DNA of 64,000 nucleotides from an uncultured Methanosarcinaceae archaeon (GCA_963847185.1 CAWJYV010000010.1:576001-640000), one strand, 5' to 3'. Counted from the stretch's first letter, positions 1 through 64,000 are shown. The notes: a model not told the origin generated them from the sequence alone. Numbers and translations: made by a program.

Positions 1-1
1 T

Positions 2-280
2 CCTCCTGAAAACAGGAAACCCAAAATAGATGAGATTGAATGCTGCAAGCCCTTTCTTCTTGCCCAGATAATCCTGCTAAACCCGAGAATAATAATTCTC
101 CTTGGCAATACAGCTGAAAGATCCTACTGTCCTGAAAAAAAACTGGAATGGGGAGTTCCTGTAGAACACGAAGGAAGGACAATCCTGAAACTTTATCATC
201 CTGCAGCTCTTATTTACACAGCTTCGAAGATAGAGGTTCAGCGCGCTTTTATTGATAAAAACAGGGATCTCTGGGCGTAA
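2..280 (+). CDS. Uracil-DNA glycosylase family 4, 3' part (5' end outside the window)
   Basis: Not in the ORF track. Frame 2 reads PPENRKPKIDEIECCKPFLLAQIILLNPRIIILLGNTA...KLYHPAALIY...DLWA*, with the PPxNRxP, EIxxC, LGxxA and YHPAA motifs of family-4 UDG. Confidence 0.85.
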   Translation, partial: PPENRKPKIDEIECCKPFLLAQIILLNPRIIILLGNTAERSYCPEKKLEWGVPVEHEGRTILKLYHPAALIYTASKIEVQRAFIDKNRDLWA

Positions 281-453
281 GAAGCCCTCAGGTATAGAGG
301 ACATCCAGCCTGGAAAAAGATAGATGAAGGCAAAAAAGAGATCTAAAATCGTTATCATTAAGCTGAAAAACTTTTTTAGCTCATAAAGTATAAATAAAAC
401 GATCCGGCAATTATTATTTGGACTCATTTTATAATATCTTGGGAGGGGTGAGT

Positions 454-750
454 ATGTCGATGGTGAAAATGACACCTGACGTGTTTTCATGTTCTGACGA
501 TATGGGAAATCTGGAAATTCAAATTAATATGATAGGGGTAAAAAAAGAAAATATCGAGTTAAAGATGGTTGAGAACGGTTTTTTTATAAGAGCAAAAAGA
601 GAAGAAACCGGAGTTGAATATGTCGGGACTTATGCTTTCTGCTGTGCTGTTGTCCCTGAGAAAGCTGTTGCGAGGTACTGTGATGGAAAACTCCTTGTGA
701 CTGTACCTTACAGGGAACCCACAAAAACCCTGGATGTCAAAATCCAGTAA
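454..750 (+). CDS. Small heat-shock protein (Hsp20/alpha-crystallin-like)
   Basis: ATG at 454 after the SD-like GGAGGGG. About 98 aa with GVKKENIEL, then AxYxDGxLxVTVP, then a C-terminal VKIQ (IxI-like) motif. Confidence 0.75.
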   Translation: MSMVKMTPDVFSCSDDMGNLEIQINMIGVKKENIELKMVENGFFIRAKREETGVEYVGTYAFCCAVVPEKAVARYCDGKLLVTVPYREPTKTLDVKIQ

Positions 751-838
751 AAAACTATGATCAAACTGAGATTAGCAATCAAAGCCAGCTCCTGAATTTT
801 AAATATATCATTTATAGGAGAAATGAGACGGAGGAAAA

Positions 839-1033
839 ATGTATCCAGTAATAGATTATAACAAGTGTACCGGGGCTCTCGCTTGCTATGAGGTCTGTCC
901 TGCAGAAGTTTTTGATGTTCAAGAAATAGATAAGGTGAAAAGGGGACTTGTAGCCCGTCCGGAAAACTGCATAGAGTGCGATCAATGTGTGGAAGCCTGT
1001 CCTGAAAACGCTATCAAACTTGTTGAAGACTGA
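839..1033 (+). CDS. Dicluster ferredoxin
   Basis: 64 aa, acidic, with CTGALACYEVCP and CIECDQCVEACP. Confidence 0.9.
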   Translation: MYPVIDYNKCTGALACYEVCPAEVFDVQEIDKVKRGLVARPENCIECDQCVEACPENAIKLVED

Positions 1034-1049
1034 CTTCTCCTAAAAAAAA

Positions 1050-1256
1050 GTGGTGAAAAAAGTGCATCCCAGAATTGATTATAACAAATGTGTCGGCTCA
1101 CTTGAATGCTATGATATCTGTCCTGTAGATGTTTTTGACGCAGAAGAAACAGAAGATGGGAAAAGAGCAGTAGTAGTACGTCCTGAAGACTGCATAGAGT
1201 GCGAACAGTGTATACAGGTCTGCCCGACAGATGCAATAGTACTGATAGAAGATTAA
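1050..1256 (+). CDS. Dicluster ferredoxin (paralog of 839..1033)
   Basis: CVGSLECYDICP and CIECEQCIQVCP; colinear with the upstream ferredoxin. Confidence 0.9.
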   Translation: MVKKVHPRIDYNKCVGSLECYDICPVDVFDAEETEDGKRAVVVRPEDCIECEQCIQVCPTDAIVLIED

Positions 1257-1477
1257 GTTAGTATTATGCCTGTAAAGATTATTTGGTGTTAAACTTATTC
1301 TATGTTAAGCTTATTCATTAGTGTTTTATCCGGAAATATTGGAAAATTTGGTTAAATCTTTGATTCCAAAATGCTCGATTTCTACAAATTGTGTATCGTA
1401 TGCTTCTTTTCTGGATAAAACACCCTTTCTATGAATTGACTTCTAATTTCGTTTTTTACTAATTTTTCATATCTTTT

Positions 1478-2878
1478 TCATTTGCCTTTCATTGCGGCAA
1501 ATATACAAAAATCCTGGTACCATGAAGTAGACGGTTTTGTACTTTTGTCAGCAAACTTCGTTACCCCTTTTCCGAGATTGGAAGATGCAGAACAAGAATA
1601 ATCAGCAACTGGATTTTTTTCGAAGACAAGGCTGCCAAGGTCAGATTCATTCACTCCTCTTATGGTTCTCGTAAATCTGTATTCTCCTACCTGGTCCCCG
1701 ATATTAATGGTTTTGGCATTTACGTAATCAAGAAGCCAGATTCCGTCGATCCAAACAATCTTTTTTTCCGTACCTGCAAATAACTGTTTGACGTGGACTT
1801 TCATTACAACAATATTGTCTTCTCCCTGGACATTGTCAAGGGTAACTGTCCATGTGCTATTACTATCAGTATTAACCTGGATTTTCTTATCTGCTGCATG
1901 TTTTCCATTCCTTGTAAGTTCTAGCCAGACTTTCTCATCGTCAATATCAATCTGCTTGACCTTGAGGGCATAGCCTTGGCCAAGATCCATTTTTTCGCAG
2001 ACTTCGAGGGTATATGTCTCATTACTGTCAAGAACGAGCTTGGCGAGCTTGTTAACATGAGAATTCCATATATTCTCGTTAGCATTGAACAGTGGAACAT
2101 ATTTGTCTCCAAATAAATCGATTACTGGATATTGTTCATTGGACCAGCCGTCATATTCATATTTGGCGCCATCAACTTTACAGACTACAGAAAATTTCGT
2201 CTCATTTTCGAAAATAAGACTTCCAAGGTTAGATTCATCCACTCCGCTTATGATCTTTTGAAGTGTAAACTCTCCAATTTTATCTCCTATATTGAGGGTT
2301 GTGGAATTTGCATAGTCAATAAGCCAGATTCCATCGATCCGAACAATGTTGTCTTCTACACCTGCGAACAATTGGTTGACATAAACTTTCATGATAACAA
2401 CATTGTTTTCGCCCTGAATATTGTCAAGGGTGACATTCCATGTCTTGTTATTCTCGCCAGTATTAACTGAGATATTTTGATCCGCTACATATTTTCCATC
2501 TTTAGTGAATTCTAGCCAAACCTTCTCACTATCAATGTCGATCTGCTTGACTTCGAGAGCATATCCATTGCCGAGATCGAGTTTTTCATCATTTTTGAGG
2601 GTATATGTTTCATTACTGTCAAGAATTAACCTTGCAAGCTTGTTTGTGTGAGAATTCCATATATTTTCACTAGCATTGAACAGCGGAACATTCTTTTCTC
2701 CAAATAAATCGATCACCGGATATTGCTCATCAGACCAGCTCTCGCATTCATAATTGGTGCCTGCAACATTACAGGTACTGTTATTATTGCTAGCACTGTC
2801 TGCTGCACTTGCAGCGGTTGCTGCAAATACAACTAAGACAATAAAAGCAGCCAGTGAAATTGCTGTATACTTATTCAT
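1478..2878 (-). CDS. Secreted S-layer-domain (DUF1608-like duplication) protein
   Basis: Signal peptide followed by two internal repeats (YPVIDLFG...LAxLxLDSNETYTL...GYALxVKQIDID.EKVWLE...IDGIWL) typical of Methanosarcina S-layer duplication domains. Confidence 0.8.
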   Translation of the reverse strand: MNKYTAISLAAFIVLVVFAATAASAADSASNNNSTCNVAGTNYECESWSDEQYPVIDLFGEKNVPLFNASENIWNSHTNKLARLILDSNETYTLKNDEKLDLGNGYALEVKQIDIDSEKVWLEFTKDGKYVADQNISVNTGENNKTWNVTLDNIQGENNVVIMKVYVNQLFAGVEDNIVRIDGIWLIDYANSTTLNIGDKIGEFTLQKIISGVDESNLGSLIFENETKFSVVCKVDGAKYEYDGWSNEQYPVIDLFGDKYVPLFNANENIWNSHVNKLAKLVLDSNETYTLEVCEKMDLGQGYALKVKQIDIDDEKVWLELTRNGKHAADKKIQVNTDSNSTWTVTLDNVQGEDNIVVMKVHVKQLFAGTEKKIVWIDGIWLLDYVNAKTINIGDQVGEYRFTRTIRGVNESDLGSLVFEKNPVADYSCSASSNLGKGVTKFADKSTKPSTSWYQDFCIFAAMKGK

Positions 2879-3087
2879 TTTGTTGTTTCCTCCTTACTTT
2901 TGTTGGTATTTTTTCTAAACACTTCACTCTTTTTTGGGATATTGAAAAATCTAGCATAGCTTCCGCTAACAGTTGACCACTATCGATCAAAAATCTGGAA
3001 AATGTAAAGGCTCTTTCCAGGCTCCCAAATGTTCGCAATTATTGCTAGACTAATAAAAACGTGAATTTTGCAGTCCAAACGGACTAT

Positions 3088-4453
3088 TTAAGAAGGGGCA
3101 GAGGCATTTCCTGTCTCGCCTCCCTTAAGTTTCTTCAGTGAATCCTCTGCAGCAGTCCTTACAAATCGATACTCGTCCATGTCCGTGATGATCCGGCTCA
3201 AGCCTTCTATAGCCTGCTGTCCTCCAAGTTCCCCCAGAGCCAGAACTTCCGATTGCCTTACATCCCTTTCCCTTTCGGTCTCAAGAGCCTTAAGGAGAGG
3301 TTCTACAGCTTTTCTGTCTCCAAGTTTTCCAAGACCGTCTGCAGCACTTTTCCTTACTCTGTAATTTTCGTCTCCAAGTAAAGAAATTAAAGTGTCAATT
3401 GCTCGAGAGTCTCCTATCTCTACCAGGGAATTCGCAATATTTTCTCTTACTAACCAGTCTTCATTCTCAAGAGTGGCAATAAGGGAGTCCACGGCTTCAG
3501 GATCTCCAATGCTCCCCAGAGCTTCAATGGCAGCATTCTGGAGATTTTTGTTCTTAGCCTGGAGGAGCCCTTCAAGAGAAGGTATAGCTTCTTTACTTCC
3601 GATCCTTCCAAGAGAGCGTGCAGCAGCTTCCTGTACCTCGGATTTATCATCCCCAAGGGCATTAATCAGAGGCTGCTCTGTCTGGGCAATTTCCTCAGGT
3701 TCTTTAAATTGGCTCAGTGCTGAAGCAGCTTCCTTTCGCACCTCTGGAGATTTATCTTTCAGCAATTTAATTATAAAAGGAACACTAGCAGGGTCCCGGA
3801 TATATCTCAGGGCACAAATGCTGTTGATACGGATATCCGAATCCTTGCTGTCTAGCAGTCTGATGAGTTTTTCAACGGCTTTTTCATCCCCTAAGTTCCC
3901 AACAGCAATTGCTGCGGAATCTCCAAGTTCCCTCTCACCAAACAGCTCGATGAGAGGGTCAGCAGCTTTCGGGTCTCCTATTGCTCCTAAGGCAAATATG
4001 ACTTTATCGCGCACTTCATCATTATCGTGATCAAGAAGCTCAATAAGCGGATCTACGGCTTCCGCAGCTTTCAGCTCCCCGAGAGCCTCGGCTGAATTCA
4101 TACGGACTTCAGACTCAGGATCATTGAGGGTCTCTATAAGTGGTTTTGAAGCCCTTGGATCTCCTATCCTTCCAAGAGAAAAGGCGGCGATGCTACGTAC
4201 CTGTGGATCCTCGTCTTTTAAATCTCTTTATTAGAGAATCCACAGACGGTTCTCCTATCTCGATAAGCGCATAAGCTGAAGCATAAGCAATTTCCTGGTC
4301 TTCATCTCCGAGGTTTCGGACTAATTTGTCTATCCTGGATTCGAGAGGGTCCTGACCAAGACAACCAGCACAGATTCCGGAAACAAAAAGCAAGAGAAGT
4401 AAAATTTTTGTATACTTACAGCTGGTAAGTTCATCTCGCTTTATCATATGCAT
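3088..4453 (-). pseudogene. HEAT-repeat (PBS lyase-like) lipoprotein with a +1 frameshift near 4221 (real or sequencing error)
   Basis: Lipobox-like ICAGC. Removing one base from AGATTTAAAAGAC (minus strand) joins ...DSLIKRLKDEDPQVRSIAAFSLGRIGD... to ORF 3088..4101, which consists of HEAT repeats. Confidence 0.75.
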
Positions 4454-5307
4454 CACCTGTTCACCTGCTTGGGAGGAATCAGCAATTCGGTAGAAGCTAC
4501 TCGATCCTGCCATCTGGCCGTTACATTAACTTTGAAGTGGTCTTCGCCTTCTCCAATTACAACATTCTTGACAGGCATATAGGACTCTCTTAATGGCGTT
4601 CCACGCGCAATTTCTATCATTGCATAGGGATAATCTGGCCATGTCCAGAGAGGAGTCTTATCATATTCTCCCACATCATAAAGCTCGGAAGATGTAAACA
4701 CTATCTTCCCGGTTCTCTCGTCTGTCACTGTTAGGTTCGTGGATACGTTCTCTGCAAAGCCTGATTCTTTGTTGACGATGTAGCCATAGATTCTGTAAAT
4801 ATCTGAGGTATTTTTGCTTTCCATTTCATATTCCAGCTTCAGGCAGATATTTTCGGGAGTTTCAGGAAGGGGAACCTCTACAAGACATGTGCCTTCATCA
4901 AGAAGCCTGCTGCTCTCAACAACCTTTACTTTTACCGGATATTCCCCTGGGAGTGCATATCCAATCCATACGCTGACTGAATTGTTTCCGGGAAGAAGAT
5001 TAATCGGTTTCTCAAGCGAAACTGACTCTTCATTCCCTGGGGTGGAATTGTTTGAGATTATCAATCTTGACGTTGAGTAGCTCTTTCCGTTCTCATCCAC
5101 AAAAGCATTCTCTACTTCAATCCACACGTCCACAGCTTTTGAATCATTACTCTTAAGCACTATGTCCAGCTGTCCTGATTGCCCGAGCTCAATAGGGGGA
5201 GCACTCATATTAGCAATTTTCACATCAGCCCCGCTTCCATACCATAAGATTCCAAAAGCAAGGATCAGGAGGGCAACTGATATAGAGATTAGAGTAATTT
5301 TTTTCAT
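4453..5307 (-). CDS. Membrane-anchored or secreted hypothetical protein (beta-rich)
   Basis: N-terminal hydrophobic helix; start and stop overlap with both neighbours, consistent with an operon. Confidence 0.7.
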   Translation of the reverse strand: MKKITLISISVALLILAFGILWYGSGADVKIANMSAPPIELGQSGQLDIVLKSNDSKAVDVWIEVENAFVDENGKSYSTSRLIISNNSTPGNEESVSLEKPINLLPGNNSVSVWIGYALPGEYPVKVKVVESSRLLDEGTCLVEVPLPETPENICLKLEYEMESKNTSDIYRIYGYIVNKESGFAENVSTNLTVTDERTGKIVFTSSELYDVGEYDKTPLWTWPDYPYAMIEIARGTPLRESYMPVKNVVIGEGEDHFKVNVTARWQDRVASTELLIPPKQVNR

Positions 5308-6011
5308 TTCATTTCCTCCTTTATCCCTGTGTTATTCTTAAGCTCATCAGCTATCGAAATGCAGTTGGTTAGTCCGTACTTTTTCTTTGTTATTATCCCT
5401 CTCTTTTCCAGGCTCATAAGAACCCTGGAAGCCTTGGCCTTGGAGAAATCAAGGGAATTGACGAGTTCATTCTGGAGAATTCTTCCTCCTCTTGATGCGA
5501 TTAGTTCAACAGCTTTTCTTTCGTCTCCTTCAAGCGCCCGCAAAAGGACATCCGTAGGGTCAATGTTAGCTCTGGCAGGCTTGAATTCTTCAACAGGGGC
5601 ATTTTCAAGGGAGACTTCCAAAATCTCCTCTGGAGCTTTCTCTGTGATAATATTGAGAGCTGTTACCTGTGCTGCCTGTCCTGTTCCTGGAAAAGCAGAG
5701 CCTTGGAGCCCCAGGAACGGTAGAACCTGAGCTAGCGCCAGGCCCCCTAAAAAACCGGAAAAAAGGAGAACATACGCTTCTTTTACAGTATAGACATAAG
5801 GGATATCCACAACCTTGAATGTGTCTCCTTCAAGCTGGATCACCACAGGCGAATCTTCAAGCAGAAGATTGATGGCTAAGGTGCTTGAAAGAAGCAGGAT
5901 ACCCACAGCAACTATGAATCTTTTCCGTTCCTGGGTCGTACTACCACCTTCATTTACTACCTCCACTATGTACGAAACAAATGTTATATTTTTACTATGA
6001 CCTGCCCTCAA
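5304..6011 (-). CDS. Membrane protein with C-terminal winged HTH (putative membrane-bound regulator); start uncertain
   Basis: Two TM segments followed by ILQNELVNSLDFSKAKASRVLMSLEKRGIITKKKYGLTN. Confidence 0.75.
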   Translation of the reverse strand: MRAGHSKNITFVSYIVEVVNEGGSTTQERKRFIVAVGILLLSSTLAINLLLEDSPVVIQLEGDTFKVVDIPYVYTVKEAYVLLFSGFLGGLALAQVLPFLGLQGSAFPGTGQAAQVTALNIITEKAPEEILEVSLENAPVEEFKPARANIDPTDVLLRALEGDERKAVELIASRGGRILQNELVNSLDFSKAKASRVLMSLEKRGIITKKKYGLTNCISIADELKNNTGIKEEMK

Positions 6012-6216
6012 GACGTCTCAAATATCTGAAACCAGTGGCGATGGATAGTGAAAAATAGTTCAAGCCAGTGTTTTGACAAACCAGATAGTTTGGCAAAGCT
6101 CGAGTAAATAACCTCAAAGAAGTTTCAAAGAAATAGTTGAAAAAAGTGACTTTTACAAGAAGTTCGACGATTAAAACTTAAAAAATAGAAGAAGGTAAAG
6201 GAGAAATTCCCTTACC

Positions 6217-7443
6217 TTAGATAGGAATAGATCTGCGTAGTTTCATCTCAGTTTCGCAGATTTCTCTTGTATCCCTTGCAATGGTAAGTTCTTCATTGGT
6301 TGGGATAACAAGGACCCTTATTTTCGAATCTGGAGTACTGATGTCGATTTCCTGGCCTCTGATTTTGTTCTTTTCCTCATCTATTTTTACGCCAAACTTA
6401 TCAAGGCCGGCAAGGATTCTTTTCCTGATGCTTGCGCTGTTTTCTCCGATGCCTGCGGTAAAGACTATCGCATCTGCACCATTAAGCACGGCTGAATACT
6501 CACCTATAACCTTCTTAATCTTATATGCGAAGACTTCAAGGGCAAGTTCGGCTCTCTCGTTTCCATGGGAGGCTGCCTCATCCAGGTCTCTGAAGTCGTT
6601 GCTGATTCCAGAGACTCCGAGCACCCCTGACTTCTTGTTCATAAGAGTGTCTACGTCCCTGCTTGACAGATGTTCTTTATCCATAATGTAGGGAACTACT
6701 GCAGGGTCAATAGAACCACATCTGGTTCCCATTGCAACTCCTTCAAGAGGGGTAAAGCCCATAGTGGTTTCAACGGATTTTCCGCCTTCAACAGCCGTAA
6801 TACTTGAACCGTTTCCAAGGTGACAGGTGATGACATTGGTTTCTTCTATGGGTTTTCCGAGCATAATAGCAGCTCTTTTGGAAACATAGAAGTGGGAGGT
6901 CCCGTGGAAGCCGTATTTCCTGATTCCATGTTTCTCGTATAGAGCATATGGTAGAGCATACATGTAGGCATATTTGGGTATTGTCTGGTGGAATGCTGTG
7001 TCAAATACAGCAACCATCGGTGTTCCAGGCATAATTTCAGCACATGCTTCAATACCCATCATGTTTGGAGGGTTGTGAAGAGGAGCCAGTTCAAAGCAGT
7101 CTTTAATCGCCTTTTCTACACTCTCATCAATTAAAGCCGACTTTGTGAACTTTTCTCCACCATGCACGACCCTGTGCCCGACCGCATTGATTTCTGTCAT
7201 ATCTTTAATGACACCAAATTCCGGGTCGGTGAGAGCCTTGACTACTTCCTCGAGAGCTGTCTTGTGAGTGGGCAGATCCGTCTGCTTTTCCAGCTTTTTA
7301 CCATCGAATCTCTTCTGGGTAATGATCGAATTGTCGATACCTATCCTCTCACAGAGACCTATTGCAAGGGGAGATTCATTACTCATGTCAATTAATTGGT
7401 ATTTGAGAGATGAACTTCCTGCGTTTATTACCAGTACTTTCAT
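6217..7443 (-). CDS. ackA: Acetate kinase
   Basis: [47 protein letters not shown]. Confidence 0.98.
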
Positions 7444-7560
7444 GCGTAAACCCCATTCATACATTGTTTTTTTTTACATCGATATTTATAGTAGAATAAT
7501 TATGTATGAAAGTTAATAAAAAGCTTCCTAAAATGTTCTCAAATATTGGAATGTTTACAA

Positions 7561-8565
<1,005 letters not shown>

Positions 8566-8801
8566 TCAACCAACCTCCGATATAATTAGAGTAACTTAAA
8601 TTAGCTGGCTCTTGATATATAAATTTACGTAAAATGCATAGAGATATATATAAATGTATAAAATATATATTTCTCCTGCTTAATATCCACACCAATTTCT
8701 TTTAGTACTACGAAAATATGATATGTTTTGCGGCAGACATTGTCATACTTGAAGTAATGTTACTGAACATAGATGACAAATTGATATAAAAGAATTCCGG
8801 A

Positions 8802-9377
8802 ATGAACATAATGAAGATACTAGGAATTTCAGGCAGCCCGCGAAAGGGCCAGAACTGCGAAAAAATGATCGGATCAGTCCTTGAAGTTGCGAAAGAAAGG
8901 GGATTTGAAACAGATAAAGTTCTTCTCTCCGCTTCAGAAGTTGGCCCCTGCAAAGCCTGCGGAGCTTGCAGAGAAAAAGACTTCTGCGTAATTGAAGACA
9001 GCATGGAAGAAATTTATGAAAAAATGAGAAATTCAGACGGCATAATCGTGGCAGCACCTGTATATATGGGAAATTATCCTGCGCAGCTTAAAGCTCTTTT
9101 TGACCGGAGTGTGCTTCTCCGCCGCAAAGATTTTGCACTCAAAAACAAAGTAGGAGCAGCTCTTTCTATTGGAGGTTCGAGAAACGGGGGGCAGGAAAAG
9201 ACCATACAATCCATTCACGACTGGATGCATATTCACGGGATGATTATTGTTGGAGACAACGCTCACTTCGGCGGAATTACCTGGAATCCCGTAGAAGAAG
9301 ATTCAATTGGAATGGAAACAGTTATCGAGACTGCAAAAAAGATGTGCGATGTCCTTGAGCTTATAGGAAGAAAATGA
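8802..9377 (+). CDS. isf: Iron-sulfur flavoprotein
   Basis: ISGSPRKG flavodoxin-like start, compact CKACGACREKDFC motif, GGSRNGGQE; divergent from pta-ackA as described for Methanosarcina thermophila isf. Confidence 0.9.
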   Translation: MNIMKILGISGSPRKGQNCEKMIGSVLEVAKERGFETDKVLLSASEVGPCKACGACREKDFCVIEDSMEEIYEKMRNSDGIIVAAPVYMGNYPAQLKALFDRSVLLRRKDFALKNKVGAALSIGGSRNGGQEKTIQSIHDWMHIHGMIIVGDNAHFGGITWNPVEEDSIGMETVIETAKKMCDVLELIGRK

Positions 9378-9441
9378 GGCGCCTGAAACGGGTAATATCC
9401 CTAATTTGACAGATTCTGCTAATTAATACAGTATTTTCTTA

Positions 9442-9679
9442 GAAGCTGTCTTAAAATTCAAACCATTTCTACATTTGGATAATAGGCATCGTTGATTTTA
9501 AACTTAGACCGTAAATTTATTACATCGGACTTGATCGCTCAAGTATAAAACCAAACACATTAGGCGTTATGGTTAAAATTCACATTTTAGATATTTAACA
9601 GTTTAATGCTACCGTTTTTCAGTTCAAATGGATAAGTCCGATCCAATTGTAGAATCAAATTTAATTTTAAGACACGCTC
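9442..9679. mobile_element. Non-autonomous MITE (IS5-like ends, TA target duplication)
   Basis: Left end GAAGCTGTCTTAAAATT and right end AATTTTAAGACACGCTC form an imperfect inverted repeat. TA lies on both sides (9440-41, 9680-81). 238 bp, no ORF. Confidence 0.7.
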
Positions 9680-9715
9680 TAAGAGGGTCACTGACTTCAA
9701 ACCGCTTGACTGTTT

Positions 9716-9832
9716 TTATGTTACGGTTACAAGTAAACCCCACATTGTATGATTACCAAATACTATGGCAAGAGCCATAATAATGAAAATGAAAATGACA
9801 AAAATTGCTTCGTTTGAAATGCTTTCGGTCAT
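9716..9832 (-). CDS. Small hydrophobic protein, 38 aa (MTESISNEAIFVIFIFIIMALAIVFGNHTMWGLLVTVT)
   Basis: Below the ORF-track cutoff. SD-like CAGGGAG upstream; one TM helix. Confidence 0.5.
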   Translation of the reverse strand: MTESISNEAIFVIFIFIIMALAIVFGNHTMWGLLVTVT

Positions 9833-9867
9833 GATATCTCCCTGTTGAAAGAGAAGTCACTGGCTTA

Positions 9868-9939
9868 TTAAACCCAATAAATCGCCCACATTAAAAAACA
9901 AAATACGACGACATAATATACCAATTCTTCTGGTGTCAC
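9868..9939 (-). CDS. Very small hydrophobic peptide, 23 aa (MTPEELVYYVVVFCFLMWAIYWV)
   Basis: GTG start, double TAA stop, TM-like composition, followed immediately by the CAGTGAC motif. Confidence 0.35.
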   Translation of the reverse strand: MTPEELVYYVVVFCFLMWAIYWV

Positions 9940-10285
9940 TTTATCTTCTCTTTAAGTCTTTCCGTAATAGCCATCGCGGCTGGCGTTTGCCTGTTAAGCA
10001 GTCCATTAATTGTCCAGTCGGAATTTAAAGGGCGCGAATTAGCCCATTTATTTTTATTATGTAATGCAAATAGGTCAAAACATTGTTACTGAACTACCAC
10101 GGGCTTTTAATGCGATCATGTCGGAAAATAAATTAGCCGGAAGCCTGCCCCGCGAAATATTAAGTTTTTTAATTAGTGGCTGTCCTTGAATGTAGGAGTC
10201 TGGATGGAAAAAATGGTTTATAGATGAAAATCCAGAGTTTATAGAAACATTGCATCAATGGGGTCAAAAACAGTAATGGGAGTGG

Positions 10286-10813
10286 GTGAAAATGGAGAAA
10301 TTTTCAATCTTAGCTTTGCTTTTATGTCTAACATCGTTAACAGGGGTAACTGACGCCGCTACAGTAACGGTTACGCCATCATTTCGTTACAACTGTTGTG
10401 GTGCTGACGGGCACCGGATTATTATGGTCAATTACAACAATGCAACGAATCCTTCGTACAGTGACCTCGTTGCTGCAGTAAAAGCTGATAACACAGACGC
10501 TCACATATACGGAATTAATACGTACAAATGTACTGATTACGCTGAAGAAATACACAATAACCTTGAAAAGAGAGGGATGAGATGCGGTATTGCAAGTGTA
10601 CAGTTTAATACAGGGAAAGGTCATGCTGTGAACGTCGTAAATACTACGGATAAAGGCAATGTGTATGTCGATTGTAGTGGAACAGAAGGAAACCCTGGAA
10701 TGGATACGATTGCAACAATAGAAGTCGGGAAGAAGTATACTATCACGCCAATTGACAACTCAGATTCAATTGTGAGAAATAGAATTGTTAAAAGTGTAAG
10801 AGTGTATTGGTGA
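10286..10813 (+). CDS. Secreted protein with a putative Cys-His-Asp (papain/transglutaminase-like) triad
   Basis: Signal peptide; YKCTDYA...GHAVN...VYVD pattern. Confidence 0.7.
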   Translation: MKMEKFSILALLLCLTSLTGVTDAATVTVTPSFRYNCCGADGHRIIMVNYNNATNPSYSDLVAAVKADNTDAHIYGINTYKCTDYAEEIHNNLEKRGMRCGIASVQFNTGKGHAVNVVNTTDKGNVYVDCSGTEGNPGMDTIATIEVGKKYTITPIDNSDSIVRNRIVKSVRVYW

Positions 10814-10976
10814 GGTAATTGATTCAGTGACCATTCTAAATAGGGTGTTAAAACGGCATCATCAAAAGCAATTCAAGAAATGATATATAATGCATTGGAA
10901 GGAACCGAGATTGGAAGATTAAGAGACCTTCACGGTAACACGGATTATGCTCTGATTGACAGAGAAAAATAATCGA

Positions 10977-11280
10977 ATGTCTTATCGAGCAGGATGCATC
11001 AAACTCTTTGACCCATCAAACAATCTAGTCTTGTCTAAGTCCTGCCAAAATATTCAATTGTGCCTCTGGTTTTCGATTCGTGCAAATCCTCAAGTTGCGC
11101 GTGTGGAGCTCAATTTATCTACTTCTTCAAAAACAGTCTTACATTAAAATCTCTTTTTGAAACAGCCCAAGGATATTGATTCCTTCATGATACAAATCCT
11201 TGCTAAGTATGGGAAAGGCTCCAAGTTTTGTGTGATTTATGCAGACAACTCTAACGAAAACATTGACTCTGAAATCGCTT
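10977..11280 (+). pseudogene. Frameshifted remnant of an unknown gene family (paralog of 14575..14830)
   Basis: RAGCIKLFDPSNNLVLSKSCQN...DIDSFMIQILAKYG aligns by eye with RAGTIKLYDRDNNLILSKCCQN...IDSFIETIYRKYG. Confidence 0.6.
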
Positions 11281-12253
11281 TTAATCGTTTACTCTTTCTC
11301 CGTAGGCATTTGTTTAACGATTTCGAGAATTTCCCGGCAAACCTTAACTTCCGCCTCTGCCTCAGCCAAGTGTTTTTCTGCATTGATTAAGTTGTGTTCA
11401 TAAGTGATTAGTAAATTAGCTCTTCTGGATTCAGTTAGTAATTCCATTTCATACCACCTAACAGAATTAAGACTGGACTGAACTTATATTGAGCGAACCA
11501 CGACAATAATATTGACAGGGTTATAGGAACAAAGCAATAGAACGGACGCTGTGACGAGCTTATAATGTGATCAAGCTGGAAACAGTGACCACTACGAAAG
11601 AAGGTCACTGGAAAAAAGTATTATTGAAACATATCCTTGTTTATCCCCAATTTGCCTTGTTAAGCTTTCAACAGCGATCTGTTGAACAAGGTCACTGAAG
11701 AATTCGAATGTTAACTATGTTCTTTCTACCCCTTACTTCTGTTATATTACTATCACTTCCAATAAAGAAAGTTCCAGTTTATACAGGTTTAAAAAGAGTA
11801 CCTTTTCGACCCAGATGATGGTTCTCCTGAATCAAGTGTTAAATGTTCTACATTCATTCGTTGTACCCCATCATCAAAATTCCAATGTCTTTTTCGATCT
11901 GATTACTTGACCGAACACTGGTTACAAAAACCCCATCGACAAACATTTGGGTAATGCCGTTTTTCGATTCAAAATCGAATATGTTACCGAACATTATATG
12001 TTTGTACATTTAGTTACTCTCACCCTGGATTTGACTATATGCTCACTGAATGTATCACTAATTCAGATCGAGTATCTCTATCCGTTTACACCTTTCTTCA
12101 ATAATGTACTCATTTGTAAGTATAAGCTACGAATTGAATCATTATTTTTACTCAGTAATGTATATGTGGATGTCATAGATTCAAAGCCTATTGAGTCAGT
12201 AACTTTCTGCAAACGTGTCGAACGTGGTCGCTGACTCCTGACCGCTCATTATA

Positions 12254-12427
12254 TCAATGACCCTCTTGAGATCCACTTTTTTGAATTGCAACATCTGCCG
12301 GACTTTTCATATTCGACAGAAACTCGATTAAATAATTGAGAAATTCTATTTCCACGTCTGCTCTTGATTTCAAAAATTCTGCGCTCCTTAGTCTTTCATT
12401 GTAATCAGCTGGTATTTCTCTTTTCAT
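12254..12427 (-). CDS. Small soluble helical protein, 57 aa (MKREIPADYNERLRSAEFLKSRADVEIEFLNYLIEFLSNMKSPADVAIQKSGSQEGH)
   Basis: Below the ORF-track cutoff. Open frame with a TATA-like element upstream; lies between two palindromes. Confidence 0.55.
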   Translation of the reverse strand: MKREIPADYNERLRSAEFLKSRADVEIEFLNYLIEFLSNMKSPADVAIQKSGSQEGH

Positions 12428-12660
12428 ATCCATATATCGTCTGATTAAAAATAGTCAAATTGGAATATATAGAAAGCTCACAGGGACAATTATTTTAATT
12501 CAGTGATAAGAACAGTAGAGAACTATGTTACTGAACTAATGTAGAATTTCTAATTTAACCACATGGAAAAATAGACTGAATGTGGAAATTGTCCTACTCA
12601 TTATAATTTTAAAAGAATAAATCGATAAACGCTTTTATAATCTCCAGACACGCTTTTAGT

Positions 12661-12756
12661 ATGTTTTATGAGTATTCGAGGTTGCTTTTCTTTCTGCCGT
12701 TTGTCGCACTATTTCTTTTCCTTGCCATCTTATTTGTGATGGCAATGAGGTTATGA
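12661..12756 (+). CDS. Small single-TM protein, 31 aa (MFYEYSRLLFFLPFVALFLFLAILFVMAMRL)
   Basis: TATA-like TTTTATAA about 25 nt before the ATG (leaderless geometry); T-rich tract after the stop; lies between two palindromes. Confidence 0.55.
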   Translation: MFYEYSRLLFFLPFVALFLFLAILFVMAMRL

Positions 12757-12889
12757 ATGTTAACTTTTTCTTGCTTTTCAGTGACCTTCCTGAATCGATA
12801 AAGGTTACTGACAAAAAAGCAGAGAACTATGTTTCTGAATAAAAAGAGTAATAAGGAACGTGGAGGGAGGGGAGGTGGTTATCCCCAAG

Positions 12890-13273
12890 TTACCTTCTGT
12901 TTCCGTGGTACTTGTTATAATCGCTGTACCATTTTCCATAATTTTTGTTCCATTTCCCGTAATTGTTGTTCCACTTCTTATAATTGTTTAACCATTTCAT
13001 ATACAGGCTGTACCAGTTGTTGTACTCTTTGCCATGCTTCTTCTCTCTGTCCCACTTTTTCTTCTCCCCTTCCCACTTTTTCTTCTCTCCGTCCCATTTT
13101 TTATTCTCATTTCCCCACTTTTTCTTCTCCCCATCCCATTTTTGTTTCTCGTTTCCCCACTGGCTCTCACCTTTCTGAGGTGCAGCATTTACTGATGCAA
13201 CTGTCACTGACAGCACAAAACAAATTGCAAGCAAAATACCCATTATTTTTTTTATTTTCAGCATATTTGCCAC
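12890..13273 (-). CDS. Secreted low-complexity protein with Trp heptad repeats
   Basis: Signal peptide (MLKIKKIMGILLAICFVLSVTVASVNA), then WGNEKQK-WDGEKKK-WGNENKK... and WNNNYGK-type heptads; 21-bp DNA periodicity. Confidence 0.8.
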   Translation of the reverse strand: MANMLKIKKIMGILLAICFVLSVTVASVNAAPQKGESQWGNEKQKWDGEKKKWGNENKKWDGEKKKWEGEKKKWDREKKHGKEYNNWYSLYMKWLNNYKKWNNNYGKWNKNYGKWYSDYNKYHGNRR

Positions 13274-13313
13274 TCCTAAAATTTGTTAACCCCATTATTA
13301 ATACTAATATTCA

Positions 13314-13351
13314 GGTTAATCTGGATTAATCTGAATTTATCCAGATTAACC
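13314..13351. repeat. 13-bp perfect inverted repeat upstream of the Trp-repeat gene
   Basis: GGTTAATCTGGAT-N12-ATCCAGATTAACC. Confidence 0.8.
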
Positions 13352-13969
13352 CAGATGCTTCTAAATGCACTATTTTTTTTTAAATTGTCTCCCAAATTAT
13401 TTTCATTTCGTTTTTTAATCGTTTTTCAACTACCCGTCAGCTGCCGGAGTTGATTTATTTTTGTCTTGCCGACTATCTTCGACTTAACAACCATAATATT
13501 GACCAAATTAAATAAAAAGATACTTATTATAACTACATATATAAAAGTAAGACCATTATTAAAATAAGTGTTATTAAAGTGTTTATTGGAAAAAAGAGGA
13601 TTCGTAGATACTTAGAGAACAAGCTATTGGTCTTTAAAGGGTTGATAGGCATAAAATAAGCGTTTGAACCTTTATTATTTGTGACCTTCCTGAACATAAG
13701 AAGAGGTCAATGACTCGGAACAACGAAGGTCAAACAACGAAGGTCAAACACCAAAGCGCAAACCCTAGATATAATACAATTTCAACGAATTCATCGAATG
13801 TAATATCAAACCCCTCCTTCAATCTGTCCAATACAACATTTCGATAAACGTGGAGTTTGAACTTATAATGGACGCATGGAGAAATTTATTTAAATCAAGT
13901 AATAGGAACAATGATACCACTTATATAATATTTAATGACTTTTTAGCTGTTCACATACATTAATAACTA

Positions 13970-14233
13970 ATGATGTCCATCAATATTCATGAGTTGAAAA
14001 CTATGGAAAAAATAGTCAAAATAGTAACTTATCTCTTAGCCGCTATAGGGCTCGCTTCTATTGTAAAACATATACACACCATGCGCTCAAAAGAAGGTTG
14101 TTGTTTGTGTGGTTGGCATAAAAAGAAAGAAGAAGAGGAAAAACCAACTGGTGCAACTGCATCGCATAAAACGAAAGAAGAAGAGGAAAAACCAACTGGC
14201 TCAAGATATGGTTCCAATCCGGTGAAATACTAA
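13970..14233 (+). CDS. Small membrane protein with a duplicated KEEEEKPTG motif (start possibly 14003)
   Basis: TM segment IVTYLLAAIGLASIV; GCCLCGWH; internal duplication with a 48-bp period. Confidence 0.65.
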   Translation: MMSINIHELKTMEKIVKIVTYLLAAIGLASIVKHIHTMRSKEGCCLCGWHKKKEEEEKPTGATASHKTKEEEEKPTGSRYGSNPVKY

Positions 14234-14574
14234 TATCCTGAATTCATTTTTATTCTTTAATCGAGTCTGGTTAACATTGCCGGTCAGGTATCTCTGGTAG
14301 CAAGCAGCTCCTCGTGAGCGCGCTCGTGAATGATATCAGGCAGTTGGAATCCATCTCAGTGTGAAGGAGACCTTTGTGGAGTTCTTGATGAGCTCGACGA
14401 GCTCGGGATCATCCCAGATCCTCTAACAATCCAGGCACTAACCGGGGCGTCCATCTGCTGGGATGATGATGCTTTTTGGGATGTTTCAGCCAGTAAAGTA
14501 TATGCGTAGGGTGGGGGCGTGCCGGCAGGATTCGTGCAGGTCTGGGAAGATACAATCCAGGATACCTCAAGAAA

Positions 14575-14830
14575 ATGCCAAAAAGAGCTGGCACTATCAA
14601 ACTGTACGACAGAGACAACAATCTAATCCTGTCCAAATGTTGCCAGAATACCCCTGCTTGTCTCTGGCTCACGATTTCTGCATCTAATCCCTGCAGTCGC
14701 GCTCGTGTAGTATTATATCACTACTTTTCCAAAAACAGTTTGACATTTAGTTCTTCTTTTGAATCAGCCCTTTGATATTGATTCTTTCATTGAAACAATA
14801 TACAGGAAGTATGGACAAGTTTCCCCTTTT
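14575..14830 (+). pseudogene. Remnant paralogous to 10977..11280
   Basis: Same alignment as for 10977; similarity continues past an in-frame TGA at 14773-14775. Confidence 0.55.
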
Positions 14831-15114
14831 TGAGTAGATTAGCGGGAAGAATTACCCTTTCAGACCTCAGGAGCAAGGTAAAGTATGGGGAGATAAACAA
14901 AAAAATAGGAGACATAGCTACCCGAAACCTTGCAGTTGCTTATCCTGACGAAAGCCTTGACATTATCCTCAATCGTCTTGCAGTAAAAGAAATAGGACGG
15001 CTTCCGGGAGTTGACAGAGAGGATAAAACAAAACTTCTTGGCCTGATCACTCGGAGCGATATCGTAAATTCGTATAACAAGAAAGTTGTCGAAAAATTCC
15101 GGGATCCATACTGA
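14830..15114 (+). pseudogene. 5'-truncated CBS-domain gene fragment (possibly the C-terminus of a ClC channel)
   Basis: VAYPDESLDIILNRL...IGRLPGVD...LLGLITRSDIV is about one and a half CBS domains; begins abruptly at the edge of the accessory block. Confidence 0.65.
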
Positions 15115-15223
15115 AAAACAGTAAACCTAAAAAGATCCCCTTGCAAAAAAGAATAGAACTAGAACGGATATATCCATATAACGGATATATTCTTGTATAT
15201 TCCTTACAAATGGTGGGGGCCTT

Positions 15224-18200
15224 ATGTCTGGAATTAAAAGCAGCTTAAGCGGGGAACTGGAAAGGTACCTGAGAAATATAATACTGGAGGATAGGGGTGA
15301 ATTATGTAGTTTTTACATAGAACTATCTGCCAGAGAAATGTTACCAATCACGCGCCGACTTTTTGAAGAAAAAGTTTCCCTTCCTCATGAGTTCGAACTC
15401 TCGGAACTTGTGGAAAAAGAAAAACATTTAATGATTTACGGAGAAGCAGGCCAGGGAAAAACAATAACCCTTAAATGGCTGAATACTGCCTTTTCCAGGA
15501 AGTTTCTTGAGAAAAAAGAAGGGTATATTCCAATTTATGCAGCCCTTGATTCCTATGTAAAAGGCTCTTTTTACGATAATTTGAAAGCAAGTGCAAAGAA
15601 AAAGGGTATTTCTGAGCCCAATTTCAGGAAGTTACTCGATGGAAGAGCTCTTTTTTTATTAGATGGGCTGGATCTACTAACGCCTGCTGAAAATTTTTCC
15701 CCTTTTGATGAGATCTCAGATTTTATTTCCGAGTATGAAGATTGTCGATACGTTATTACTTCAAGACCAGGGCCTTTTGGCAGTATAAAAAGTACGTTTG
15801 CACTGTCAGAGCTAGAAAAATTGTCAGATGAAAAAATAAGATATTTCATAGAAAAGCAAGTTCCGAATAAGAGACAGGCGAAGCTTTTGAAAGCCCGAAG
15901 CCTGAATGGAATACATTCAAAATCAATTTTAAGAAATCCGCTACTACTTACTCTCTGGATCAGAATTTCAATTGCTCGAATGGAAATGACAGAAAAAACA
16001 AGAAATAATCCAAACTTTATATCCCCCGACCTTATATCTTCTGAATTTATATCTTCCGACCTTATATCTTCCGAATTTATATCTTCCGACTTTACATCCT
16101 GCGATGTTGCTCCTTACGACTTTGTTTCCTCCAATCGGGCAGAATTATACCGAATTTTTATCTCTGAGCTTCTTAAAGACCCCCGACTAAGAGAAGATTT
16201 TTTAGATTCCGAGAACTTTCTCCTCTCAAAAATAAACGATAGGAAAACAAATTCTAAAAACACAACCTCTGAAAAATTGACTTTTGAAAGGGCAGATCTA
16301 AAAAGAGTAGATCTTGAAAATGTTCTAATGAACCTGGCCTTCATAATTCAGTGCAGGAACAGGATTTCATGTAAATATAGTTACGCTCTTAAGGTGGCAG
16401 AAGAGTGTGTACGCAGTACTTCTGGAAGAGTAAAAGCCAGAAACCTTCTTCACGCCTGTTTTAAGCATGGGCTTCTTACCAGAAAGGGTTCTGAAGTAAG
16501 ATTTGGGATAGACAGATCTTTTCAGGAATATTTTGCAGCTCTAAAGCTGAAAACATACTTTGAAAGCGGAGTGGATATCTCTGAAGCATTCAAGCATCCG
16601 AGATGGGAAAATGTAGTCTTATTTACTTCGGAACTTGTCGAATCAGGAGAGGAACTGGTGGACTCTATAGTTTCAAGCGGAAATTTATATCTTGCCTCAA
16701 AATGTGCCATGAAAGCCAGTCCTGAAACGAAAGAAAAATTATGCACACTTCTTTCCGGGAAACTCGATAGTAGATATATGGTGGAGAAAATAAGGGCAAT
16801 CCAAAGCCTTGGAAGGCTGGGAGCCTGTGGAATAGGAGCTAATTCGGGAGCACTTGAAGACGAAGATATAGGAGTTAGAAGAGAAGCTGTAAGGGTTCTT
16901 AGGGAAACAAAATCAGAAATAGCACTCTCCTTTCTTGAAGCTGCACTTAGAGATGAAGATTACTCTGTGAGGATAGAAGCTGTAAAGGCTTTAGGCACTA
17001 TAGGATCCGAGAAAGCTGTGGAATTGCTCTCAAATACATTTGAGGATAAAATCCGTGCTGTCCGTCTTGAAGCAACCGATGCGCTGGCGCAGATCGGATC
17101 AGAAAAGGCACTTGAAGTCCTTGTTTCCGCACTTGGGGCAAAAGACGATTTTGTTCGTTTTGGAGCTATAGGAGCGCTTGGCAGAGCAAACTCCCAGAAA
17201 GTGGCTGAGGCCCTTATAAAAGCATTTAAGGAAGAGGACAAGCTTACTCGACTGGGAGCTGCCGAGGCTCTGGGTCAGATGAAATCGGAAAGAGCTGTTG
17301 AACCTTTTGTAGACGCTCTGGGAGATAAAGATGAGTTTGTACGATGGATAGCTACAAAGACTCTTAGAGAAATAAAATCTGACAAAACCTACGATACATT
17401 CATCAATATGCTTGGGGATAAAAGCCGCTTCGTCCGTCGGGAAGCCGCAAAGGGGCTTGGTGTGCCAGGGGCCGATATAACACTTGAACCTCTCGTTTCT
17501 GCGCTTTCTGATGAAGATGAATATGTAAGAAAAACAGCCGCGGAATCTCTGGGGGAAATAGGGTCTGAAACAGCTGCTAAAACTTTGATAAATAAGCTTA
17601 ACGACAAAAGCCATTTCGTCCGGCTGGAGGCTGCAAGATCCCTTGGAATGATAAAAGTCAGGAAAGCTGCTACCCCTCTTCTTTTTGCACTGGGAGATGA
17701 AAATCATTTTGTAAGAAAGGAAGCTGCAAACGCACTCGGACAGCTGGAATCAGGAAGAGTTTTTGAGCAGCTTGTTTATGCTTTTAAGTCAGGAGATCGC
17801 CTTAGAAGGCAGGGAGCAGTAAGGGCCCTGGGACAGAAAAATCTGGATGGGATTCCGGACAGGATCTCGGATAGAGTCTTCGATTTTCTTGACAGTGCTC
17901 TTAATGACGAAGATAAGTTTGTACGGAAAGAAGCAGCAAAAGCTCTGGGAAATATCTCTGAAAGCAGATCTGAAAGAGCTTTTGAATCCCTGATTAATGC
18001 CCTTGATAATGAAGATAGTGAGGTCAGGAGGCTTGCAGCCGAATCCCTGGAATTTTTTAACTCTGAAGAAGCCGTTCCTCAACTGATATATGCACTTAAG
18101 TCCGAAGATGCAATTGTACGAAGGTCTGCAGCTAAAGCCCTTGATCAAATACACTCTAAAAAAGCCCTCAAGCCCTTGATAGATGTTTTAATTTTCGACA

Positions 18201-18679
18201 ACGATGGTTCTGTGAAAGAAGAAGCTGCAAGAGCTCTTGGAAAACTAAAAGCTAAAAAAGCTGTAGAGCCTCTTATTGACGCTCTAATGGATGAAAATAA
18301 TGAAGGAAGATGGGGAGCAGCAGAAGCTCTGGGCCGGCTTAAAGCTGAAAATGCAGTCGATAATCTCATCATTGCTCTTGAGGATGCAGATGAATTCACC
18401 CGGCTGGCTGCTGCAAAAGCCCTGGGGAGAATAAAATCAAAAAAAGCAGTAGAACCCCTCATCAGCACACTTTATGATTGGAACCGCTTCGTAAAAGCAG
18501 AAGCTGCAGGCGCTCTCAGTGAAATCTGTACGAAAGAGGATGAAGCACAATTGAAAGCTTTACTTGACTCAGAATACGAATTTGCAGCAAATCTTGCCTT
18601 TGAGATCCTGGAAAGAATCGAAATAAAGGAAATATTAAAAACCAGGCTGTTTTTAGATTTATATAAGGAAAAAGATTGA
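15224..18679 (+). CDS. NACHT NTPase + HEAT-repeat protein (NLR/STAND-like)
   Basis: Walker A GEAGQGKT, Walker B LLDGLD, ITSRP, NPLLL, SFQEYFAA, then a long array of about 31-aa HEAT repeats. Confidence 0.9.
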   Translation: MSGIKSSLSGELERYLRNIILEDRGELCSFYIELSAREMLPITRRLFEEKVSLPHEFELSELVEKEKHLMIYGEAGQGKTITLKWLNTAFSRKFLEKKEGYIPIYAALDSYVKGSFYDNLKASAKKKGISEPNFRKLLDGRALFLLDGLDLLTPAENFSPFDEISDFISEYEDCRYVITSRPGPFGSIKSTFALSELEKLSDEKIRYFIEKQVPNKRQAKLLKARSLNGIHSKSILRNPLLLTLWIRISIARMEMTEKTRNNPNFISPDLISSEFISSDLISSEFISSDFTSCDVAPYDFVSSNRAELYRIFISELLKDPRLREDFLDSENFLLSKINDRKTNSKNTTSEKLTFERADLKRVDLENVLMNLAFIIQCRNRISCKYSYALKVAEECVRSTSGRVKARNLLHACFKHGLLTRKGSEVRFGIDRSFQEYFAALKLKTYFESGVDISEAFKHPRWENVVLFTSELVESGEELVDSIVSSGNLYLASKCAMKASPETKEKLCTLLSGKLDSRYMVEKIRAIQSLGRLGACGIGANSGALEDEDIGVRREAVRVLRETKSEIALSFLEAALRDEDYSVRIEAVKALGTIGSEKAVELLSNTFEDKIRAVRLEATDALAQIGSEKALEVLVSALGAKDDFVRFGAIGALGRANSQKVAEALIKAFKEEDKLTRLGAAEALGQMKSERAVEPFVDALGDKDEFVRWIATKTLREIKSDKTYDTFINMLGDKSRFVRREAAKGLGVPGADITLEPLVSALSDEDEYVRKTAAESLGEIGSETAAKTLINKLNDKSHFVRLEAARSLGMIKVRKAATPLLFALGDENHFVRKEAANALGQLESGRVFEQLVYAFKSGDRLRRQGAVRALGQKNLDGIPDRISDRVFDFLDSALNDEDKFVRKEAAKALGNISESRSERAFESLINALDNEDSEVRRLAAESLEFFNSEEAVPQLIYALKSEDAIVRRSAAKALDQIHSKKALKPLIDVLIFDNDGSVKEEAARALGKLKAKKAVEPLIDALMDENNEGRWGAAEALGRLKAENAVDNLIIALEDADEFTRLAAAKALGRIKSKKAVEPLISTLYDWNRFVKAEAAGALSEICTKEDEAQLKALLDSEYEFAANLAFEILERIEIKEILKTRLFLDLYKEKD

Positions 18680-18762
18680 AAAAACACAAGAGAGAGTAAA
18701 ATTTAGAGGATAAATAAACGACCAAACGGCCTTATCCTCCATACTGAATTGTTTCTGTCACA

Positions 18763-18824
18763 CCCGAATTCCGCTTCGGGAGCACGGGGTCCTTTTCGCT
18801 TCGCTCAAGAGGACTAATTTATGG
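18763..18824. repeat. Dispersed non-coding repeat, copy 1
   Basis: CCCGAATTCCGCTTCGGG hairpin plus TTCGCTCAAGAGGACTAATTTATGG, similar to 43270-43430. Confidence 0.7.
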
Positions 18825-19028
18825 CTATAACAGTTATTTTCAGTCAAGAGACATAAATTCTAGATCATTTGACCCCTACAACCTTATTCACTATATTGGG
18901 TCGTTCCTGTTACGCTCGACGCAGGAGAGCGGTCTTTCCCGCGCAAAATAGAAAGAATTAATTTAGATGGTTTCAATAAGGGAGCTGATCGAGAAATAAA
19001 GAAGTAAATTTTTACCAACAGGGATAAA

Positions 19029-22000
19029 ATGGTTATTTCAGAATTAGCTTTAGGTTTTCTTACTAACCTGATATATGATTCTTCCAAGAAAATCCCTAAA
19101 GAAATTTTTGATACTTACTCGAAAGTATATGAAAAGGCAATTGAAGAGTTTTCAAATAAGAATTATAAATTGAATGGAATACAAATTGATACTTTTTTTC
19201 ATCAGAAAAACGTGGAAACAGCAATCGAAGAATACCTGAAAAACCCGGATAAAGCTTGATTGTTCAAATATTTTAATTCAAGAGTTTTTTGAATTATTCA
19301 GTGAGGAAGATTTCTCCCGCGAAGATGCAGACTTAATCTTAAACACTTTTTTGAAATTCTAGATGCTGAGATTGAGAAATATCCTGAACTTATAATATAT
19401 CTTGATCATTACTTAGCAAAACAAACATATGAAAAGTTCAAGAGACAAATCAAGGAGTTCATGAGCTATCTCAAGAATCAAAGAAATATCTCAAACAGTT
19501 CAGGAAATACACAAAGTGGTTAATGGAAGTAGAGCAGATAAAAGTAGAAAAGAATTAGATGCAGATTTCGATGAATCAATAAAAAAATACTTGAACAAAA
19601 TAATAGATGAAGAAGGCAGAACCGAAATTAGTGAAGTATATACCGAACTTTCAGCCAAAGAAATTTTGCCAATAACCCTCAAATTCCGCGATGAGGAAAA
19701 CGATAAAACACAAGAATTTGAGGTTCTTGAGCTTGTTGAAAAAGAAGAAAAGCTTATCATTTCCGGGGAATCAGGTTCTGGAAAAACAACTACACTTAAA
19801 TGGTTAAATTACACCTTTGCCACAAAGTTATCTTGAGGGAAAAAACGAAAACATTCCCCTGTACATTGAATTAAATTCTTACATAGGTGAAGAGGTTCAT
19901 AAAGAAGCCTTTTGATGCATACGTCACGATGAAAGCAGAAGGGAAAGAATATCAGAGGACACTCTTAAAAACGATACTTAAAGGAAAAGCAATTATTCTT
20001 CTCGATGGCTTTGACCTACTTTCACCTACCGATGAGTTCTATCCCTATGACAAAATTTCCAATTTCATTTCCGAATACAGCAACTGCAGATTTGTTATTT
20101 CTTCAAGACCAGGTTTTTTTGAGAGTATAAAAAGTAGATTTCAAAGTTTCGGAATTGGAAAAACTAACCGATGAAAAAATCGAGATATTCATAAATAGCT
20201 ATGTTTCAGAATAAAGAACTAGAAAATATTCTCAATAGATAAAATCCTTGAGCAATCAACAGTTAAAATCTATATTTTCAAACCCAATGATGCTTTACAT
20301 CGCCATCAAAGTTGCAATGGAGAGAAAAGACAAGTCTGATGACTTACTGCCTTCAAACCGTTCTGAATTGTATGAAGCTTTTATTTCTACTCTTTTCAGT
20401 CATCAAGAAAAAAAAGGAAAAATCTCCATGCAGACAGAATACAGATTGAGAATGCTCTTACTGATCTATATTTTAAACTTCAGTGCAGGAATGAAGTTTC
20501 ATGCAAATATTCTGAAGCTCTAAATATTGTCAAAAAAAGCTCTGAAGATTCTATATTCAGAAAAATCACTCCAGGAAATTCTTGAAGATTGTTTCAAACT
20601 TGGACTTCTTAATAAAAAATGATTCTCATGTATCATATGGAATCCACCAGTCTTTTCAGGAATATTTTGCAGCTATAAAGTTAAAAGAGCTTTTTGAAAG
20701 TGGATTTGATGTATCAGAGGCTTTCAGTCATCCAAAATGGGAAGAAGTCGTGATATTTACCTCTGAAATGTGAATTCGGATTTAATTGACGAATTTATTG
20801 ATTCAATGATTTTAAAAGGTGAACTTTTCCTAGCTTCAAAGTGTGTAAATAAAGCAAGTGATGAAATAAAAGAAAAACTGTGTGCTTTACTTGCTGATAA
20901 AATGGATTCTAAGTATAAATTGGAAAAAATAAATTCGATTGAAAGCTTGGAAAGAATTGGAATTATCGGAATCAGTATAATTACCAAAGTCCTGAAAGAT
21001 GAAGAATCGAAGATGTGCGGTGGAATGCGGCAAAGGCACTTGGAAATATAAAATCAGAGAAAGCAGTGCAGTTACTAATAAACGCATTGAAAGATGAAGA
21101 TAAATATATGCGGCGGAATGCGGCAGAAGCACTTGGAAAATAAGATCGGAAAAAGCAGTCCAGCCACTAATCAACGCACTGAAAGATGAAAATGAAGATG
21201 TGCGGCAGGAATGCGGCAGAGGCACTTGGAAATATAAAGTCGGAGAAAGCAGTGCAACCACTAATCAACGCATTGAAAGATGAAAATCCATATGTGCGGC
21301 AGAAGTGCGGCAGAGGCACTTGGAAATATAAAGTCAGAGAAAGCAGTCCAGCCACTAATCAACGCACTGAGAGATGAAGAATTCGTATGTGAGGGGAAGT
21401 GCGGCAAAAGCACTTGGAAATATAAAGTCGAAGAAAGCTATGCAGCTGTTAATCAATCTACTGAAAGATGAAACTACATATATGAAGATGGAGTGCATCA
21501 GAGGCACTTGGAAATATAGAATCAGAAAAAGCTGTGCAGCCGTTAATCAATGCACTGGAAGATGAAGACTATCATTTGTGCGGTGAGAGTGCGGCAGAAG
21601 CACTTGGAAATATAAAGTCGGAAAAAGCTGGTCCAACCATTGATTAATGCACTGAAAGATGAAGATTATGATGTGCGGGAACGTGCGGCAGAAGCACTTG
21701 GAAATATAAGTCGGAGAAAGCGTCCAGCCACTGATCAACGCACTAAGAGATAAAAATGTATGTGAGGGAATGCGGCAGAGGCACTTGGAAATATAAAATC
21801 GGAGAAAGCCGTGCAGCCACTGATCAACGCACTGAAAGATGAAAATTCGTATGTACGGCGGAGATGCGGCAAAGGCACTTGGAAATATAAAATCGGAGAA
21901 AGCCGTCCGACCACTGGTCAATGCACTGAAAGATGAAAATGAATGTGTACGAAGGAGGGCGGCAAAGGCACTTGGAAATATAAGATCGGAGAGAGCTGTG

Positions 22001-22175
22001 CGACCGCTAATCAACTGCACTGAAAGATGAAGATAAATATATGAAGTGGAAGTGCAGCAGAGGCACTTGGAAATATAAAATCGGATGAACAGCTGTGCAG
22101 CCACTGATCAATGCATTGAAAGATGAAGATAAATATACGGCGGAACTGCGGCAGAGGCACTTGGAAATATAAAGT
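19029..22175 (+). pseudogene. Second NACHT-HEAT gene with many 1-bp indels (pseudogene or low-quality consensus)
   Basis: Fragments carry GESGSGKT, ILLDGFD, ISSRPG, NPMML and QSFQEYFAA in switching frames, colinear with 15224..18679, followed by about 12-13 near-identical 93-bp HEAT repeats. Confidence 0.85.
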
Positions 22176-22401
22176 CCATAGAGAATACCGATATGCAAAA
22201 GAGAAAAACTTACCAATTCTTGTTTTCATCAAAGGTGAAAGGAATATAGAACATGAACAGGGAACTGAAACACTATTTAGGGAGATTGAATCTGATGACT
22301 TCAAGTACAAGAGATTCAGAAACGTTATTGAACTAAGGAATGAAGTTAAAGAATCTCTTAAAAAACTGCTTCAAGAAGAAGGTAAATTTTTGAAAAAATA
22401 A
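22175..22401 (+). pseudogene. DUF4062-like C-terminal fragment joined to the last HEAT repeat
   Basis: HREYRYAKEKNLPILVFIKG resembles the EYxxA...PxxVF motif of DUF4062 domains; the N-terminal half is missing. Confidence 0.5.
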
Positions 22402-22631
22402 GAAATTATTTTTTCAATATGATTCTACCAATTCCATATCCTCTTAAGTACATGCAATTTCACAGTAGGATATCTTAAGCAACGTTTTTTTTGTTAATTC
22501 TGGAAAGACCGGCCACTGGCCGGTGAGAGCGCGGGGAAGAGAAATAAAGCTTAAAAAGTGAAACCAGCCCATAGTAAGTAATCAGGCACTAACATAATAT
22601 GTGAGTAGCATTGCGAATATAATTTTTAAAA

Positions 22632-22997
22632 TTATTCCAGCAGTTCCGTATCCTCATGCGAATAAGCCGGCGCACAGCAACAGAGAATTTTCAGCGGCGT
22701 GTTTCCTGTGTTTTGAATTCTGTGAGGAGTTCCGGGTGAAATGCAAATGGTATCTCCTGTTTTGACCTCGATTTCTTCAGAATCCAGAGTCATTATCCCT
22801 TTGCCTTCTGTTATGTGATAGATTTCTTCAGTCAGGCGGTGTTTGTGGAGAAGGGTTTTTCCGCTTTCAGGCACTGTGGCTTCGGCAAGACTTTGATTTG
22901 AGTTGCCGTGGACTGAAGGGCGCATGAGTTCGCGGATTATGGAACCGTCTTTTGTAACGTAAGGTTCTATTTTCTGGTATTCGGTTACTGACTGCAT
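22632..22997 (-). CDS. Cupin domain protein
   Basis: HKHRLTEEIYHITEGKG...GDTICISPGTPHRIQNTG. Confidence 0.9.
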   Translation of the reverse strand: MQSVTEYQKIEPYVTKDGSIIRELMRPSVHGNSNQSLAEATVPESGKTLLHKHRLTEEIYHITEGKGIMTLDSEEIEVKTGDTICISPGTPHRIQNTGNTPLKILCCCAPAYSHEDTELLE

Positions 22998-23129
22998 CCA
23001 AAATTATTGAAACTTGTAATTATATAATCGTTTGCTCACCCAGGGCTTTGGTGATTCAAATACATGTTGATATCCGAATCGAGGTGGTGATTCAGCTCAA
23101 TGGTGGTGATTCTAATCGATAAAGGTGGT

Positions 23130-23783
23130 TCAAATCGATGGTGGTAATTCATCTTCTTGCAATAGCTCTGAAATAAACAAGGAACAGTCCGGAAGCTTCT
23201 CAGTATCTACCATAATCAAGTTAAGGTAATAAGGACCTCCTCGTTTTATATCTAGAGGAACGGGATCAACAAATTCCAGGACATCAGCAGGATGTTTGAG
23301 ATAGAAACCTTCAAGTTCGGGATTATTCAAGTTTTCCTTGCTGGGAAGGCCTATAGCATAGATTGTGGAATCTAAAAGAGTTTCGGTTTTTGCATCCAGA
23401 ATAAGTGCAAAAAAGGAATATTGTCCGTGAGGAAGATCAAGCATGTATTTAGTATCCACATCAAGCTCGGATAATAAAAGGTTCTGCGTTCCCTTTTCAT
23501 ATACTATCAGAAGCAATACTTTGTCCTAGGAAAGTAATTCCTGAACCGTGTCAGGTAAAAAAAGGTTTCCGAAAATCAGCTCATACAGATCATACGAAGC
23601 CCCAAAATCATTTCTTATAAACAACAGACCGTCCTCGCTCAACAGAGAATAACCCAGATTACCTTGAAGATCGACTATCGGGTATTTTTTTGCAGAAGTC
23701 TCTTTCCAGAAAATATCAATAGCTTCCTCATCCATTCGAGACAAAAGGTGCATGCATGCTCCTACAACAATTTCTTTCAACAC
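23130..23783 (-). CDS. Hypothetical protein interrupted by an in-frame TAG at 23528-23526 (pyrrolysine read-through candidate)
   Basis: CTT TCC TAG GAC AAA GTA TTG: ORFs 23526..23810 and 23130..23516 share one frame. Confidence 0.65.
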
Positions 23784-24173
23784 TAAACCCCCTCTAATGC
23801 CATAGTTCAACTAATAATTCAACTACGATCAATTTTCTGTTACGAAATAAAAGCGCAATGAATCCCCTATTAAAACTGAAGTTACAGAGTATTATTTCTG
23901 CAGTTTATATTTTACGATTATTATATAAATTTATAACCTTTAAAATAAGATTTTAAGAATACAAAGTTCAAATAATAAAAATCTTAATTTTAAATAGTGA
24001 AAAATGAGATTATAAAAAATAATTTAAATACCAAGTTGGGAGCCTAAGCTCTTAGCTGACAAAGCTCTCAAAGAATAACCTTTTAGCTGGTGAGTTTCCC
24101 GAAAGATAAATTTATAGCTTCCGAAATCCCTAAAAATAAACCATTAGCTGGTAAGCTCCCTAAAAATAAACCA

Positions 24174-25481
24174 TTAGTTGATAAGCTTCCCGAGAAAATA
24201 ACCGGGTTTTGCAGCAACGATTTCCACATCAGCATACTGGCCTGGCTTAAGATTAGAGCCGCTAATGACGACGGGACGATAAGAGTCAGTTCGGGTGAGG
24301 ACATCGCCCATTTCCGTGAATTTCGAGACAAAGGCCCTGCCTCTCCAGCCAATCATTGCCTGCTTGGAATTCAGCTTGACCTGTTCGCAGACCCTGTGTA
24401 ACTCTTGGGAGCGCTTCACAGAAATCCGGGAGTCGAGATTTCGGAAGAAAAAGGCTTTCGTATGCGGACGGGGGGAGTAACGAGATACGTTTACTTTTTC
24501 AGGACGGTACTTCTGTATCCATTCCACAGTTTCTCGGAAATCGTCATCGGTTTCATCGCAAAAGCCTACGATTATATCGGTGAAAAGGGAGAGGTCTTCG
24601 AAACGGGCTCGGAATTTCGTAATGATCATATCCACTGCATCCATTTTGTGCAGCCGGTTCATTTTCTTCAGCACTGAATGAGAGGCTGACTGGATTGGAA
24701 GGTGGAGGAGTTTGAATATCTTATCGGAATCAAAAGCGTCCACAAGGTCATCAAGAATTGGAAGGACTGAAAATGGATTCATCATTCCGACTCTAACCTT
24801 GAAATCGCCAGGGATTTCCGAAATCAGGCACAGAAGCTCCGGAAGTTTGAAACCTGTATCCATTCCGTACTGGCTGTCGTCCTGTGACGTGAGCCAGATT
24901 TCCCTGCAGCCTTCTGCAACTGCAGAACGGATATCTTCAACGATTTCTTCAGGCGGGAAAGATCTAAGTTTGCCTCTTGCATTTCTTACAATACAGTAGG
25001 AACAGGCGAAGTTACAGCCCTGGGAGATCTGGCAGATATGAATATTGGGATTTGTGCGCTCGCGAGGAACGTTCAGAAAGCCTAAGGGCTCAGAGCTTCG
25101 GATCTCAAGGTGTTCTCCTCCGGAAAGCCCCTGCTTTTTTCTCTGTTCGATTAAGGAAAGAAGATCTCCAAGACGGGAAACCGCATTTACGCCCAGGATA
25201 TGGGCTTCCGGATTTGCGTGCAGGATATCTTCAAGCTGGACTTCGGGCATGCAGCCTGAAACTATCACTTCTACATTCCTCTCTCCCATGCTGCGGATTT
25301 TGTAGAGAATCTTTTGCTCGGTTGTGTATTTTACCGTACAGGAGTTGCAGATATAGATTTCTGCCTGGTTGGCATTATGAGGGCCAAGCAGCTCGTGCCC
25401 AAGCTTCTCTACACTGGCCTTCATGATCTCGGCTGATGCCTGGCTTGCTGAACAGCCAAAACTTTCAAGATAAACCTTCAT
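24174..25481 (-). CDS. MiaB-like tRNA methylthiotransferase (archaeal e-MtaB/CDKAL1 type)
   Basis: SFGC, NSCTV and SGC in the UPF0004 domain; CNFACSYC radical SAM motif; C-terminal TRAM-like domain. Confidence 0.92.
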   Translation of the reverse strand: MKVYLESFGCSASQASAEIMKASVEKLGHELLGPHNANQAEIYICNSCTVKYTTEQKILYKIRSMGERNVEVIVSGCMPEVQLEDILHANPEAHILGVNAVSRLGDLLSLIEQRKKQGLSGGEHLEIRSSEPLGFLNVPRERTNPNIHICQISQGCNFACSYCIVRNARGKLRSFPPEEIVEDIRSAVAEGCREIWLTSQDDSQYGMDTGFKLPELLCLISEIPGDFKVRVGMMNPFSVLPILDDLVDAFDSDKIFKLLHLPIQSASHSVLKKMNRLHKMDAVDMIITKFRARFEDLSLFTDIIVGFCDETDDDFRETVEWIQKYRPEKVNVSRYSPRPHTKAFFFRNLDSRISVKRSQELHRVCEQVKLNSKQAMIGWRGRAFVSKFTEMGDVLTRTDSYRPVVISGSNLKPGQYADVEIVAAKPGYFLGKLIN

Positions 25482-25615
25482 ATTTTGACTCTAAATTTTT
25501 TACTTGAATTTATGATTTTAAATCTTGCAGTTGAAATTTGTAGGCTTGAATTGTGCTTCTTAAAAATTATTTTTCAAAAAAGATAATAAATAGGCGAACG
25601 AAATAATAAAAGGAT

Positions 25616-26713
25616 TTAGAGGTAGAGAGGAGTCTCCCGCTTATCCTTTATATAAATACTGTCTGTGAACCTGACAGCTCCTGATGCACCCATGGAGATT
25701 GTGTGCACTCTGGCATCTCCGCCGCCGAAGAGATTGGTTTCTCGCAGGAAATGGCCTGGAGTTACGGCTGTTGCTGAGAAGATGACATCTTTGCCTGGAA
25801 CAAGTTTGTCGGTATCGAGGACATCTTTAAGGTTCTGCAGGGTAATCCCCATTTTTTCAAGCCTTGGCATTTTTTCTTCGATTTCTTCATCGATCTTGTC
25901 CTGGCTTTTTCCGTTTGCGACCGTTGGCAGAACAAGCCTTGCAATGATTTTTCCACCAAGAATCTTTATTGCAGCAGCTGTCAGGACAGCTTCTCCCGAG
26001 CCTCCTGCACCCATAACCATGTGAATGCCTGACCCGCGGACTGCAGTTGCAACGCCTGGCATAAGATCTCCGTCAGTGATCAGCCTTACGCGGGCTCCCG
26101 CTTCCCGAATCTCGGTTATCTTCTGGGCATGCCTTGGCCTGTCAAGAATAACAACAACAAGCTCTTCAATATTTCTTCCAAGAGCCTTTGCAACGATCTC
26201 GAGATTGTGCTTGACAGGTGCATCCAGATCGATTTTTTGATCAGGATGATCCATCTCATAGCGCACAACATCCGGTCCCACAACTATTTTGTCCATATAA
26301 ATATCTGGACCGTGGAAAATTCCGCCTCTTTCAGCCATTGCCATAACAGCAACAGAACCAGGACAACCGTCAGCAGTAAGGTTTGTTCCTTCAAGAGGAT
26401 CGACTGCTATGTCTACTTCAAGATCTCCTATGCCTGTTCCAACCTGCTCCCCTATGTAGAGCATGGGAGCTTCATCCCTTTCTCCTTCTCCTATTTTGAT
26501 TATGCCCTTCATATCAAGCTTGTTTAGCATTCTTCTCATGGCGGCTACAGCTACCTGGTCTGCAAAATGCTTATTCCCGCGCCCCATTTGATAGGCTGCG
26601 GCAATGGCAGCAGCTTCGGTCACCTGAATAAGTCTGGGTAACAGCTCACACTCAATAGGTCCTGAACATTCAATCATTTCTTCTACTGTCTTTGGGTGAG
26701 GTATAACAATCAA
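25616..26713 (-). CDS. glpX: Fructose-1,6-bisphosphatase class II
   Basis: IGEGERDEAPMLYIGE, DIAVDPLEGT, ILDRPRH. Confidence 0.95.
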   Translation of the reverse strand: MIVIPHPKTVEEMIECSGPIECELLPRLIQVTEAAAIAAAYQMGRGNKHFADQVAVAAMRRMLNKLDMKGIIKIGEGERDEAPMLYIGEQVGTGIGDLEVDIAVDPLEGTNLTADGCPGSVAVMAMAERGGIFHGPDIYMDKIVVGPDVVRYEMDHPDQKIDLDAPVKHNLEIVAKALGRNIEELVVVILDRPRHAQKITEIREAGARVRLITDGDLMPGVATAVRGSGIHMVMGAGGSGEAVLTAAAIKILGGKIIARLVLPTVANGKSQDKIDEEIEEKMPRLEKMGITLQNLKDVLDTDKLVPGKDVIFSATAVTPGHFLRETNLFGGGDARVHTISMGASGAVRFTDSIYIKDKRETPLYL

Positions 26714-27061
26714 CTCCCATTACTGCTTCCTGATTACTAAATTTTTCCGGCTATTTCCTCTGCCTGTTATGTAGTTTTGTCTGTTTATGTGCTTTCTTAA
26801 CACAATAGTATATTAATGAATCTATCGGCCGCGTTGGAGACAGATTTTTATCTTATAAAACGCTTATCGCAGAAAGCTCTGCAAATAAAATAACTTCAAA
26901 CACATTTTAAGATTAAATATTAAGTTAAAAAATACAATAAACTCACTAAAAAGGTTTTGCTTTTAAATTTAATGACCTGGAAAGCATGAATTAAAAAAAT
27001 GGCTCAAAAACAAAACTTCGACTCAATGTCCTTCTATTAACCTGTTCAGGGAGAAATAAAC

Positions 27062-27787
27062 GTGAAAATTCACTGCCTCCAGCACCTTAAGAACGAAAAC
27101 CTGGGAAGCATAGGAACCTGGATTTTCCAGAGAGAACACACCCTTATGAAGACCCTGCTTTATGAGAATGCTCTTTTTCCCGAGCCCGAGGAATTTGACC
27201 TTCTTTTGATAATGGGCGGCACTATGAGCGTTTATCAGGAAGAAGAATATCCCTGGCTAAAGCCTGAAAAGGAATTTGTAAGAAAAGTTCTGGAATCCGG
27301 AAAACCAATACTTGGAAGCTGTTTTGGGGCGCAGCTGATTGCCGATGTGCTCGGAGGAAAAGTAACAAAAAACCAATTTAAAGAAATTGGATGGCATAAA
27401 GTCAGATCCGGACAGGGTAAAAATCTCAGCAGTACTATTACAGGCTCGGAACTTCCACTCTATCTGTTTCCAGAATTTATTGCTTTTATGTGGCATGGAG
27501 ACACCTTCGAAATTCCGTCCTGTGCAGTGAAACTTTTTGAGAGTGAAGCTTGCCCGAATCAGGGTTTTATTTACAATGGAAATGTTTTAGGACTTCAGTT
27601 TCATCCTGAGGCTGACAGGCAGTGGGTAAGAAACCTTCTCAATGATTCGGGGCATGAGCTTGTTCCAGGGAAGTATATTCAGTCCGAAAAAGAAATCTGG
27701 GGACAGGAAAGTTATTTTGAAGGATCAAAGGATCTGGCTTTTTCTTTGATGGACTGGTTTGAGAAAAGGTGCAAAAAAGAAGGTTAA
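27062..27787 (+). CDS. Class I glutamine amidotransferase-like protein
   Basis: ILGSCFGAQ nucleophile elbow, WHGDTF, LQFHPE. Confidence 0.9.
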   Translation: MKIHCLQHLKNENLGSIGTWIFQREHTLMKTLLYENALFPEPEEFDLLLIMGGTMSVYQEEEYPWLKPEKEFVRKVLESGKPILGSCFGAQLIADVLGGKVTKNQFKEIGWHKVRSGQGKNLSSTITGSELPLYLFPEFIAFMWHGDTFEIPSCAVKLFESEACPNQGFIYNGNVLGLQFHPEADRQWVRNLLNDSGHELVPGKYIQSEKEIWGQESYFEGSKDLAFSLMDWFEKRCKKEG

Positions 27788-27922
27788 AAGGAAATTCGAA
27801 CGAAAATAGCAGTTCAAATACAAAGGGGAATTTAATAGAAAGAAAATTTTGGGTATAAATGCTAATTCCCGGGATCAGTTCGGAAATAAATGCTAATTTC
27901 CGGGATAACCTCGGTTTTCCTT

Positions 27923-28453
27923 TCATTTTGCAAAGTCAACGAGCGCTACTCTTTCAATCACGAGTTCAGGAATGTGTCCTTCTCCGGAAGCTTCAATCTC
28001 TGCTTCTGTAATCCCGAACTGAGAAAGAATTCCTTTTTTTTTAGGTTCAGAATAAGCAAGCAGCTCGTTACACGGCTTTTCTTCAATTAATTCTCTAATT
28101 GCAGAGAGAGCCAGAATCAGGTTATCCATTTTTCCAAGCAGTACAAAAACCGCATTATTCTCTCCTTCTCGCAGGCCTATGGAAAAACTTCTTTCGATTT
28201 GTCTTTCTCCTGCCGCATAACGCATGATCTCGATTCCTGGATCTTTTGCTATGTTTCTGCCTGCAGCAACTGCCCTGAGAGCCTTTCCAACTGCAAAATG
28301 AAGATGCCTTTCACCTGCAATCAAGTCTGCGTTCAAGCCCTGAATAGTAATTTCATTTTCGGAAGCGATAGAATTTACGGTTTTCAGGAAGCCGGAAAGA
28401 TTCGGGATCCGCACGGTTCCGCAGACTATCTGGATTTCCCTTTGCATTTCCAT
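27923..28453 (-). CDS. cgi121: KEOPS complex subunit Cgi121
   Basis: IQGLNADLIAGERHL...AKDPGIEIMRYAAGERQI...LVIERVAL. Confidence 0.85.
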   Translation of the reverse strand: MEMQREIQIVCGTVRIPNLSGFLKTVNSIASENEITIQGLNADLIAGERHLHFAVGKALRAVAAGRNIAKDPGIEIMRYAAGERQIERSFSIGLREGENNAVFVLLGKMDNLILALSAIRELIEEKPCNELLAYSEPKKKGILSQFGITEAEIEASGEGHIPELVIERVALVDFAK

Positions 28454-28878
28454 GCTCCTGCCATAGTACAGACTTTACAATAAGGATTTCGGTTGTGAGT
28501 GAAAAATTAGTGAAAAAGGGTCGGTAAGATTCAGAAAGCAGACTTTTTTACTACTTGCAGGAACAAACAAGAATGTATTATTAAGCAAACAGAGAAAACA
28601 AGAAGAAAAAATAAGGAGATAAAAGAAAAGCCGAGAACTCTCAAAAAGGGCTATAAATTATTAAACTTTTACGAACCAACTCAACCACAATCAGCCCCAG
28701 CATTACTAAAAAGAAAAGAATCAAAAGGTTGAGAATGATCGGGTCAATTATTCTTCGAACTGCCCCTGGTCCATACACTCAAATTCCCATATATAATAAT
28801 GACAGATTGATATATAATTATTTTCATAATTTTATATTTTTCAACTCCATATAATATCAATGTTTACTGTCACTGTTC

Positions 28879-29661
28879 TCATGTTACCCCTTTTTGATCG
28901 CCTTCTTCAATTACCTTGACAAAGTGTCTGTCCGATAGATCTTCTTTTCCGGACCAGAAGATCGCCTTATGGTATTTCCAGACATCAGGGTCAAACTCAA
29001 GGATCCCTACATGGACTATAACCTCAAAGACAAACCAGTACGCTGCAAGCAGATGTAATACACGGATTAATCCTAAAGCACTCATATTAAATGGAGATGC
29101 AATAAACCAGAATATAGAAAGAATCCATTGTGAGATCGGAATTCCAAAAGGACTCCAGGTAAGGCTGTAAAGTACCATTCCTGTAATTGCAACCAGGAAA
29201 ATTGCAGTGCTTTCGAAAATAATCAAAAGCTTGAGTCCTGGATGGAGTTTTGTTTTATAGTGTTCATCAGGCTCGTCATAGATCGTAAAAGCCGGATATT
29301 TGCCCTTCCCGAAAAAGTTCTTGATTATATCTACAAGGCGTTCTGCATCAGCTTTCCCAAACAGATAAGATTCCTTGAAATGCTCCAGCCTGTCTTTAAC
29401 ACCACACCTTTCCCCTTTGCAGGATAATATGTTGTAAGGAACCAGAAGCCAGTTTGCAACCAGGAAAAAAGGTACAGCAATCATGTGTAGAGTCCGAGCT
29501 GTTTGGAAAGACATGAAGCCCCAGAGAAAATAGATTTTGAATCCTGTAATAAGAAGGATAAACAGGGCAATAAGATGCACCAGATGAGTAAGCCTCTCAA
29601 GCCAGTTATAACGTAAAACAATTAATCTCCTGGAAGCTGGTCTTTCAGCGGATCGTACCAT
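28879..29661 (-). CDS. vhxC: Hydrogenase cytochrome b subunit (Vhx operon)
   Basis: ERLTHLVH, TLHM, LHLL and IVHV His-bearing TM helices; paralog of vhtC. Confidence 0.85.
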   Translation of the reverse strand: MVRSAERPASRRLIVLRYNWLERLTHLVHLIALFILLITGFKIYFLWGFMSFQTARTLHMIAVPFFLVANWLLVPYNILSCKGERCGVKDRLEHFKESYLFGKADAERLVDIIKNFFGKGKYPAFTIYDEPDEHYKTKLHPGLKLLIIFESTAIFLVAITGMVLYSLTWSPFGIPISQWILSIFWFIASPFNMSALGLIRVLHLLAAYWFVFEVIVHVGILEFDPDVWKYHKAIFWSGKEDLSDRHFVKVIEEGDQKGVT

Positions 29662-29675
29662 ATTTCTAGCCTCCT

Positions 29676-31466
29676 TTAGACTATCCTGATAGTAGAATTA
29701 GGATGCTTCCCGGTTTTGTCGATTGTATGAACCGCGCATGCGAGGCAAGGGTCATAAGACCGAGCTGTATGCAGGATCCCGAGAGGATTCGAATAATCTA
29801 CTCCAAGGGCATTTTCTGCAGCCGAAATTTTAGTGCCTATAAGGGCCTGCTCAACAGGGCTTGGAATTCCCTGAGAATTTCTGGGAGCAAGGTTCCATGT
29901 ACTCGGAACTACAGCCTGGTAAAGGGTTACCATTGAGTCCGGGCCTGTTGCAACCCAGTGCCCCAGCGCCCCTCGGGGAGCTTCCCATAAACCCATACCT
30001 GCGGAACTCTCTGCCATAGAGAGGTCGGTATGTACTGCAACCTTTCCGCCCGCTTGAATATCCTGCGTAAGCCATTTCATAAGTTCTGGGAACACTACCA
30101 GGATCTCCTGCATCCTTGCAATCATACGGGTGTAGTTATTGACAGGATAGTAGCCGTTATCTTGAAAAGTTTTTACCAATCCCGTAACAAGTGGTTCTCC
30201 CATAATCATCATACGAGCAATGGGGCCGACCTCACACGGAATTCCAGCATAATTAGGGGCTTTCGACCATGAATAACGGCTATTCGATCCTTTTGTATAA
30301 TCGATCTTTTCAGGGTCCTCTTCTGGAACCGTAACCCCATTCCAGGGAGGACGATCATTTTCCTCATCAATGTAAAAGGAGTGACTAATGCTTTCTGAAA
30401 TCTTTCTGTAATCGAATTTTTCAAGCTTGAAATATCCATTCATATAGCCGGAAGGTATAACCCTGCTGTCTGCAGGACTTGTAGGGTCATATCCGTCTCC
30501 TTTCTCAGGCTTGAAGAAAACCCCATAAGAAAGAAAGCCGATTTTGTCCGGGTCTTTATATCCTCCTGCATGGTCCATTTTCAGACTAATAGGCAAGCCG
30601 AGAAGTTTTTCTCCAACAAGTTCCGAACCAAAAGCTGCGAAAAGCGGAACGTCTCCCCATCCTGAAGAATGCGAAAAATCATTACTAATAAGAGATTTAT
30701 CCAGAAGTTCCTGTAGGTGCCCAATGACGAAATTAACAGCCTTTTGAGGAGAAGAGGCCCTGTAAGTATTTTCAATCCAGGTATCGGGAGAGACACCAAG
30801 AGTAAATGCTTCAATAAATTCCATGGTCTTCGATACATAACCTACAATTTGCCCGATATCAGCAACCGTCGGAGAATAAACTACTCCTCCAACATTCTGA
30901 AGAACCGGATGGGGCATTTTGCCGGCTATCAGAGAAATGGCTTCGTGCAAGCGGCGGAATTCCCCTATAGCACCGAGATAGGACGAGCCAGCTGGATAAC
31001 TTGTACCGTTAAGCTGATAAATCAAAGGCGCAAAACGCCCGGGAAGTTCTTTCCACACTGCATTTCCAACATCCCCGTATTTTACCAGAATATCACGGTA
31101 AGCCGGGTTTGCAAGATCAGGGCCCCAGAGCACGTAGATATGAGCTGCATGGCTGGCTATGTAATTAAGACTCTGGTGAATATTTCGCATTACAAGAGCG
31201 TTTTTGGGAACCTCACCTGCAACTCCGAAAAGTTCGTCCAGGGCATTTGCTGCAGTTATGCCATGGCTAACCGGGCAGACTCCACAGATCCTCTGGGACA
31301 GAAGTACCGCATCCCTGGGATCATGCTTCTGAAAAAGCCTTTCAAAACCCCTTAACTGCAAGCCATTACTCTGGGCATCAGTAATCACACCTTCCCCATT
31401 GACTTCGGTATTGATCCTGTAATGCCCTTCAATTCTCGAAACAGGATCAACAGTGACCTGTACCAT
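29676..31466 (-). CDS. vhxA: [NiFe]-hydrogenase large subunit (Vhx)
   Basis: [34 protein letters not shown] plus a C-terminal extension. Confidence 0.9.
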
Positions 31467-32629
31467 TATTTTTCACCTCCGGTTTCCTCTGGAGTGCTTT
31501 CTTCGGCAAAGCCTTCTTCGTCCTCAGGTCTTTTCATGACAGTTCTCCTAACAGCGTGAGCACCTGCAGCAAGCAGTGCACCTCCTACTGCCACGCCCGC
31601 TATAGTAGTGATATTCGTACCTACAATTCCAGTTTTCTCTATTTCCACGAAAAAAGGCCTTGATGAATCCGGGAAGCCAGGTTCAACGCAGGATATACAT
31701 GGAGAACCTGCCATCGGACATAAATTAAGGTGGCCGTTCCAGTGGCGAGTACCACAGTCGGCATGAGAATAAGGACCCTTGCACCCCAGTTTCCAGAGGC
31801 ACTTTTCTCCACCTACTGTCAGGTCAAATTCTCCACGGTCATAGTATCCGCGACGAGGACAGTTATCATGGACAACATGGTCAGGCGGGAAGAAAACCTT
31901 TGGACGCTTCCATTGATCCAGTACATAAGGTAAATCATCAGGTACCTTTATCTTTCCCAAAACAACTGCACCTATTGTCAAAAATACCCAGTCGGGATGT
32001 GCAGGACAGCCGCCAATATTGATAACCGGTGTATTGATTCCAAGCAGGTCTACAATCCCTTTTGATGAGTCTTCCATAGTAAATGCAATCCCTCGGGGAT
32101 CCAGAAGTTCAGCTATATCACTCTTAGCAGCGTTCACCCCACTGTTAGTTGCACACTGCCCGATTGCAACAATTACTGAGGCATTTTTCGCAGCTTTCGC
32201 GTAAATATCCTTATAGGGCCTGCCCCCGTACATAAGATATTTCCCGGAGCCTTGAGGCCCGTTCGCGACTGCTCCTTCAGAGACTAGAACGTAACCTGTT
32301 TCCTTTTCCAGAATCTCATCCAGCAGAATCTCAGAGTTCAGTTCACTGGTATTTGCAAGCTTTCCATCTACGAAAATGCCCTGCTGCATCATTAAAACTT
32401 CATGATAGAGCAGTTTGAGATTATAAACCTGAAGAAACTCTACGATATCAGGTGATCCTCCGTCCAGCATTGATATGGTGCAGCCACTATCCATTACTCC
32501 GTGAAGCCATACTACTTTAGTTTCCGAAAGTTGAAGGGCTTTTGCTATATCGCTTTTATATGTATGCAAAAAAAGAGAGGCCCCAAGAGCCCCAACAGCT
32601 TTAATAAAAGTCCGTCGATCCATTTTCAT
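31466..32629 (-). CDS. vhxG: [NiFe]-hydrogenase small subunit (Vhx), Tat signal
   Basis: DRRTFIK Tat motif, [32 protein letters not shown]-terminal TM helix. Confidence 0.88.
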
Positions 32630-32935
32630 AAAATCGAGATTTTTAAACTTTTCAAGTAAGTCCTCGTTACTCGTTCCACTCCCCCCACAATTATAATTAT
32701 TTTTATACTATAATATGTATAATATAAGCATTAAGATATTAAAAGACTATCACAATCTCTATTGATCTGACTTTTAATAAATTTTAATTCCTTTAATTTT
32801 TCAGGCAACCTGATTACATTCTAAATAAATATGTTTTTTATAAAAATTTATATATTTTGATGCCTTTCTTTATTTATCTAAATTTCAAGGCTATATGGGC
32901 TTGTTATAGAATCTTAATAGTAAAGACTGCACATT

Positions 32936-33904
32936 TTGAGCAAAAAATTTTGCAGCAGATGGGGAGAGAATATGTCTATTGGGGAAGGTCACGATTTGAA
33001 ATCGTCTAGATTTGCAGGCGATGATGTTCTGGAAGCCTGCTATGCCAATGAAAGATCCCTTCGCAAAGGCGATAGTGGTCCTGCAGTACAGAAAGTTCAG
33101 CAGGCTCTAATATTTTTGGGTTTTCCTGTACCCGTAGTTGGAGCCAATGGTATATTTGGTGATGAAACCGTACTAGCTGTCCTGAGCTATCAGGAGGCTC
33201 GAGGACTGAAGGTTGATGGTATAGTAGGATCAGAAACTATAGGGAGTCTGGATGAAGAATTCCACACGGGACCGCTAGCAGAGCATTTAGTTTCATCATC
33301 AACAGAACCGCAGGTATCGCATGTTCCAGCTCCATTAGTGCCTGAATCTCCAGTTAAGTCGCCAAGAATGTCTCCAATTTCACCACCAAATGCACCTGAG
33401 GCGCCTGAAGTCCCGCCAGTAGAGGCACCTGGTGTTCCTACTGTAGAGAGGCCTGCAGTTAAAATACCTCAACCTCCGGTTCCACCGGTAGCGGAACCTC
33501 CAATTTTAGCAACGCAGACAGTTCCGCCTGAACAAAAACCGCTTCATGTAACCAGACCCATAACTCCACCTATAACTGCACTGCCTGAGACGATTGATAG
33601 TAAAGGGCGGAAATTTCATTCTGCAGGAACCCGGAGTGGGAGTAGTTCTTCTTTTGAGGCTGAAGCTGGAAAATCAGTGCGTCTTGAAGTAAGGAACCTA
33701 AATGTCAAGGAGTCAAGCATCACGATAAAGACAAATATAGGGGAAGCAAAGGAATCCGTACTTTTACCTGACACCCTTGTAGATTTTGAATTCTCTGCAA
33801 TAGAAGAGCCCTTTATATGGAGATTTTACATCGAAACCGACAGCGAAGACTCTTTAATCGAGTGGAAACTTTATAGCAACTGGGTTCCGGGAAAATCCGA
33901 GTAA
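32936..33904 (+). CDS. Peptidoglycan-binding-like domain + Pro-rich linker + beta-rich domain (start possibly 32972)
   Basis: LRKGDSGPAVQKVQQAL...GIFGDET...YQEARGLKVDGIVGSET matches the PG_binding_1 pattern. Confidence 0.85.
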   Translation: MSKKFCSRWGENMSIGEGHDLKSSRFAGDDVLEACYANERSLRKGDSGPAVQKVQQALIFLGFPVPVVGANGIFGDETVLAVLSYQEARGLKVDGIVGSETIGSLDEEFHTGPLAEHLVSSSTEPQVSHVPAPLVPESPVKSPRMSPISPPNAPEAPEVPPVEAPGVPTVERPAVKIPQPPVPPVAEPPILATQTVPPEQKPLHVTRPITPPITALPETIDSKGRKFHSAGTRSGSSSSFEAEAGKSVRLEVRNLNVKESSITIKTNIGEAKESVLLPDTLVDFEFSAIEEPFIWRFYIETDSEDSLIEWKLYSNWVPGKSE

Positions 33905-34123
33905 ATATATGAGAGAAAAAACCGAATTAACAGAGAAAAAGTTTCAAATTTCCTGCTCAATGCGCTCTTCAAGGACCATATTTACCGCATTAAAAGTTGT
34001 ATAAAGACCAGACAGAAAGAAAAATTAGGAAAAAGCGAATCAAAAATCTGAATAGAATAAATAAATGGTAGGGGAACCAGGTAAAAATAGAAGGAAATCG
34101 AAACAAAATAAGTTTCAAGATAA

Positions 34124-34609
34124 TTAAAGTGAGGAAGAAACTTCTTCCCTGATAATCCTCATGGCTTTCTCCACGCCTTTAAGGACGTCTGGACTGATTT
34201 CCTGCGTAGCTTCCATGACAAGCGACCCAATTTCAATCCCAATGATCACGATTTCCGGAAGCGATTGGATCTGTTCCCCTATTTTCAATACATCTGTAAT
34301 TGTCAGGTCGTGTACCGAAACAAGAGGATGAAACTCGGTGCCATCCAATAATTCCTTCCCTTCTATACGATGTACGGAACCTGGAGGGCTGTCTGCCAGA
34401 ATAGCGTCTACTATAATGACCTTCCTGGCACCATCGAGAAGATTTAAAAGATCAAGCCCGCAGACCCCCGCATCTTCAATATCAAGATCTTTGAGGTCTT
34501 TAAGTTCGGTTTTGTGGAGAGCCTCAATGACTTTGAGGCCTACACCATCATTTCCCATTAATGGGCTTCCGCATCCCAGGATACGGACTGGAGCATGTAA
34601 TATAGACAT
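34124..34609 (-). CDS. vhtD: Hydrogenase maturation protease
   Basis: LGCGSPLMGNDGVG, IIVDA, SVHD. Confidence 0.92.
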   Translation of the reverse strand: MSILHAPVRILGCGSPLMGNDGVGLKVIEALHKTELKDLKDLDIEDAGVCGLDLLNLLDGARKVIIVDAILADSPPGSVHRIEGKELLDGTEFHPLVSVHDLTITDVLKIGEQIQSLPEIVIIGIEIGSLVMEATQEISPDVLKGVEKAMRIIREEVSSSL

Positions 34610-34704
34610 GTTCTCACTTGATTAAAAGGCGTATGGATTTTTTGAACATGCCTATACTACCTTTTCCAGTTATGATTTTTTCTTTAATAATTTTTTAGTA
34701 GTTT

Positions 34705-35487
34705 TTAGTGCTTGTGTTCTTTCTTAGCCTTAGCATCAAACCTTGAATATTTCTCTATATACTCTGAATAGTTAGTATCTGAGAGATCTTCTTTTCCTGA
34801 CCAGAAGATAGCTTTGTAGTACTTCCAGACATGAGGGTCAAACTCCAGAATACCTACATGCACTACAAGTTCAAAGACAAACCAGTAGGTCAGTAGCAGG
34901 TGAAGAGCCCTGAGAAACTGCAAGGAGGTCATGTCGAATATAGGCGCAATAAGTCCTCCTGCAGATAAGATCCATGATCCTATAGGGAGGCCTAAAAGCG
35001 ACCAGTCAAGCTTGTAAAGGACAATGCCTGAGACCGCAATAAGGAAGATAGCTGTACCTTCAAGCACAATCAGGACCTTCATTACAGGGTGAAGTTTGGT
35101 CTCATAGTGGCCTTTTTCTTCATCATAGATGGAAAATGCAGGGTATCGACCTTTCCTGAAGAAGTTTTTAATTATACCGCCCAGACGAGTTGCATCTTTA
35201 GGACCAAAAATATAATGGTCCGTAAAGTGTGAAATTTTCCCCAGTACCCCGTGGCCTTCGGAAAAAATGTTGTAAGGGATAAGGATCCAGTTCACTGCAA
35301 GCAGGAACGGAACCATTATCATGTGAAGGGCACGGGCAGTATGGAAACTCATAAAGTCCCATCCCGCATAGATCTTTAACCCTGTGATGATGAGCACTAT
35401 CATCGCAATAGCATGGACGGTATGAGCTATCCTGTCTGTTACGGTATAGCGCTCAACAACCATTGACCGGTTGTTTTTAGATTTCAT
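34705..35487 (-). CDS. vhtC: Methanophenazine-reducing hydrogenase cytochrome b subunit
   Basis: [20 protein letters not shown]; position in the operon. Confidence 0.9.
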
Positions 35488-35514
35488 TGTGGGTCATCTC
35501 CTTGTACTATATAC

Positions 35515-37290
35515 TTAGAGTATTCTTAGAGTATTTGGAGCGCGTTTCCCGGTCAGGTCAATGGTGTGGACTGCACATGAAATGCAAGGATCATAGGACC
35601 TACCCATATGGAAGATACCGACCGGATTGGTATAATCGACAGCTCCGACTGGGTTGATTTTTGAACCAATGAGAGACTGTTCGAGCGGACCAGGGATGCC
35701 ATTGCTGTCTCTTGGGGACATTAACCAGGTACCTGGAACTATGGCCTGATAGTTGGAAACCTTTCCATCACTGCCAGCAGAGATCCAGTGACCAAGTGCT
35801 CCACGAGGTGCTTCCCATAGACCCATTCCCTGATTATTTTTAGCTGTATTAAGGTCTATAGGCACGGAAATCTTGCCTCCGGGCGTATAGTCAACTGTTA
35901 CCCAGTTGAGAAGTTCATACGCAAGAATTGCCATTTCCTGCATACGGGCCAGCATTCTGGTGTAAACATTAGCTGCAGAGTAGCCTTTTGCATTGAATGT
36001 CTGAGCCAGACCGGTTACGAGCGGCTCTTTTATATTTAGCATGCGTGCAAGAGGCCCGACTTCACCTGGAACTCCGTCGTATCTCGGAGCCTTGTCCCAG
36101 CTGTACTGGCTATCCGAACCTTCTGTGTAGACGATTTTCTTTGGATCCGTAAACGGAACGGTTTCACCTTTTGTTGGTGCGAAGTCGTTGGCACTGTTCT
36201 GGTAGAAGGCGTGAGCAGTGCTTTCCGTAATTTTATCCGGATCAAAGTTCTGATATTCGAGCTTTCCTGATACTACACCTGAAGTGAAAATACGGTCTCC
36301 TGCCGGGCTCTTCGGATCGTATCCGTCTTTGGGCTTGAAGTATCCACCGTATGAAAGGAAGCAGATCTTTGAGGGGTCTTTGTACCCACCTATTGTATCA
36401 TTTTTAAGGCTTGCTGGAAGGCCAAGAAGTGTTTCTCCTACAAGTTCTGAACCAAAAGCTGCATAGAATTCCACATCTCCCCAACCTGCGTCTTTGGAGA
36501 AGTCATTGGAAGTAGTTGCTTTGTCAACAAGTCCCTGGAGGTGTTCGACCACGAAGCTTACTGCTTTTTCCGGAGAGCTTGCCTTATAGGTATTTTCAAT
36601 CCAGGTATCGAATGGAACTTTCAGAGTATGTTTGGATACGAAGTCCATGACCTGCAGATAGTAAGTGGAGAGTTTGGTTATATCTGCAACAGTAGCCGGG
36701 TAGGTATATCCACCTGGATAAAGGGATGAAGGACCAGGCATTCTTCCTGCAATAAGTGCAATGGCTTCCTGAAGGCGTTTCTTTTCAGGAATTGCTGCCA
36801 TATATGAACTTCCTGCAGGTATAGCCGCTCCATCCATCTTGTAGCTGATTGGGGCAAACCTTCCAACCATCTCTTTCCAGACAGCGTTTCCGGTGTCTCC
36901 AAGTGTTGTAAGGACATTTCTGTACGCTGGGTTTGCAAGGTCAGGGCCAAAGAGGACGTATATATGAGTTGCGTGGCTTGCAACCATGTTCAGGCCCTGG
37001 AAAATATTCCTCATTACAAGAGCATCTTTTGGAACGTGCTCAGCCACGCCATAAAGATCGTCAAGAGCATTTGTGGCTGTCATTCCATGAGCAATTGGGC
37101 AGACACCACAAATTCTCTGGGTAAGAAAAGCTGCGTCTCTTGGATCCTGGTGCTGCAGAATGCGTTCAAAACCCCTGAATATAAGGGAAGATGACTGGGC
37201 ATCGGTAATAACACCGTTAGCATCTACTTCAGTGGAGATACGCTGGTGGCCTTCAATTCTGGTTAAGGGATCAACTGTAACGTTTACCAT
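35515..37290 (-). CDS. vhtA: Methanophenazine-reducing [NiFe]-hydrogenase large subunit
   Basis: [24 protein letters not shown]. Confidence 0.93.
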
Positions 37291-37297
37291 TTTTCAC

Positions 37298-38453
37298 TCA
37301 CTCTCCTTTTCCCATTCTCCTTACAGCATGTACGCCGGCAGCAACTGCAGCTGCACCGACTGCGACCTTGGACACGGTATCGATGTTCGCTCCAAGAAGC
37401 ACTCCCTTATCTTCAGCTTCGACATAAAGAGGTCTTGAACCATCAGGGAAGTCAGGCTCCACACAGGCTATGCAGGGGCCGCCTGCCTGGGTACACATGC
37501 TGACTGAGCCGTTCCACCTGCGGATTCCACAGTCTGCATGGGCGTAAGGAGCTTTGCATCCGAGTTTCCACAAGCATCCTGGCCCGCCAATCTCTTCATC
37601 GAGCTCTCCGCGGTCATAGTATCCGCGGCGGGGACAGTTGTCATGCACAGTGTGATCCGGGGGGAAAAAGACCTTTGGTCTGCCGTATTCGTCAAGAGCG
37701 GCGGGAAGATCGTCAGGAACCTTTATTTTTCCAAGGATTACTGCACCTAAGGTAAGAAGAATCCAGTCAGGGTGAGCTGGACAACCCGGAATGTTGATTA
37801 CGGGCTTATCGATGCCAAGTTCTTTAAGCATGCCTTTTGATGCATCGGTTTTTGAAAATGCCACTCCTCTATAGTCGGTGTCCTTGGCAACATCGCTTTC
37901 TGCATTGGTAATTCCTCCCCAGCAGGCACAGGCTCCGACTGCAACGATAGCTACTGGCATTCTTTGCAGCCTCTGCAAGGGTTTCCTTGAAAGTCTTGTT
38001 TCCAATAACCAGGTAGCGTCCTGAACCATCCGGACCGTTCGGAATTGAGCCTTCAACGACCAGGATATACTTACCCTCTTTATAAAGTTCTTCAAGGAGG
38101 ATCTCGGAGTTAAGCTCGGAAGTATTTACAAGCTTACCATCATTCCAGATTCCCTGCTGTGCACAAAGAGTCTCGTGGAAAGCAAGGTTGACATTGAGCT
38201 TGGTAAGAGCCTGTGCAATGTCAGGGTTGCCTCCATTTAAGACAGATTCGGAACAGCCAGTGCATTCAGAACCATGGAGCCAAACAAGCTTTGTCTCTGG
38301 AAACTCAAGCGCATTTACGATTTCAGTCTGGTAGTTGGTTAAGAAAGCGGTTGCTCCAACTGCACCTACTACCTTCATGAAAGTGCGTCGGTCCATTTTT
38401 AAAAAATCCACACTATCCAGTGTACGGACAAGATTTGTCATTCCAGTACTCAT
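37298..38453 (-). pseudogene. vhtG: vhtG small subunit with a 1-bp insertion near 37952 (real or sequencing error)
   Basis: Tat motif DRRTFMK and ECTGC in ORF 37869..38462; GACAC, GCPAHP and distal-cluster motifs in ORF 37298..38095. Deleting one base in AATGCCAGTAGCTATC restores KNASAIVAVG. Confidence 0.9.
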
Positions 38454-39350
38454 CTCTACCACATCTTAATTTTACCCAAATTTATATAGTTAAAAAGTTT
38501 TTAATTAAAATGTTTTAATAAATATATAAACACACGTATAAATATATCACTAATGTTTTTCAATGAGGGAATAGTATTTAAGGTTTTTTACTTGTAATCA
38601 TAAATATATTAGTTGGGCAAGGAAATTCTGTTATTGTATACATTATTATAATTATATTATTATATATCATCAGATTTAATGTTGTCTTGTTTGTCCTGCA
38701 TTCGTCTTTGTCGCATATGTCTAAACTCCAGATTTCAGGCAAACTTTCAGGAAAAAATCAATTTTGAAGCAGGTTGATTCTAAAATTAACGTCTATTCAT
38801 AAATCAAATGTTGGATTTTAAATATATTTGAGGCCTGGAATAAAAATAAACTGATTTAAGGAGTCGTATTCTGTTAAAGTCAATAGCGTATCTTTACATG
38901 ATATGTTAAAGTAATGATATTTGGGTACTACTCGTTCATGATTTTTAGAAAATGTTATATTCAAAATTTAAGCAGAATTGATTTAAAACATCCCTTTAAA
39001 GGGTTATAAATTCCTAAATAAACATTTTTAAATTCTCTGGATGAAATTAAAAAACAAAAAGGTTATAAAATAGGACTATAAAATTGAAAAAAACAATTTT
39101 TCGAAAAAATCTACTATTAAGGATCTAGAATTCAATTTATGTTTTTAAACATGCATTTTTCTATTAGCAGAACTAAAGGAAGGAAAAAGTGGCAGTTAAA
39201 ACTAAGAAAATAAGAGAGGGAAATATAATAATAAAGAAAGAAATATATAATACTATAAGAAGTAAATATATTACAGTAGAAATTGACTACATAATGAAGC
39301 AGGAGAACAGGGTTAAGGTTTTTTCCCTCGTCAGAGAGAAAAAAGTCAGA

Positions 39351-39540
39351 AGAATCAGAGGCTTTTTGCTTTGAATCAGAGGCTTTTTACTTTCTTGGGC
39401 TTCAATATATATATTTCTTGAATAATTTCTTGAAAATATATTTTTCTGTAAATTTGAAAATATTTCTGAAAAATACATCTGTAAATTTGAAGATATTTCT
39501 TGAAAATATATTCAGTAAATCCGAAAATAATTCCTGCAAT
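39351..39540. repeat. Tandem repeats upstream of hypC
   Basis: GAATCAGAGGCTTTTTRCTTT x2, then about 3 degenerate 33-37-bp units TTTCTTGAAAATA..TCTGTAAATTTGAAAATA. Confidence 0.65.
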
Positions 39541-39618
39541 ACTATTCGAATTCGGAAACTAATCTATGATTAATTGTTATAACTTGATCATATTTTAAAA
39601 GAAAACATTAGAGGTAAC

Positions 39619-39870
39619 ATGTGTATCGCTATTCCTGGTAAAGTTAAAGCTATTGTGGATGAGAATACTGCGACTATTGATATGGGTGGGATCTGTAGAG
39701 ATGTGAATATGGGGCTTATGGGAGGCGCAAATGAGTCTATGATAGGAAAACACTTCCTTGTCCATGTAGGATATGCAATATCCGAAATCTCAGAAGAAGA
39801 AAGTGAAGAAACCATGCGCCTTCTCAGGATAGTGGCTGGTCTTGATGAACCAGACTCTCTCGAAAGTTGA
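39619..39870 (+). CDS. hypC: Hydrogenase maturation chaperone
   Basis: MCIAIPG...LVHVGYAI. Confidence 0.96.
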   Translation: MCIAIPGKVKAIVDENTATIDMGGICRDVNMGLMGGANESMIGKHFLVHVGYAISEISEEESEETMRLLRIVAGLDEPDSLES

Positions 39871-41015
39871 TCTCCCTTAACTGGACGTTGATAATAATGG
39901 AAAACGGGAATTCTCCTCCAAAGCCAGCGGTTCCGGAACTGGAAAAAAAGCTTCTGGAAAGAATCAGAAACTCGAAGGTACCGCTTCGAATAATGCATGT
40001 CTGTGGAACGCATGAGAGAACCATAGCAAAATACGGACTAAGAAGTGTACTTCCTGAAAAGATAGAAGTAATAAGCGGCCCCGGCTGTCCGGTCTGTGTC
40101 ACTCCTGAAGAAGATGTTAATGTTGCAATTGCCCTTGCTAAAAGCGGAGCGACTGTTGTAACCTTCGGAGATATGATGCGAGTTCCGGGTTCTGCAGAAA
40201 GTTTGCTGGACGCAAAGTCTGACGGAGCAGACGTAAGGATGGTATACAGCATTGATGATGCAATTGCCATTGCAGAAAAAAAGCCGGAACTTGACGTAGT
40301 TTTTTTCGGGATAGGTTTTGAGACAACAGTCCCTGCAAATGCGGCAGCCCTCTTGAGAGATCTCCCGGAAAACTTCAGCCTCCTAGCCTCTCAAAAGCAA
40401 ACTCCTCCTGCAATTAATCTTCTTGCCAGTGATGCAGACGTTGATGCTTTCATAGCTCCCGGGCATGTGGCTACTATTATAGGTACAAGACCTTTCGAAC
40501 CTCTTGCAGAAAAGGGATTTCCTGTTGTAGTGAGCGGGTTTGAGGCCATAGACATCCTTCTTGGAATAAGCCTTCTACAGATGCAGGTAGAAGAAGGGGT
40601 CGCAAGGGTCGATAATGGTTACCCGAGAGCTGTGAAAACCGAAGGTAACCAGATTGCTCTGAAGATAATGGACAGAGTATTCGAGACTTCAGACTCCGAA
40701 TGGAGAGGTATCGGAAGAATAGAGGCTTCAGGACTTATTCTCAGGAAAGAATTCGAAGAAAGAGATGCGGCAAAGAAATATGAAGATCTCTACACCTCCG
40801 CCCTTGAGGACATTCGAAAGAAAGCCGAAGGAAAAGATAAAAAACGCTGTATCTGTGCAGCCATTCTTACAGGAAAAGCAAAGCCTCCACAATGTCCGAA
40901 CTTCGGGAAGAACTGCACTCCAAAGAGTCCTTCAGGTCCCTGTATGGTCAGCCAGGAAGGCATGTGCTACAACTGGTTTAAGTACTCTAGAGAAGGAGGT
41001 AGCAAACTTGCATGA
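39867..41015 (+). CDS. hypD: Hydrogenase maturation protein (start likely 39897)
   Basis: MHVCGTHE, GPGCPVC, GFETT, PGHV, GPCMVSQEGMC. Confidence 0.96.
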   Translation: MISLNWTLIIMENGNSPPKPAVPELEKKLLERIRNSKVPLRIMHVCGTHERTIAKYGLRSVLPEKIEVISGPGCPVCVTPEEDVNVAIALAKSGATVVTFGDMMRVPGSAESLLDAKSDGADVRMVYSIDDAIAIAEKKPELDVVFFGIGFETTVPANAAALLRDLPENFSLLASQKQTPPAINLLASDADVDAFIAPGHVATIIGTRPFEPLAEKGFPVVVSGFEAIDILLGISLLQMQVEEGVARVDNGYPRAVKTEGNQIALKIMDRVFETSDSEWRGIGRIEASGLILRKEFEERDAAKKYEDLYTSALEDIRKKAEGKDKKRCICAAILTGKAKPPQCPNFGKNCTPKSPSGPCMVSQEGMCYNWFKYSREGGSKLA

Positions 41016-41499
41016 ACTCTCCATTGCCTGTGAGATCTTTGAGCAGGTAATATCTACTGCTAAAACTCATGGAGCCCTTGAAGTCAAACATGTAACCCTT
41101 CAGATAGGAAGATTATCTCATACAAATCCTGAACAGCTGAGCTTCTGTTTTAAGGCTATTGCAGTGGAAAGTATTGCAGAAAATGCTGATTTTGTTGTAG
41201 AAATGGTGCCTCCATCTATTGAATGCGAATGTGGATACACGGGAGCTATTGACGAAAAGCAGATACGGGAAAGCAGTGGACTTACAAGTGAACTTCTTGT
41301 TTATATAGCTGCTATGGACTGCCCTATCTGCGGAAAACAGGCACATATAACAGGCGGCAGAGAACTAATTATTAAAAGCATTGAAATTGAAACGGAACAG
41401 AAGATCGTACAGCAGATAGTAATAATAAGTAATTCTCCAAGTGATGTTTATGTTGATGCATGTAATCCATATGGGACACGACGTCTTCAAAGCAAATGA
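41008..41499 (+). CDS. hypA: Nickel insertion protein
   Basis: TTG start at 41008 gives MHELSIA; CECG and CPICG zinc motifs; GRELIIKSIEIE. The frame runs on into hypB. Confidence 0.9.
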   Translation: MHELSIACEIFEQVISTAKTHGALEVKHVTLQIGRLSHTNPEQLSFCFKAIAVESIAENADFVVEMVPPSIECECGYTGAIDEKQIRESSGLTSELLVYIAAMDCPICGKQAHITGGRELIIKSIEIETEQKIVQQIVIISNSPSDVYVDACNPYGTRRLQSK

Positions 41500-42115
41500 T
41501 AAAATTGCTGAAAAAAACAGAAAGAAACTTGACAAATATAATGTCTTCTCAGTAAATGTTATGGGGGCAATAGGCTCAGGGAAGACTACTCTTATAGAAG
41601 AGGCGATCAAGCACCTTAAAGACAAGTACAAAATAGCTGTGATCGCAGGCGACGTGATCGCAGAAATGGATGCTTCCCGTTTCCAAAAACTCGGGGTGCC
41701 TACAATTCCTGTAAATACTGGAAAGGAGTGTCACCTGGATGCAAAGCTGGTGGAAAAAGCTCTTGATGAAATCGACCTTGATAATACTGATCTCCTGCTA
41801 ATTGAAAACGTAGGCAACCTTATTTGTCCTGTAGACTTCAAACTGGGGGAACACCTGAGAGTTGTGGCCGTGAGTGTCACAGAAGGAGACGACATTATCC
41901 TTAAGCACCCCATGATTTTCAAGACTGCAGAACTTGCAATCATAAACAAAGTTGATATTGCCCATGCAGTTGATGTCGATGAAGAAAAAATGCGAGACGA
42001 TATTCTTTCCTTAAACCCTGATGTGCCTGTCCTCCTGACTTCGAAACATGACTGGGAAAGTCTTGAAACCTGGATTGGCTTCATCGAGCTTGGACTAAAG
42101 AAAATGCAGAAATAA
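41441..42115 (+). CDS. hypB: Nickel-insertion GTPase
   Basis: GAIGSGKT, ECHLDA, ENVGNLICP, NKVD. Confidence 0.96.
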   Translation: MMFMLMHVIHMGHDVFKANDKIAEKNRKKLDKYNVFSVNVMGAIGSGKTTLIEEAIKHLKDKYKIAVIAGDVIAEMDASRFQKLGVPTIPVNTGKECHLDAKLVEKALDEIDLDNTDLLLIENVGNLICPVDFKLGEHLRVVAVSVTEGDDIILKHPMIFKTAELAIINKVDIAHAVDVDEEKMRDDILSLNPDVPVLLTSKHDWESLETWIGFIELGLKKMQK

Positions 42116-42207
42116 AAAAATGGACTTTTAACCCTATTTAGGCTTATAAAGTCTTTAGTCTATAATATGATTAATTTAAAGCAATAAGCGGACAAAAGGA
42201 GCCTTAA

Positions 42208-43254
42208 ATGAAATCCAATTCAATTTCTCTTGAACACGGTGCAGGCGGAGAGGTGATGCAGGCACTTATAGGAGAGATAATCCTTAAAAATTTCCGCAAT
42301 AAAAGTGCAGGTTCTGTTGGGCTTGAATGCCTTGACGACGGGTCCACGGTCAGGCTTGAGAACTTTAACGATGCATCCGAACTCGTGCTGACTACAGACA
42401 GCCATGTGATTACTCCTGCCTTTTTCCCGGATACAAATATAGGAAGACTTGCAGTTGCAGGCACAATCAATGACCTTACGGTTATGGGAGCAAGGCCGCT
42501 TGCCCTTACCTGTGCGGTTGTAGTTCCTGAAGGTTTTTCTCTACAGGAATTCGAAGAAATCATCAAAACAATGGATCAAACTGCTGCAGAAGTTGGAGTA
42601 CCTATAATCACAGGCGATACGAAAACTATGGAGAAAACCGCCCTTGATTCGATTATCCTTAACACTGCAGGCCTTGGAATTACAGATAGTCCGGTAAGGG
42701 ATTCAGGCCTTAAGCCGGGAGACAGAATCCTTGTCACAGGTACTATAGGGGACCATGGGATCTCTCTTATGGCTCACAGGGAAGGTTTTGACTTCGATAC
42801 CGACCTGGTCTCGGATTCAGCTCCCCTCTGGAAACTCATAGAGCCTGTTCTTAAGCTCAGGACCCCAGACGGAGAACCAGTCGTTACCGCAATGAAAGAT
42901 CCCACACGTGGAGGGCTTGCAAATACCCTTAACGAAATGGCAGCAAAATCCGGAGCAGGCATTCTTATTGAAGAAGACTGGATTCCTTTTAAGCCTGCAG
43001 TCTCTGCAGCCTGTGAGATGCTCGGCCTTGACCCTCTGGAGGTTGCAAACGAAGGTAAAGCAGTTATGGGAGTTAAGCCCGGATTTGAAGAAGAAGTCCT
43101 TTCCCTCCTCAGGCAGCACCCTTACGGTAAAAATGCCGCCGTTATAGGAGAGGTCACTGCAGACAATCATGGAGAGGTAATTCTCAGAAACCGTTTTGGC
43201 GGCATGCGTTATGTTGACGTGCCAGCCGGAGACCCGATTCCCAGGGTCTGTTGA
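42208..43254 (+). CDS. hypE: Carbamoyl dehydratase
   Basis: HGAGG, TTDSHV, GTINDL, DPTRGG, C-terminal PRVC. Confidence 0.96.
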   Translation: MKSNSISLEHGAGGEVMQALIGEIILKNFRNKSAGSVGLECLDDGSTVRLENFNDASELVLTTDSHVITPAFFPDTNIGRLAVAGTINDLTVMGARPLALTCAVVVPEGFSLQEFEEIIKTMDQTAAEVGVPIITGDTKTMEKTALDSIILNTAGLGITDSPVRDSGLKPGDRILVTGTIGDHGISLMAHREGFDFDTDLVSDSAPLWKLIEPVLKLRTPDGEPVVTAMKDPTRGGLANTLNEMAAKSGAGILIEEDWIPFKPAVSAACEMLGLDPLEVANEGKAVMGVKPGFEEEVLSLLRQHPYGKNAAVIGEVTADNHGEVILRNRFGGMRYVDVPAGDPIPRVC

Positions 43255-43269
43255 CCCCGAGTTGCGCTT

Positions 43270-43430
43270 CCCGAATTGCGATTCGGGATCACAGGAAATC
43301 AGAGATTTTCTGGGAGTTTCACTGCAAGTGAAACAGCCCGCAGTCCGTTTCGCTCCACTCCGTTTCGCTCAAGCAGACTAATTTATGGATAATTAATACT
43401 GATTCGAACTCGCTCAAGCAGACTAATTTT
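43270..43430. repeat. Dispersed non-coding repeat, copy 2 (with internal duplication)
   Basis: CCCGAATTGCGATTCGGG hairpin; TCGCTCAAGCAGACTAATTT occurs twice. Confidence 0.7.
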
Positions 43431-43476
43431 TGTTATTAATTTTTTTATTTTTTACAACTGGGTAAGGAGCCAGAGT

Positions 43477-43824
43477 GTGAAACGGGATCATGTTGTGGAA
43501 GAAGAATTGTGGCGATCAGTTGCAGTATACTTTATTTCTTTTTTGATCGTTGGAATTCTGGATTATGAAGGATACTTCTCAGTAGGGGGTCTTGGAACTT
43601 TTGTCTGGGCCTTTGTTTTGACAGCAATACATTTCACTCTCATGGTCAGGTATAGAAAAAAAGAGCAATTAACAGATCCTTCAATCTTTTCAATAATAGA
43701 CGATTTGTTTCAGCCAAAAAGGCCTGAAGAGAGAAACGGCATACATCCGGCTTCAGGGCAAAATTTCCGTCTTATTATGATGATACTGGTCATTGGATAC
43801 CTTATTTATCGGTACGCACTCTGA
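43477..43824 (+). CDS. Small membrane protein (about 3 TM)
   Basis: Hydrophobic segments; SD-like AAGGAG upstream. Confidence 0.65.
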   Translation: MKRDHVVEEELWRSVAVYFISFLIVGILDYEGYFSVGGLGTFVWAFVLTAIHFTLMVRYRKKEQLTDPSIFSIIDDLFQPKRPEERNGIHPASGQNFRLIMMILVIGYLIYRYAL

Positions 43825-44061
43825 AGTATGAACCTGGGAAAACTTTGAATTTTCTATATTTTTTACTATTCTACAAAAAAGGAAATTTTCTTGACTACAT
43901 GAGTTAAAATTAAAACAAATATAAATACTTCCTATAATAATACTTCCTACAATAATACATCCTAATAATATCCTGTAAAGCACCTCAGTAATAAAGGATG
44001 GTAAGGAAAAGTATCATTTTAGTAAAAATAAGGATCTGTTAGACCAGAAGGAGACACGATC

Positions 44062-44604
44062 ATGATGATGAATTTTAAGGGCAAAAGACCGAAAATCTCG
44101 GAGACTGCTTTTATTGCGGATTCTGCTGATGTGATAGGCGATGTTGAGGTTGGAGATTTTTCAAGTGTATGGTTTGGTGCGGTTATCCGGGGAGACAGGA
44201 ATAAAATAAAAATTGGAAATAGGACAAGTATTCAGGATAATGTGGTGATCCATGCAGATCCTGAGAATAGGGTTGAGATTGGGGATAATGTAAGTATTGG
44301 ACATGGAGCTGTGCTTCATGGGTGCAAAATTGAAAGCAATGTGCTTATCGGAATGAATTCTACACTGTTAAATGGGGCTGAAATAGGAAAAAATTCTATC
44401 GTAGGTGCAAATGCATTGATTCCTGAAGGTAAAAAATTTCCTGAGAACAGTCTGATTATTGGAGTTCCTGGGATGGTGAAGCGAGAAACAGAGGAATCCG
44501 AAGTTAAAGCTATAGCAGAAAACGCTATAGAATATGTTGAATTTGTCAGAGAATACAGAGAAGAAATGAGAATACACAAGTTCTCCGAAGAAATGACTCG
44601 CTAA
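44062..44604 (+). CDS. Gamma carbonic anhydrase family (CamH/YrdA-like) hexapeptide-repeat protein
   Basis: VIGDVEVG, SVWFGAVIRGD, IQDNVVIH, IGHGAVLHGC (three Zn-ligand His residues). Confidence 0.92.
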   Translation: MMMNFKGKRPKISETAFIADSADVIGDVEVGDFSSVWFGAVIRGDRNKIKIGNRTSIQDNVVIHADPENRVEIGDNVSIGHGAVLHGCKIESNVLIGMNSTLLNGAEIGKNSIVGANALIPEGKKFPENSLIIGVPGMVKRETEESEVKAIAENAIEYVEFVREYREEMRIHKFSEEMTR

Positions 44605-44933
44605 ATAAACCGTGAAAATAATGAGAATCTGAAAATCTGAAAACAATTCAGGTTATCCTGTATGGTGTTAACTGATTAATCATACAAAAAAATGTACTAT
44701 TATTTTTTCTCCTGGTAAAACCAGTATTCTAGAGGGTCTTAAAAGATGCATAGGTTTCAACAAAACTATGCATCGTGAAAAAGGTAAATCCTGTTTTTGT
44801 GGTGGAAATAAGATATGGAACCAGTTAAATTTACAGAACACTCGCCACACTGCCAGGAGTTTTGGGAGAAACAAACATTCACACACAAAATGTAGTATTA
44901 TTAAAAATGGTAACTATGGATTACATAGTGGGG

Positions 44934-45332
44934 TTATTGTTTCAAAGTCCCGACAACAGGATAATCCTTTAATATTTCAGCCCCGTGTGGTGTCTTGTCC
45001 ATTTCTTCAGTGATGTCCTTCCCTGCAGTGCATCCCTCATGATCGCCATTTTTCCAAAGATAACTATCAGAAGAGACATCATAGACCTGGCCTTGATAGG
45101 CAACGTATATCGTCCCATTTTTACCGTTATACTCTGCAAGTTCTTCAAGTGTATATTCTTTTAGTTCCGTTTTCTCAGTCGCATCCTGCATTTCAGTTGC
45201 AGTCTGTTTTTCAGTTGCCTCTTCTCCAGTAGGAGTAGCTACTTCAACTTGAGTTGTCAGTTTATTTTCCGCGCACCCTATTGTGAGAAATACGCCAAAC
45301 AACACTATCAATACAATCAGTGTTTTTCTCAT
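44934..45332 (-). CDS. Cytochrome b5-like heme/steroid-binding lipoprotein
   Basis: Lipobox LTIGC; YTLEELAEYNG...YVAYQGQVYDVS...H..AGKDIT...PHG...VVG. Confidence 0.85.
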   Translation of the reverse strand: MRKTLIVLIVLFGVFLTIGCAENKLTTQVEVATPTGEEATEKQTATEMQDATEKTELKEYTLEELAEYNGKNGTIYVAYQGQVYDVSSDSYLWKNGDHEGCTAGKDITEEMDKTPHGAEILKDYPVVGTLKQ

Positions 45333-45431
45333 TATTTCACCAATACAATATGAATTTCTTATTAATTACTCGGTTCCAAAACGAAGCAGTGAATTTCTAT
45401 CGAAGGCACAGATGTGGCTTTGATTAATGTC

Positions 45432-46847
45432 TTAATCAAAAAACTGACATACTTCCCACGCAAACTGTGGTGAAGTTTCTTCGCTGGCTGTACTTTTACG
45501 GAAGGTAGTACGGTCCGGAATCTTTCGAGGGGTATCAGTGCTCCCTTTCCCTGCATCTCTTTCTACAGGAAATTGACCGATGCCTTTTGGCGTCAGCGCG
45601 ATATTAAAGGCAGCATTGACATCGGCATGGTCAACGTGCCCGCAATGTGGGCACTCAAATCGCTTGCTATGTCGGTTGCCTGTAAGTCCGCAGCGACTGC
45701 ACTTCTTGCTTGTCGCATGAGGATCAATATAGACTACCTCTACTCCCCGCAACCTGGCCTTATATTCGATAAACTGCTGAAGCTGATGGAAAGACCAGTT
45801 GTTCAGAGAGTATTCATTTGAATACATGAGTTTTTTGACTCTGCTTTCTTTTTTGACACTACTTTCGTTTTTGACGAGGTTTTTGTTTATTCTATTGCTT
45901 TTGCTTTTGTCTCCGTTTTGTTCCCTTTTTTCGGCTTTGCTTTTATTTATATTACTTTTTCCTGCATCTTGGATTTTGTTTTTTAGTTTCTTGATTCCTT
46001 TCAGATTTTCGAGTTTAATCCCACACCCGTTATACAGGGCAACCTCCACAATCTTTCGGCTTATTTTATGGTTCAGATCCTTTACAATGTTCTTTTCTCT
46101 TTGTTTGACAGCTTTTAGTTGTTTATTTTTGCCTCTCTTCTTGAGCCGGTTTTTTATATTCTCGTATTTTTTATTTGTGTGATGGCGCATTTTTCCTAAC
46201 TTCCAGATTTTTCCGGAATTTGGGTCTGCTACAACTGCTATATGCCCCTTGGTGTTTCGGTCAACTCCTATATAGCTCCCGGAACTTTCGGGTTTTTCAT
46301 CAGGGAAAACAACAGCTACATAAGCATAGGTATTATCGATTTCTATCTGGGAGATTTTCTTGAAGTTACCGGAAAAATGATAGTTAAGCAGGAGTTTCAG
46401 GCAGGGTATTCTAAGGATTCTCTCTTTCCTGTCTATACTGATCGCCCGTGAAGGAATAATCAGTTTCACATTCTTTCCGGATCTGAAGTTCTGGTTATGG
46501 GAGCATTTCCTGAGGATCTGGCCGGAAATTATTGATTTCAAGCCTATGTGCTTGACATCTCTGGGAGAAATAGATCCATAATCCGGAAATGAATCAGGTA
46601 CAGACAGAGAATCGAAAGAAAGAGGAGTAGAAGAAGCAGCTAGAAAGTCAGGAGAAAGTTCAGACGAAGAAGCAGAGAGCGAAGATAAACACGGAGAAGG
46701 AAGAAAAAAATCAGATTTTTCTTTGGGAAGCGGGTTAAGGCCTCGGTTTTGAGTATGATGTTTGATACATAACTCAGCAACCTTCCGAGCTTTTCTGAGT
46801 TCCTCTGAAAAATCTCTTTTGTGCTTGATTTTGTATGTTAGTATCAT
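45432..46847 (-). CDS. tnpB: TnpB RNA-guided endonuclease (IS200/IS605 family), solo, with low-complexity insertions
   Basis: RuvC-I GVDRN, RuvC-II KLENL, WSFHQLQQFIEYKA, TSKKCSRCG...CPHCG zinc ribbon, RuvC-III HADVNAAFNI; no tnpA nearby. Confidence 0.9.
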   Translation of the reverse strand: MILTYKIKHKRDFSEELRKARKVAELCIKHHTQNRGLNPLPKEKSDFFLPSPCLSSLSASSSELSPDFLAASSTPLSFDSLSVPDSFPDYGSISPRDVKHIGLKSIISGQILRKCSHNQNFRSGKNVKLIIPSRAISIDRKERILRIPCLKLLLNYHFSGNFKKISQIEIDNTYAYVAVVFPDEKPESSGSYIGVDRNTKGHIAVVADPNSGKIWKLGKMRHHTNKKYENIKNRLKKRGKNKQLKAVKQREKNIVKDLNHKISRKIVEVALYNGCGIKLENLKGIKKLKNKIQDAGKSNINKSKAEKREQNGDKSKSNRINKNLVKNESSVKKESRVKKLMYSNEYSLNNWSFHQLQQFIEYKARLRGVEVVYIDPHATSKKCSRCGLTGNRHSKRFECPHCGHVDHADVNAAFNIALTPKGIGQFPVERDAGKGSTDTPRKIPDRTTFRKSTASEETSPQFAWEVCQFFD

Positions 46848-47086
46848 CCGGGTTATTACCCCACGATCAATATTCTTTATATTGTTTCATGTTTTAATTG
46901 CGTAAGTCCTATATCATGTTTCAATTGCTTAAGCCCTATCTTATAAAATTAACATGCAGGATAAACTGCAGTACTCCCTGTAATCGGTTCTAACGGTTTA
47001 GAAATGAGGGCACCATGCTTAAAAAGCAAAGAACATCGCAGTTGCATGCGCAATATGATCAATTCCCCGTGATTTTTGTAATAAAT

Positions 47087-48091
47087 TTATACTGTTAGAT
47101 TAACTACTTTTTCGATCCTGGAAACCAGGGACTTCTCAGATCTCATGTACATATAAGCAGGAAGTCCAGATCTGGAGAAATTTTGGAAAAATCTCATTGC
47201 CAGACCGTTAATTCTGGGAAATTCTCTGATCCTCTCATTTGCAAAGAAACCTATCAGCCTGTCAAAGGTCCTCACATTTGTGGTGAAATCCATTTCCCTC
47301 CTTACATTTCTATCCATGGAGAACACCAGTTCAACCCAGGCATTAAGCTCTTTTGTGAGGTGCCGCCAGGATCCTCCTTCTACTACCATATAGGACCGGC
47401 CATTTTTAATGTTATCAAAGTATTCTCTAAAAGAGTCGCCCTTTGCAAGAGTATAAACTGCACCCATACCTCCTGTATGGCTGTCTGTGGTGGCAGCAAG
47501 CCCTTTTCCATATTTTCTGGCAAGTGCAGCCGTAATCAGGTTTTTTTCCGTTAAGTCCTGCATATTGTATTCGACAACCGGAAACTGTTTTATGAGTTCA
47601 GGTACGGCTCTGAGGTTAGGACGATCTCCTATAGCAAACCAAAAGGGATGATTGTAAATGTATGGTAGATTGTGGGTCCTGAGATAACGGACAAAACTTT
47701 TAAAATCATGCTCCTGATTTGCAATCGTTTCAAGTTCTCCGAACTCTTCTGAGTCAAGCTCAAAAACATTAACGTGAAGGGTATGCCCTATATTTTCAGG
47801 GTCTTTGATTGAAATCTCAACTCCTGGAACCAACCCTTCTCTATCCCAGCCAAGCAGATCGTAAGCTTTGACAGTATCATGGTCTGTAAAAGTTACAAAA
47901 TCAAGCCCCTTAGCTCTTGCTTTTTCAAAAAGAACTTCAGGATGCATTGCTTGTGCTGGAGGAACATCGTAGGAACAGGAGGAGTGGACATGAAGATCCA
48001 TCTTTTTCCATCCTTCCTGAAGCAAAGTTTCTGCAAGCTCAGAGTTTATTGTTGTTTTAGGATTATTTCCGGGTTTTCCTTGCATAAACAA
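47087..48091 (-). CDS. PHP-domain metal-dependent phosphoesterase
   Basis: DLHVHS, TDHD, GVE, NHP, TDSH. Confidence 0.85.
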   Translation of the reverse strand: MFMQGKPGNNPKTTINSELAETLLQEGWKKMDLHVHSSCSYDVPPAQAMHPEVLFEKARAKGLDFVTFTDHDTVKAYDLLGWDREGLVPGVEISIKDPENIGHTLHVNVFELDSEEFGELETIANQEHDFKSFVRYLRTHNLPYIYNHPFWFAIGDRPNLRAVPELIKQFPVVEYNMQDLTEKNLITAALARKYGKGLAATTDSHTGGMGAVYTLAKGDSFREYFDNIKNGRSYMVVEGGSWRHLTKELNAWVELVFSMDRNVRREMDFTTNVRTFDRLIGFFANERIREFPRINGLAMRFFQNFSRSGLPAYMYMRSEKSLVSRIEKVVNLTV

Positions 48092-48880
48092 GCACTACCA
48101 CTTTTTTCAGATAGTCTTTTTTAATCTTTAAAAATCTAGAGAATTCTTATCCAGTTAATAGGAGGAAGGAGAATATATATAGATTTTTCGCTCAAATCAA
48201 TACTTTTTATTTTTTTATGTGTTATATTGAAAAATAAAGATATTTTCAAAAAAATTAAGGTTAAAATAGAGTAAAAAGCATAAAATAAGAAGGGAAGGAG
48301 AGTAGATAGATCCTGAGAAGACTATTTTCAGCTCAGTTTTGAAGAAAATTATTAAAGTATTCCGGAGTAAAAAAGGCATATAAATCCCTCTTTTTAATAG
48401 AAAATCCCATTAACAAGGGAAACGATGGTGAATATATCTGAAAAAAATTAGAAATACTAAAAAATATAGATTTTATAAAAAATATCAATGCTTTCAAAAG
48501 TTATTGTATAGAAAAAAGGAAATGTATATATATGTAAGACGACTATCACTAATTGTAGCGTGGGACTGAAATATACGAACAGATCGGAGAAACGTACCAT
48601 CAAAAACAATCCAGACCATGTTACTCTTTTCATATTGGGATGTTACCTCAAATCTCTTCTTTCTATTTTTTAGCTATCAGAGAATGGCTTTAAACTTCAG
48701 GATAGAATCTTTCAGTTGCTGCCTTTTATAATCAGGACTCTAAAGTATTCACAATAATAATACAAAGAGAATACTAGTAGAAAAATAAAAGACATATTTT
48801 AAAGAAAATATAAATAGAATGAAGTAAAAATACGGAGTGGTAAAGAAACTAATCATGCTCAGATATGGAGCTGACATGTA

Positions 48881-50020
48881 GTGAAGATATTACTTTTCAT
48901 ATGTGGAGAAGGGCTAGGACACACAAGTCGTTGCCTTGCACTGGGGAAAGAGTTTCTAGCTGCAGGCCATGAAGTGAACTTTGGAGCATATGGGTACTCA
49001 AAAAAGCTGGTCGAAAAAACGGGATATCGCACACATGAAATCCCTTCCGAAATAAAGCTTGCAGGGGAGACAGGCACTTTTGATATAAGAAAATCTATCA
49101 AAGAAACCCTCGGGAATATTTCTCCTTCAGGGTTCAGAAAGATCCTGAAAATTATTGATGAATTCAAGCCTGATGTAGTACTTTCGGATGGTTATTACAC
49201 TGGCATCCTTGCCGCACAGGTCAAGAAAATTTCAGTTTATTTTATCGGGCATCAGTTCAATATGATAGAATTTTTTCAGGAACAGGGACTTTTGATAGGA
49301 ATAGCAGGAAAAGTAATCAGAAATTTTTACAGTTACATCTTCAGCAGCGTAGATGGAATAATAGTGCCTGATTATCCACTTCCGTATTCCGTAAACCGAA
49401 AAAATTTCACACTTGAAAAAGATATCAACGATACTATCTTTTTTAGCGGCCCCCTTATAAGGTGTAGATACCGTGAAGTCGAATCAAAAACTCTTCCTCG
49501 CCCAAATGTCCTTTCAACCATAGGTGCTTTTGGATACAGGGTAGCCATATTCAGGAGTGTGCTTGAAGCCGCAAAACTGGATCCTGCTATCCATTATACC
49601 TTTATTTCAGGACCTGAAATAGATCCTGATCAGTTTTCACAAATCCCGGAAAATGTCGAATTCACAGGCTTTACAGAAAATCCTTTTCCTTATTACAAAG
49701 GCTCTGACCTGGTAATTACTGCAGGGGGGCACGGAACAATCCTGGAAAGTCTTGCCTTCGGGCTTCCTGTGCTTTCTTTTCCTGACGAAAAACAAATAGA
49801 ACAGGAAAATAATGCAACTGTACTCGAAGAGGAAGGATACGGGAAGAGAATGAACTACCATAATAGACCGGAAGAGATTCTAACCTGCATTCGAGAAGCC
49901 CTGGACGAAGAGCATTACTATACAAAAACCAGAATGCTGAGGGAGCTTGCAGAAGTACTCGATGGACCGACAGCTGTTCGAAAGTTTCTTGAAAGTAAAA
50001 TCGAAGGCAGACCTGGTTGA
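48881..50020 (+). CDS. GT-B glycosyltransferase (MJ1255/MurG-like)
   Basis: CGEGLGHTSR, VLSD, ITAGGHGTILESLAFGLP, EQENNA. Confidence 0.85.
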   Translation: MKILLFICGEGLGHTSRCLALGKEFLAAGHEVNFGAYGYSKKLVEKTGYRTHEIPSEIKLAGETGTFDIRKSIKETLGNISPSGFRKILKIIDEFKPDVVLSDGYYTGILAAQVKKISVYFIGHQFNMIEFFQEQGLLIGIAGKVIRNFYSYIFSSVDGIIVPDYPLPYSVNRKNFTLEKDINDTIFFSGPLIRCRYREVESKTLPRPNVLSTIGAFGYRVAIFRSVLEAAKLDPAIHYTFISGPEIDPDQFSQIPENVEFTGFTENPFPYYKGSDLVITAGGHGTILESLAFGLPVLSFPDEKQIEQENNATVLEEEGYGKRMNYHNRPEEILTCIREALDEEHYYTKTRMLRELAEVLDGPTAVRKFLESKIEGRPG

Positions 50021-50095
50021 GAAGAAAAGCCAGAAGGTGGAAATTAGAACGGTGAGCAGAAAATCAAATAAGAACAAAAACATACCAAAAAAGGA

Positions 50096-51241
50096 ATGAG
50101 GATGAAAATATTAATCTTAATCTGTGGGGAAGGACTGGGACACACAAGCCGCTGCCTTGCGCTGGGAAAAGAGTTCCTAACTACCCAACACAAAGTGCAC
50201 TTTGGGGCTTATGGATACTCAAAAGAGATGGTAGAAAAAGCAGGATATTCGGCATATGAAATACCCTCGGAGATAAAATTAGTTGGAAAGTCTGGAACTC
50301 TGGACGTTGCAGGATCGATTGAGGCAACTCTCAAAAACGCCGACATCCTGGGCGGACCGAAGCTCTTAAAATTTATCCGAGATATCGGTCCTGATGTCGT
50401 AATCTCGGATAGCTATTACCTGGGAGCTCTTGCTGCTTTCACCCTTAGACTCCCTATATATCTTATAGTCAATCAATCAAATATGGAGGAATTTTTCAAA
50501 AACAGAGGAGTGACCCTCAGGGTTCTTGGGGGGCTGACCAGAAAATTCTACAACCAGATTTTTGAAAAAGTAGATAAAATTATTATTCCTGATTACCCTC
50601 TTCCATATACTGTCTGCAGAAAAAATTTGAATTTTATCCAGAAAACCCAGGAAAAGCTGTTTTACAGCGGCCCCCTTATAAAAGAAAAATATGATGATGT
50701 GGAAGAAATTCCTCTTAAGAAACCTCACATTGTTTCCCTTATAGGGGGTTTCGGGTACAGAGAGCCTATTTTCAGAAAAGTCCTCGAAACCGCAAAACTT
50801 GATCCCTCCATTTACTATACCCTCATTTCAGGCCCATCGCTTGATCCCTCAAAACTAGCTGACATGCCAGAAAACGTGCAGCTTCTTGAATTTATAAAAG
50901 ATACCTATCCCTATCTCAGAAGTTCTGAGCTAGTTATAGCTCCTGGAGGCCACAGTACCATGATGGAAGCTCTGAGCTTTGGAATTCCTATCATTTCTTT
51001 TCCTGACAAAGGACATAGTGAACAGGAGAAAAATGCTGAGGTAATAGAAGAGGAAGGCTATGGAAGGATGCTAAGCTACTCTACACCTCCTGAAACCCTT
51101 CTGGAATGTATCCGGGAAATTTTGGAAGACGAGAAATCCAGAATTAAAAATGAAAGACTGAGCAGGCTTGCCAGAGAGCTTGATGGCCCTAAAGCTGTAA
51201 GAGAAATGCTCGAAAAAGAAGTAAAGGAGAAAAATTCCTGA
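50096..51241 (+). CDS. GT-B glycosyltransferase, tandem paralog
   Basis: CGEGLGHTSR, IAPGGHSTMMEALSFGIP, EQEKNA; colinear with the upstream gene. Confidence 0.85.
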   Translation: MRMKILILICGEGLGHTSRCLALGKEFLTTQHKVHFGAYGYSKEMVEKAGYSAYEIPSEIKLVGKSGTLDVAGSIEATLKNADILGGPKLLKFIRDIGPDVVISDSYYLGALAAFTLRLPIYLIVNQSNMEEFFKNRGVTLRVLGGLTRKFYNQIFEKVDKIIIPDYPLPYTVCRKNLNFIQKTQEKLFYSGPLIKEKYDDVEEIPLKKPHIVSLIGGFGYREPIFRKVLETAKLDPSIYYTLISGPSLDPSKLADMPENVQLLEFIKDTYPYLRSSELVIAPGGHSTMMEALSFGIPIISFPDKGHSEQEKNAEVIEEEGYGRMLSYSTPPETLLECIREILEDEKSRIKNERLSRLARELDGPKAVREMLEKEVKEKNS

Positions 51242-51836
51242 AACCTTCCTTAATTACCTGCCATTAGGCTAAGTTATATAATCAGTTTAAAAGAAATTTT
51301 GAGGGTTCCTTGACAAAGAGTAAACTGCGCCTGATATCATCAAGGGGCTTAAAAAGAAATAAACCAGAAGGTGGAATCCAAAGTTTGGGTGAGAAAACCA
51401 ATTGCAAGCAAGTGCCATTGGAGTTCAGCATGCCTTAGAAACTTGACCTATTCTGTAAAGAAGAATCAGCTTATTGAGGATTGTCGGGGACGCTAAAAAT
51501 CTTCTTTTCCGCAGCCTGATAACAAGATTTCTTGAGACCTTCCAGGACAAGTAATATACCAGTGCTCCCTATGTTATCACCGAATACAGAGCCAGATTTT
51601 AGAGTAGATAACTCCTCTTTAGAAGCAGATCAGCCGCTGATCGAAGAGGAAAAGTGTATGATTCCGAATCAGGTCCTGAAGTTCTGAGAGATCAATTTTT
51701 CCCCTCTTAAAAGATGGTGATCGATCTCTTGAAGGTGAGCTTTAAAAAGTTGACCCGAAGATAAGCTCCATCGAGATTAATTCTCTGATTCTCAGTAAGC
51801 CAGTATACAAGAAGGTTATATTGTGGCTTGTATGTT

Positions 51837-52064
51837 TTAATTGAGTTTTATTTTGTGGATGATTAAGGAGGGTATACTTACAATTACCATTGTGATTATG
51901 AGACACATAATGTACGTTTTTGGATCAAATTGCAACGGTAATAACAGGTTCTTCTCGAGTACATAGTATATGATAATATATAGTACAGAAGTTGAGAGTA
52001 TGAGATTTACTATTAAATTTAATGAAGAGTATCGTTTCTGTTCTGATGCAGTTATCTGATCCAT
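51837..52064 (-). CDS. Small 2-TM membrane protein
   Basis: MDQITASEQKRY... after the SD AAGGAG; two hydrophobic helices. Confidence 0.55.
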   Translation of the reverse strand: MDQITASEQKRYSSLNLIVNLILSTSVLYIIIYYVLEKNLLLPLQFDPKTYIMCLIITMVIVSIPSLIIHKIKLN

Positions 52065-52356
52065 TGAAATTCTCCTTTGCACTACATATTTACTCCAACA
52101 CATAAAATATTTTGCTATAGTTTTCTTTCGTGTTCATTTGTTGAGAAGCTATTCTAAAACCACCCTATTATGAGTTGGTTACCTGCTACTCTTTTAATAA
52201 TTATACAATATTCAGGTTCTTACAATTGCGTCATTTTCTGTACAGGCATATCATTTTTTATAGAGAGTTACAAAATAACCTATTGGAATAAGACATTCTA
52301 CCTGTTGCTTTTGACATGGTTTCTTGCCGCAGCTCAGAAGAAATGCAAAAATTAAG

Positions 52357-53886
52357 GTAACTATTCAGGAGTCTTTTTAAGGTTCCACAATTTTTCCTCT
52401 TTCCGAGGAAAAATTGGATCTAAAATGACTTCTTATTTTGTATTATGAAGCGTGAAGAGATTCTATCACTGTGTACTTCAAATCCTGAATTTATTGTAAC
52501 TTACACTGAGAGCTTAGAATCTCAAATAAAAGAACTCACTGAAAGATTAATAGCCTTAGAATCTCGCTTAAATCAAAATAGCAGAAACAGTAGTAGACCT
52601 CCTTCTACTGATTTATTTGTCAAGGAGAAACCTAATCCCAAGAGTCTCCGTAAAAAGAGCGGTAAGAAACCTGGAGGTCAAGAGGGTCATCTAGGAACAA
52701 CTCTTGAAATGGTTGATGATCCTGATTAGGTAATAGAACTTTCTTTGAGTTGCTGCAAAGAATGTGGCCATACTCTTGAGAATGTTGAAGTTGAAGCTTA
52801 TAAGAAAAGACAGGTCTTTGATATTCCTCCTGTGAATCTGATTGTTACAGAACACAAAAGTCAGATTAAGACCTGTCCTTACTGTGGAAAAATAAATAAA
52901 GCTGTTTTTCCTGAATCAGTAAAATATCCAGTTCAGTATGGTCTAAATATTTTAGCTTCAGCTGTTTACTGTAAAAATCATCATTTTATCCCCTATGAAC
53001 GAATTTCTGAGTTTTTTGAAGATATTATGGGAATAAAAATCTGTCCTGCTACGATAATTAGAGCAGAAAAAAAATGTTCCCAGAATTTAGAGTGTTTTGA
53101 AAACATTATTCGAAAGAAATTAATGAATTCTCCTGTTGTTCATTTTGATGAAACTGGTATGAAGATCGAAGGAAAAAGACACTGGCTTCATGTAGCTTCT
53201 AATGATAAATACACCTGTTATTTTCCTCACTCAAAAAGAGGATCAGAGGCAATAAATGCTATGGGTATTCTTCCTGAGTTTGAGGGAGTAGCAGTTCATG
53301 ACGGATGGAAACCTTACAACGTTTATGACTGTGATCATGCTCTCTGTAATGCTCATTTACAGAGAGAACTTACTGGAATTGAAGAGAACTATAAACAGCA
53401 GTGGACTAAAGGAATGAATGAATTGTTCACTGAGATGAAAAAGTATACTGACGAATGCAAAGAGCAGGTCAAAGAACTGGATTTTGAGCAAATTAAATCA
53501 TTAGAAGAAAGGTTCGATGCTATTATCATGAAAGGAATTGAAGAAAATCCACAGTTTCTAAATCCTGAAAAGAAAGGAAAACGTGGAAAGAATCCAAAAA
53601 CCAAAGCAAGGAATCTGCTGGATAGGTTTATAGAACACAAAGAAAAGATCATGAGATTCCTGACAGATTTGAAAGTTCCGTTTGAGAACAATCAAGCAGA
53701 AAGAGATATCAGGATGATGAAACTACAGCAGAAAATATCAGGAACTTTCAGAACAGCACAGGGAGCGCAAGCTTTCTGCAGAAATAGAGCGTACATTTCT
53801 ACAATCAGGAAGAATGGGTTGCCTGTTTTAGAGAGTATTATAGCGGCGCTCAGGGGAGCGCCGTTAAATATACCCTGAATAGTTAC
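52357..53886 (+). mobile_element. IS66-family (single-ORF, ISBst12-like) insertion sequence, complete
   Basis: Terminal inverted repeats GTAACTATTCAGG / CCTGAATAGTTAC; 8-bp target duplication AAATTAAG at 52349-52356 and 53887-53894. Confidence 0.93.
52445..53878 (+). CDS. IS66 transposase with an in-frame TAG at 52727-52729
   Basis: NSRNSSRPPSTD, KPGGQEGH, CxxC zinc motifs, HFDETG, VHDG, CNAHLQRE, NNQAERDIR; the two track ORFs are in one frame across the TAG. Confidence 0.9.
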
Positions 53887-54288
53887 AAATTAAGATAATT
53901 AAGCAAAAAAAGGTCGTGGGGGTGAGTTACTGAAAATCAAGAGCCTCAAAATCTCTCCATATTTATTTTAAACATGGAGCATGTGCTCGTTTTTTCAGAT
54001 TTGATCAATGACTCACCCCACTACCCAAAAAAAGAGTTTATTAAAATAAGTGCAAGAGATGATATTTAAACGCACAAACTTTTACAGGTTATGAGTTTCA
54101 ATCCATTTTTAGTTGCTCCCCAATAAGAGAAGTAAGACCCCAAAAAGAGTAACTTCTGAGAGTTATTCCATTTATGAGATTTTGATTTATTCTGCTTTTG
54201 TCGCTGCATTGTCGCCTTTGGCATTGATTACTTTTAAATGCAGTATATTTTCACCCTTAGCGTACCTATATTCAGCTCTTTTGAGTTG

Positions 54289-54317
54289 AATTTCTGGGAG
54301 TGAAGTTCCCAGAAATT
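54289..54317 (-). terminator. Stem-loop downstream of the beta-helix/PKD gene
   Basis: AATTTCTGGGA-GTGAAGT-TCCCAGAAATT, an 11-bp perfect stem. Confidence 0.5.
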
Positions 54318-54342
54318 TGCAACTGACCTGTTGAGCTGTTAT

Positions 54343-56769
54343 TTATGTTATCCTTATATAGTTAGCTCTTGCCTTCGTCGTACTTCCTGCTGCATTACTT
54401 GCTGTAAGTGTCACTGTATAGACTCCTGCTTTCGAATAAGTATGCCTTGGGTTCTGGAGCGTTGAATATGTTCCATCTCCGAAATTCCATTTCCATGCAG
54501 TGGGTGATCCTGTACTTGCATCGGTGAAACCGATTATGAGAGGAGCCTTTCCTGAGAGTCTTGAACCCCAGAAGCTTACGACAGGTTTTTGTACAGATGA
54601 TATCACTTTTATATAATTAGATCTCGTCTTTGTTGCCGTTCCAGCTTCATTGCTTGCTGTAAGTGTTACCGTATAGTTTCCTGCTTTTGCATAGGTGTGC
54701 TTTGGTTTCTGGACTGTTGAATATGTTCCATCTCCAAAACTCCATTTCCATGCAGTTGGTGTGTTTGTACTTGCATCGGTAAATCCAAGAGTTAAAGGAG
54801 CTGTACCCGAGGTTCGTGATGCCCAGAAGCTTACAACGGGTTTTTGTGCAGGTGCAGCTGTTCTTACATTTATATAGCTGGCTTTTGTCATAGTATCACT
54901 TCCAGCTTTATTGCTTGCTGTAAGCGTTACTGTGTAAGTTCCATTTTGAACGTAAGTATGCACTGGATTCTGCTGGGTCGAGTAAGTTCCGTCTCCAAAA
55001 CTCCATTTCCACGAAGTTAGCGAGCCGGTACTCTTGTCAGAAAAGTTTACTGTTAGAGGTGCGTATCCTGAAGCTGGGGATGCCAAAAAAGCAGCAACAG
55101 GAATTTTTGATACCTGAGTTTCTAATATTTGGTTTCCACTAATTGCAGCGTTTTGAACATTTTTGGTTGTGATTCCGGAAGAAGAATTCGATGTATTCAC
55201 ATTTATCAATATATTATTTTGTATTTTCACAGCGCCATTTGTGAAGGAATTTCCGTCTATATATATTCCGTCTCGTTTTATATCTTTAAAAGTATTATCT
55301 GAGATGTTTAGGTTTACTCCGTTTATTAGAAACTTCTGATATACTCCTTGATGAGAAAGATTGCTAAAAGTGTTTTTACATATTAATATATTCCTGACAC
55401 TTCCATAAAATGGGAAAACAACTCCATGCATTCCATTGTTCTGAGTATTATTTCTAATTATGAGTGTATCATCGGTTCCGTTTCCTCCCTCATACATATT
55501 ACCTGATATGCCATTAAATGTGTTGTTTTCGTAAATGTGCACTCCGTCATTTACGGCGCCGCGTTTAAATATCCCTCCAAATCCGCCAAAAACTTCATTG
55601 TTAGAAAAAACGGACTGCTGGGTACCATCTGAAAATGCAAAATAGTATGGTAGCTCCTGTATGTACCTATAATCGTAAAATGCATAATAATTCGGTGTAT
55701 CCGATGATATTTGAGGGTATATCTTATTTCCAGTTACTACAAAATCAATAGTATCAGCGTGAGCATCAACAACATTAGAGCCTGTGATATTTGCCCCTAT
55801 AAGAGTGTTATCAACAATGAAAATGTCTCGATTTAAAGATTTGAGTTCAGCAGAATTGGCTGTTATGGCATGCCTGCAATTCTCTATGTGATTATTTTCG
55901 ATATTAATAAAAGCCGAGCCACTAGCTGCATTTATACCATATCCACACCCTGGATGAAGTGAATTGTAAATCTCATTATTATTAATACTAACATTAAAAC
56001 AGGAATACAGACAAATAGCACCAAATCCACTATCTTTAAACCAGGAATCAGTGACAGAACTGTCCTTGCAGTATTGCAAAACCAGTCCATGATGAAGCAT
56101 TGTCTCGCCTGTGTCCTCTATCCTTATATTTTCTACATGTACTTGAACAGGCCTATAAACTTCGATCTGTACACTCTCGGACAGGTTGTAGTTTCTAAGA
56201 AGTCCTTGATTTAAAGTGACGATATTTCCATTTACACTTTTAACAGCATAAATTTCCCCTGTCATTTGATCAGGATAATTATCAGGATAATCTAGAGGAC
56301 ACCACTGAACATTTTTCCAAATCTTAATCAAGTCGTTCTGGCGAATCTGAGACGCGTTAGTTAAAACAATCTGAGATGAACTCTTATTAGCGTCAGCATA
56401 TAGATTTTTGTTTGTGATTAATGATCCACCAAAATATAGCTCGTTATATTCTTTCTCAGAAGTTTGAATGTTGAGAGTTACTTTTCCCTCGCCTATTATA
56501 TTCAGATTTTTATTTTTTTGATAGATTCCTCTTGTGATATAATAGTCTCCTTCATGAATAATTATTGTATCCCCGCTTTTTGAGTTATCTAGAGCTGCCT
56601 GAATGCAAGCAGCATCATTTGCATAATCAGGTGTATGAAAAAGACCTGGTCCAGCTGGTCCAGCCTGTTTGTCAATTACGATATTTGCCGCCGAAGCTGC
56701 AGGGATACTTAACCCAATATAAAAAAAAGTAAAAGTAAATATTATCATAAGAGCTTTTAAATTCTTCAT
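54343..56769 (-). CDS. Secreted right-handed beta-helix (pectin lyase-like) protein with 3 PKD domains
   Basis: Signal peptide; DAACIQAALD..GDTIIIHEGDY; Asn-ladder repeats; 3x W.W.FGDG...NP.HTY...YTVTLT. Confidence 0.85.
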   Translation of the reverse strand: MKNLKALMIIFTFTFFYIGLSIPAASAANIVIDKQAGPAGPGLFHTPDYANDAACIQAALDNSKSGDTIIIHEGDYYITRGIYQKNKNLNIIGEGKVTLNIQTSEKEYNELYFGGSLITNKNLYADANKSSSQIVLTNASQIRQNDLIKIWKNVQWCPLDYPDNYPDQMTGEIYAVKSVNGNIVTLNQGLLRNYNLSESVQIEVYRPVQVHVENIRIEDTGETMLHHGLVLQYCKDSSVTDSWFKDSGFGAICLYSCFNVSINNNEIYNSLHPGCGYGINAASGSAFINIENNHIENCRHAITANSAELKSLNRDIFIVDNTLIGANITGSNVVDAHADTIDFVVTGNKIYPQISSDTPNYYAFYDYRYIQELPYYFAFSDGTQQSVFSNNEVFGGFGGIFKRGAVNDGVHIYENNTFNGISGNMYEGGNGTDDTLIIRNNTQNNGMHGVVFPFYGSVRNILICKNTFSNLSHQGVYQKFLINGVNLNISDNTFKDIKRDGIYIDGNSFTNGAVKIQNNILINVNTSNSSSGITTKNVQNAAISGNQILETQVSKIPVAAFLASPASGYAPLTVNFSDKSTGSLTSWKWSFGDGTYSTQQNPVHTYVQNGTYTVTLTASNKAGSDTMTKASYINVRTAAPAQKPVVSFWASRTSGTAPLTLGFTDASTNTPTAWKWSFGDGTYSTVQKPKHTYAKAGNYTVTLTASNEAGTATKTRSNYIKVISSVQKPVVSFWGSRLSGKAPLIIGFTDASTGSPTAWKWNFGDGTYSTLQNPRHTYSKAGVYTVTLTASNAAGSTTKARANYIRIT

Positions 56770-57017
56770 TCAAAGTCACTCCTAAACCCATTTAGCTTAG
56801 ATCCTTTCCGAAAAGTGTTATGATACATAAATTTTGCAATTGGAATATTCAAAATGGGGATGGGCACTTAATATCAAAGGCCTGTTGTAACTTTATTATG
56901 CCGTTATTGACTTTTCGAAAGGCTCTAAGAGAATTCCAATAAACTAATTTAAAGAACTTTACGTTTCCAGCTTAATTAAGCCCCCAGAAATTTGCAACTG
57001 ACCTGTTGAGCTGTTAT

Positions 57018-59177
57018 TTATATTATCCTTATATAGTTGGCTCTTGCCTTCGTCGTACTTCCTGCTGCATTACTTGCTGTAAGTGTCACTGTATAGACTC
57101 CTGCTTTTGAATAAGTATGCCTTGGGTTCTGGAGCGTTGAATATGTTCCATCTCCAAAACTCCATTTCCATGCAGTGGGCGATCCTGTACTTGCATCGGT
57201 GAAACCGATTGTCAGAGGAGCCTTTCCTGAGAGTCTTGAACCCCAGAAGCTTACAACAGGTTTTTGTACAGTTTCTGTCAATTTTATATAATTGGCTCTT
57301 GTCTTCGTTCCCGCTCCAGCTTCATTGCTTGCTGTAAGTGCTACCGTATAGTTTCCTGCTTTTGAGTAAGTATGTCTCGGGTTCTGGAGCGTTGAATATG
57401 TTCCATCTCCAAAGCTCCATTTCCATGCAGTTGGTGTGTTTGTACTTGCATCGGTAAATCCAAGAGTTAAAGGAGCTGTACCCGAGGTTCGTGATGCCCA
57501 GAAGCTTACAACAGGTTTTTGTGCAGATGCAGCTGTTCTTACATTTATATAGCTGGCTTTTGTCATAGTATCACTTCCAGCTTTATTACTTGCTGTAAGC
57601 GTTACTGTGTAAGTTCCATTTTGAACGTAAGTATGTACTGGATTCTGCTGGGTCGAGTAAGTTCCGTCTCCGAAACTCCATTTCCATTCAGTTGCATTCC
57701 TTGATAAGTCTGTAAACTTGACTAAAAGGGGAGCAGGACCAAGGGTTACATTGCTAGTGAAATTCGCTATAGGAAGTATATTCTCTGAGCCGCTGAATAC
57801 AGCTTTATATGCATCAATTCGACCCGCACCGTAGATATTATCTTTTCCTGCCTGCCCAAGATCCACAGCCGTATTTTCTAAAATTTCATTTATTTGAGAT
57901 GGTTTCAGAGCAGGGTTTTTCTCCAGCATTAATGCCACAGTGCCAGAGACATGAGGTGTAGCCATCGAGGTTCCGTTCTTGGACGCATACCCGCCACCAG
58001 GCATCGTTGAAATGACATTTACACCTGGAGCAGAAACGTTTGGTTTAATATACGTTTTCCCGTTAAGAGTGACAGGCCCGCGGCTGCTAAAAGATGCTAT
58101 AATATCAAAAGAATCAGTTGCACCTACAGTTGTAGAATTGATTTCGTCACCAGGGCAAATTGTTGTATTGGAATTCGGTCCGGTATTGCCTGCAGCTATT
58201 ACAGGAATTACACCTGCTGCCATGACATTGTCAACTGCAATAGCTAATGCATCAGAATGAGTCTTCCCATTACTGTAACTTATAATACGGGCATTATTAC
58301 TGACTGCCCAATCAAAGGCAAGAAGAACATGAGACATGTTTCCGAAACCATATGAGAATACTTTTGCTACAATCAGCTTTGTGCCTGGAGCAACTCCGGT
58401 TTGGTAACCGTTAACTCCGATTCCCGAAATGGTTCCGCATACATGAGTGCCATGCCCTCTATCATCATAAGGAGAGCTTCTCCCATTTACAAAATCAATC
58501 CAACCGATAATCTTAGAATCATTTGAATTCGGAAGATGGGCAAGATCGGGATGTGTTGCATCAACTCCGGAATCCAAAACAGCTACGATTATTCCTTTTC
58601 CGGTTATACCTCTTTGCCATACTGCCGGAGCATTAATTTTGTCCAAGCTCCATACGACACTCGATGAATTATTTTCCGGCTTGTAGGTTGATAATACTTC
58701 TGTGTCGGGTACGCTATTATCTTCTACATAAACAACATCATCAAATTCAATTTTAGAAACGTCGGATCTATTGGCAAGAGAAGTTATTATATCCGGAGTT
58801 ATTTCAGCAGCAATGGCATTAGCAACATTGATAGAATTTATATCTAGTGCTTTACCATCTGCTGTTGCATCGTCAAGAATCTGTAAGATTTCTTTTTGTT
58901 CACTTTCGATTTTTGATTTTCCACTAAGAGTATTAAAATCGCTATGCCGATTTTTCAATAAAATAATTACCTTGATTTTTTCAGTCACTGAGGTTTCAGC
59001 AATCTTTGAAGCCAAGATTGGTGATATTTTTTCGTCTGTGTTCATTTTATCCGGTACTTTTATATCATCAGCTGACGCCGGTAACACAAACAATGATACT
59101 AATAATATTAGCGCACAGCTTATGCTTAGTAATCCTTGCATTATCTTTTTTAAGAGTATACAGGTATTTTTTTGCAT
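57018..59177 (-). CDS. Secreted S8 subtilisin-like serine protease with propeptide and 3 PKD domains
   Basis: VAVLDSG, HGTHVCG, AAGN, GTSMATPHV catalytic motifs. Confidence 0.93.
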   Translation of the reverse strand: MQKNTCILLKKIMQGLLSISCALILLVSLFVLPASADDIKVPDKMNTDEKISPILASKIAETSVTEKIKVIILLKNRHSDFNTLSGKSKIESEQKEILQILDDATADGKALDINSINVANAIAAEITPDIITSLANRSDVSKIEFDDVVYVEDNSVPDTEVLSTYKPENNSSSVVWSLDKINAPAVWQRGITGKGIIVAVLDSGVDATHPDLAHLPNSNDSKIIGWIDFVNGRSSPYDDRGHGTHVCGTISGIGVNGYQTGVAPGTKLIVAKVFSYGFGNMSHVLLAFDWAVSNNARIISYSNGKTHSDALAIAVDNVMAAGVIPVIAAGNTGPNSNTTICPGDEINSTTVGATDSFDIIASFSSRGPVTLNGKTYIKPNVSAPGVNVISTMPGGGYASKNGTSMATPHVSGTVALMLEKNPALKPSQINEILENTAVDLGQAGKDNIYGAGRIDAYKAVFSGSENILPIANFTSNVTLGPAPLLVKFTDLSRNATEWKWSFGDGTYSTQQNPVHTYVQNGTYTVTLTASNKAGSDTMTKASYINVRTAASAQKPVVSFWASRTSGTAPLTLGFTDASTNTPTAWKWSFGDGTYSTLQNPRHTYSKAGNYTVALTASNEAGAGTKTRANYIKLTETVQKPVVSFWGSRLSGKAPLTIGFTDASTGSPTAWKWSFGDGTYSTLQNPRHTYSKAGVYTVTLTASNAAGSTTKARANYIRII

Positions 59178-59364
59178 ATTTGATCAACCCATTTCAATAT
59201 TTTCTTCCTGTGTGATACATACTAAATATATTTACAATGAAATTAACTTTACTGTTTTTTTTGAAGTCTTAAAATTTAGGCTTTTCATGTGACTAATGTA
59301 ATGAAGATAGTCAGGAAGCAGATAGAAAAAAGAAAAAATTTCCTAAAGGAGAAAGACTAGAATA

Positions 59365-59439
59365 ACATTTGAAATCAAAGAATAGTAGCACATTTGAAAT
59401 CAAAGAATAGTAGCACATTTGAAATCAAAGAATAGTAGC
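59365..59439. repeat. 25-bp perfect tandem repeat x3
   Basis: ACATTTGAAATCAAAGAATAGTAGC three times, with no spacers. Confidence 0.9.
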
Positions 59440-59452
59440 TTTAAAGATAGTA

Positions 59453-59506
59453 TGTGAGGGATGGGGGTCGAATGCACGACTACCTTCATAATAAGATCTT
59501 AAGTTC
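59453..59506 (-). pseudogene. Degenerate tRNA-Leu(TAA)-like 3' half
   Basis: The + strand TGTGAGGGATGGGGGTCGAATGCACG...GATCTTAAGTTC resembles the reverse complement of an archaeal tRNA-Leu acceptor stem, T arm, variable arm and anticodon. Confidence 0.5.
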
Positions 59507-59590
59507 AAGCTTTAGATGTTCACTGAAATAGCTCAAAAAGATGCAAAAAGGGTAGAATTTAAGCAAAAACAAGAATTAATTAAAAATTAG

Positions 59591-59638
59591 TGCGAGATGC
59601 GAGATTTGAACTCATGAAATCCTACGAAACTGGGATTC
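59591..59638 (-). pseudogene. Second degenerate tRNA-Leu-like 3' fragment
   Basis: TGCGAGATGCGAGATTTGAACTCATGAAATCCTACGAAACTGGG retains TGCGAG, GATTxGAAC and the CCTACG variable arm. Confidence 0.55.
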
Positions 59639-60290
59639 TGAAAAACATATAGATCCTTAGCTCATTCAAGCCCTTTTAAAGTGTGTATATTTCTTGGGGG
59701 TTGATTCGCAACTCTTCCCGATCTTTTTCTAATTCTGAATGTGTAAAAAATAAACTCATAGCATACTACATTTTAACTGCAGGCAGAAATACAAAAACTA
59801 ATTATATATATTTTTATGCATATTATTAATAGGGGATTAGAATCCAAAAAAACAGATATCTATGGCATTAAAACTAATCGTTGGCCATAATATGATTTTA
59901 AAAATTTTGCTAATAAAGCAAATAATTGAGTAAGTGCCATTAGATGGAGAATCTGTGTTTTTTCTTGTTCTTAACATTAGCAGGTTCGAAGTAAGATTAC
60001 CAATTGAGTAAAGGAGAGTACTCTGGTAAACTAATGTATCCAAGCAAGAACCTCTTCGAGGGCTTTCATACATGGTACACGTATTGCCCCGTCTATAACA
60101 CGCGGGCAATGTTGAAGGCGAACTGGGCGGGATCGAAGAGGAATTCAAATATGGACGCGAAGTTCGACTACCACGGTAGTCACCGGCTGTGCCGGTGCCA
60201 TGAGCCATTACTCAAACATACCTAAATAAATTTTGAAAGTTTGACAGAGCTTGAACATTCAATACAAGGAATAATACAAGGAGTCAAACT

Positions 60291-61334
60291 ATGGAAACCA
60301 GAATTGAAGATATGGAAACCAGAATTGAAGAATTGCTGGACATCATGAGGGTCCCGCCCGGCAAGAAGATCGATCTGAAGAAGGATTACGATCCGGGCTT
60401 TACCGGCAAATGGGTAAAGAAGGAAGATGCTGAAGAAACCCTGGCCAAAGGCATCCAGCTGCTGGCCGAGATGCAAGACAAGCTCTGGGCTCAGAACCAA
60501 TACGCTCTGCTCATGGTCCTTCAGGCCCTCGATGCAGCCGGCAAGGATGGAGCTATCAAGCATGTCATGTCTGGCGTCAACCCCCAGGGGGTCGATGTCC
60601 ACAGCTTCAAGGGGCCTTCCAGCGAGGAACTGGATCACGATTATCTGTGGCGCAATTTCAAGGCCCTGCCTTCTCGCGGCCGCATCGGGATTTTCAATCG
60701 TTCTTATTATGAAGAAGTCCTGGTCGTGCGCGTACATCCCGAGTTCCTCTCCAGCCAGCAACTTCCGCCCGCGCTGAAGGACAAGCGTATTTGGAGGCGA
60801 CGCTTCGAAGAGATCAACAATTTCGAGAAGTATCTGGTTAATAACGGCATCATTATCGTCAAGATCTTCCTGTACGTGTCCAAAGATATCCAGAAGGAGC
60901 GTTTCCTGGAGAGGGCGATGATGCCGGAAAAGAACTGGAAATTTTCCGTAGCTGACATAAAAGAGCGGGCCTATTGGGACGATTATATCGCCGCCTACGA
61001 AGACATGTTCAACCATACAAGTACTGAATGGGCACCCTGGTACATAGTGCCGGCCGATCACAAGTGGTTCACGCGGCTGGCCGTGGCAGCTGTGCTCTAC
61101 AACACGATGAAGAACCTCAACCTGGCTTATCCTACCGTTAGCGAGCAGCAGAAACAATCTTTGCTTCTGGCTAAAGAAGAGCTCGAGAGCGAGGACAGTG
61201 ATCTGAAGGATAAAGCCGTCGTAAAGGCCAAAGCGAAGGCAGCCACCGATCCACAAGCTCCAGCTGCAAGTAGCACGGTAACAAAGGAAGAAGCGAAAAA
61301 GAGAGGCAGGAAGAAAGGCAAGAAAAACAAGTAA
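60291..61334 (+). CDS. ppk2: Polyphosphate kinase 2 family protein
   Basis: LQALDAAGKDG, VNPQG, FKGPS.EEL.HDYLWR, FNRSYYEEVL, KNWKFS..D, APWYIVPAD.KW; Lys-rich tail; 21-bp duplicated start (METRIED-METRIEE). Confidence 0.92.
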   Translation: METRIEDMETRIEELLDIMRVPPGKKIDLKKDYDPGFTGKWVKKEDAEETLAKGIQLLAEMQDKLWAQNQYALLMVLQALDAAGKDGAIKHVMSGVNPQGVDVHSFKGPSSEELDHDYLWRNFKALPSRGRIGIFNRSYYEEVLVVRVHPEFLSSQQLPPALKDKRIWRRRFEEINNFEKYLVNNGIIIVKIFLYVSKDIQKERFLERAMMPEKNWKFSVADIKERAYWDDYIAAYEDMFNHTSTEWAPWYIVPADHKWFTRLAVAAVLYNTMKNLNLAYPTVSEQQKQSLLLAKEELESEDSDLKDKAVVKAKAKAATDPQAPAASSTVTKEEAKKRGRKKGKKNK

Positions 61335-61414
61335 AGTCACGCCGGGGAAAACAGGACTACTCGCAACCAGAGGTATCAAAGCCTCCAAATTTTTCGAACT
61401 CGAGGAGATGAAAC

Positions 61415-64000
61415 ATGTCACCTCTATCCAATCAAACTACATCGCCGGATCCGGCCCTAACGGCTCCAGATATCAAATGGTACACACTTGAGCCAGCGGA
61501 AGTCGCCAGTCGGCTCCAGGTCGATCCAGCCAAAGGTTTGAGCACCGCTGAGGCACAGCAGCGCCTGCAGCAGTATGGTCCGAACCACCTGGCGGATAAG
61601 AAAAAGGAGCCGGGCTGGCAGGCCTTTTTGCGTCAGTACCGCGATCTCATGCAGATCGTCCTGTCGGTGGCTGCGGCCGTCAATCAGCTCTTCACAGGAC
61701 AATGGGGGACCACGCTGGTGCTATTGAGCCTGACCGTCTTCAACGCGGTTCTGGGCCTGCGCCAGGAAGCAAAGGCCGAGGCCAGCCTGGCGACGCTGGC
61801 AGGAAAGATGAAAAACATTGCCCGTGTGCGACGGGACGGAGAGGAAAAGGAAATCGAGGCCGAAGGGCTGGTGCCTGGCGATATCGTGTTGATGGAGGCA
61901 GGCAACGTTGTCCCTGCTGATGGCCGTCTGTTCCTGGTGGCCACGATGGAGATTGAGGAGGCCGCCCTTACCGGCGAGAGCGTCGCCACGCTAAAGGACA
62001 TCACTGCCATTACCAAGCCTGAGGTCCCCTTAGGTGACCGCGTGAACATGGCGTTCATGAACACATCGGTCACCCGTGGTCGTGGCGAGATGATCGTTAC
62101 CACTACCGGCATGGACACCGAGATGGGGCATATCGCTGATCTTCTCAACAAGACCGAGGCAGATAAGACGCCCTTGCAGAAGCAGCTCGACCGGCTGACT
62201 ATGATGATTGCGGTACTGGCGGGCCTCGCTTTCATCCTGATGATCATATTGGGACTGCGCAATGGGCAGGCGCTGGACGCCATCTTCGTTGCCGGCGTGG
62301 CACTTGCGGTCTCGGCAATCCCAACCGGCCTGCCGGCCGTGGTAACCACCATGTACTCCATGGGCACGCGGGCGCTGGCATCCCATAACGCCATTGTTAA
62401 GCGGCTGCCTTCGGTGGAGACACTGGGCTCGGTCTCAGCCATCTGCTCCGATAAGACCGGCACGCTGACGCTTAACAAGATGACAGCTCGCGAGTTTGTC
62501 GTACCTGGCCAGAACCGTTACAAAGTGACCGGCGAAGGCTACAGCACACAGGGGAAGTTGCAGCATGCCGGTGGCGCCAGGATCGACCTCGATGCAGTAC
62601 TGCTGCCGATGGCGCTATGCGCCGACGCCCGCCTCGACGGTGAAACATTGATCGGAGACCCGACCGAAGGTGCGCTGATCGTGTTGGCCGAGAAGGGCGG
62701 CATCAGCGTGGAAGGAGCTCGACAGATGTACCCAAGAGTGGCCGAAGTACCGTTCGACTCAGACTACAAGTTCATGGCCACGTTCCACAACATGAAGAAC
62801 GAGCAGGGACAGCCGGTGGTTCGCTGTTTCGTCAAGGGAGCGCCGGATGTGCTGATTGCGCGTTCTGGTTCTTACTGGCTGCCGGGCGGCGATGTGCAGC
62901 CGATCACTGACGATAATCGCCATTTTGCGCTCCAGGAAAACGAGCGTATGGCTAAAGCGGGCGAACGCGTCATGGTGGTCGCCCGTCGTGACTTCGATAC
63001 TGCTACCTTCAATCCAAAGGGCAAACTGCTCGATCTGGTGAAGGATCTCACCCTCCTGGCCATGGTTGGCATCGTCGATCCCCCGCGGGCCGAGGCCAAA
63101 GACGCCATTGCCAAATGCCACAGCGCCGGCATCCAGGTGCGTATGATCACCGGCGATCATGCAGTGACCGCTGCTGCCATCGGTCACGAGCTGGGCATCG
63201 AGGGTACAGCTTTAACCGGGGCTCAATTTGCCGCCATTCCTGACGAGCAGTTGAAACAACAATTGGGCCAGATCGGAGTGGTGGCCCGCGTGTCGCCGGA
63301 GGATAAGATCCGGTTGGTGACGCTGCTCCAACAGAATGAGAACGTCGTGGCCATGACCGGAGATGGTGTCAACGATGCCCCGGCACTGAAGAAAGCCGAT
63401 ATCGGCGTGGCCATGGGTATCACCGGTACTGAAGTCTCCAAGGAAGCGGCGGTGATGATCCTGACCGACGATAACTTCGCCACTATCGTCAAGGCGGTAG
63501 AATATGGCCGTCACATTTACAACAACCTGTTCAATTTCGTCCGTTTCCAGATGGAGCAGTTAGTGGCATTCATTGCTTCCTACCTGCTGGCTGCGCTGTT
63601 CGTTGTGCTTGGAGGTACACCGTTCACACCACTCGTTATCCTGTTTCTGAACTACTTTATCACGGTCCCGGTGGGTGTCGCGCTGGGGTTTGATAAACCG
63701 GCCCCGGATCTGATGGAGAAAAAGCCCCGACCGATGAAGCAACCCATCTTGTCTCTTTCACAATGGGTACGCATCATCATTATCGGTATCCTGACTGCGA
63801 TTGCCACGGTCTATCTGGAGGCGATCTACGAGGTGACCACCATAGGCTTTGTTGCTTTTTCTCTCCTCAGCATTGTCATGGGCCTCAGCGCACGTAGCGA
63901 AACCGCTACCGCCCTAAACCGGGATATTTTGCATGATCGAAACCAAATGTTCCTATACGGCCTGGCTTTTTTGGTGACCTTCCTGGCAACCGAACTCGGC
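61415..64000 (+). CDS. P-type ATPase (P2-like scaffold), runs off the window end
   Basis: Not in the ORF track because there is no stop. ATG at 61415 after GAGGAG; GLS..EA.QRL..YGPN, LTGES, CSDKTGTLT, KGAPD, DPPR, MITGD, TGDGVNDAPAL. Confidence 0.93.
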   Translation, partial: MSPLSNQTTSPDPALTAPDIKWYTLEPAEVASRLQVDPAKGLSTAEAQQRLQQYGPNHLADKKKEPGWQAFLRQYRDLMQIVLSVAAAVNQLFTGQWGTTLVLLSLTVFNAVLGLRQEAKAEASLATLAGKMKNIARVRRDGEEKEIEAEGLVPGDIVLMEAGNVVPADGRLFLVATMEIEEAALTGESVATLKDITAITKPEVPLGDRVNMAFMNTSVTRGRGEMIVTTTGMDTEMGHIADLLNKTEADKTPLQKQLDRLTMMIAVLAGLAFILMIILGLRNGQALDAIFVAGVALAVSAIPTGLPAVVTTMYSMGTRALASHNAIVKRLPSVETLGSVSAICSDKTGTLTLNKMTAREFVVPGQNRYKVTGEGYSTQGKLQHAGGARIDLDAVLLPMALCADARLDGETLIGDPTEGALIVLAEKGGISVEGARQMYPRVAEVPFDSDYKFMATFHNMKNEQGQPVVRCFVKGAPDVLIARSGSYWLPGGDVQPITDDNRHFALQENERMAKAGERVMVVARRDFDTATFNPKGKLLDLVKDLTLLAMVGIVDPPRAEAKDAIAKCHSAGIQVRMITGDHAVTAAAIGHELGIEGTALTGAQFAAIPDEQLKQQLGQIGVVARVSPEDKIRLVTLLQQNENVVAMTGDGVNDAPALKKADIGVAMGITGTEVSKEAAVMILTDDNFATIVKAVEYGRHIYNNLFNFVRFQMEQLVAFIASYLLAALFVVLGGTPFTPLVILFLNYFITVPVGVALGFDKPAPDLMEKKPRPMKQPILSLSQWVRIIIIGILTAIATVYLEAIYEVTTIGFVAFSLLSIVMGLSARSETATALNRDILHDRNQMFLYGLAFLVTFLATELG

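Follow-up and report, generated by a model that had tools for sequence, protein, structure and literature searches.

The window analysed here, 64,000 nt from an uncultured Methanosarcinaceae archaeon, contains an array of small genes punctuated by palindromes with shared arms, and a reading of the sequence alone had proposed that these could be recombination or insertion sites of an integron-like or REP/HUH-type gene-capture system acting in trans. The question raised by this locus is whether the palindrome serves to capture genes or accompanies them in some other role. As set out below, a regulatory stem-loop that travels with shuffled modules seems to fit it better than an integron-type capture site does.

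Conserved arms and variable loops define a palindrome family clustered in three islands

Arms near TCAGTGACC/GGTCACTGA are common to all palindromes of the window, whose loops of 10-22 nt are unrelated to each other (Table 1). The six shared-arm, variable-loop palindromes of the sequence-only reading could be read directly, five being solid (11583, 11672, 12196, 12499 and 12778) and the sixth (13681) weak, and the single arms that it placed at 9686, 9856, 10084 and 10824 are all present. The weak hairpin 6 has a fold z of -0.45 on the + strand and -0.85 on the - strand, and its 5' half is common to hairpin 5 and a hairpin at C4:66501 (C1, C3, C4 and C7 are contigs of the same genome). Hairpin 2 probably arose from hairpin 1 by tandem duplication, with AAGCT preceding both, and hairpin 3 has a homologue at C3:14863 and a weaker one at C1:174871.

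Table 1. Features of the island and its right edge (window coordinates; P-unit, promoter-like repeat unit)
Feature	Position	Strand	Description
Single arm	9686-9693	.	GGTCACTG; abuts right end of MITE (9437-9685)
38-aa hydrophobic ORF	9716-9832	-	candidate gene; between arm-like GGTCACTGA (9686) and GTCACTGG (9856)
Single arm	9856-9863		arm-like GTCACTGG
P-unit copy 1	10008-10130	+	read as back-to-back TATA-like boxes; contains arm-like TGTTACTGAA
Single arm	10084-10093		arm-like TGTTACTGAA, within P-unit copy 1
175-aa ORF	10286-10813	+	looks secreted (by eye)
Single arm	10824-10832		TCAGTGACC (also read as 10825-10832); starts 10 nt past 175-aa ORF stop
52-aa ORF	11289-11447	-	small protein family; paralogues on C7, C4
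P-unit copy 2	11442-11624	+	hairpin 1 at 3' end
Hairpin 1	11583-11610	+	CAGTGACC-N12-GGTCACTG, then A6; fold z -4.1
Hairpin 2	11672-11697	+	CAGCGATC-N10-GGTCACTG; fold z -1.1
Hairpin 3	12193-12237	+	(GAG)TCAGTAACT..GGTCGCTGA(CTC), i.e. GAGTCAGTAACT..GGTCGCTGACTC
59-aa ORF	12254-12433	-	family of 52-aa ORF, linked via 68-aa member on C4
P-unit copy 3	12422-12573	+	hairpin 4 spans TATA-like box to conserved GTTACTGAA
Hairpin 4	12499-12535	+	TTCAGTGATA..TGTTACTGAA; inside P-unit copy 3
31-aa hydrophobic ORF	12661-12756	+	
Hairpin 5	12778-12811	+	TCAGTGACCTT-N12-AAGGTTACTGA; T-runs before, A6 after; fold z -4.9
0.9-kb block	12809-13707	.	127-aa gene and upstream region; 94-95% identical to C7:799165-800070
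127-aa ORF	12890-13273	-	21-nt repeats; looks secreted (by eye)
Hairpin 6, weak	13681-13713	+	GTGACCTTC..GAGGTCAATGA; 6-7 pairs; TATA-like CCTTTATTATT directly 5'
33-aa hydrophobic ORF	13730-13831	-	75% identical to 25-aa ORF beside hairpin C4:66501
P-unit copy 4, partial	13856-13908	+	upstream of 87-aa ORF
87-aa ORF	13970-14233		downstream of P-unit copy 4
ClC/CBS channel gene remnant	14815-15105	+	last 100 codons; right edge of island

The window has 11 copies of the 8-mer CAGTGACC where 0.73 would be expected by chance, a total that none of 100 shuffles attained, and seven of the 11 copies fall in 9686-12786; the two-armed pattern CAGTRAY-N8-30-RTYACTG gives three matches against 0.05 expected. 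As had been noticed before, no further two-armed copy was found elsewhere in the window. Across the whole genome the 8-mer has 81 copies (1.28 per 64 kb), with no other equally dense cluster seen by eye in the genome position list, and the palindrome itself has about 14 copies, mostly in three AT-rich islands (the window and contigs C7 and C4), so it is not spread genome-wide. A covariance model of the motif found it in only two of 58 other species of the genus, one (G065) with two copies of the same arms in tandem and the other (G012) with a CTGTGACC variant, both in other contexts, and in 59 genomes of the genus the core GTGACC-N6-30-GGTCAC occurs at the level of the controls. Identity to the consensus is 85% for the arms, and pairwise identity is 49% for the loops compared with 44% for shuffled loops.

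Mismatches and orientation point to a fold of the + strand

The 120 arm cells of 12 aligned hairpins comprise 85 Watson-Crick pairs, 16 G.U pairs on the + strand, three A.C, 13 other combinations and three gaps. Since an A.C cell on the + strand is a would-be G.U on the - strand, the earlier remark that many mismatches are G-T pairs holds for one strand in particular. The orientation is also the same in all six window copies and in those copies on C7, C4 and C3 that BLAST aligns plus/plus with the window. Together, the G.U excess and the single shared orientation make a single-stranded fold of the + strand likely. In the alignment 86% of arm cells pair, compared with 17-40% after one arm is slid by 1-3 columns. 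Compensatory change is almost absent, with a single pair in which both partners differ, and the observed pairing is equalled in 61 of the 500 shuffles. Because arm sequence is kept with almost no compensatory change, a purely structural role does not explain the pattern, and a putative sequence-specific reader of the arms, protein or RNA, is implied.

Only the hairpins at 11583 and 12778 are clearly more stable than shuffled sequence, the other four of the six in the window being not clearly above it. For three hairpins the + fold is slightly stabler than the - fold (-14.4 versus -13.2, -16.2 versus -13.1 and -18.9 versus -16.1 kcal/mol). On the + strand T-runs, where present, precede the hairpins and A-runs come after, with no T-runs 3' of the hairpins; archaeal transcripts might therefore end ahead of the stem-loop. 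A terminator scan, limited to loops of 3-8 nt, called none of the hairpins.

Small genes and a promoter-like unit make up the modules

A unit of about 120-190 nt, present in 10 copies, is common to the three islands and found nowhere else, and we read it as a putative divergent pair of back-to-back archaeal promoters. A TATA-like box lies 0-10 nt 5' of the 5' arm in six of 16 listed hairpin or arm sites and 14 nt upstream of it at hairpin 1, all embedded in DNA of 32-38% G+C, where such strings are common. At hairpins 4 and 6 the 5' arm is upstream of the predicted start site, which would place it outside the RNA.

Across the three islands the small ORFs fall into paralogue families, and none matched a family in Pfam or NCBIfam. 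Paralogues make the 52-aa and 59-aa ORFs better supported as genes, the 52-aa protein having a single homologue cluster among 5.8 billion proteins; the 127-aa ORF is 98.4% identical to its C7 copy, and two hydrophobic ORFs of 30 and 35 aa on C4 are 47% identical to each other. The description of one short gene per interval stands as regards small-gene units in both orientations, but the "57 aa" ORF (11435-11608, - strand) runs into both a hairpin and the repeat unit and is unlikely to be a gene. Likewise, the hairpins do lie near stop codons, as had been stated, though no more often than by chance: an ORF of at least 23 aa ends within -9 to 30 nt of eight of 14 hairpins, compared with 44.5% of 3000 positions drawn at random from these islands.

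The islands are mosaics with variable junctions

Comparison of the islands supports a mosaic of small-gene units with a palindrome at many unit borders. Both ends of the 0.9-kb block lie inside hairpins, and at its left junction only a short A-rich AAAAGC is common to the A-run after hairpin 5 and the C7 hairpin loop. A segment of about 304 nt, carrying the 31-aa ORF and hairpin 5, lies between copies of the direct repeat AGAGAACTATGTT[A/T]CTGAA and is lacking at the C7 and G009 loci, which match in other respects. By hand count, seven of 14 similarity-block ends in the window fall in or at most 14 nt from a hairpin, compared with about 8% expected by length. Blocks shared between islands thus often stop at hairpins, but at no fixed point, the end ranging from the outer edge of the 5' arm through 4-5 nt into the loop to 10-20 nt past the 3' arm. 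Module order differs among the three islands, which together with block ends varying about the hairpins is expected for homology-driven shuffling.

The island is lineage-specific. It has taken the place of the first ~423 codons of a gene for a ClC/CBS channel, whereas four of six related complete genomes have a flavoprotein gene followed by an intact ClC/CBS gene of 525-569 aa; there is no hairpin at the right island edge (~14815). Across the hairpins the region is collinear with contigs of close strains from four metagenome studies (~97% identity), and the 15 joints listed, of 16 in that comparison, all fall within the MITE (9462-9660) and thus away from any hairpin. The region also holds, besides the MITE and the gene remnant, a decayed 262-nt duplication.

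Proposed shuffling of stem-loop modules, and the alternatives

Our leading explanation, held tentatively and at somewhat below even confidence, is that the palindromes are lineage-specific regulatory stem-loops inside duplicated small-gene modules, shuffled through shared sequence like the promoter-early stem-loop (PeSL) cassettes of T4-type phages. In each module the ~120-190-nt unit, read as two promoters, would drive one tiny gene leftward, encoding a membrane peptide or a 50-70-aa protein from one family of small proteins, and one transcript rightward. The stem-loop sits in one of two places, in the interval from the TATA-like box to the conserved GTTACTGAA or where the rightward unit ends. 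Folding would take place in the + strand, and most probably in RNA transcribed through the stem-loops from the rightward promoters; the stem-loops may mark or protect transcript ends and insulate tightly packed convergent or divergent units from one another, as PeSL do. Since otherwise unrelated modules have nothing in common but stem-loops and promoter units, these could serve as homology patches at which modules are copied or inserted and change their order among the three islands, presumably by ordinary homologous or microhomology-driven recombination with no dedicated site-specific enzyme. Arms kept while loops are not, the pairing with its strand-biased mismatches, TATA-like boxes close to some arms, the paralogous small ORFs, the lineage restriction, the differing order and variable junctions of modules, and the co-occurrence of hairpins with the promoter-like unit in three islands favour this explanation. 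Counting against it are the chance-level closeness to stop codons, the lack of 3' T-runs on the + strand, the negative terminator scan, the four window hairpins not clearly stabler than shuffles, the 5' arms of hairpins 4 and 6 outside the predicted RNA, the conservation of arm sequence itself, and the abundance of TATA-like strings in DNA of such low G+C. Among the RNA runs searched, none contains the window stretch.

The earlier suggestion of gene capture fares better in its description than in its mechanism, as mosaic, clustering and borders were found and a fixed crossover and matching recombinase were not. In agreement with the statement that the window encodes no recombinase, the tyrosine and Y1/HUH families present in the genome have no match on the window's entire contig, leaving none near the arrays; serine recombinases and IS110 were not found in the whole genome, and its Y1/HUH genes are flanked by a different hairpin (CGGACGGCC...). 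A recombinase acting in trans (integron-, NIME/dRS3- or REP/RAYT-like) that read the folded + strand and moved units between islands would account for conserved arms, as expected of a protein-read site, for the G.U bias and shared orientation, which fit recognition of single-stranded DNA, and for the hairpin-ended 0.9-kb block, the repeat-flanked ~304-nt unit and the varying module order. It is decidedly unlikely, given junctions that vary relative to the arms, the recombinase inventory, a copy number of only ~14, joints confined to the MITE, and genes in both orientations that apparently have their own promoters. The variable junctions, different Y1 hairpins, mixed gene orientations, collinear contigs and hairpin-free right edge do not support active capture in trans.

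The palindromes might instead be functionless, decaying relics of a recent segmental module duplication, such as former terminal repeats of some very small element, clustered by common descent only. Few and often degenerate copies, single-lineage restriction and the junkyard character of the region suit this explanation, which we nonetheless regard as unlikely: between hairpin subgroups the arms are kept far better than loops and flanks, the strand-biased mismatches favour pairing, and two other species have the same arms in other contexts. Sequence-conserved half-sites with almost no covariation, several of them between a TATA-like box and a presumed start site in the classic archaeal repressor position, would also suit double-stranded operators or roadblocks of a lineage-specific dimeric regulator co-regulating the modules. 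We judge this very improbable, because a rigid dimer cannot span half-site spacings that vary from 10 to 22 nt, selection on duplex DNA is not expected to bias G.U over A.C, translations read by eye of ORFs of at least 70 aa at the C4 and C7 loci show no common regulator-like gene, and the core is at control level in the 59 genomes. Quite unlikely, finally, are type I toxin-antitoxin-like arrays, in which overlapping or convergent RNAs would check tiny membrane peptides and the palindrome, with the identical GTTACTGA at presumed 5' ends, would give RNA-RNA pairing or a 5'-3' fold-back controlling translation and stability. Several strongly hydrophobic ORFs of 25-38 aa, some with paralogues (33 aa versus 25 aa on C4; the C4 30-35-aa pair), lie in tandemly duplicated modules in intergenic islands; the 3' arm GGTTACTGA is identical to the conserved GTTACTGAA where rightward transcripts are predicted to begin, so 5' ends could pair with 5' arms; and TATA-like boxes before hairpin 6 and C4:66501 would drive RNA antisense to the 33-aa and 25-aa ORFs. 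The available part of a study of Methanosarcina mazei describes pairs of small-protein RNA and antisense RNA, one with a membrane peptide (bioRxiv 10.1101/2025.10.28.685009). Yet the ORFs match no known toxin family, non-hydrophobic genes (59, 127 and 175 aa) are also flanked by hairpins, and such complementarity is automatic for any repeated palindrome.

Comparison with known systems

The type I toxin-antitoxin par/Fst of pAD1 has convergent RNAs sharing a stem-loop, and the islands, as known from sequence, resemble systems of this type in their tandem intergenic modules, ~30-aa hydrophobic peptides and palindrome between convergent units; here, however, the palindrome has its T-run in front and its A-run behind, opposite to the order in a bidirectional intrinsic terminator. 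Integron attC sites are roughly 57-141 nt long with RYYYAAC/GTTRRRY boxes, and clusters of them without an integrase are termed CALIN. Co-oriented folded sites that punctuate small, mostly unknown genes, with one strand favoured for folding, are common to both. In contrast, our sites are 28-45 nt long and lack RYYYAAC/GTTRRRY ends, as had been claimed, with both gene orientations, their own promoter-like units, junctions at no fixed point and no IntI in the vicinity. We rejected attC, REP and dRS3 identities for want of attC boxes, the REP tag or the fixed 20 bp of dRS3, and with Y1 hairpins that differ.

As far as the accessible portions of the sources go, REP/BIME are likewise imperfect palindromes outside genes, 20-40 nt long, frequently in clusters and acting single-stranded, but REP usually exceed 100 copies per genome, bear a tag (GTAG or CGTC) and lie at the borders of a RAYT gene (PMC2817692, PMC3733652), whereas here there are ~14 copies that lack such a tag, and a different hairpin accompanies the Y1 genes. 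The dRS3 of Neisseria, in the sections available, is a fixed 20 bp (ATTCCC-N8-GGGAAT) that flanks RS elements in abundant arrays, with 611 RS elements counted in one strain and 50-150-bp non-coding repeats as the intervening segments, and it is used by a phage recombinase (Bentley et al. 2007, PMC1797815). Both arrays have conserved inverted arms around a variable centre, separate variable segments, are proposed recombination substrates and differ in order and content between arrays; ours differ in loops of 10-22 nt, gene-carrying units and no such recombinase found in the genome.

The PeSL of T4-type phages, according to the part of the report available, join a promoter to a stem-loop in variable relative placement, concentrate beside orphan genes in hyperplastic regions and mediate modular shuffling (Arbiol et al. 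2010, PMC2839356). They belong to phages and sigma-70 promoters, unlike the archaeal chromosome and TATA-like boxes here, where stem arms are sequence-conserved, copies number only ~14, and promoter activity, terminator activity and mini-circles are hypothetical. Within the compass of that source, both systems have a repeated promoter/stem-loop motif of variable placement in variable regions with small orphan genes, G-T pairs in the stems, and shuffling junctions that lie in the motif and would arise through homology with no dedicated recombinase.

A sequence-conserved stem-loop is concentrated in small-gene islands

Direct reading of the window confirmed six palindromes (hairpins 1–6) and the single arms at 9686, 9856, 10084 and 10825 proposed by the sequence-only reading. 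The sites measure 26-45 nt, each with one 8-11-bp stem built from arms of 8-11 nt. When the six window hairpins were aligned with six further copies, all from the source genome, the arms were 85% identical to the consensus TCAGTGACC / GGTCACTGA, and 86% of arm cells were paired as compared with 17-40% when one arm was slid by 1-3 columns. The loops, at 10-22 nt, have a pairwise identity of 49% versus 44% for shuffled loops, with true likeness confined to four small subgroups. Because the sequence of the arms, and not merely their pairing, is conserved, a sequence-specific reader of the arms is implied.

The window contains 11 copies of the 8-mer CAGTGACC where 0.73 would be expected, seven of them lying within 9686-12786, and the two-armed pattern is matched three times against 0.05 expected. 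Across the whole genome (4.04 Mb in 10 contigs, with the window at G000:C10:576001-640000) the 8-mer is present in 81 copies, or 1.28 per 64 kb, and inspection of the position list by eye revealed no second cluster as dense. A consensus-arm scan of the genome returned 15 matches, four of them inside the island, with further homologous-looking matches at C3:14863, C4:66501 and C10:158707. The covariance model built from the alignment recovered all 12 sites on which it was trained (E up to 0.035) and, beyond these, four weak matches (E 0.23 to 9.7) in the 4.04 Mb searched; the genome holds about 14 copies of the motif.

We then extended the scan to the genus as a whole, with a single genome for each of 59 species including the source, as the sequence-only reading had proposed. 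The model matched at E up to 0.01 in two of the 58 other genomes. One genome, G065, carries two tandem hairpins (TAGTCAGTGAC(C)T..AGGTCACTGGTT), preceded by a T-run and followed by A-runs; their arms are those of the window motif, indicating that the arm sequence is older than, or has spread beyond, the source species. Another, G012, has the variant CTGTGACC..GGTCACAG. The bare core GTGACC-N6-30-GGTCAC occurred in the 59 genomes at the level of a reversed-pattern control and, taken together with the few copies and few matching species, this identifies the motif as rare and lineage-restricted rather than a general signal spread uniformly through the genome. Searches farther afield gave 38 viral contigs with the pattern TCAGTGACC-N8-30-GGTYACTGA, each with one site and no array, which we treat as unrelated, and 36 metagenome contigs with CAGTGACCTTCC-N6-26-GGTYACTG, many of them G+C-rich and none with blastn likeness to window positions 5001-20000. 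Island DNA had no match in plasmid and phage collections (distant mode), positions 8000-16000 had none in Rfam at E up to 1, and no tRNA or tmRNA was found in the window.

Locations of hairpins, promoter-like units, islands, ORF families and compared contigs
Feature	Location	Detail
Hairpin 1	11583-11610	CAGTGACC-N12-GGTCACTG
Hairpin 2	11672-11697	CAGCGATC-N10-GGTCACTG
Hairpin 3	12193-12237	
Hairpin 4	12499-12535	fills the stretch from the TATA-like box to GTTACTGAA of its own P-unit
Hairpin 5	12778-12811	
Hairpin 6 (weak)	13681-13713	TATA-like box directly upstream
P-unit copies, window	10008, 11442, 12422, 13856 (partial)	
Sister island	C7:798.9-801.3 kb	BLAST
Sister island	C4:65.9-67.8 kb	BLAST
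ORF family (BLASTP)	window, C7, C4	52 aa with C7 43 aa (73%) and C4 68 aa (38%)
ORF family (BLASTP)	window, C4	59 aa with 68 aa (34%)
ORF family (BLASTP)	window, C4	33 aa with 25 aa (75%)
ORF family (BLASTP)	C4	30 aa with 35 aa
ORF family (BLASTP)	C4, C7	58 aa with 59 aa
ORF family (BLASTP)	window, C7	127 aa with 127 aa (98.4%)
Strain contig X1	10416-12804	65 differences
Strain contig X3	12606-12974 and 13398-14001	
Strain contig X5	12483-12849	
G065 tandem hairpins	L019 (G065:C124) ~1465-1550	CAGTGACTT..AAGTCACTG and CAGTGACCT..AGGTCACTG; same arms as window motif

The island replaced a channel gene and is assembled from recurring modules

In four of the six complete genus genomes examined, the flavoprotein gene (8802-9377 here) is followed by a gene for a ClC/CBS channel of 525-569 aa. 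Here only residues 424-523 of that channel, its last 100 codons, persist at 14815-15105, and the roughly 5.4 kb separating the flavoprotein gene from this remnant is the island, which replaced the channel gene. The right edge of the island is without a hairpin. Its left part contains a MITE of about 250 nt (9437-9685, terminal inverted repeats TAGAGGCTGTCTTAAAATT... and ...AATTTTAAGACACGCTCTA) with at least eight aligned full-length copies as well as partial matches in the genome, at 70-98% identity, and many copies in other species of the genus. We rejected the idea that the MITE had split a hairpin and left the arm at 9686 as one of its halves, as there is no partner arm across the element. 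Island modules 2-4 stand between the two copies of a decayed, directly repeated sequence of about 262 nt (10976-11237 and 14574-14840, 68% identical), and since its second copy runs into the channel remnant, the arrangement suggests that the island grew by duplication at that junction. The region downstream of the ClC/CBS gene differs among species; directly adjoining the island is an ORF of 1151 aa (15224-18679, + strand) that by eye resembles a P-loop NTPase at its N-terminus and many HEAT-type repeats beyond it. In three of the six related genomes, tblastn placed relatives of this ORF downstream of the gene for the flavoprotein (full-length identity of 68% in L080 and 62% in L078; 57% in L077 over the part reached).

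Comparison of 9300-15300 with the genome by BLAST, and then of the islands with each other, revealed two sister islands on contigs C7 and C4. Common to all three is a unit of about 120-190 nt, the P-unit, present in 10 copies with the consensus GAACTTATA..GCGAA..CATTTATTTTAAT..GTGATA.GAA..GTTACTGAA..TTCTAATGCGATCA, which we infer to comprise two back-to-back archaeal TATA boxes, a putative divergent promoter. Each copy has a small minus-strand ORF on its left and either a small ORF or a hairpin on its right. A TATA-like box lies 0-10 nt 5' of the 5' arm at six of the 16 listed sites and 14 nt away at hairpin 1, and several hairpin copies on other contigs are directly preceded by such a box.

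The order of modules differs among the islands, across which the small ORFs form families. The 52-aa and 59-aa window proteins are linked only via the 68-aa protein of C4, as direct BLASTP gave no alignment between them. In the ORFs scanned with Pfam and NCBIfam, the CBS remnant and the flavoprotein were the sole matches above cut-off; a set of 5.8 billion proteins contains a single cluster of homologues of the 52-aa protein, and the 59-aa protein had no usable match in the ESM Atlas. Among the larger products, the 175-aa protein (10286-10813, + strand) has a putative signal-peptide-like start, sub-threshold likeness to transglutaminase-like (PF06035, E 0.011) and papain-fold cysteine peptidase (PF15644, E 0.077) families, and no relative in scans of genome and metagenome contigs. 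The 127-aa protein (12890-13273, - strand) is secreted-looking with seven 21-nt repeats and the motif KKKW-D/E-GE, and the 87-aa protein (13970-14233, + strand) is membrane-bound-looking with two 48-nt repeats; both belong to multi-copy families in many genomes of the genus. Nested near-perfect palindromes at 13309-13356 (GGTTAATCTGGATTAAT / ATTTATCCAGATTAACC), which precede the 127-aa gene by 40-80 nt and recur in its C7 copy, look operator-like and unrelated to the main motif.

Paralogous blocks often end at hairpins, at varying positions

One shared block, 12809-13707, is 94-95% identical to C7:799165-800070, with both of its ends inside hairpins. A segment of about 304 nt, containing a 31-aa ORF and hairpin 5 and bracketed by AGAGAACTATGTT[A/T]CTGAA, is present in the window but in neither C7 nor G009:C198. 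By hand count, seven of the 14 block ends in the window lie inside a hairpin or no more than 14 nt from one, versus about 8% expected by length. The exact point varies: similarity between the C3 copy and hairpin 3 stops at the outer edge of the 5' arm, the right end of the 0.9-kb block lies 4-5 nt into the loop, and at hairpins 1 and 5 similarity stops 10-20 nt past the 3' arm; the left junction of the 0.9-kb block has only a short A-rich stretch in common. This variability points to repeated sequence acting as homology rather than to a site-specific enzyme.

Strains were compared over 8000-16000 using contigs from four runs in four studies; among sequencing runs with the stretch, none exceeded 36% of its sampled words and none was RNA. 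Strain contigs are about 97% identical and collinear in the limited set of rows listed, 40 of 445 for the differences, and the 15 joints listed, of 16, are all inside the MITE. Some contigs stop at 12804 and 13691, where the duplicated block has its two edges; we take these to be assembly breaks at a repeat. A tandem 14-nt repeat immediately after hairpin 6 (13719-13755, AACAACGAAGGTCA x2) has one copy fewer in X1 and X3, and X3 has an 18-nt insertion at 12889 beside the stop codon of the gene for the 127-aa protein. In G009, the genome of the nearest species (81% complete, in 520 contigs, and 97% identical over pta-isf), the contig ends at the MITE and the islands of the C7 and C4 types are unassembled, so that usable comparison was confined to one locus, C198. 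The proposal that strain differences break at the hairpins finds no support in the collinear strain contigs listed; the ends of paralogous blocks do often fall there, at positions that vary.

Alternative roles for the palindromes

We tentatively favor, as quite possible though short of probable, a reading in which the palindromes are regulatory stem-loops similar to the PeSL cassettes of T4-type phages: they would ride with small-gene modules, and these modules would be reshuffled via the homology of shared repeated sequence. That the palindromes are relics without function is an unlikely alternative. As RNA, only the hairpins at 11583 (z -4.1) and 12778 (z -4.9) clearly exceed shuffles; the remaining window hairpins reach z -0.5 to -1.9 against shuffled sequence on the + strand. 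Covariation is near absent, with one pair changed on both sides and the observed pairing reached by 61 of 500 shuffles. The same conserved arms could form a duplex operator for a regulator, which we consider improbable; arm mismatches on the + strand comprise 16 G.U versus 3 A.C (about 14 to 3 by hand count once two obvious copy pairs are merged), an excess that supports a fold in one particular strand, as had been proposed from G-T mismatches. A reading of the hairpins as marks of gene 3' ends, based on their nearness to stop codons, was rejected because that proximity is at chance level (8 of 14 hairpins versus 44.5% of random island positions). Bacterial-type intrinsic terminators, a G+C-rich stem then a T-run, are likewise ruled out since on the + strand T-runs precede the hairpins and A-runs follow them (5 of 12); a terminator scan restricted to loops of 3-8 nt called no hairpin. 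T-runs are generally considered sufficient for archaeal termination; were the stem-loops to insulate or stabilize transcripts, archaea would have in them a 3'-end or insulator element of an unusual, sequence-specific kind. A role in type I toxin-antitoxin-like RNAs seems doubtful. The islands do contain hydrophobic ORFs of 25-38 aa, and such systems combine a small hydrophobic toxin with an antitoxin RNA that overlaps it or is antisense to it. In M. mazei, RNAs for small proteins that are paired with antisense RNAs (bioRxiv 10.1101/2025.10.28.685009) indicate that small membrane-peptide loci exist in the genus; the cited part of that preprint describes no such palindrome.

The sequence-only reading had instead proposed integron-like or REP/HUH-type gene capture in trans. 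In its sharpest form, a recombinase acting in trans on single strands would use the palindromes to move small-gene units, each running from start-site leader to terminal hairpin, between islands and to a position just downstream of a resident promoter, a scenario to which we assign little probability. Consistent with it, the two best-resolved events, the 304-nt unit and the 0.9-kb block, each extend from a predicted start-site leader to a hairpin. Against it, junctions are not fixed relative to the arms, and strain contigs are collinear with all listed joints in the MITE. The general tyrosine recombinase model PF00589, which is not IntI-specific, gave five matches, four on C1 and one at C4:48242, a below-cut-off fragment some 18 kb away from the island on C4, with none on the window's contig or beside any array. 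Six Y1/HUH matches (PF01797) lie on C1, C8 and C4, and these genes were rejected as users of the window hairpins because those flanking the two intact copies, CGGACGGCC..GGCCGTCCG, are unlike the window motif. The Piv/IS110 model PF01548 had no match in the genome, versus matches in six of 14 control genomes, and no serine recombinase was found in the genome. Of the capture proposal, the small-gene mosaic with block ends often at hairpins is supported. Were a recombinase involved after all, the islands would amount to a cassette system of archaea that is built on hairpins and has no relation to attC/IntI, REP/RAYT or dRS3. Stem-loops that guide recombination would offer a new route of small-gene island assembly in archaea, and this role, like a role in transcripts, would call for a sequence-specific reader.

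Comparison with known palindrome systems

Bacteria and phages offer well-studied examples of repeated palindromes that organize variable arrays of genes (REP/BIME, NIME, attC and PeSL), and we found no report of one in Methanosarcina in the literature searched. The islands provide a small, tractable methanogen case, with about 14 copies of one sequence-conserved stem-loop plus a matching promoter-like unit, and with a few orphan membrane peptides and small proteins that have cross-island paralogues and lie in a reshuffled mosaic overwriting a channel gene.

The sites lack features that define attC, REP/RAYT and dRS3. An attC site has the core boxes R'' RYYYAAC and R' GTTRRRY, spans roughly 57-141 nt in which two box sets pair and extrahelical bases occur, and is recombined at one fixed crossover position by the integron integrase, a tyrosine recombinase. 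In contrast, the window arms lack these boxes, as had been noted from the sequence (GTTACTG does not fit GTTRRRY), and form a single short stem in 26-45 nt, and similarity ends at differing arm positions. According to the passages cited, REP/BIME elements usually exceed 100 copies per genome (PMC2817692) and are tagged at one end with GTAG or CGTC (PMC3733652), whereas here there are 12 training sites and four weak extras in 4.04 Mb, no such tag was seen in the hairpin alignment or flanks, and the RAYT-type Y1/HUH gene with the same palindrome is missing. The dRS3 element, in the cited part of PMC1797815, is an inverted repeat of 20 bp whose 6-bp arms enclose a centre of constant length, 8 nt, present in hundreds of copies and used by an IS110-type (phage Piv/IS110) recombinase; the arms here are 8-11 nt, the centres 10-22 nt, and PF01548 is without a match in the genome.

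Of the systems compared, the nearest functional counterpart is the T4-type phage PeSL cassette, described in the cited part of PMC2839356 as a promoter plus stem-loop at varying positions, with orphan genes alongside in hyperplastic regions, that mediates modular shuffling. The setting differs, as PeSLs belong to phage genomes with sigma-70-type early promoters and mini-circles, while the host here is an archaeal chromosome carrying mcrA, which encodes McrA, and the island is without a phage or plasmid match. A composite of stem-loop and promoter would be a further likeness, for which the TATA-like boxes near the arms and the tenfold P-unit are candidates. The resemblance lies in a variable region beside orphan genes, here an island that displaces a conserved gene with ORFs of no family, and in modular shuffling with junctions in the motif, to which half of the block ends in the window conform.
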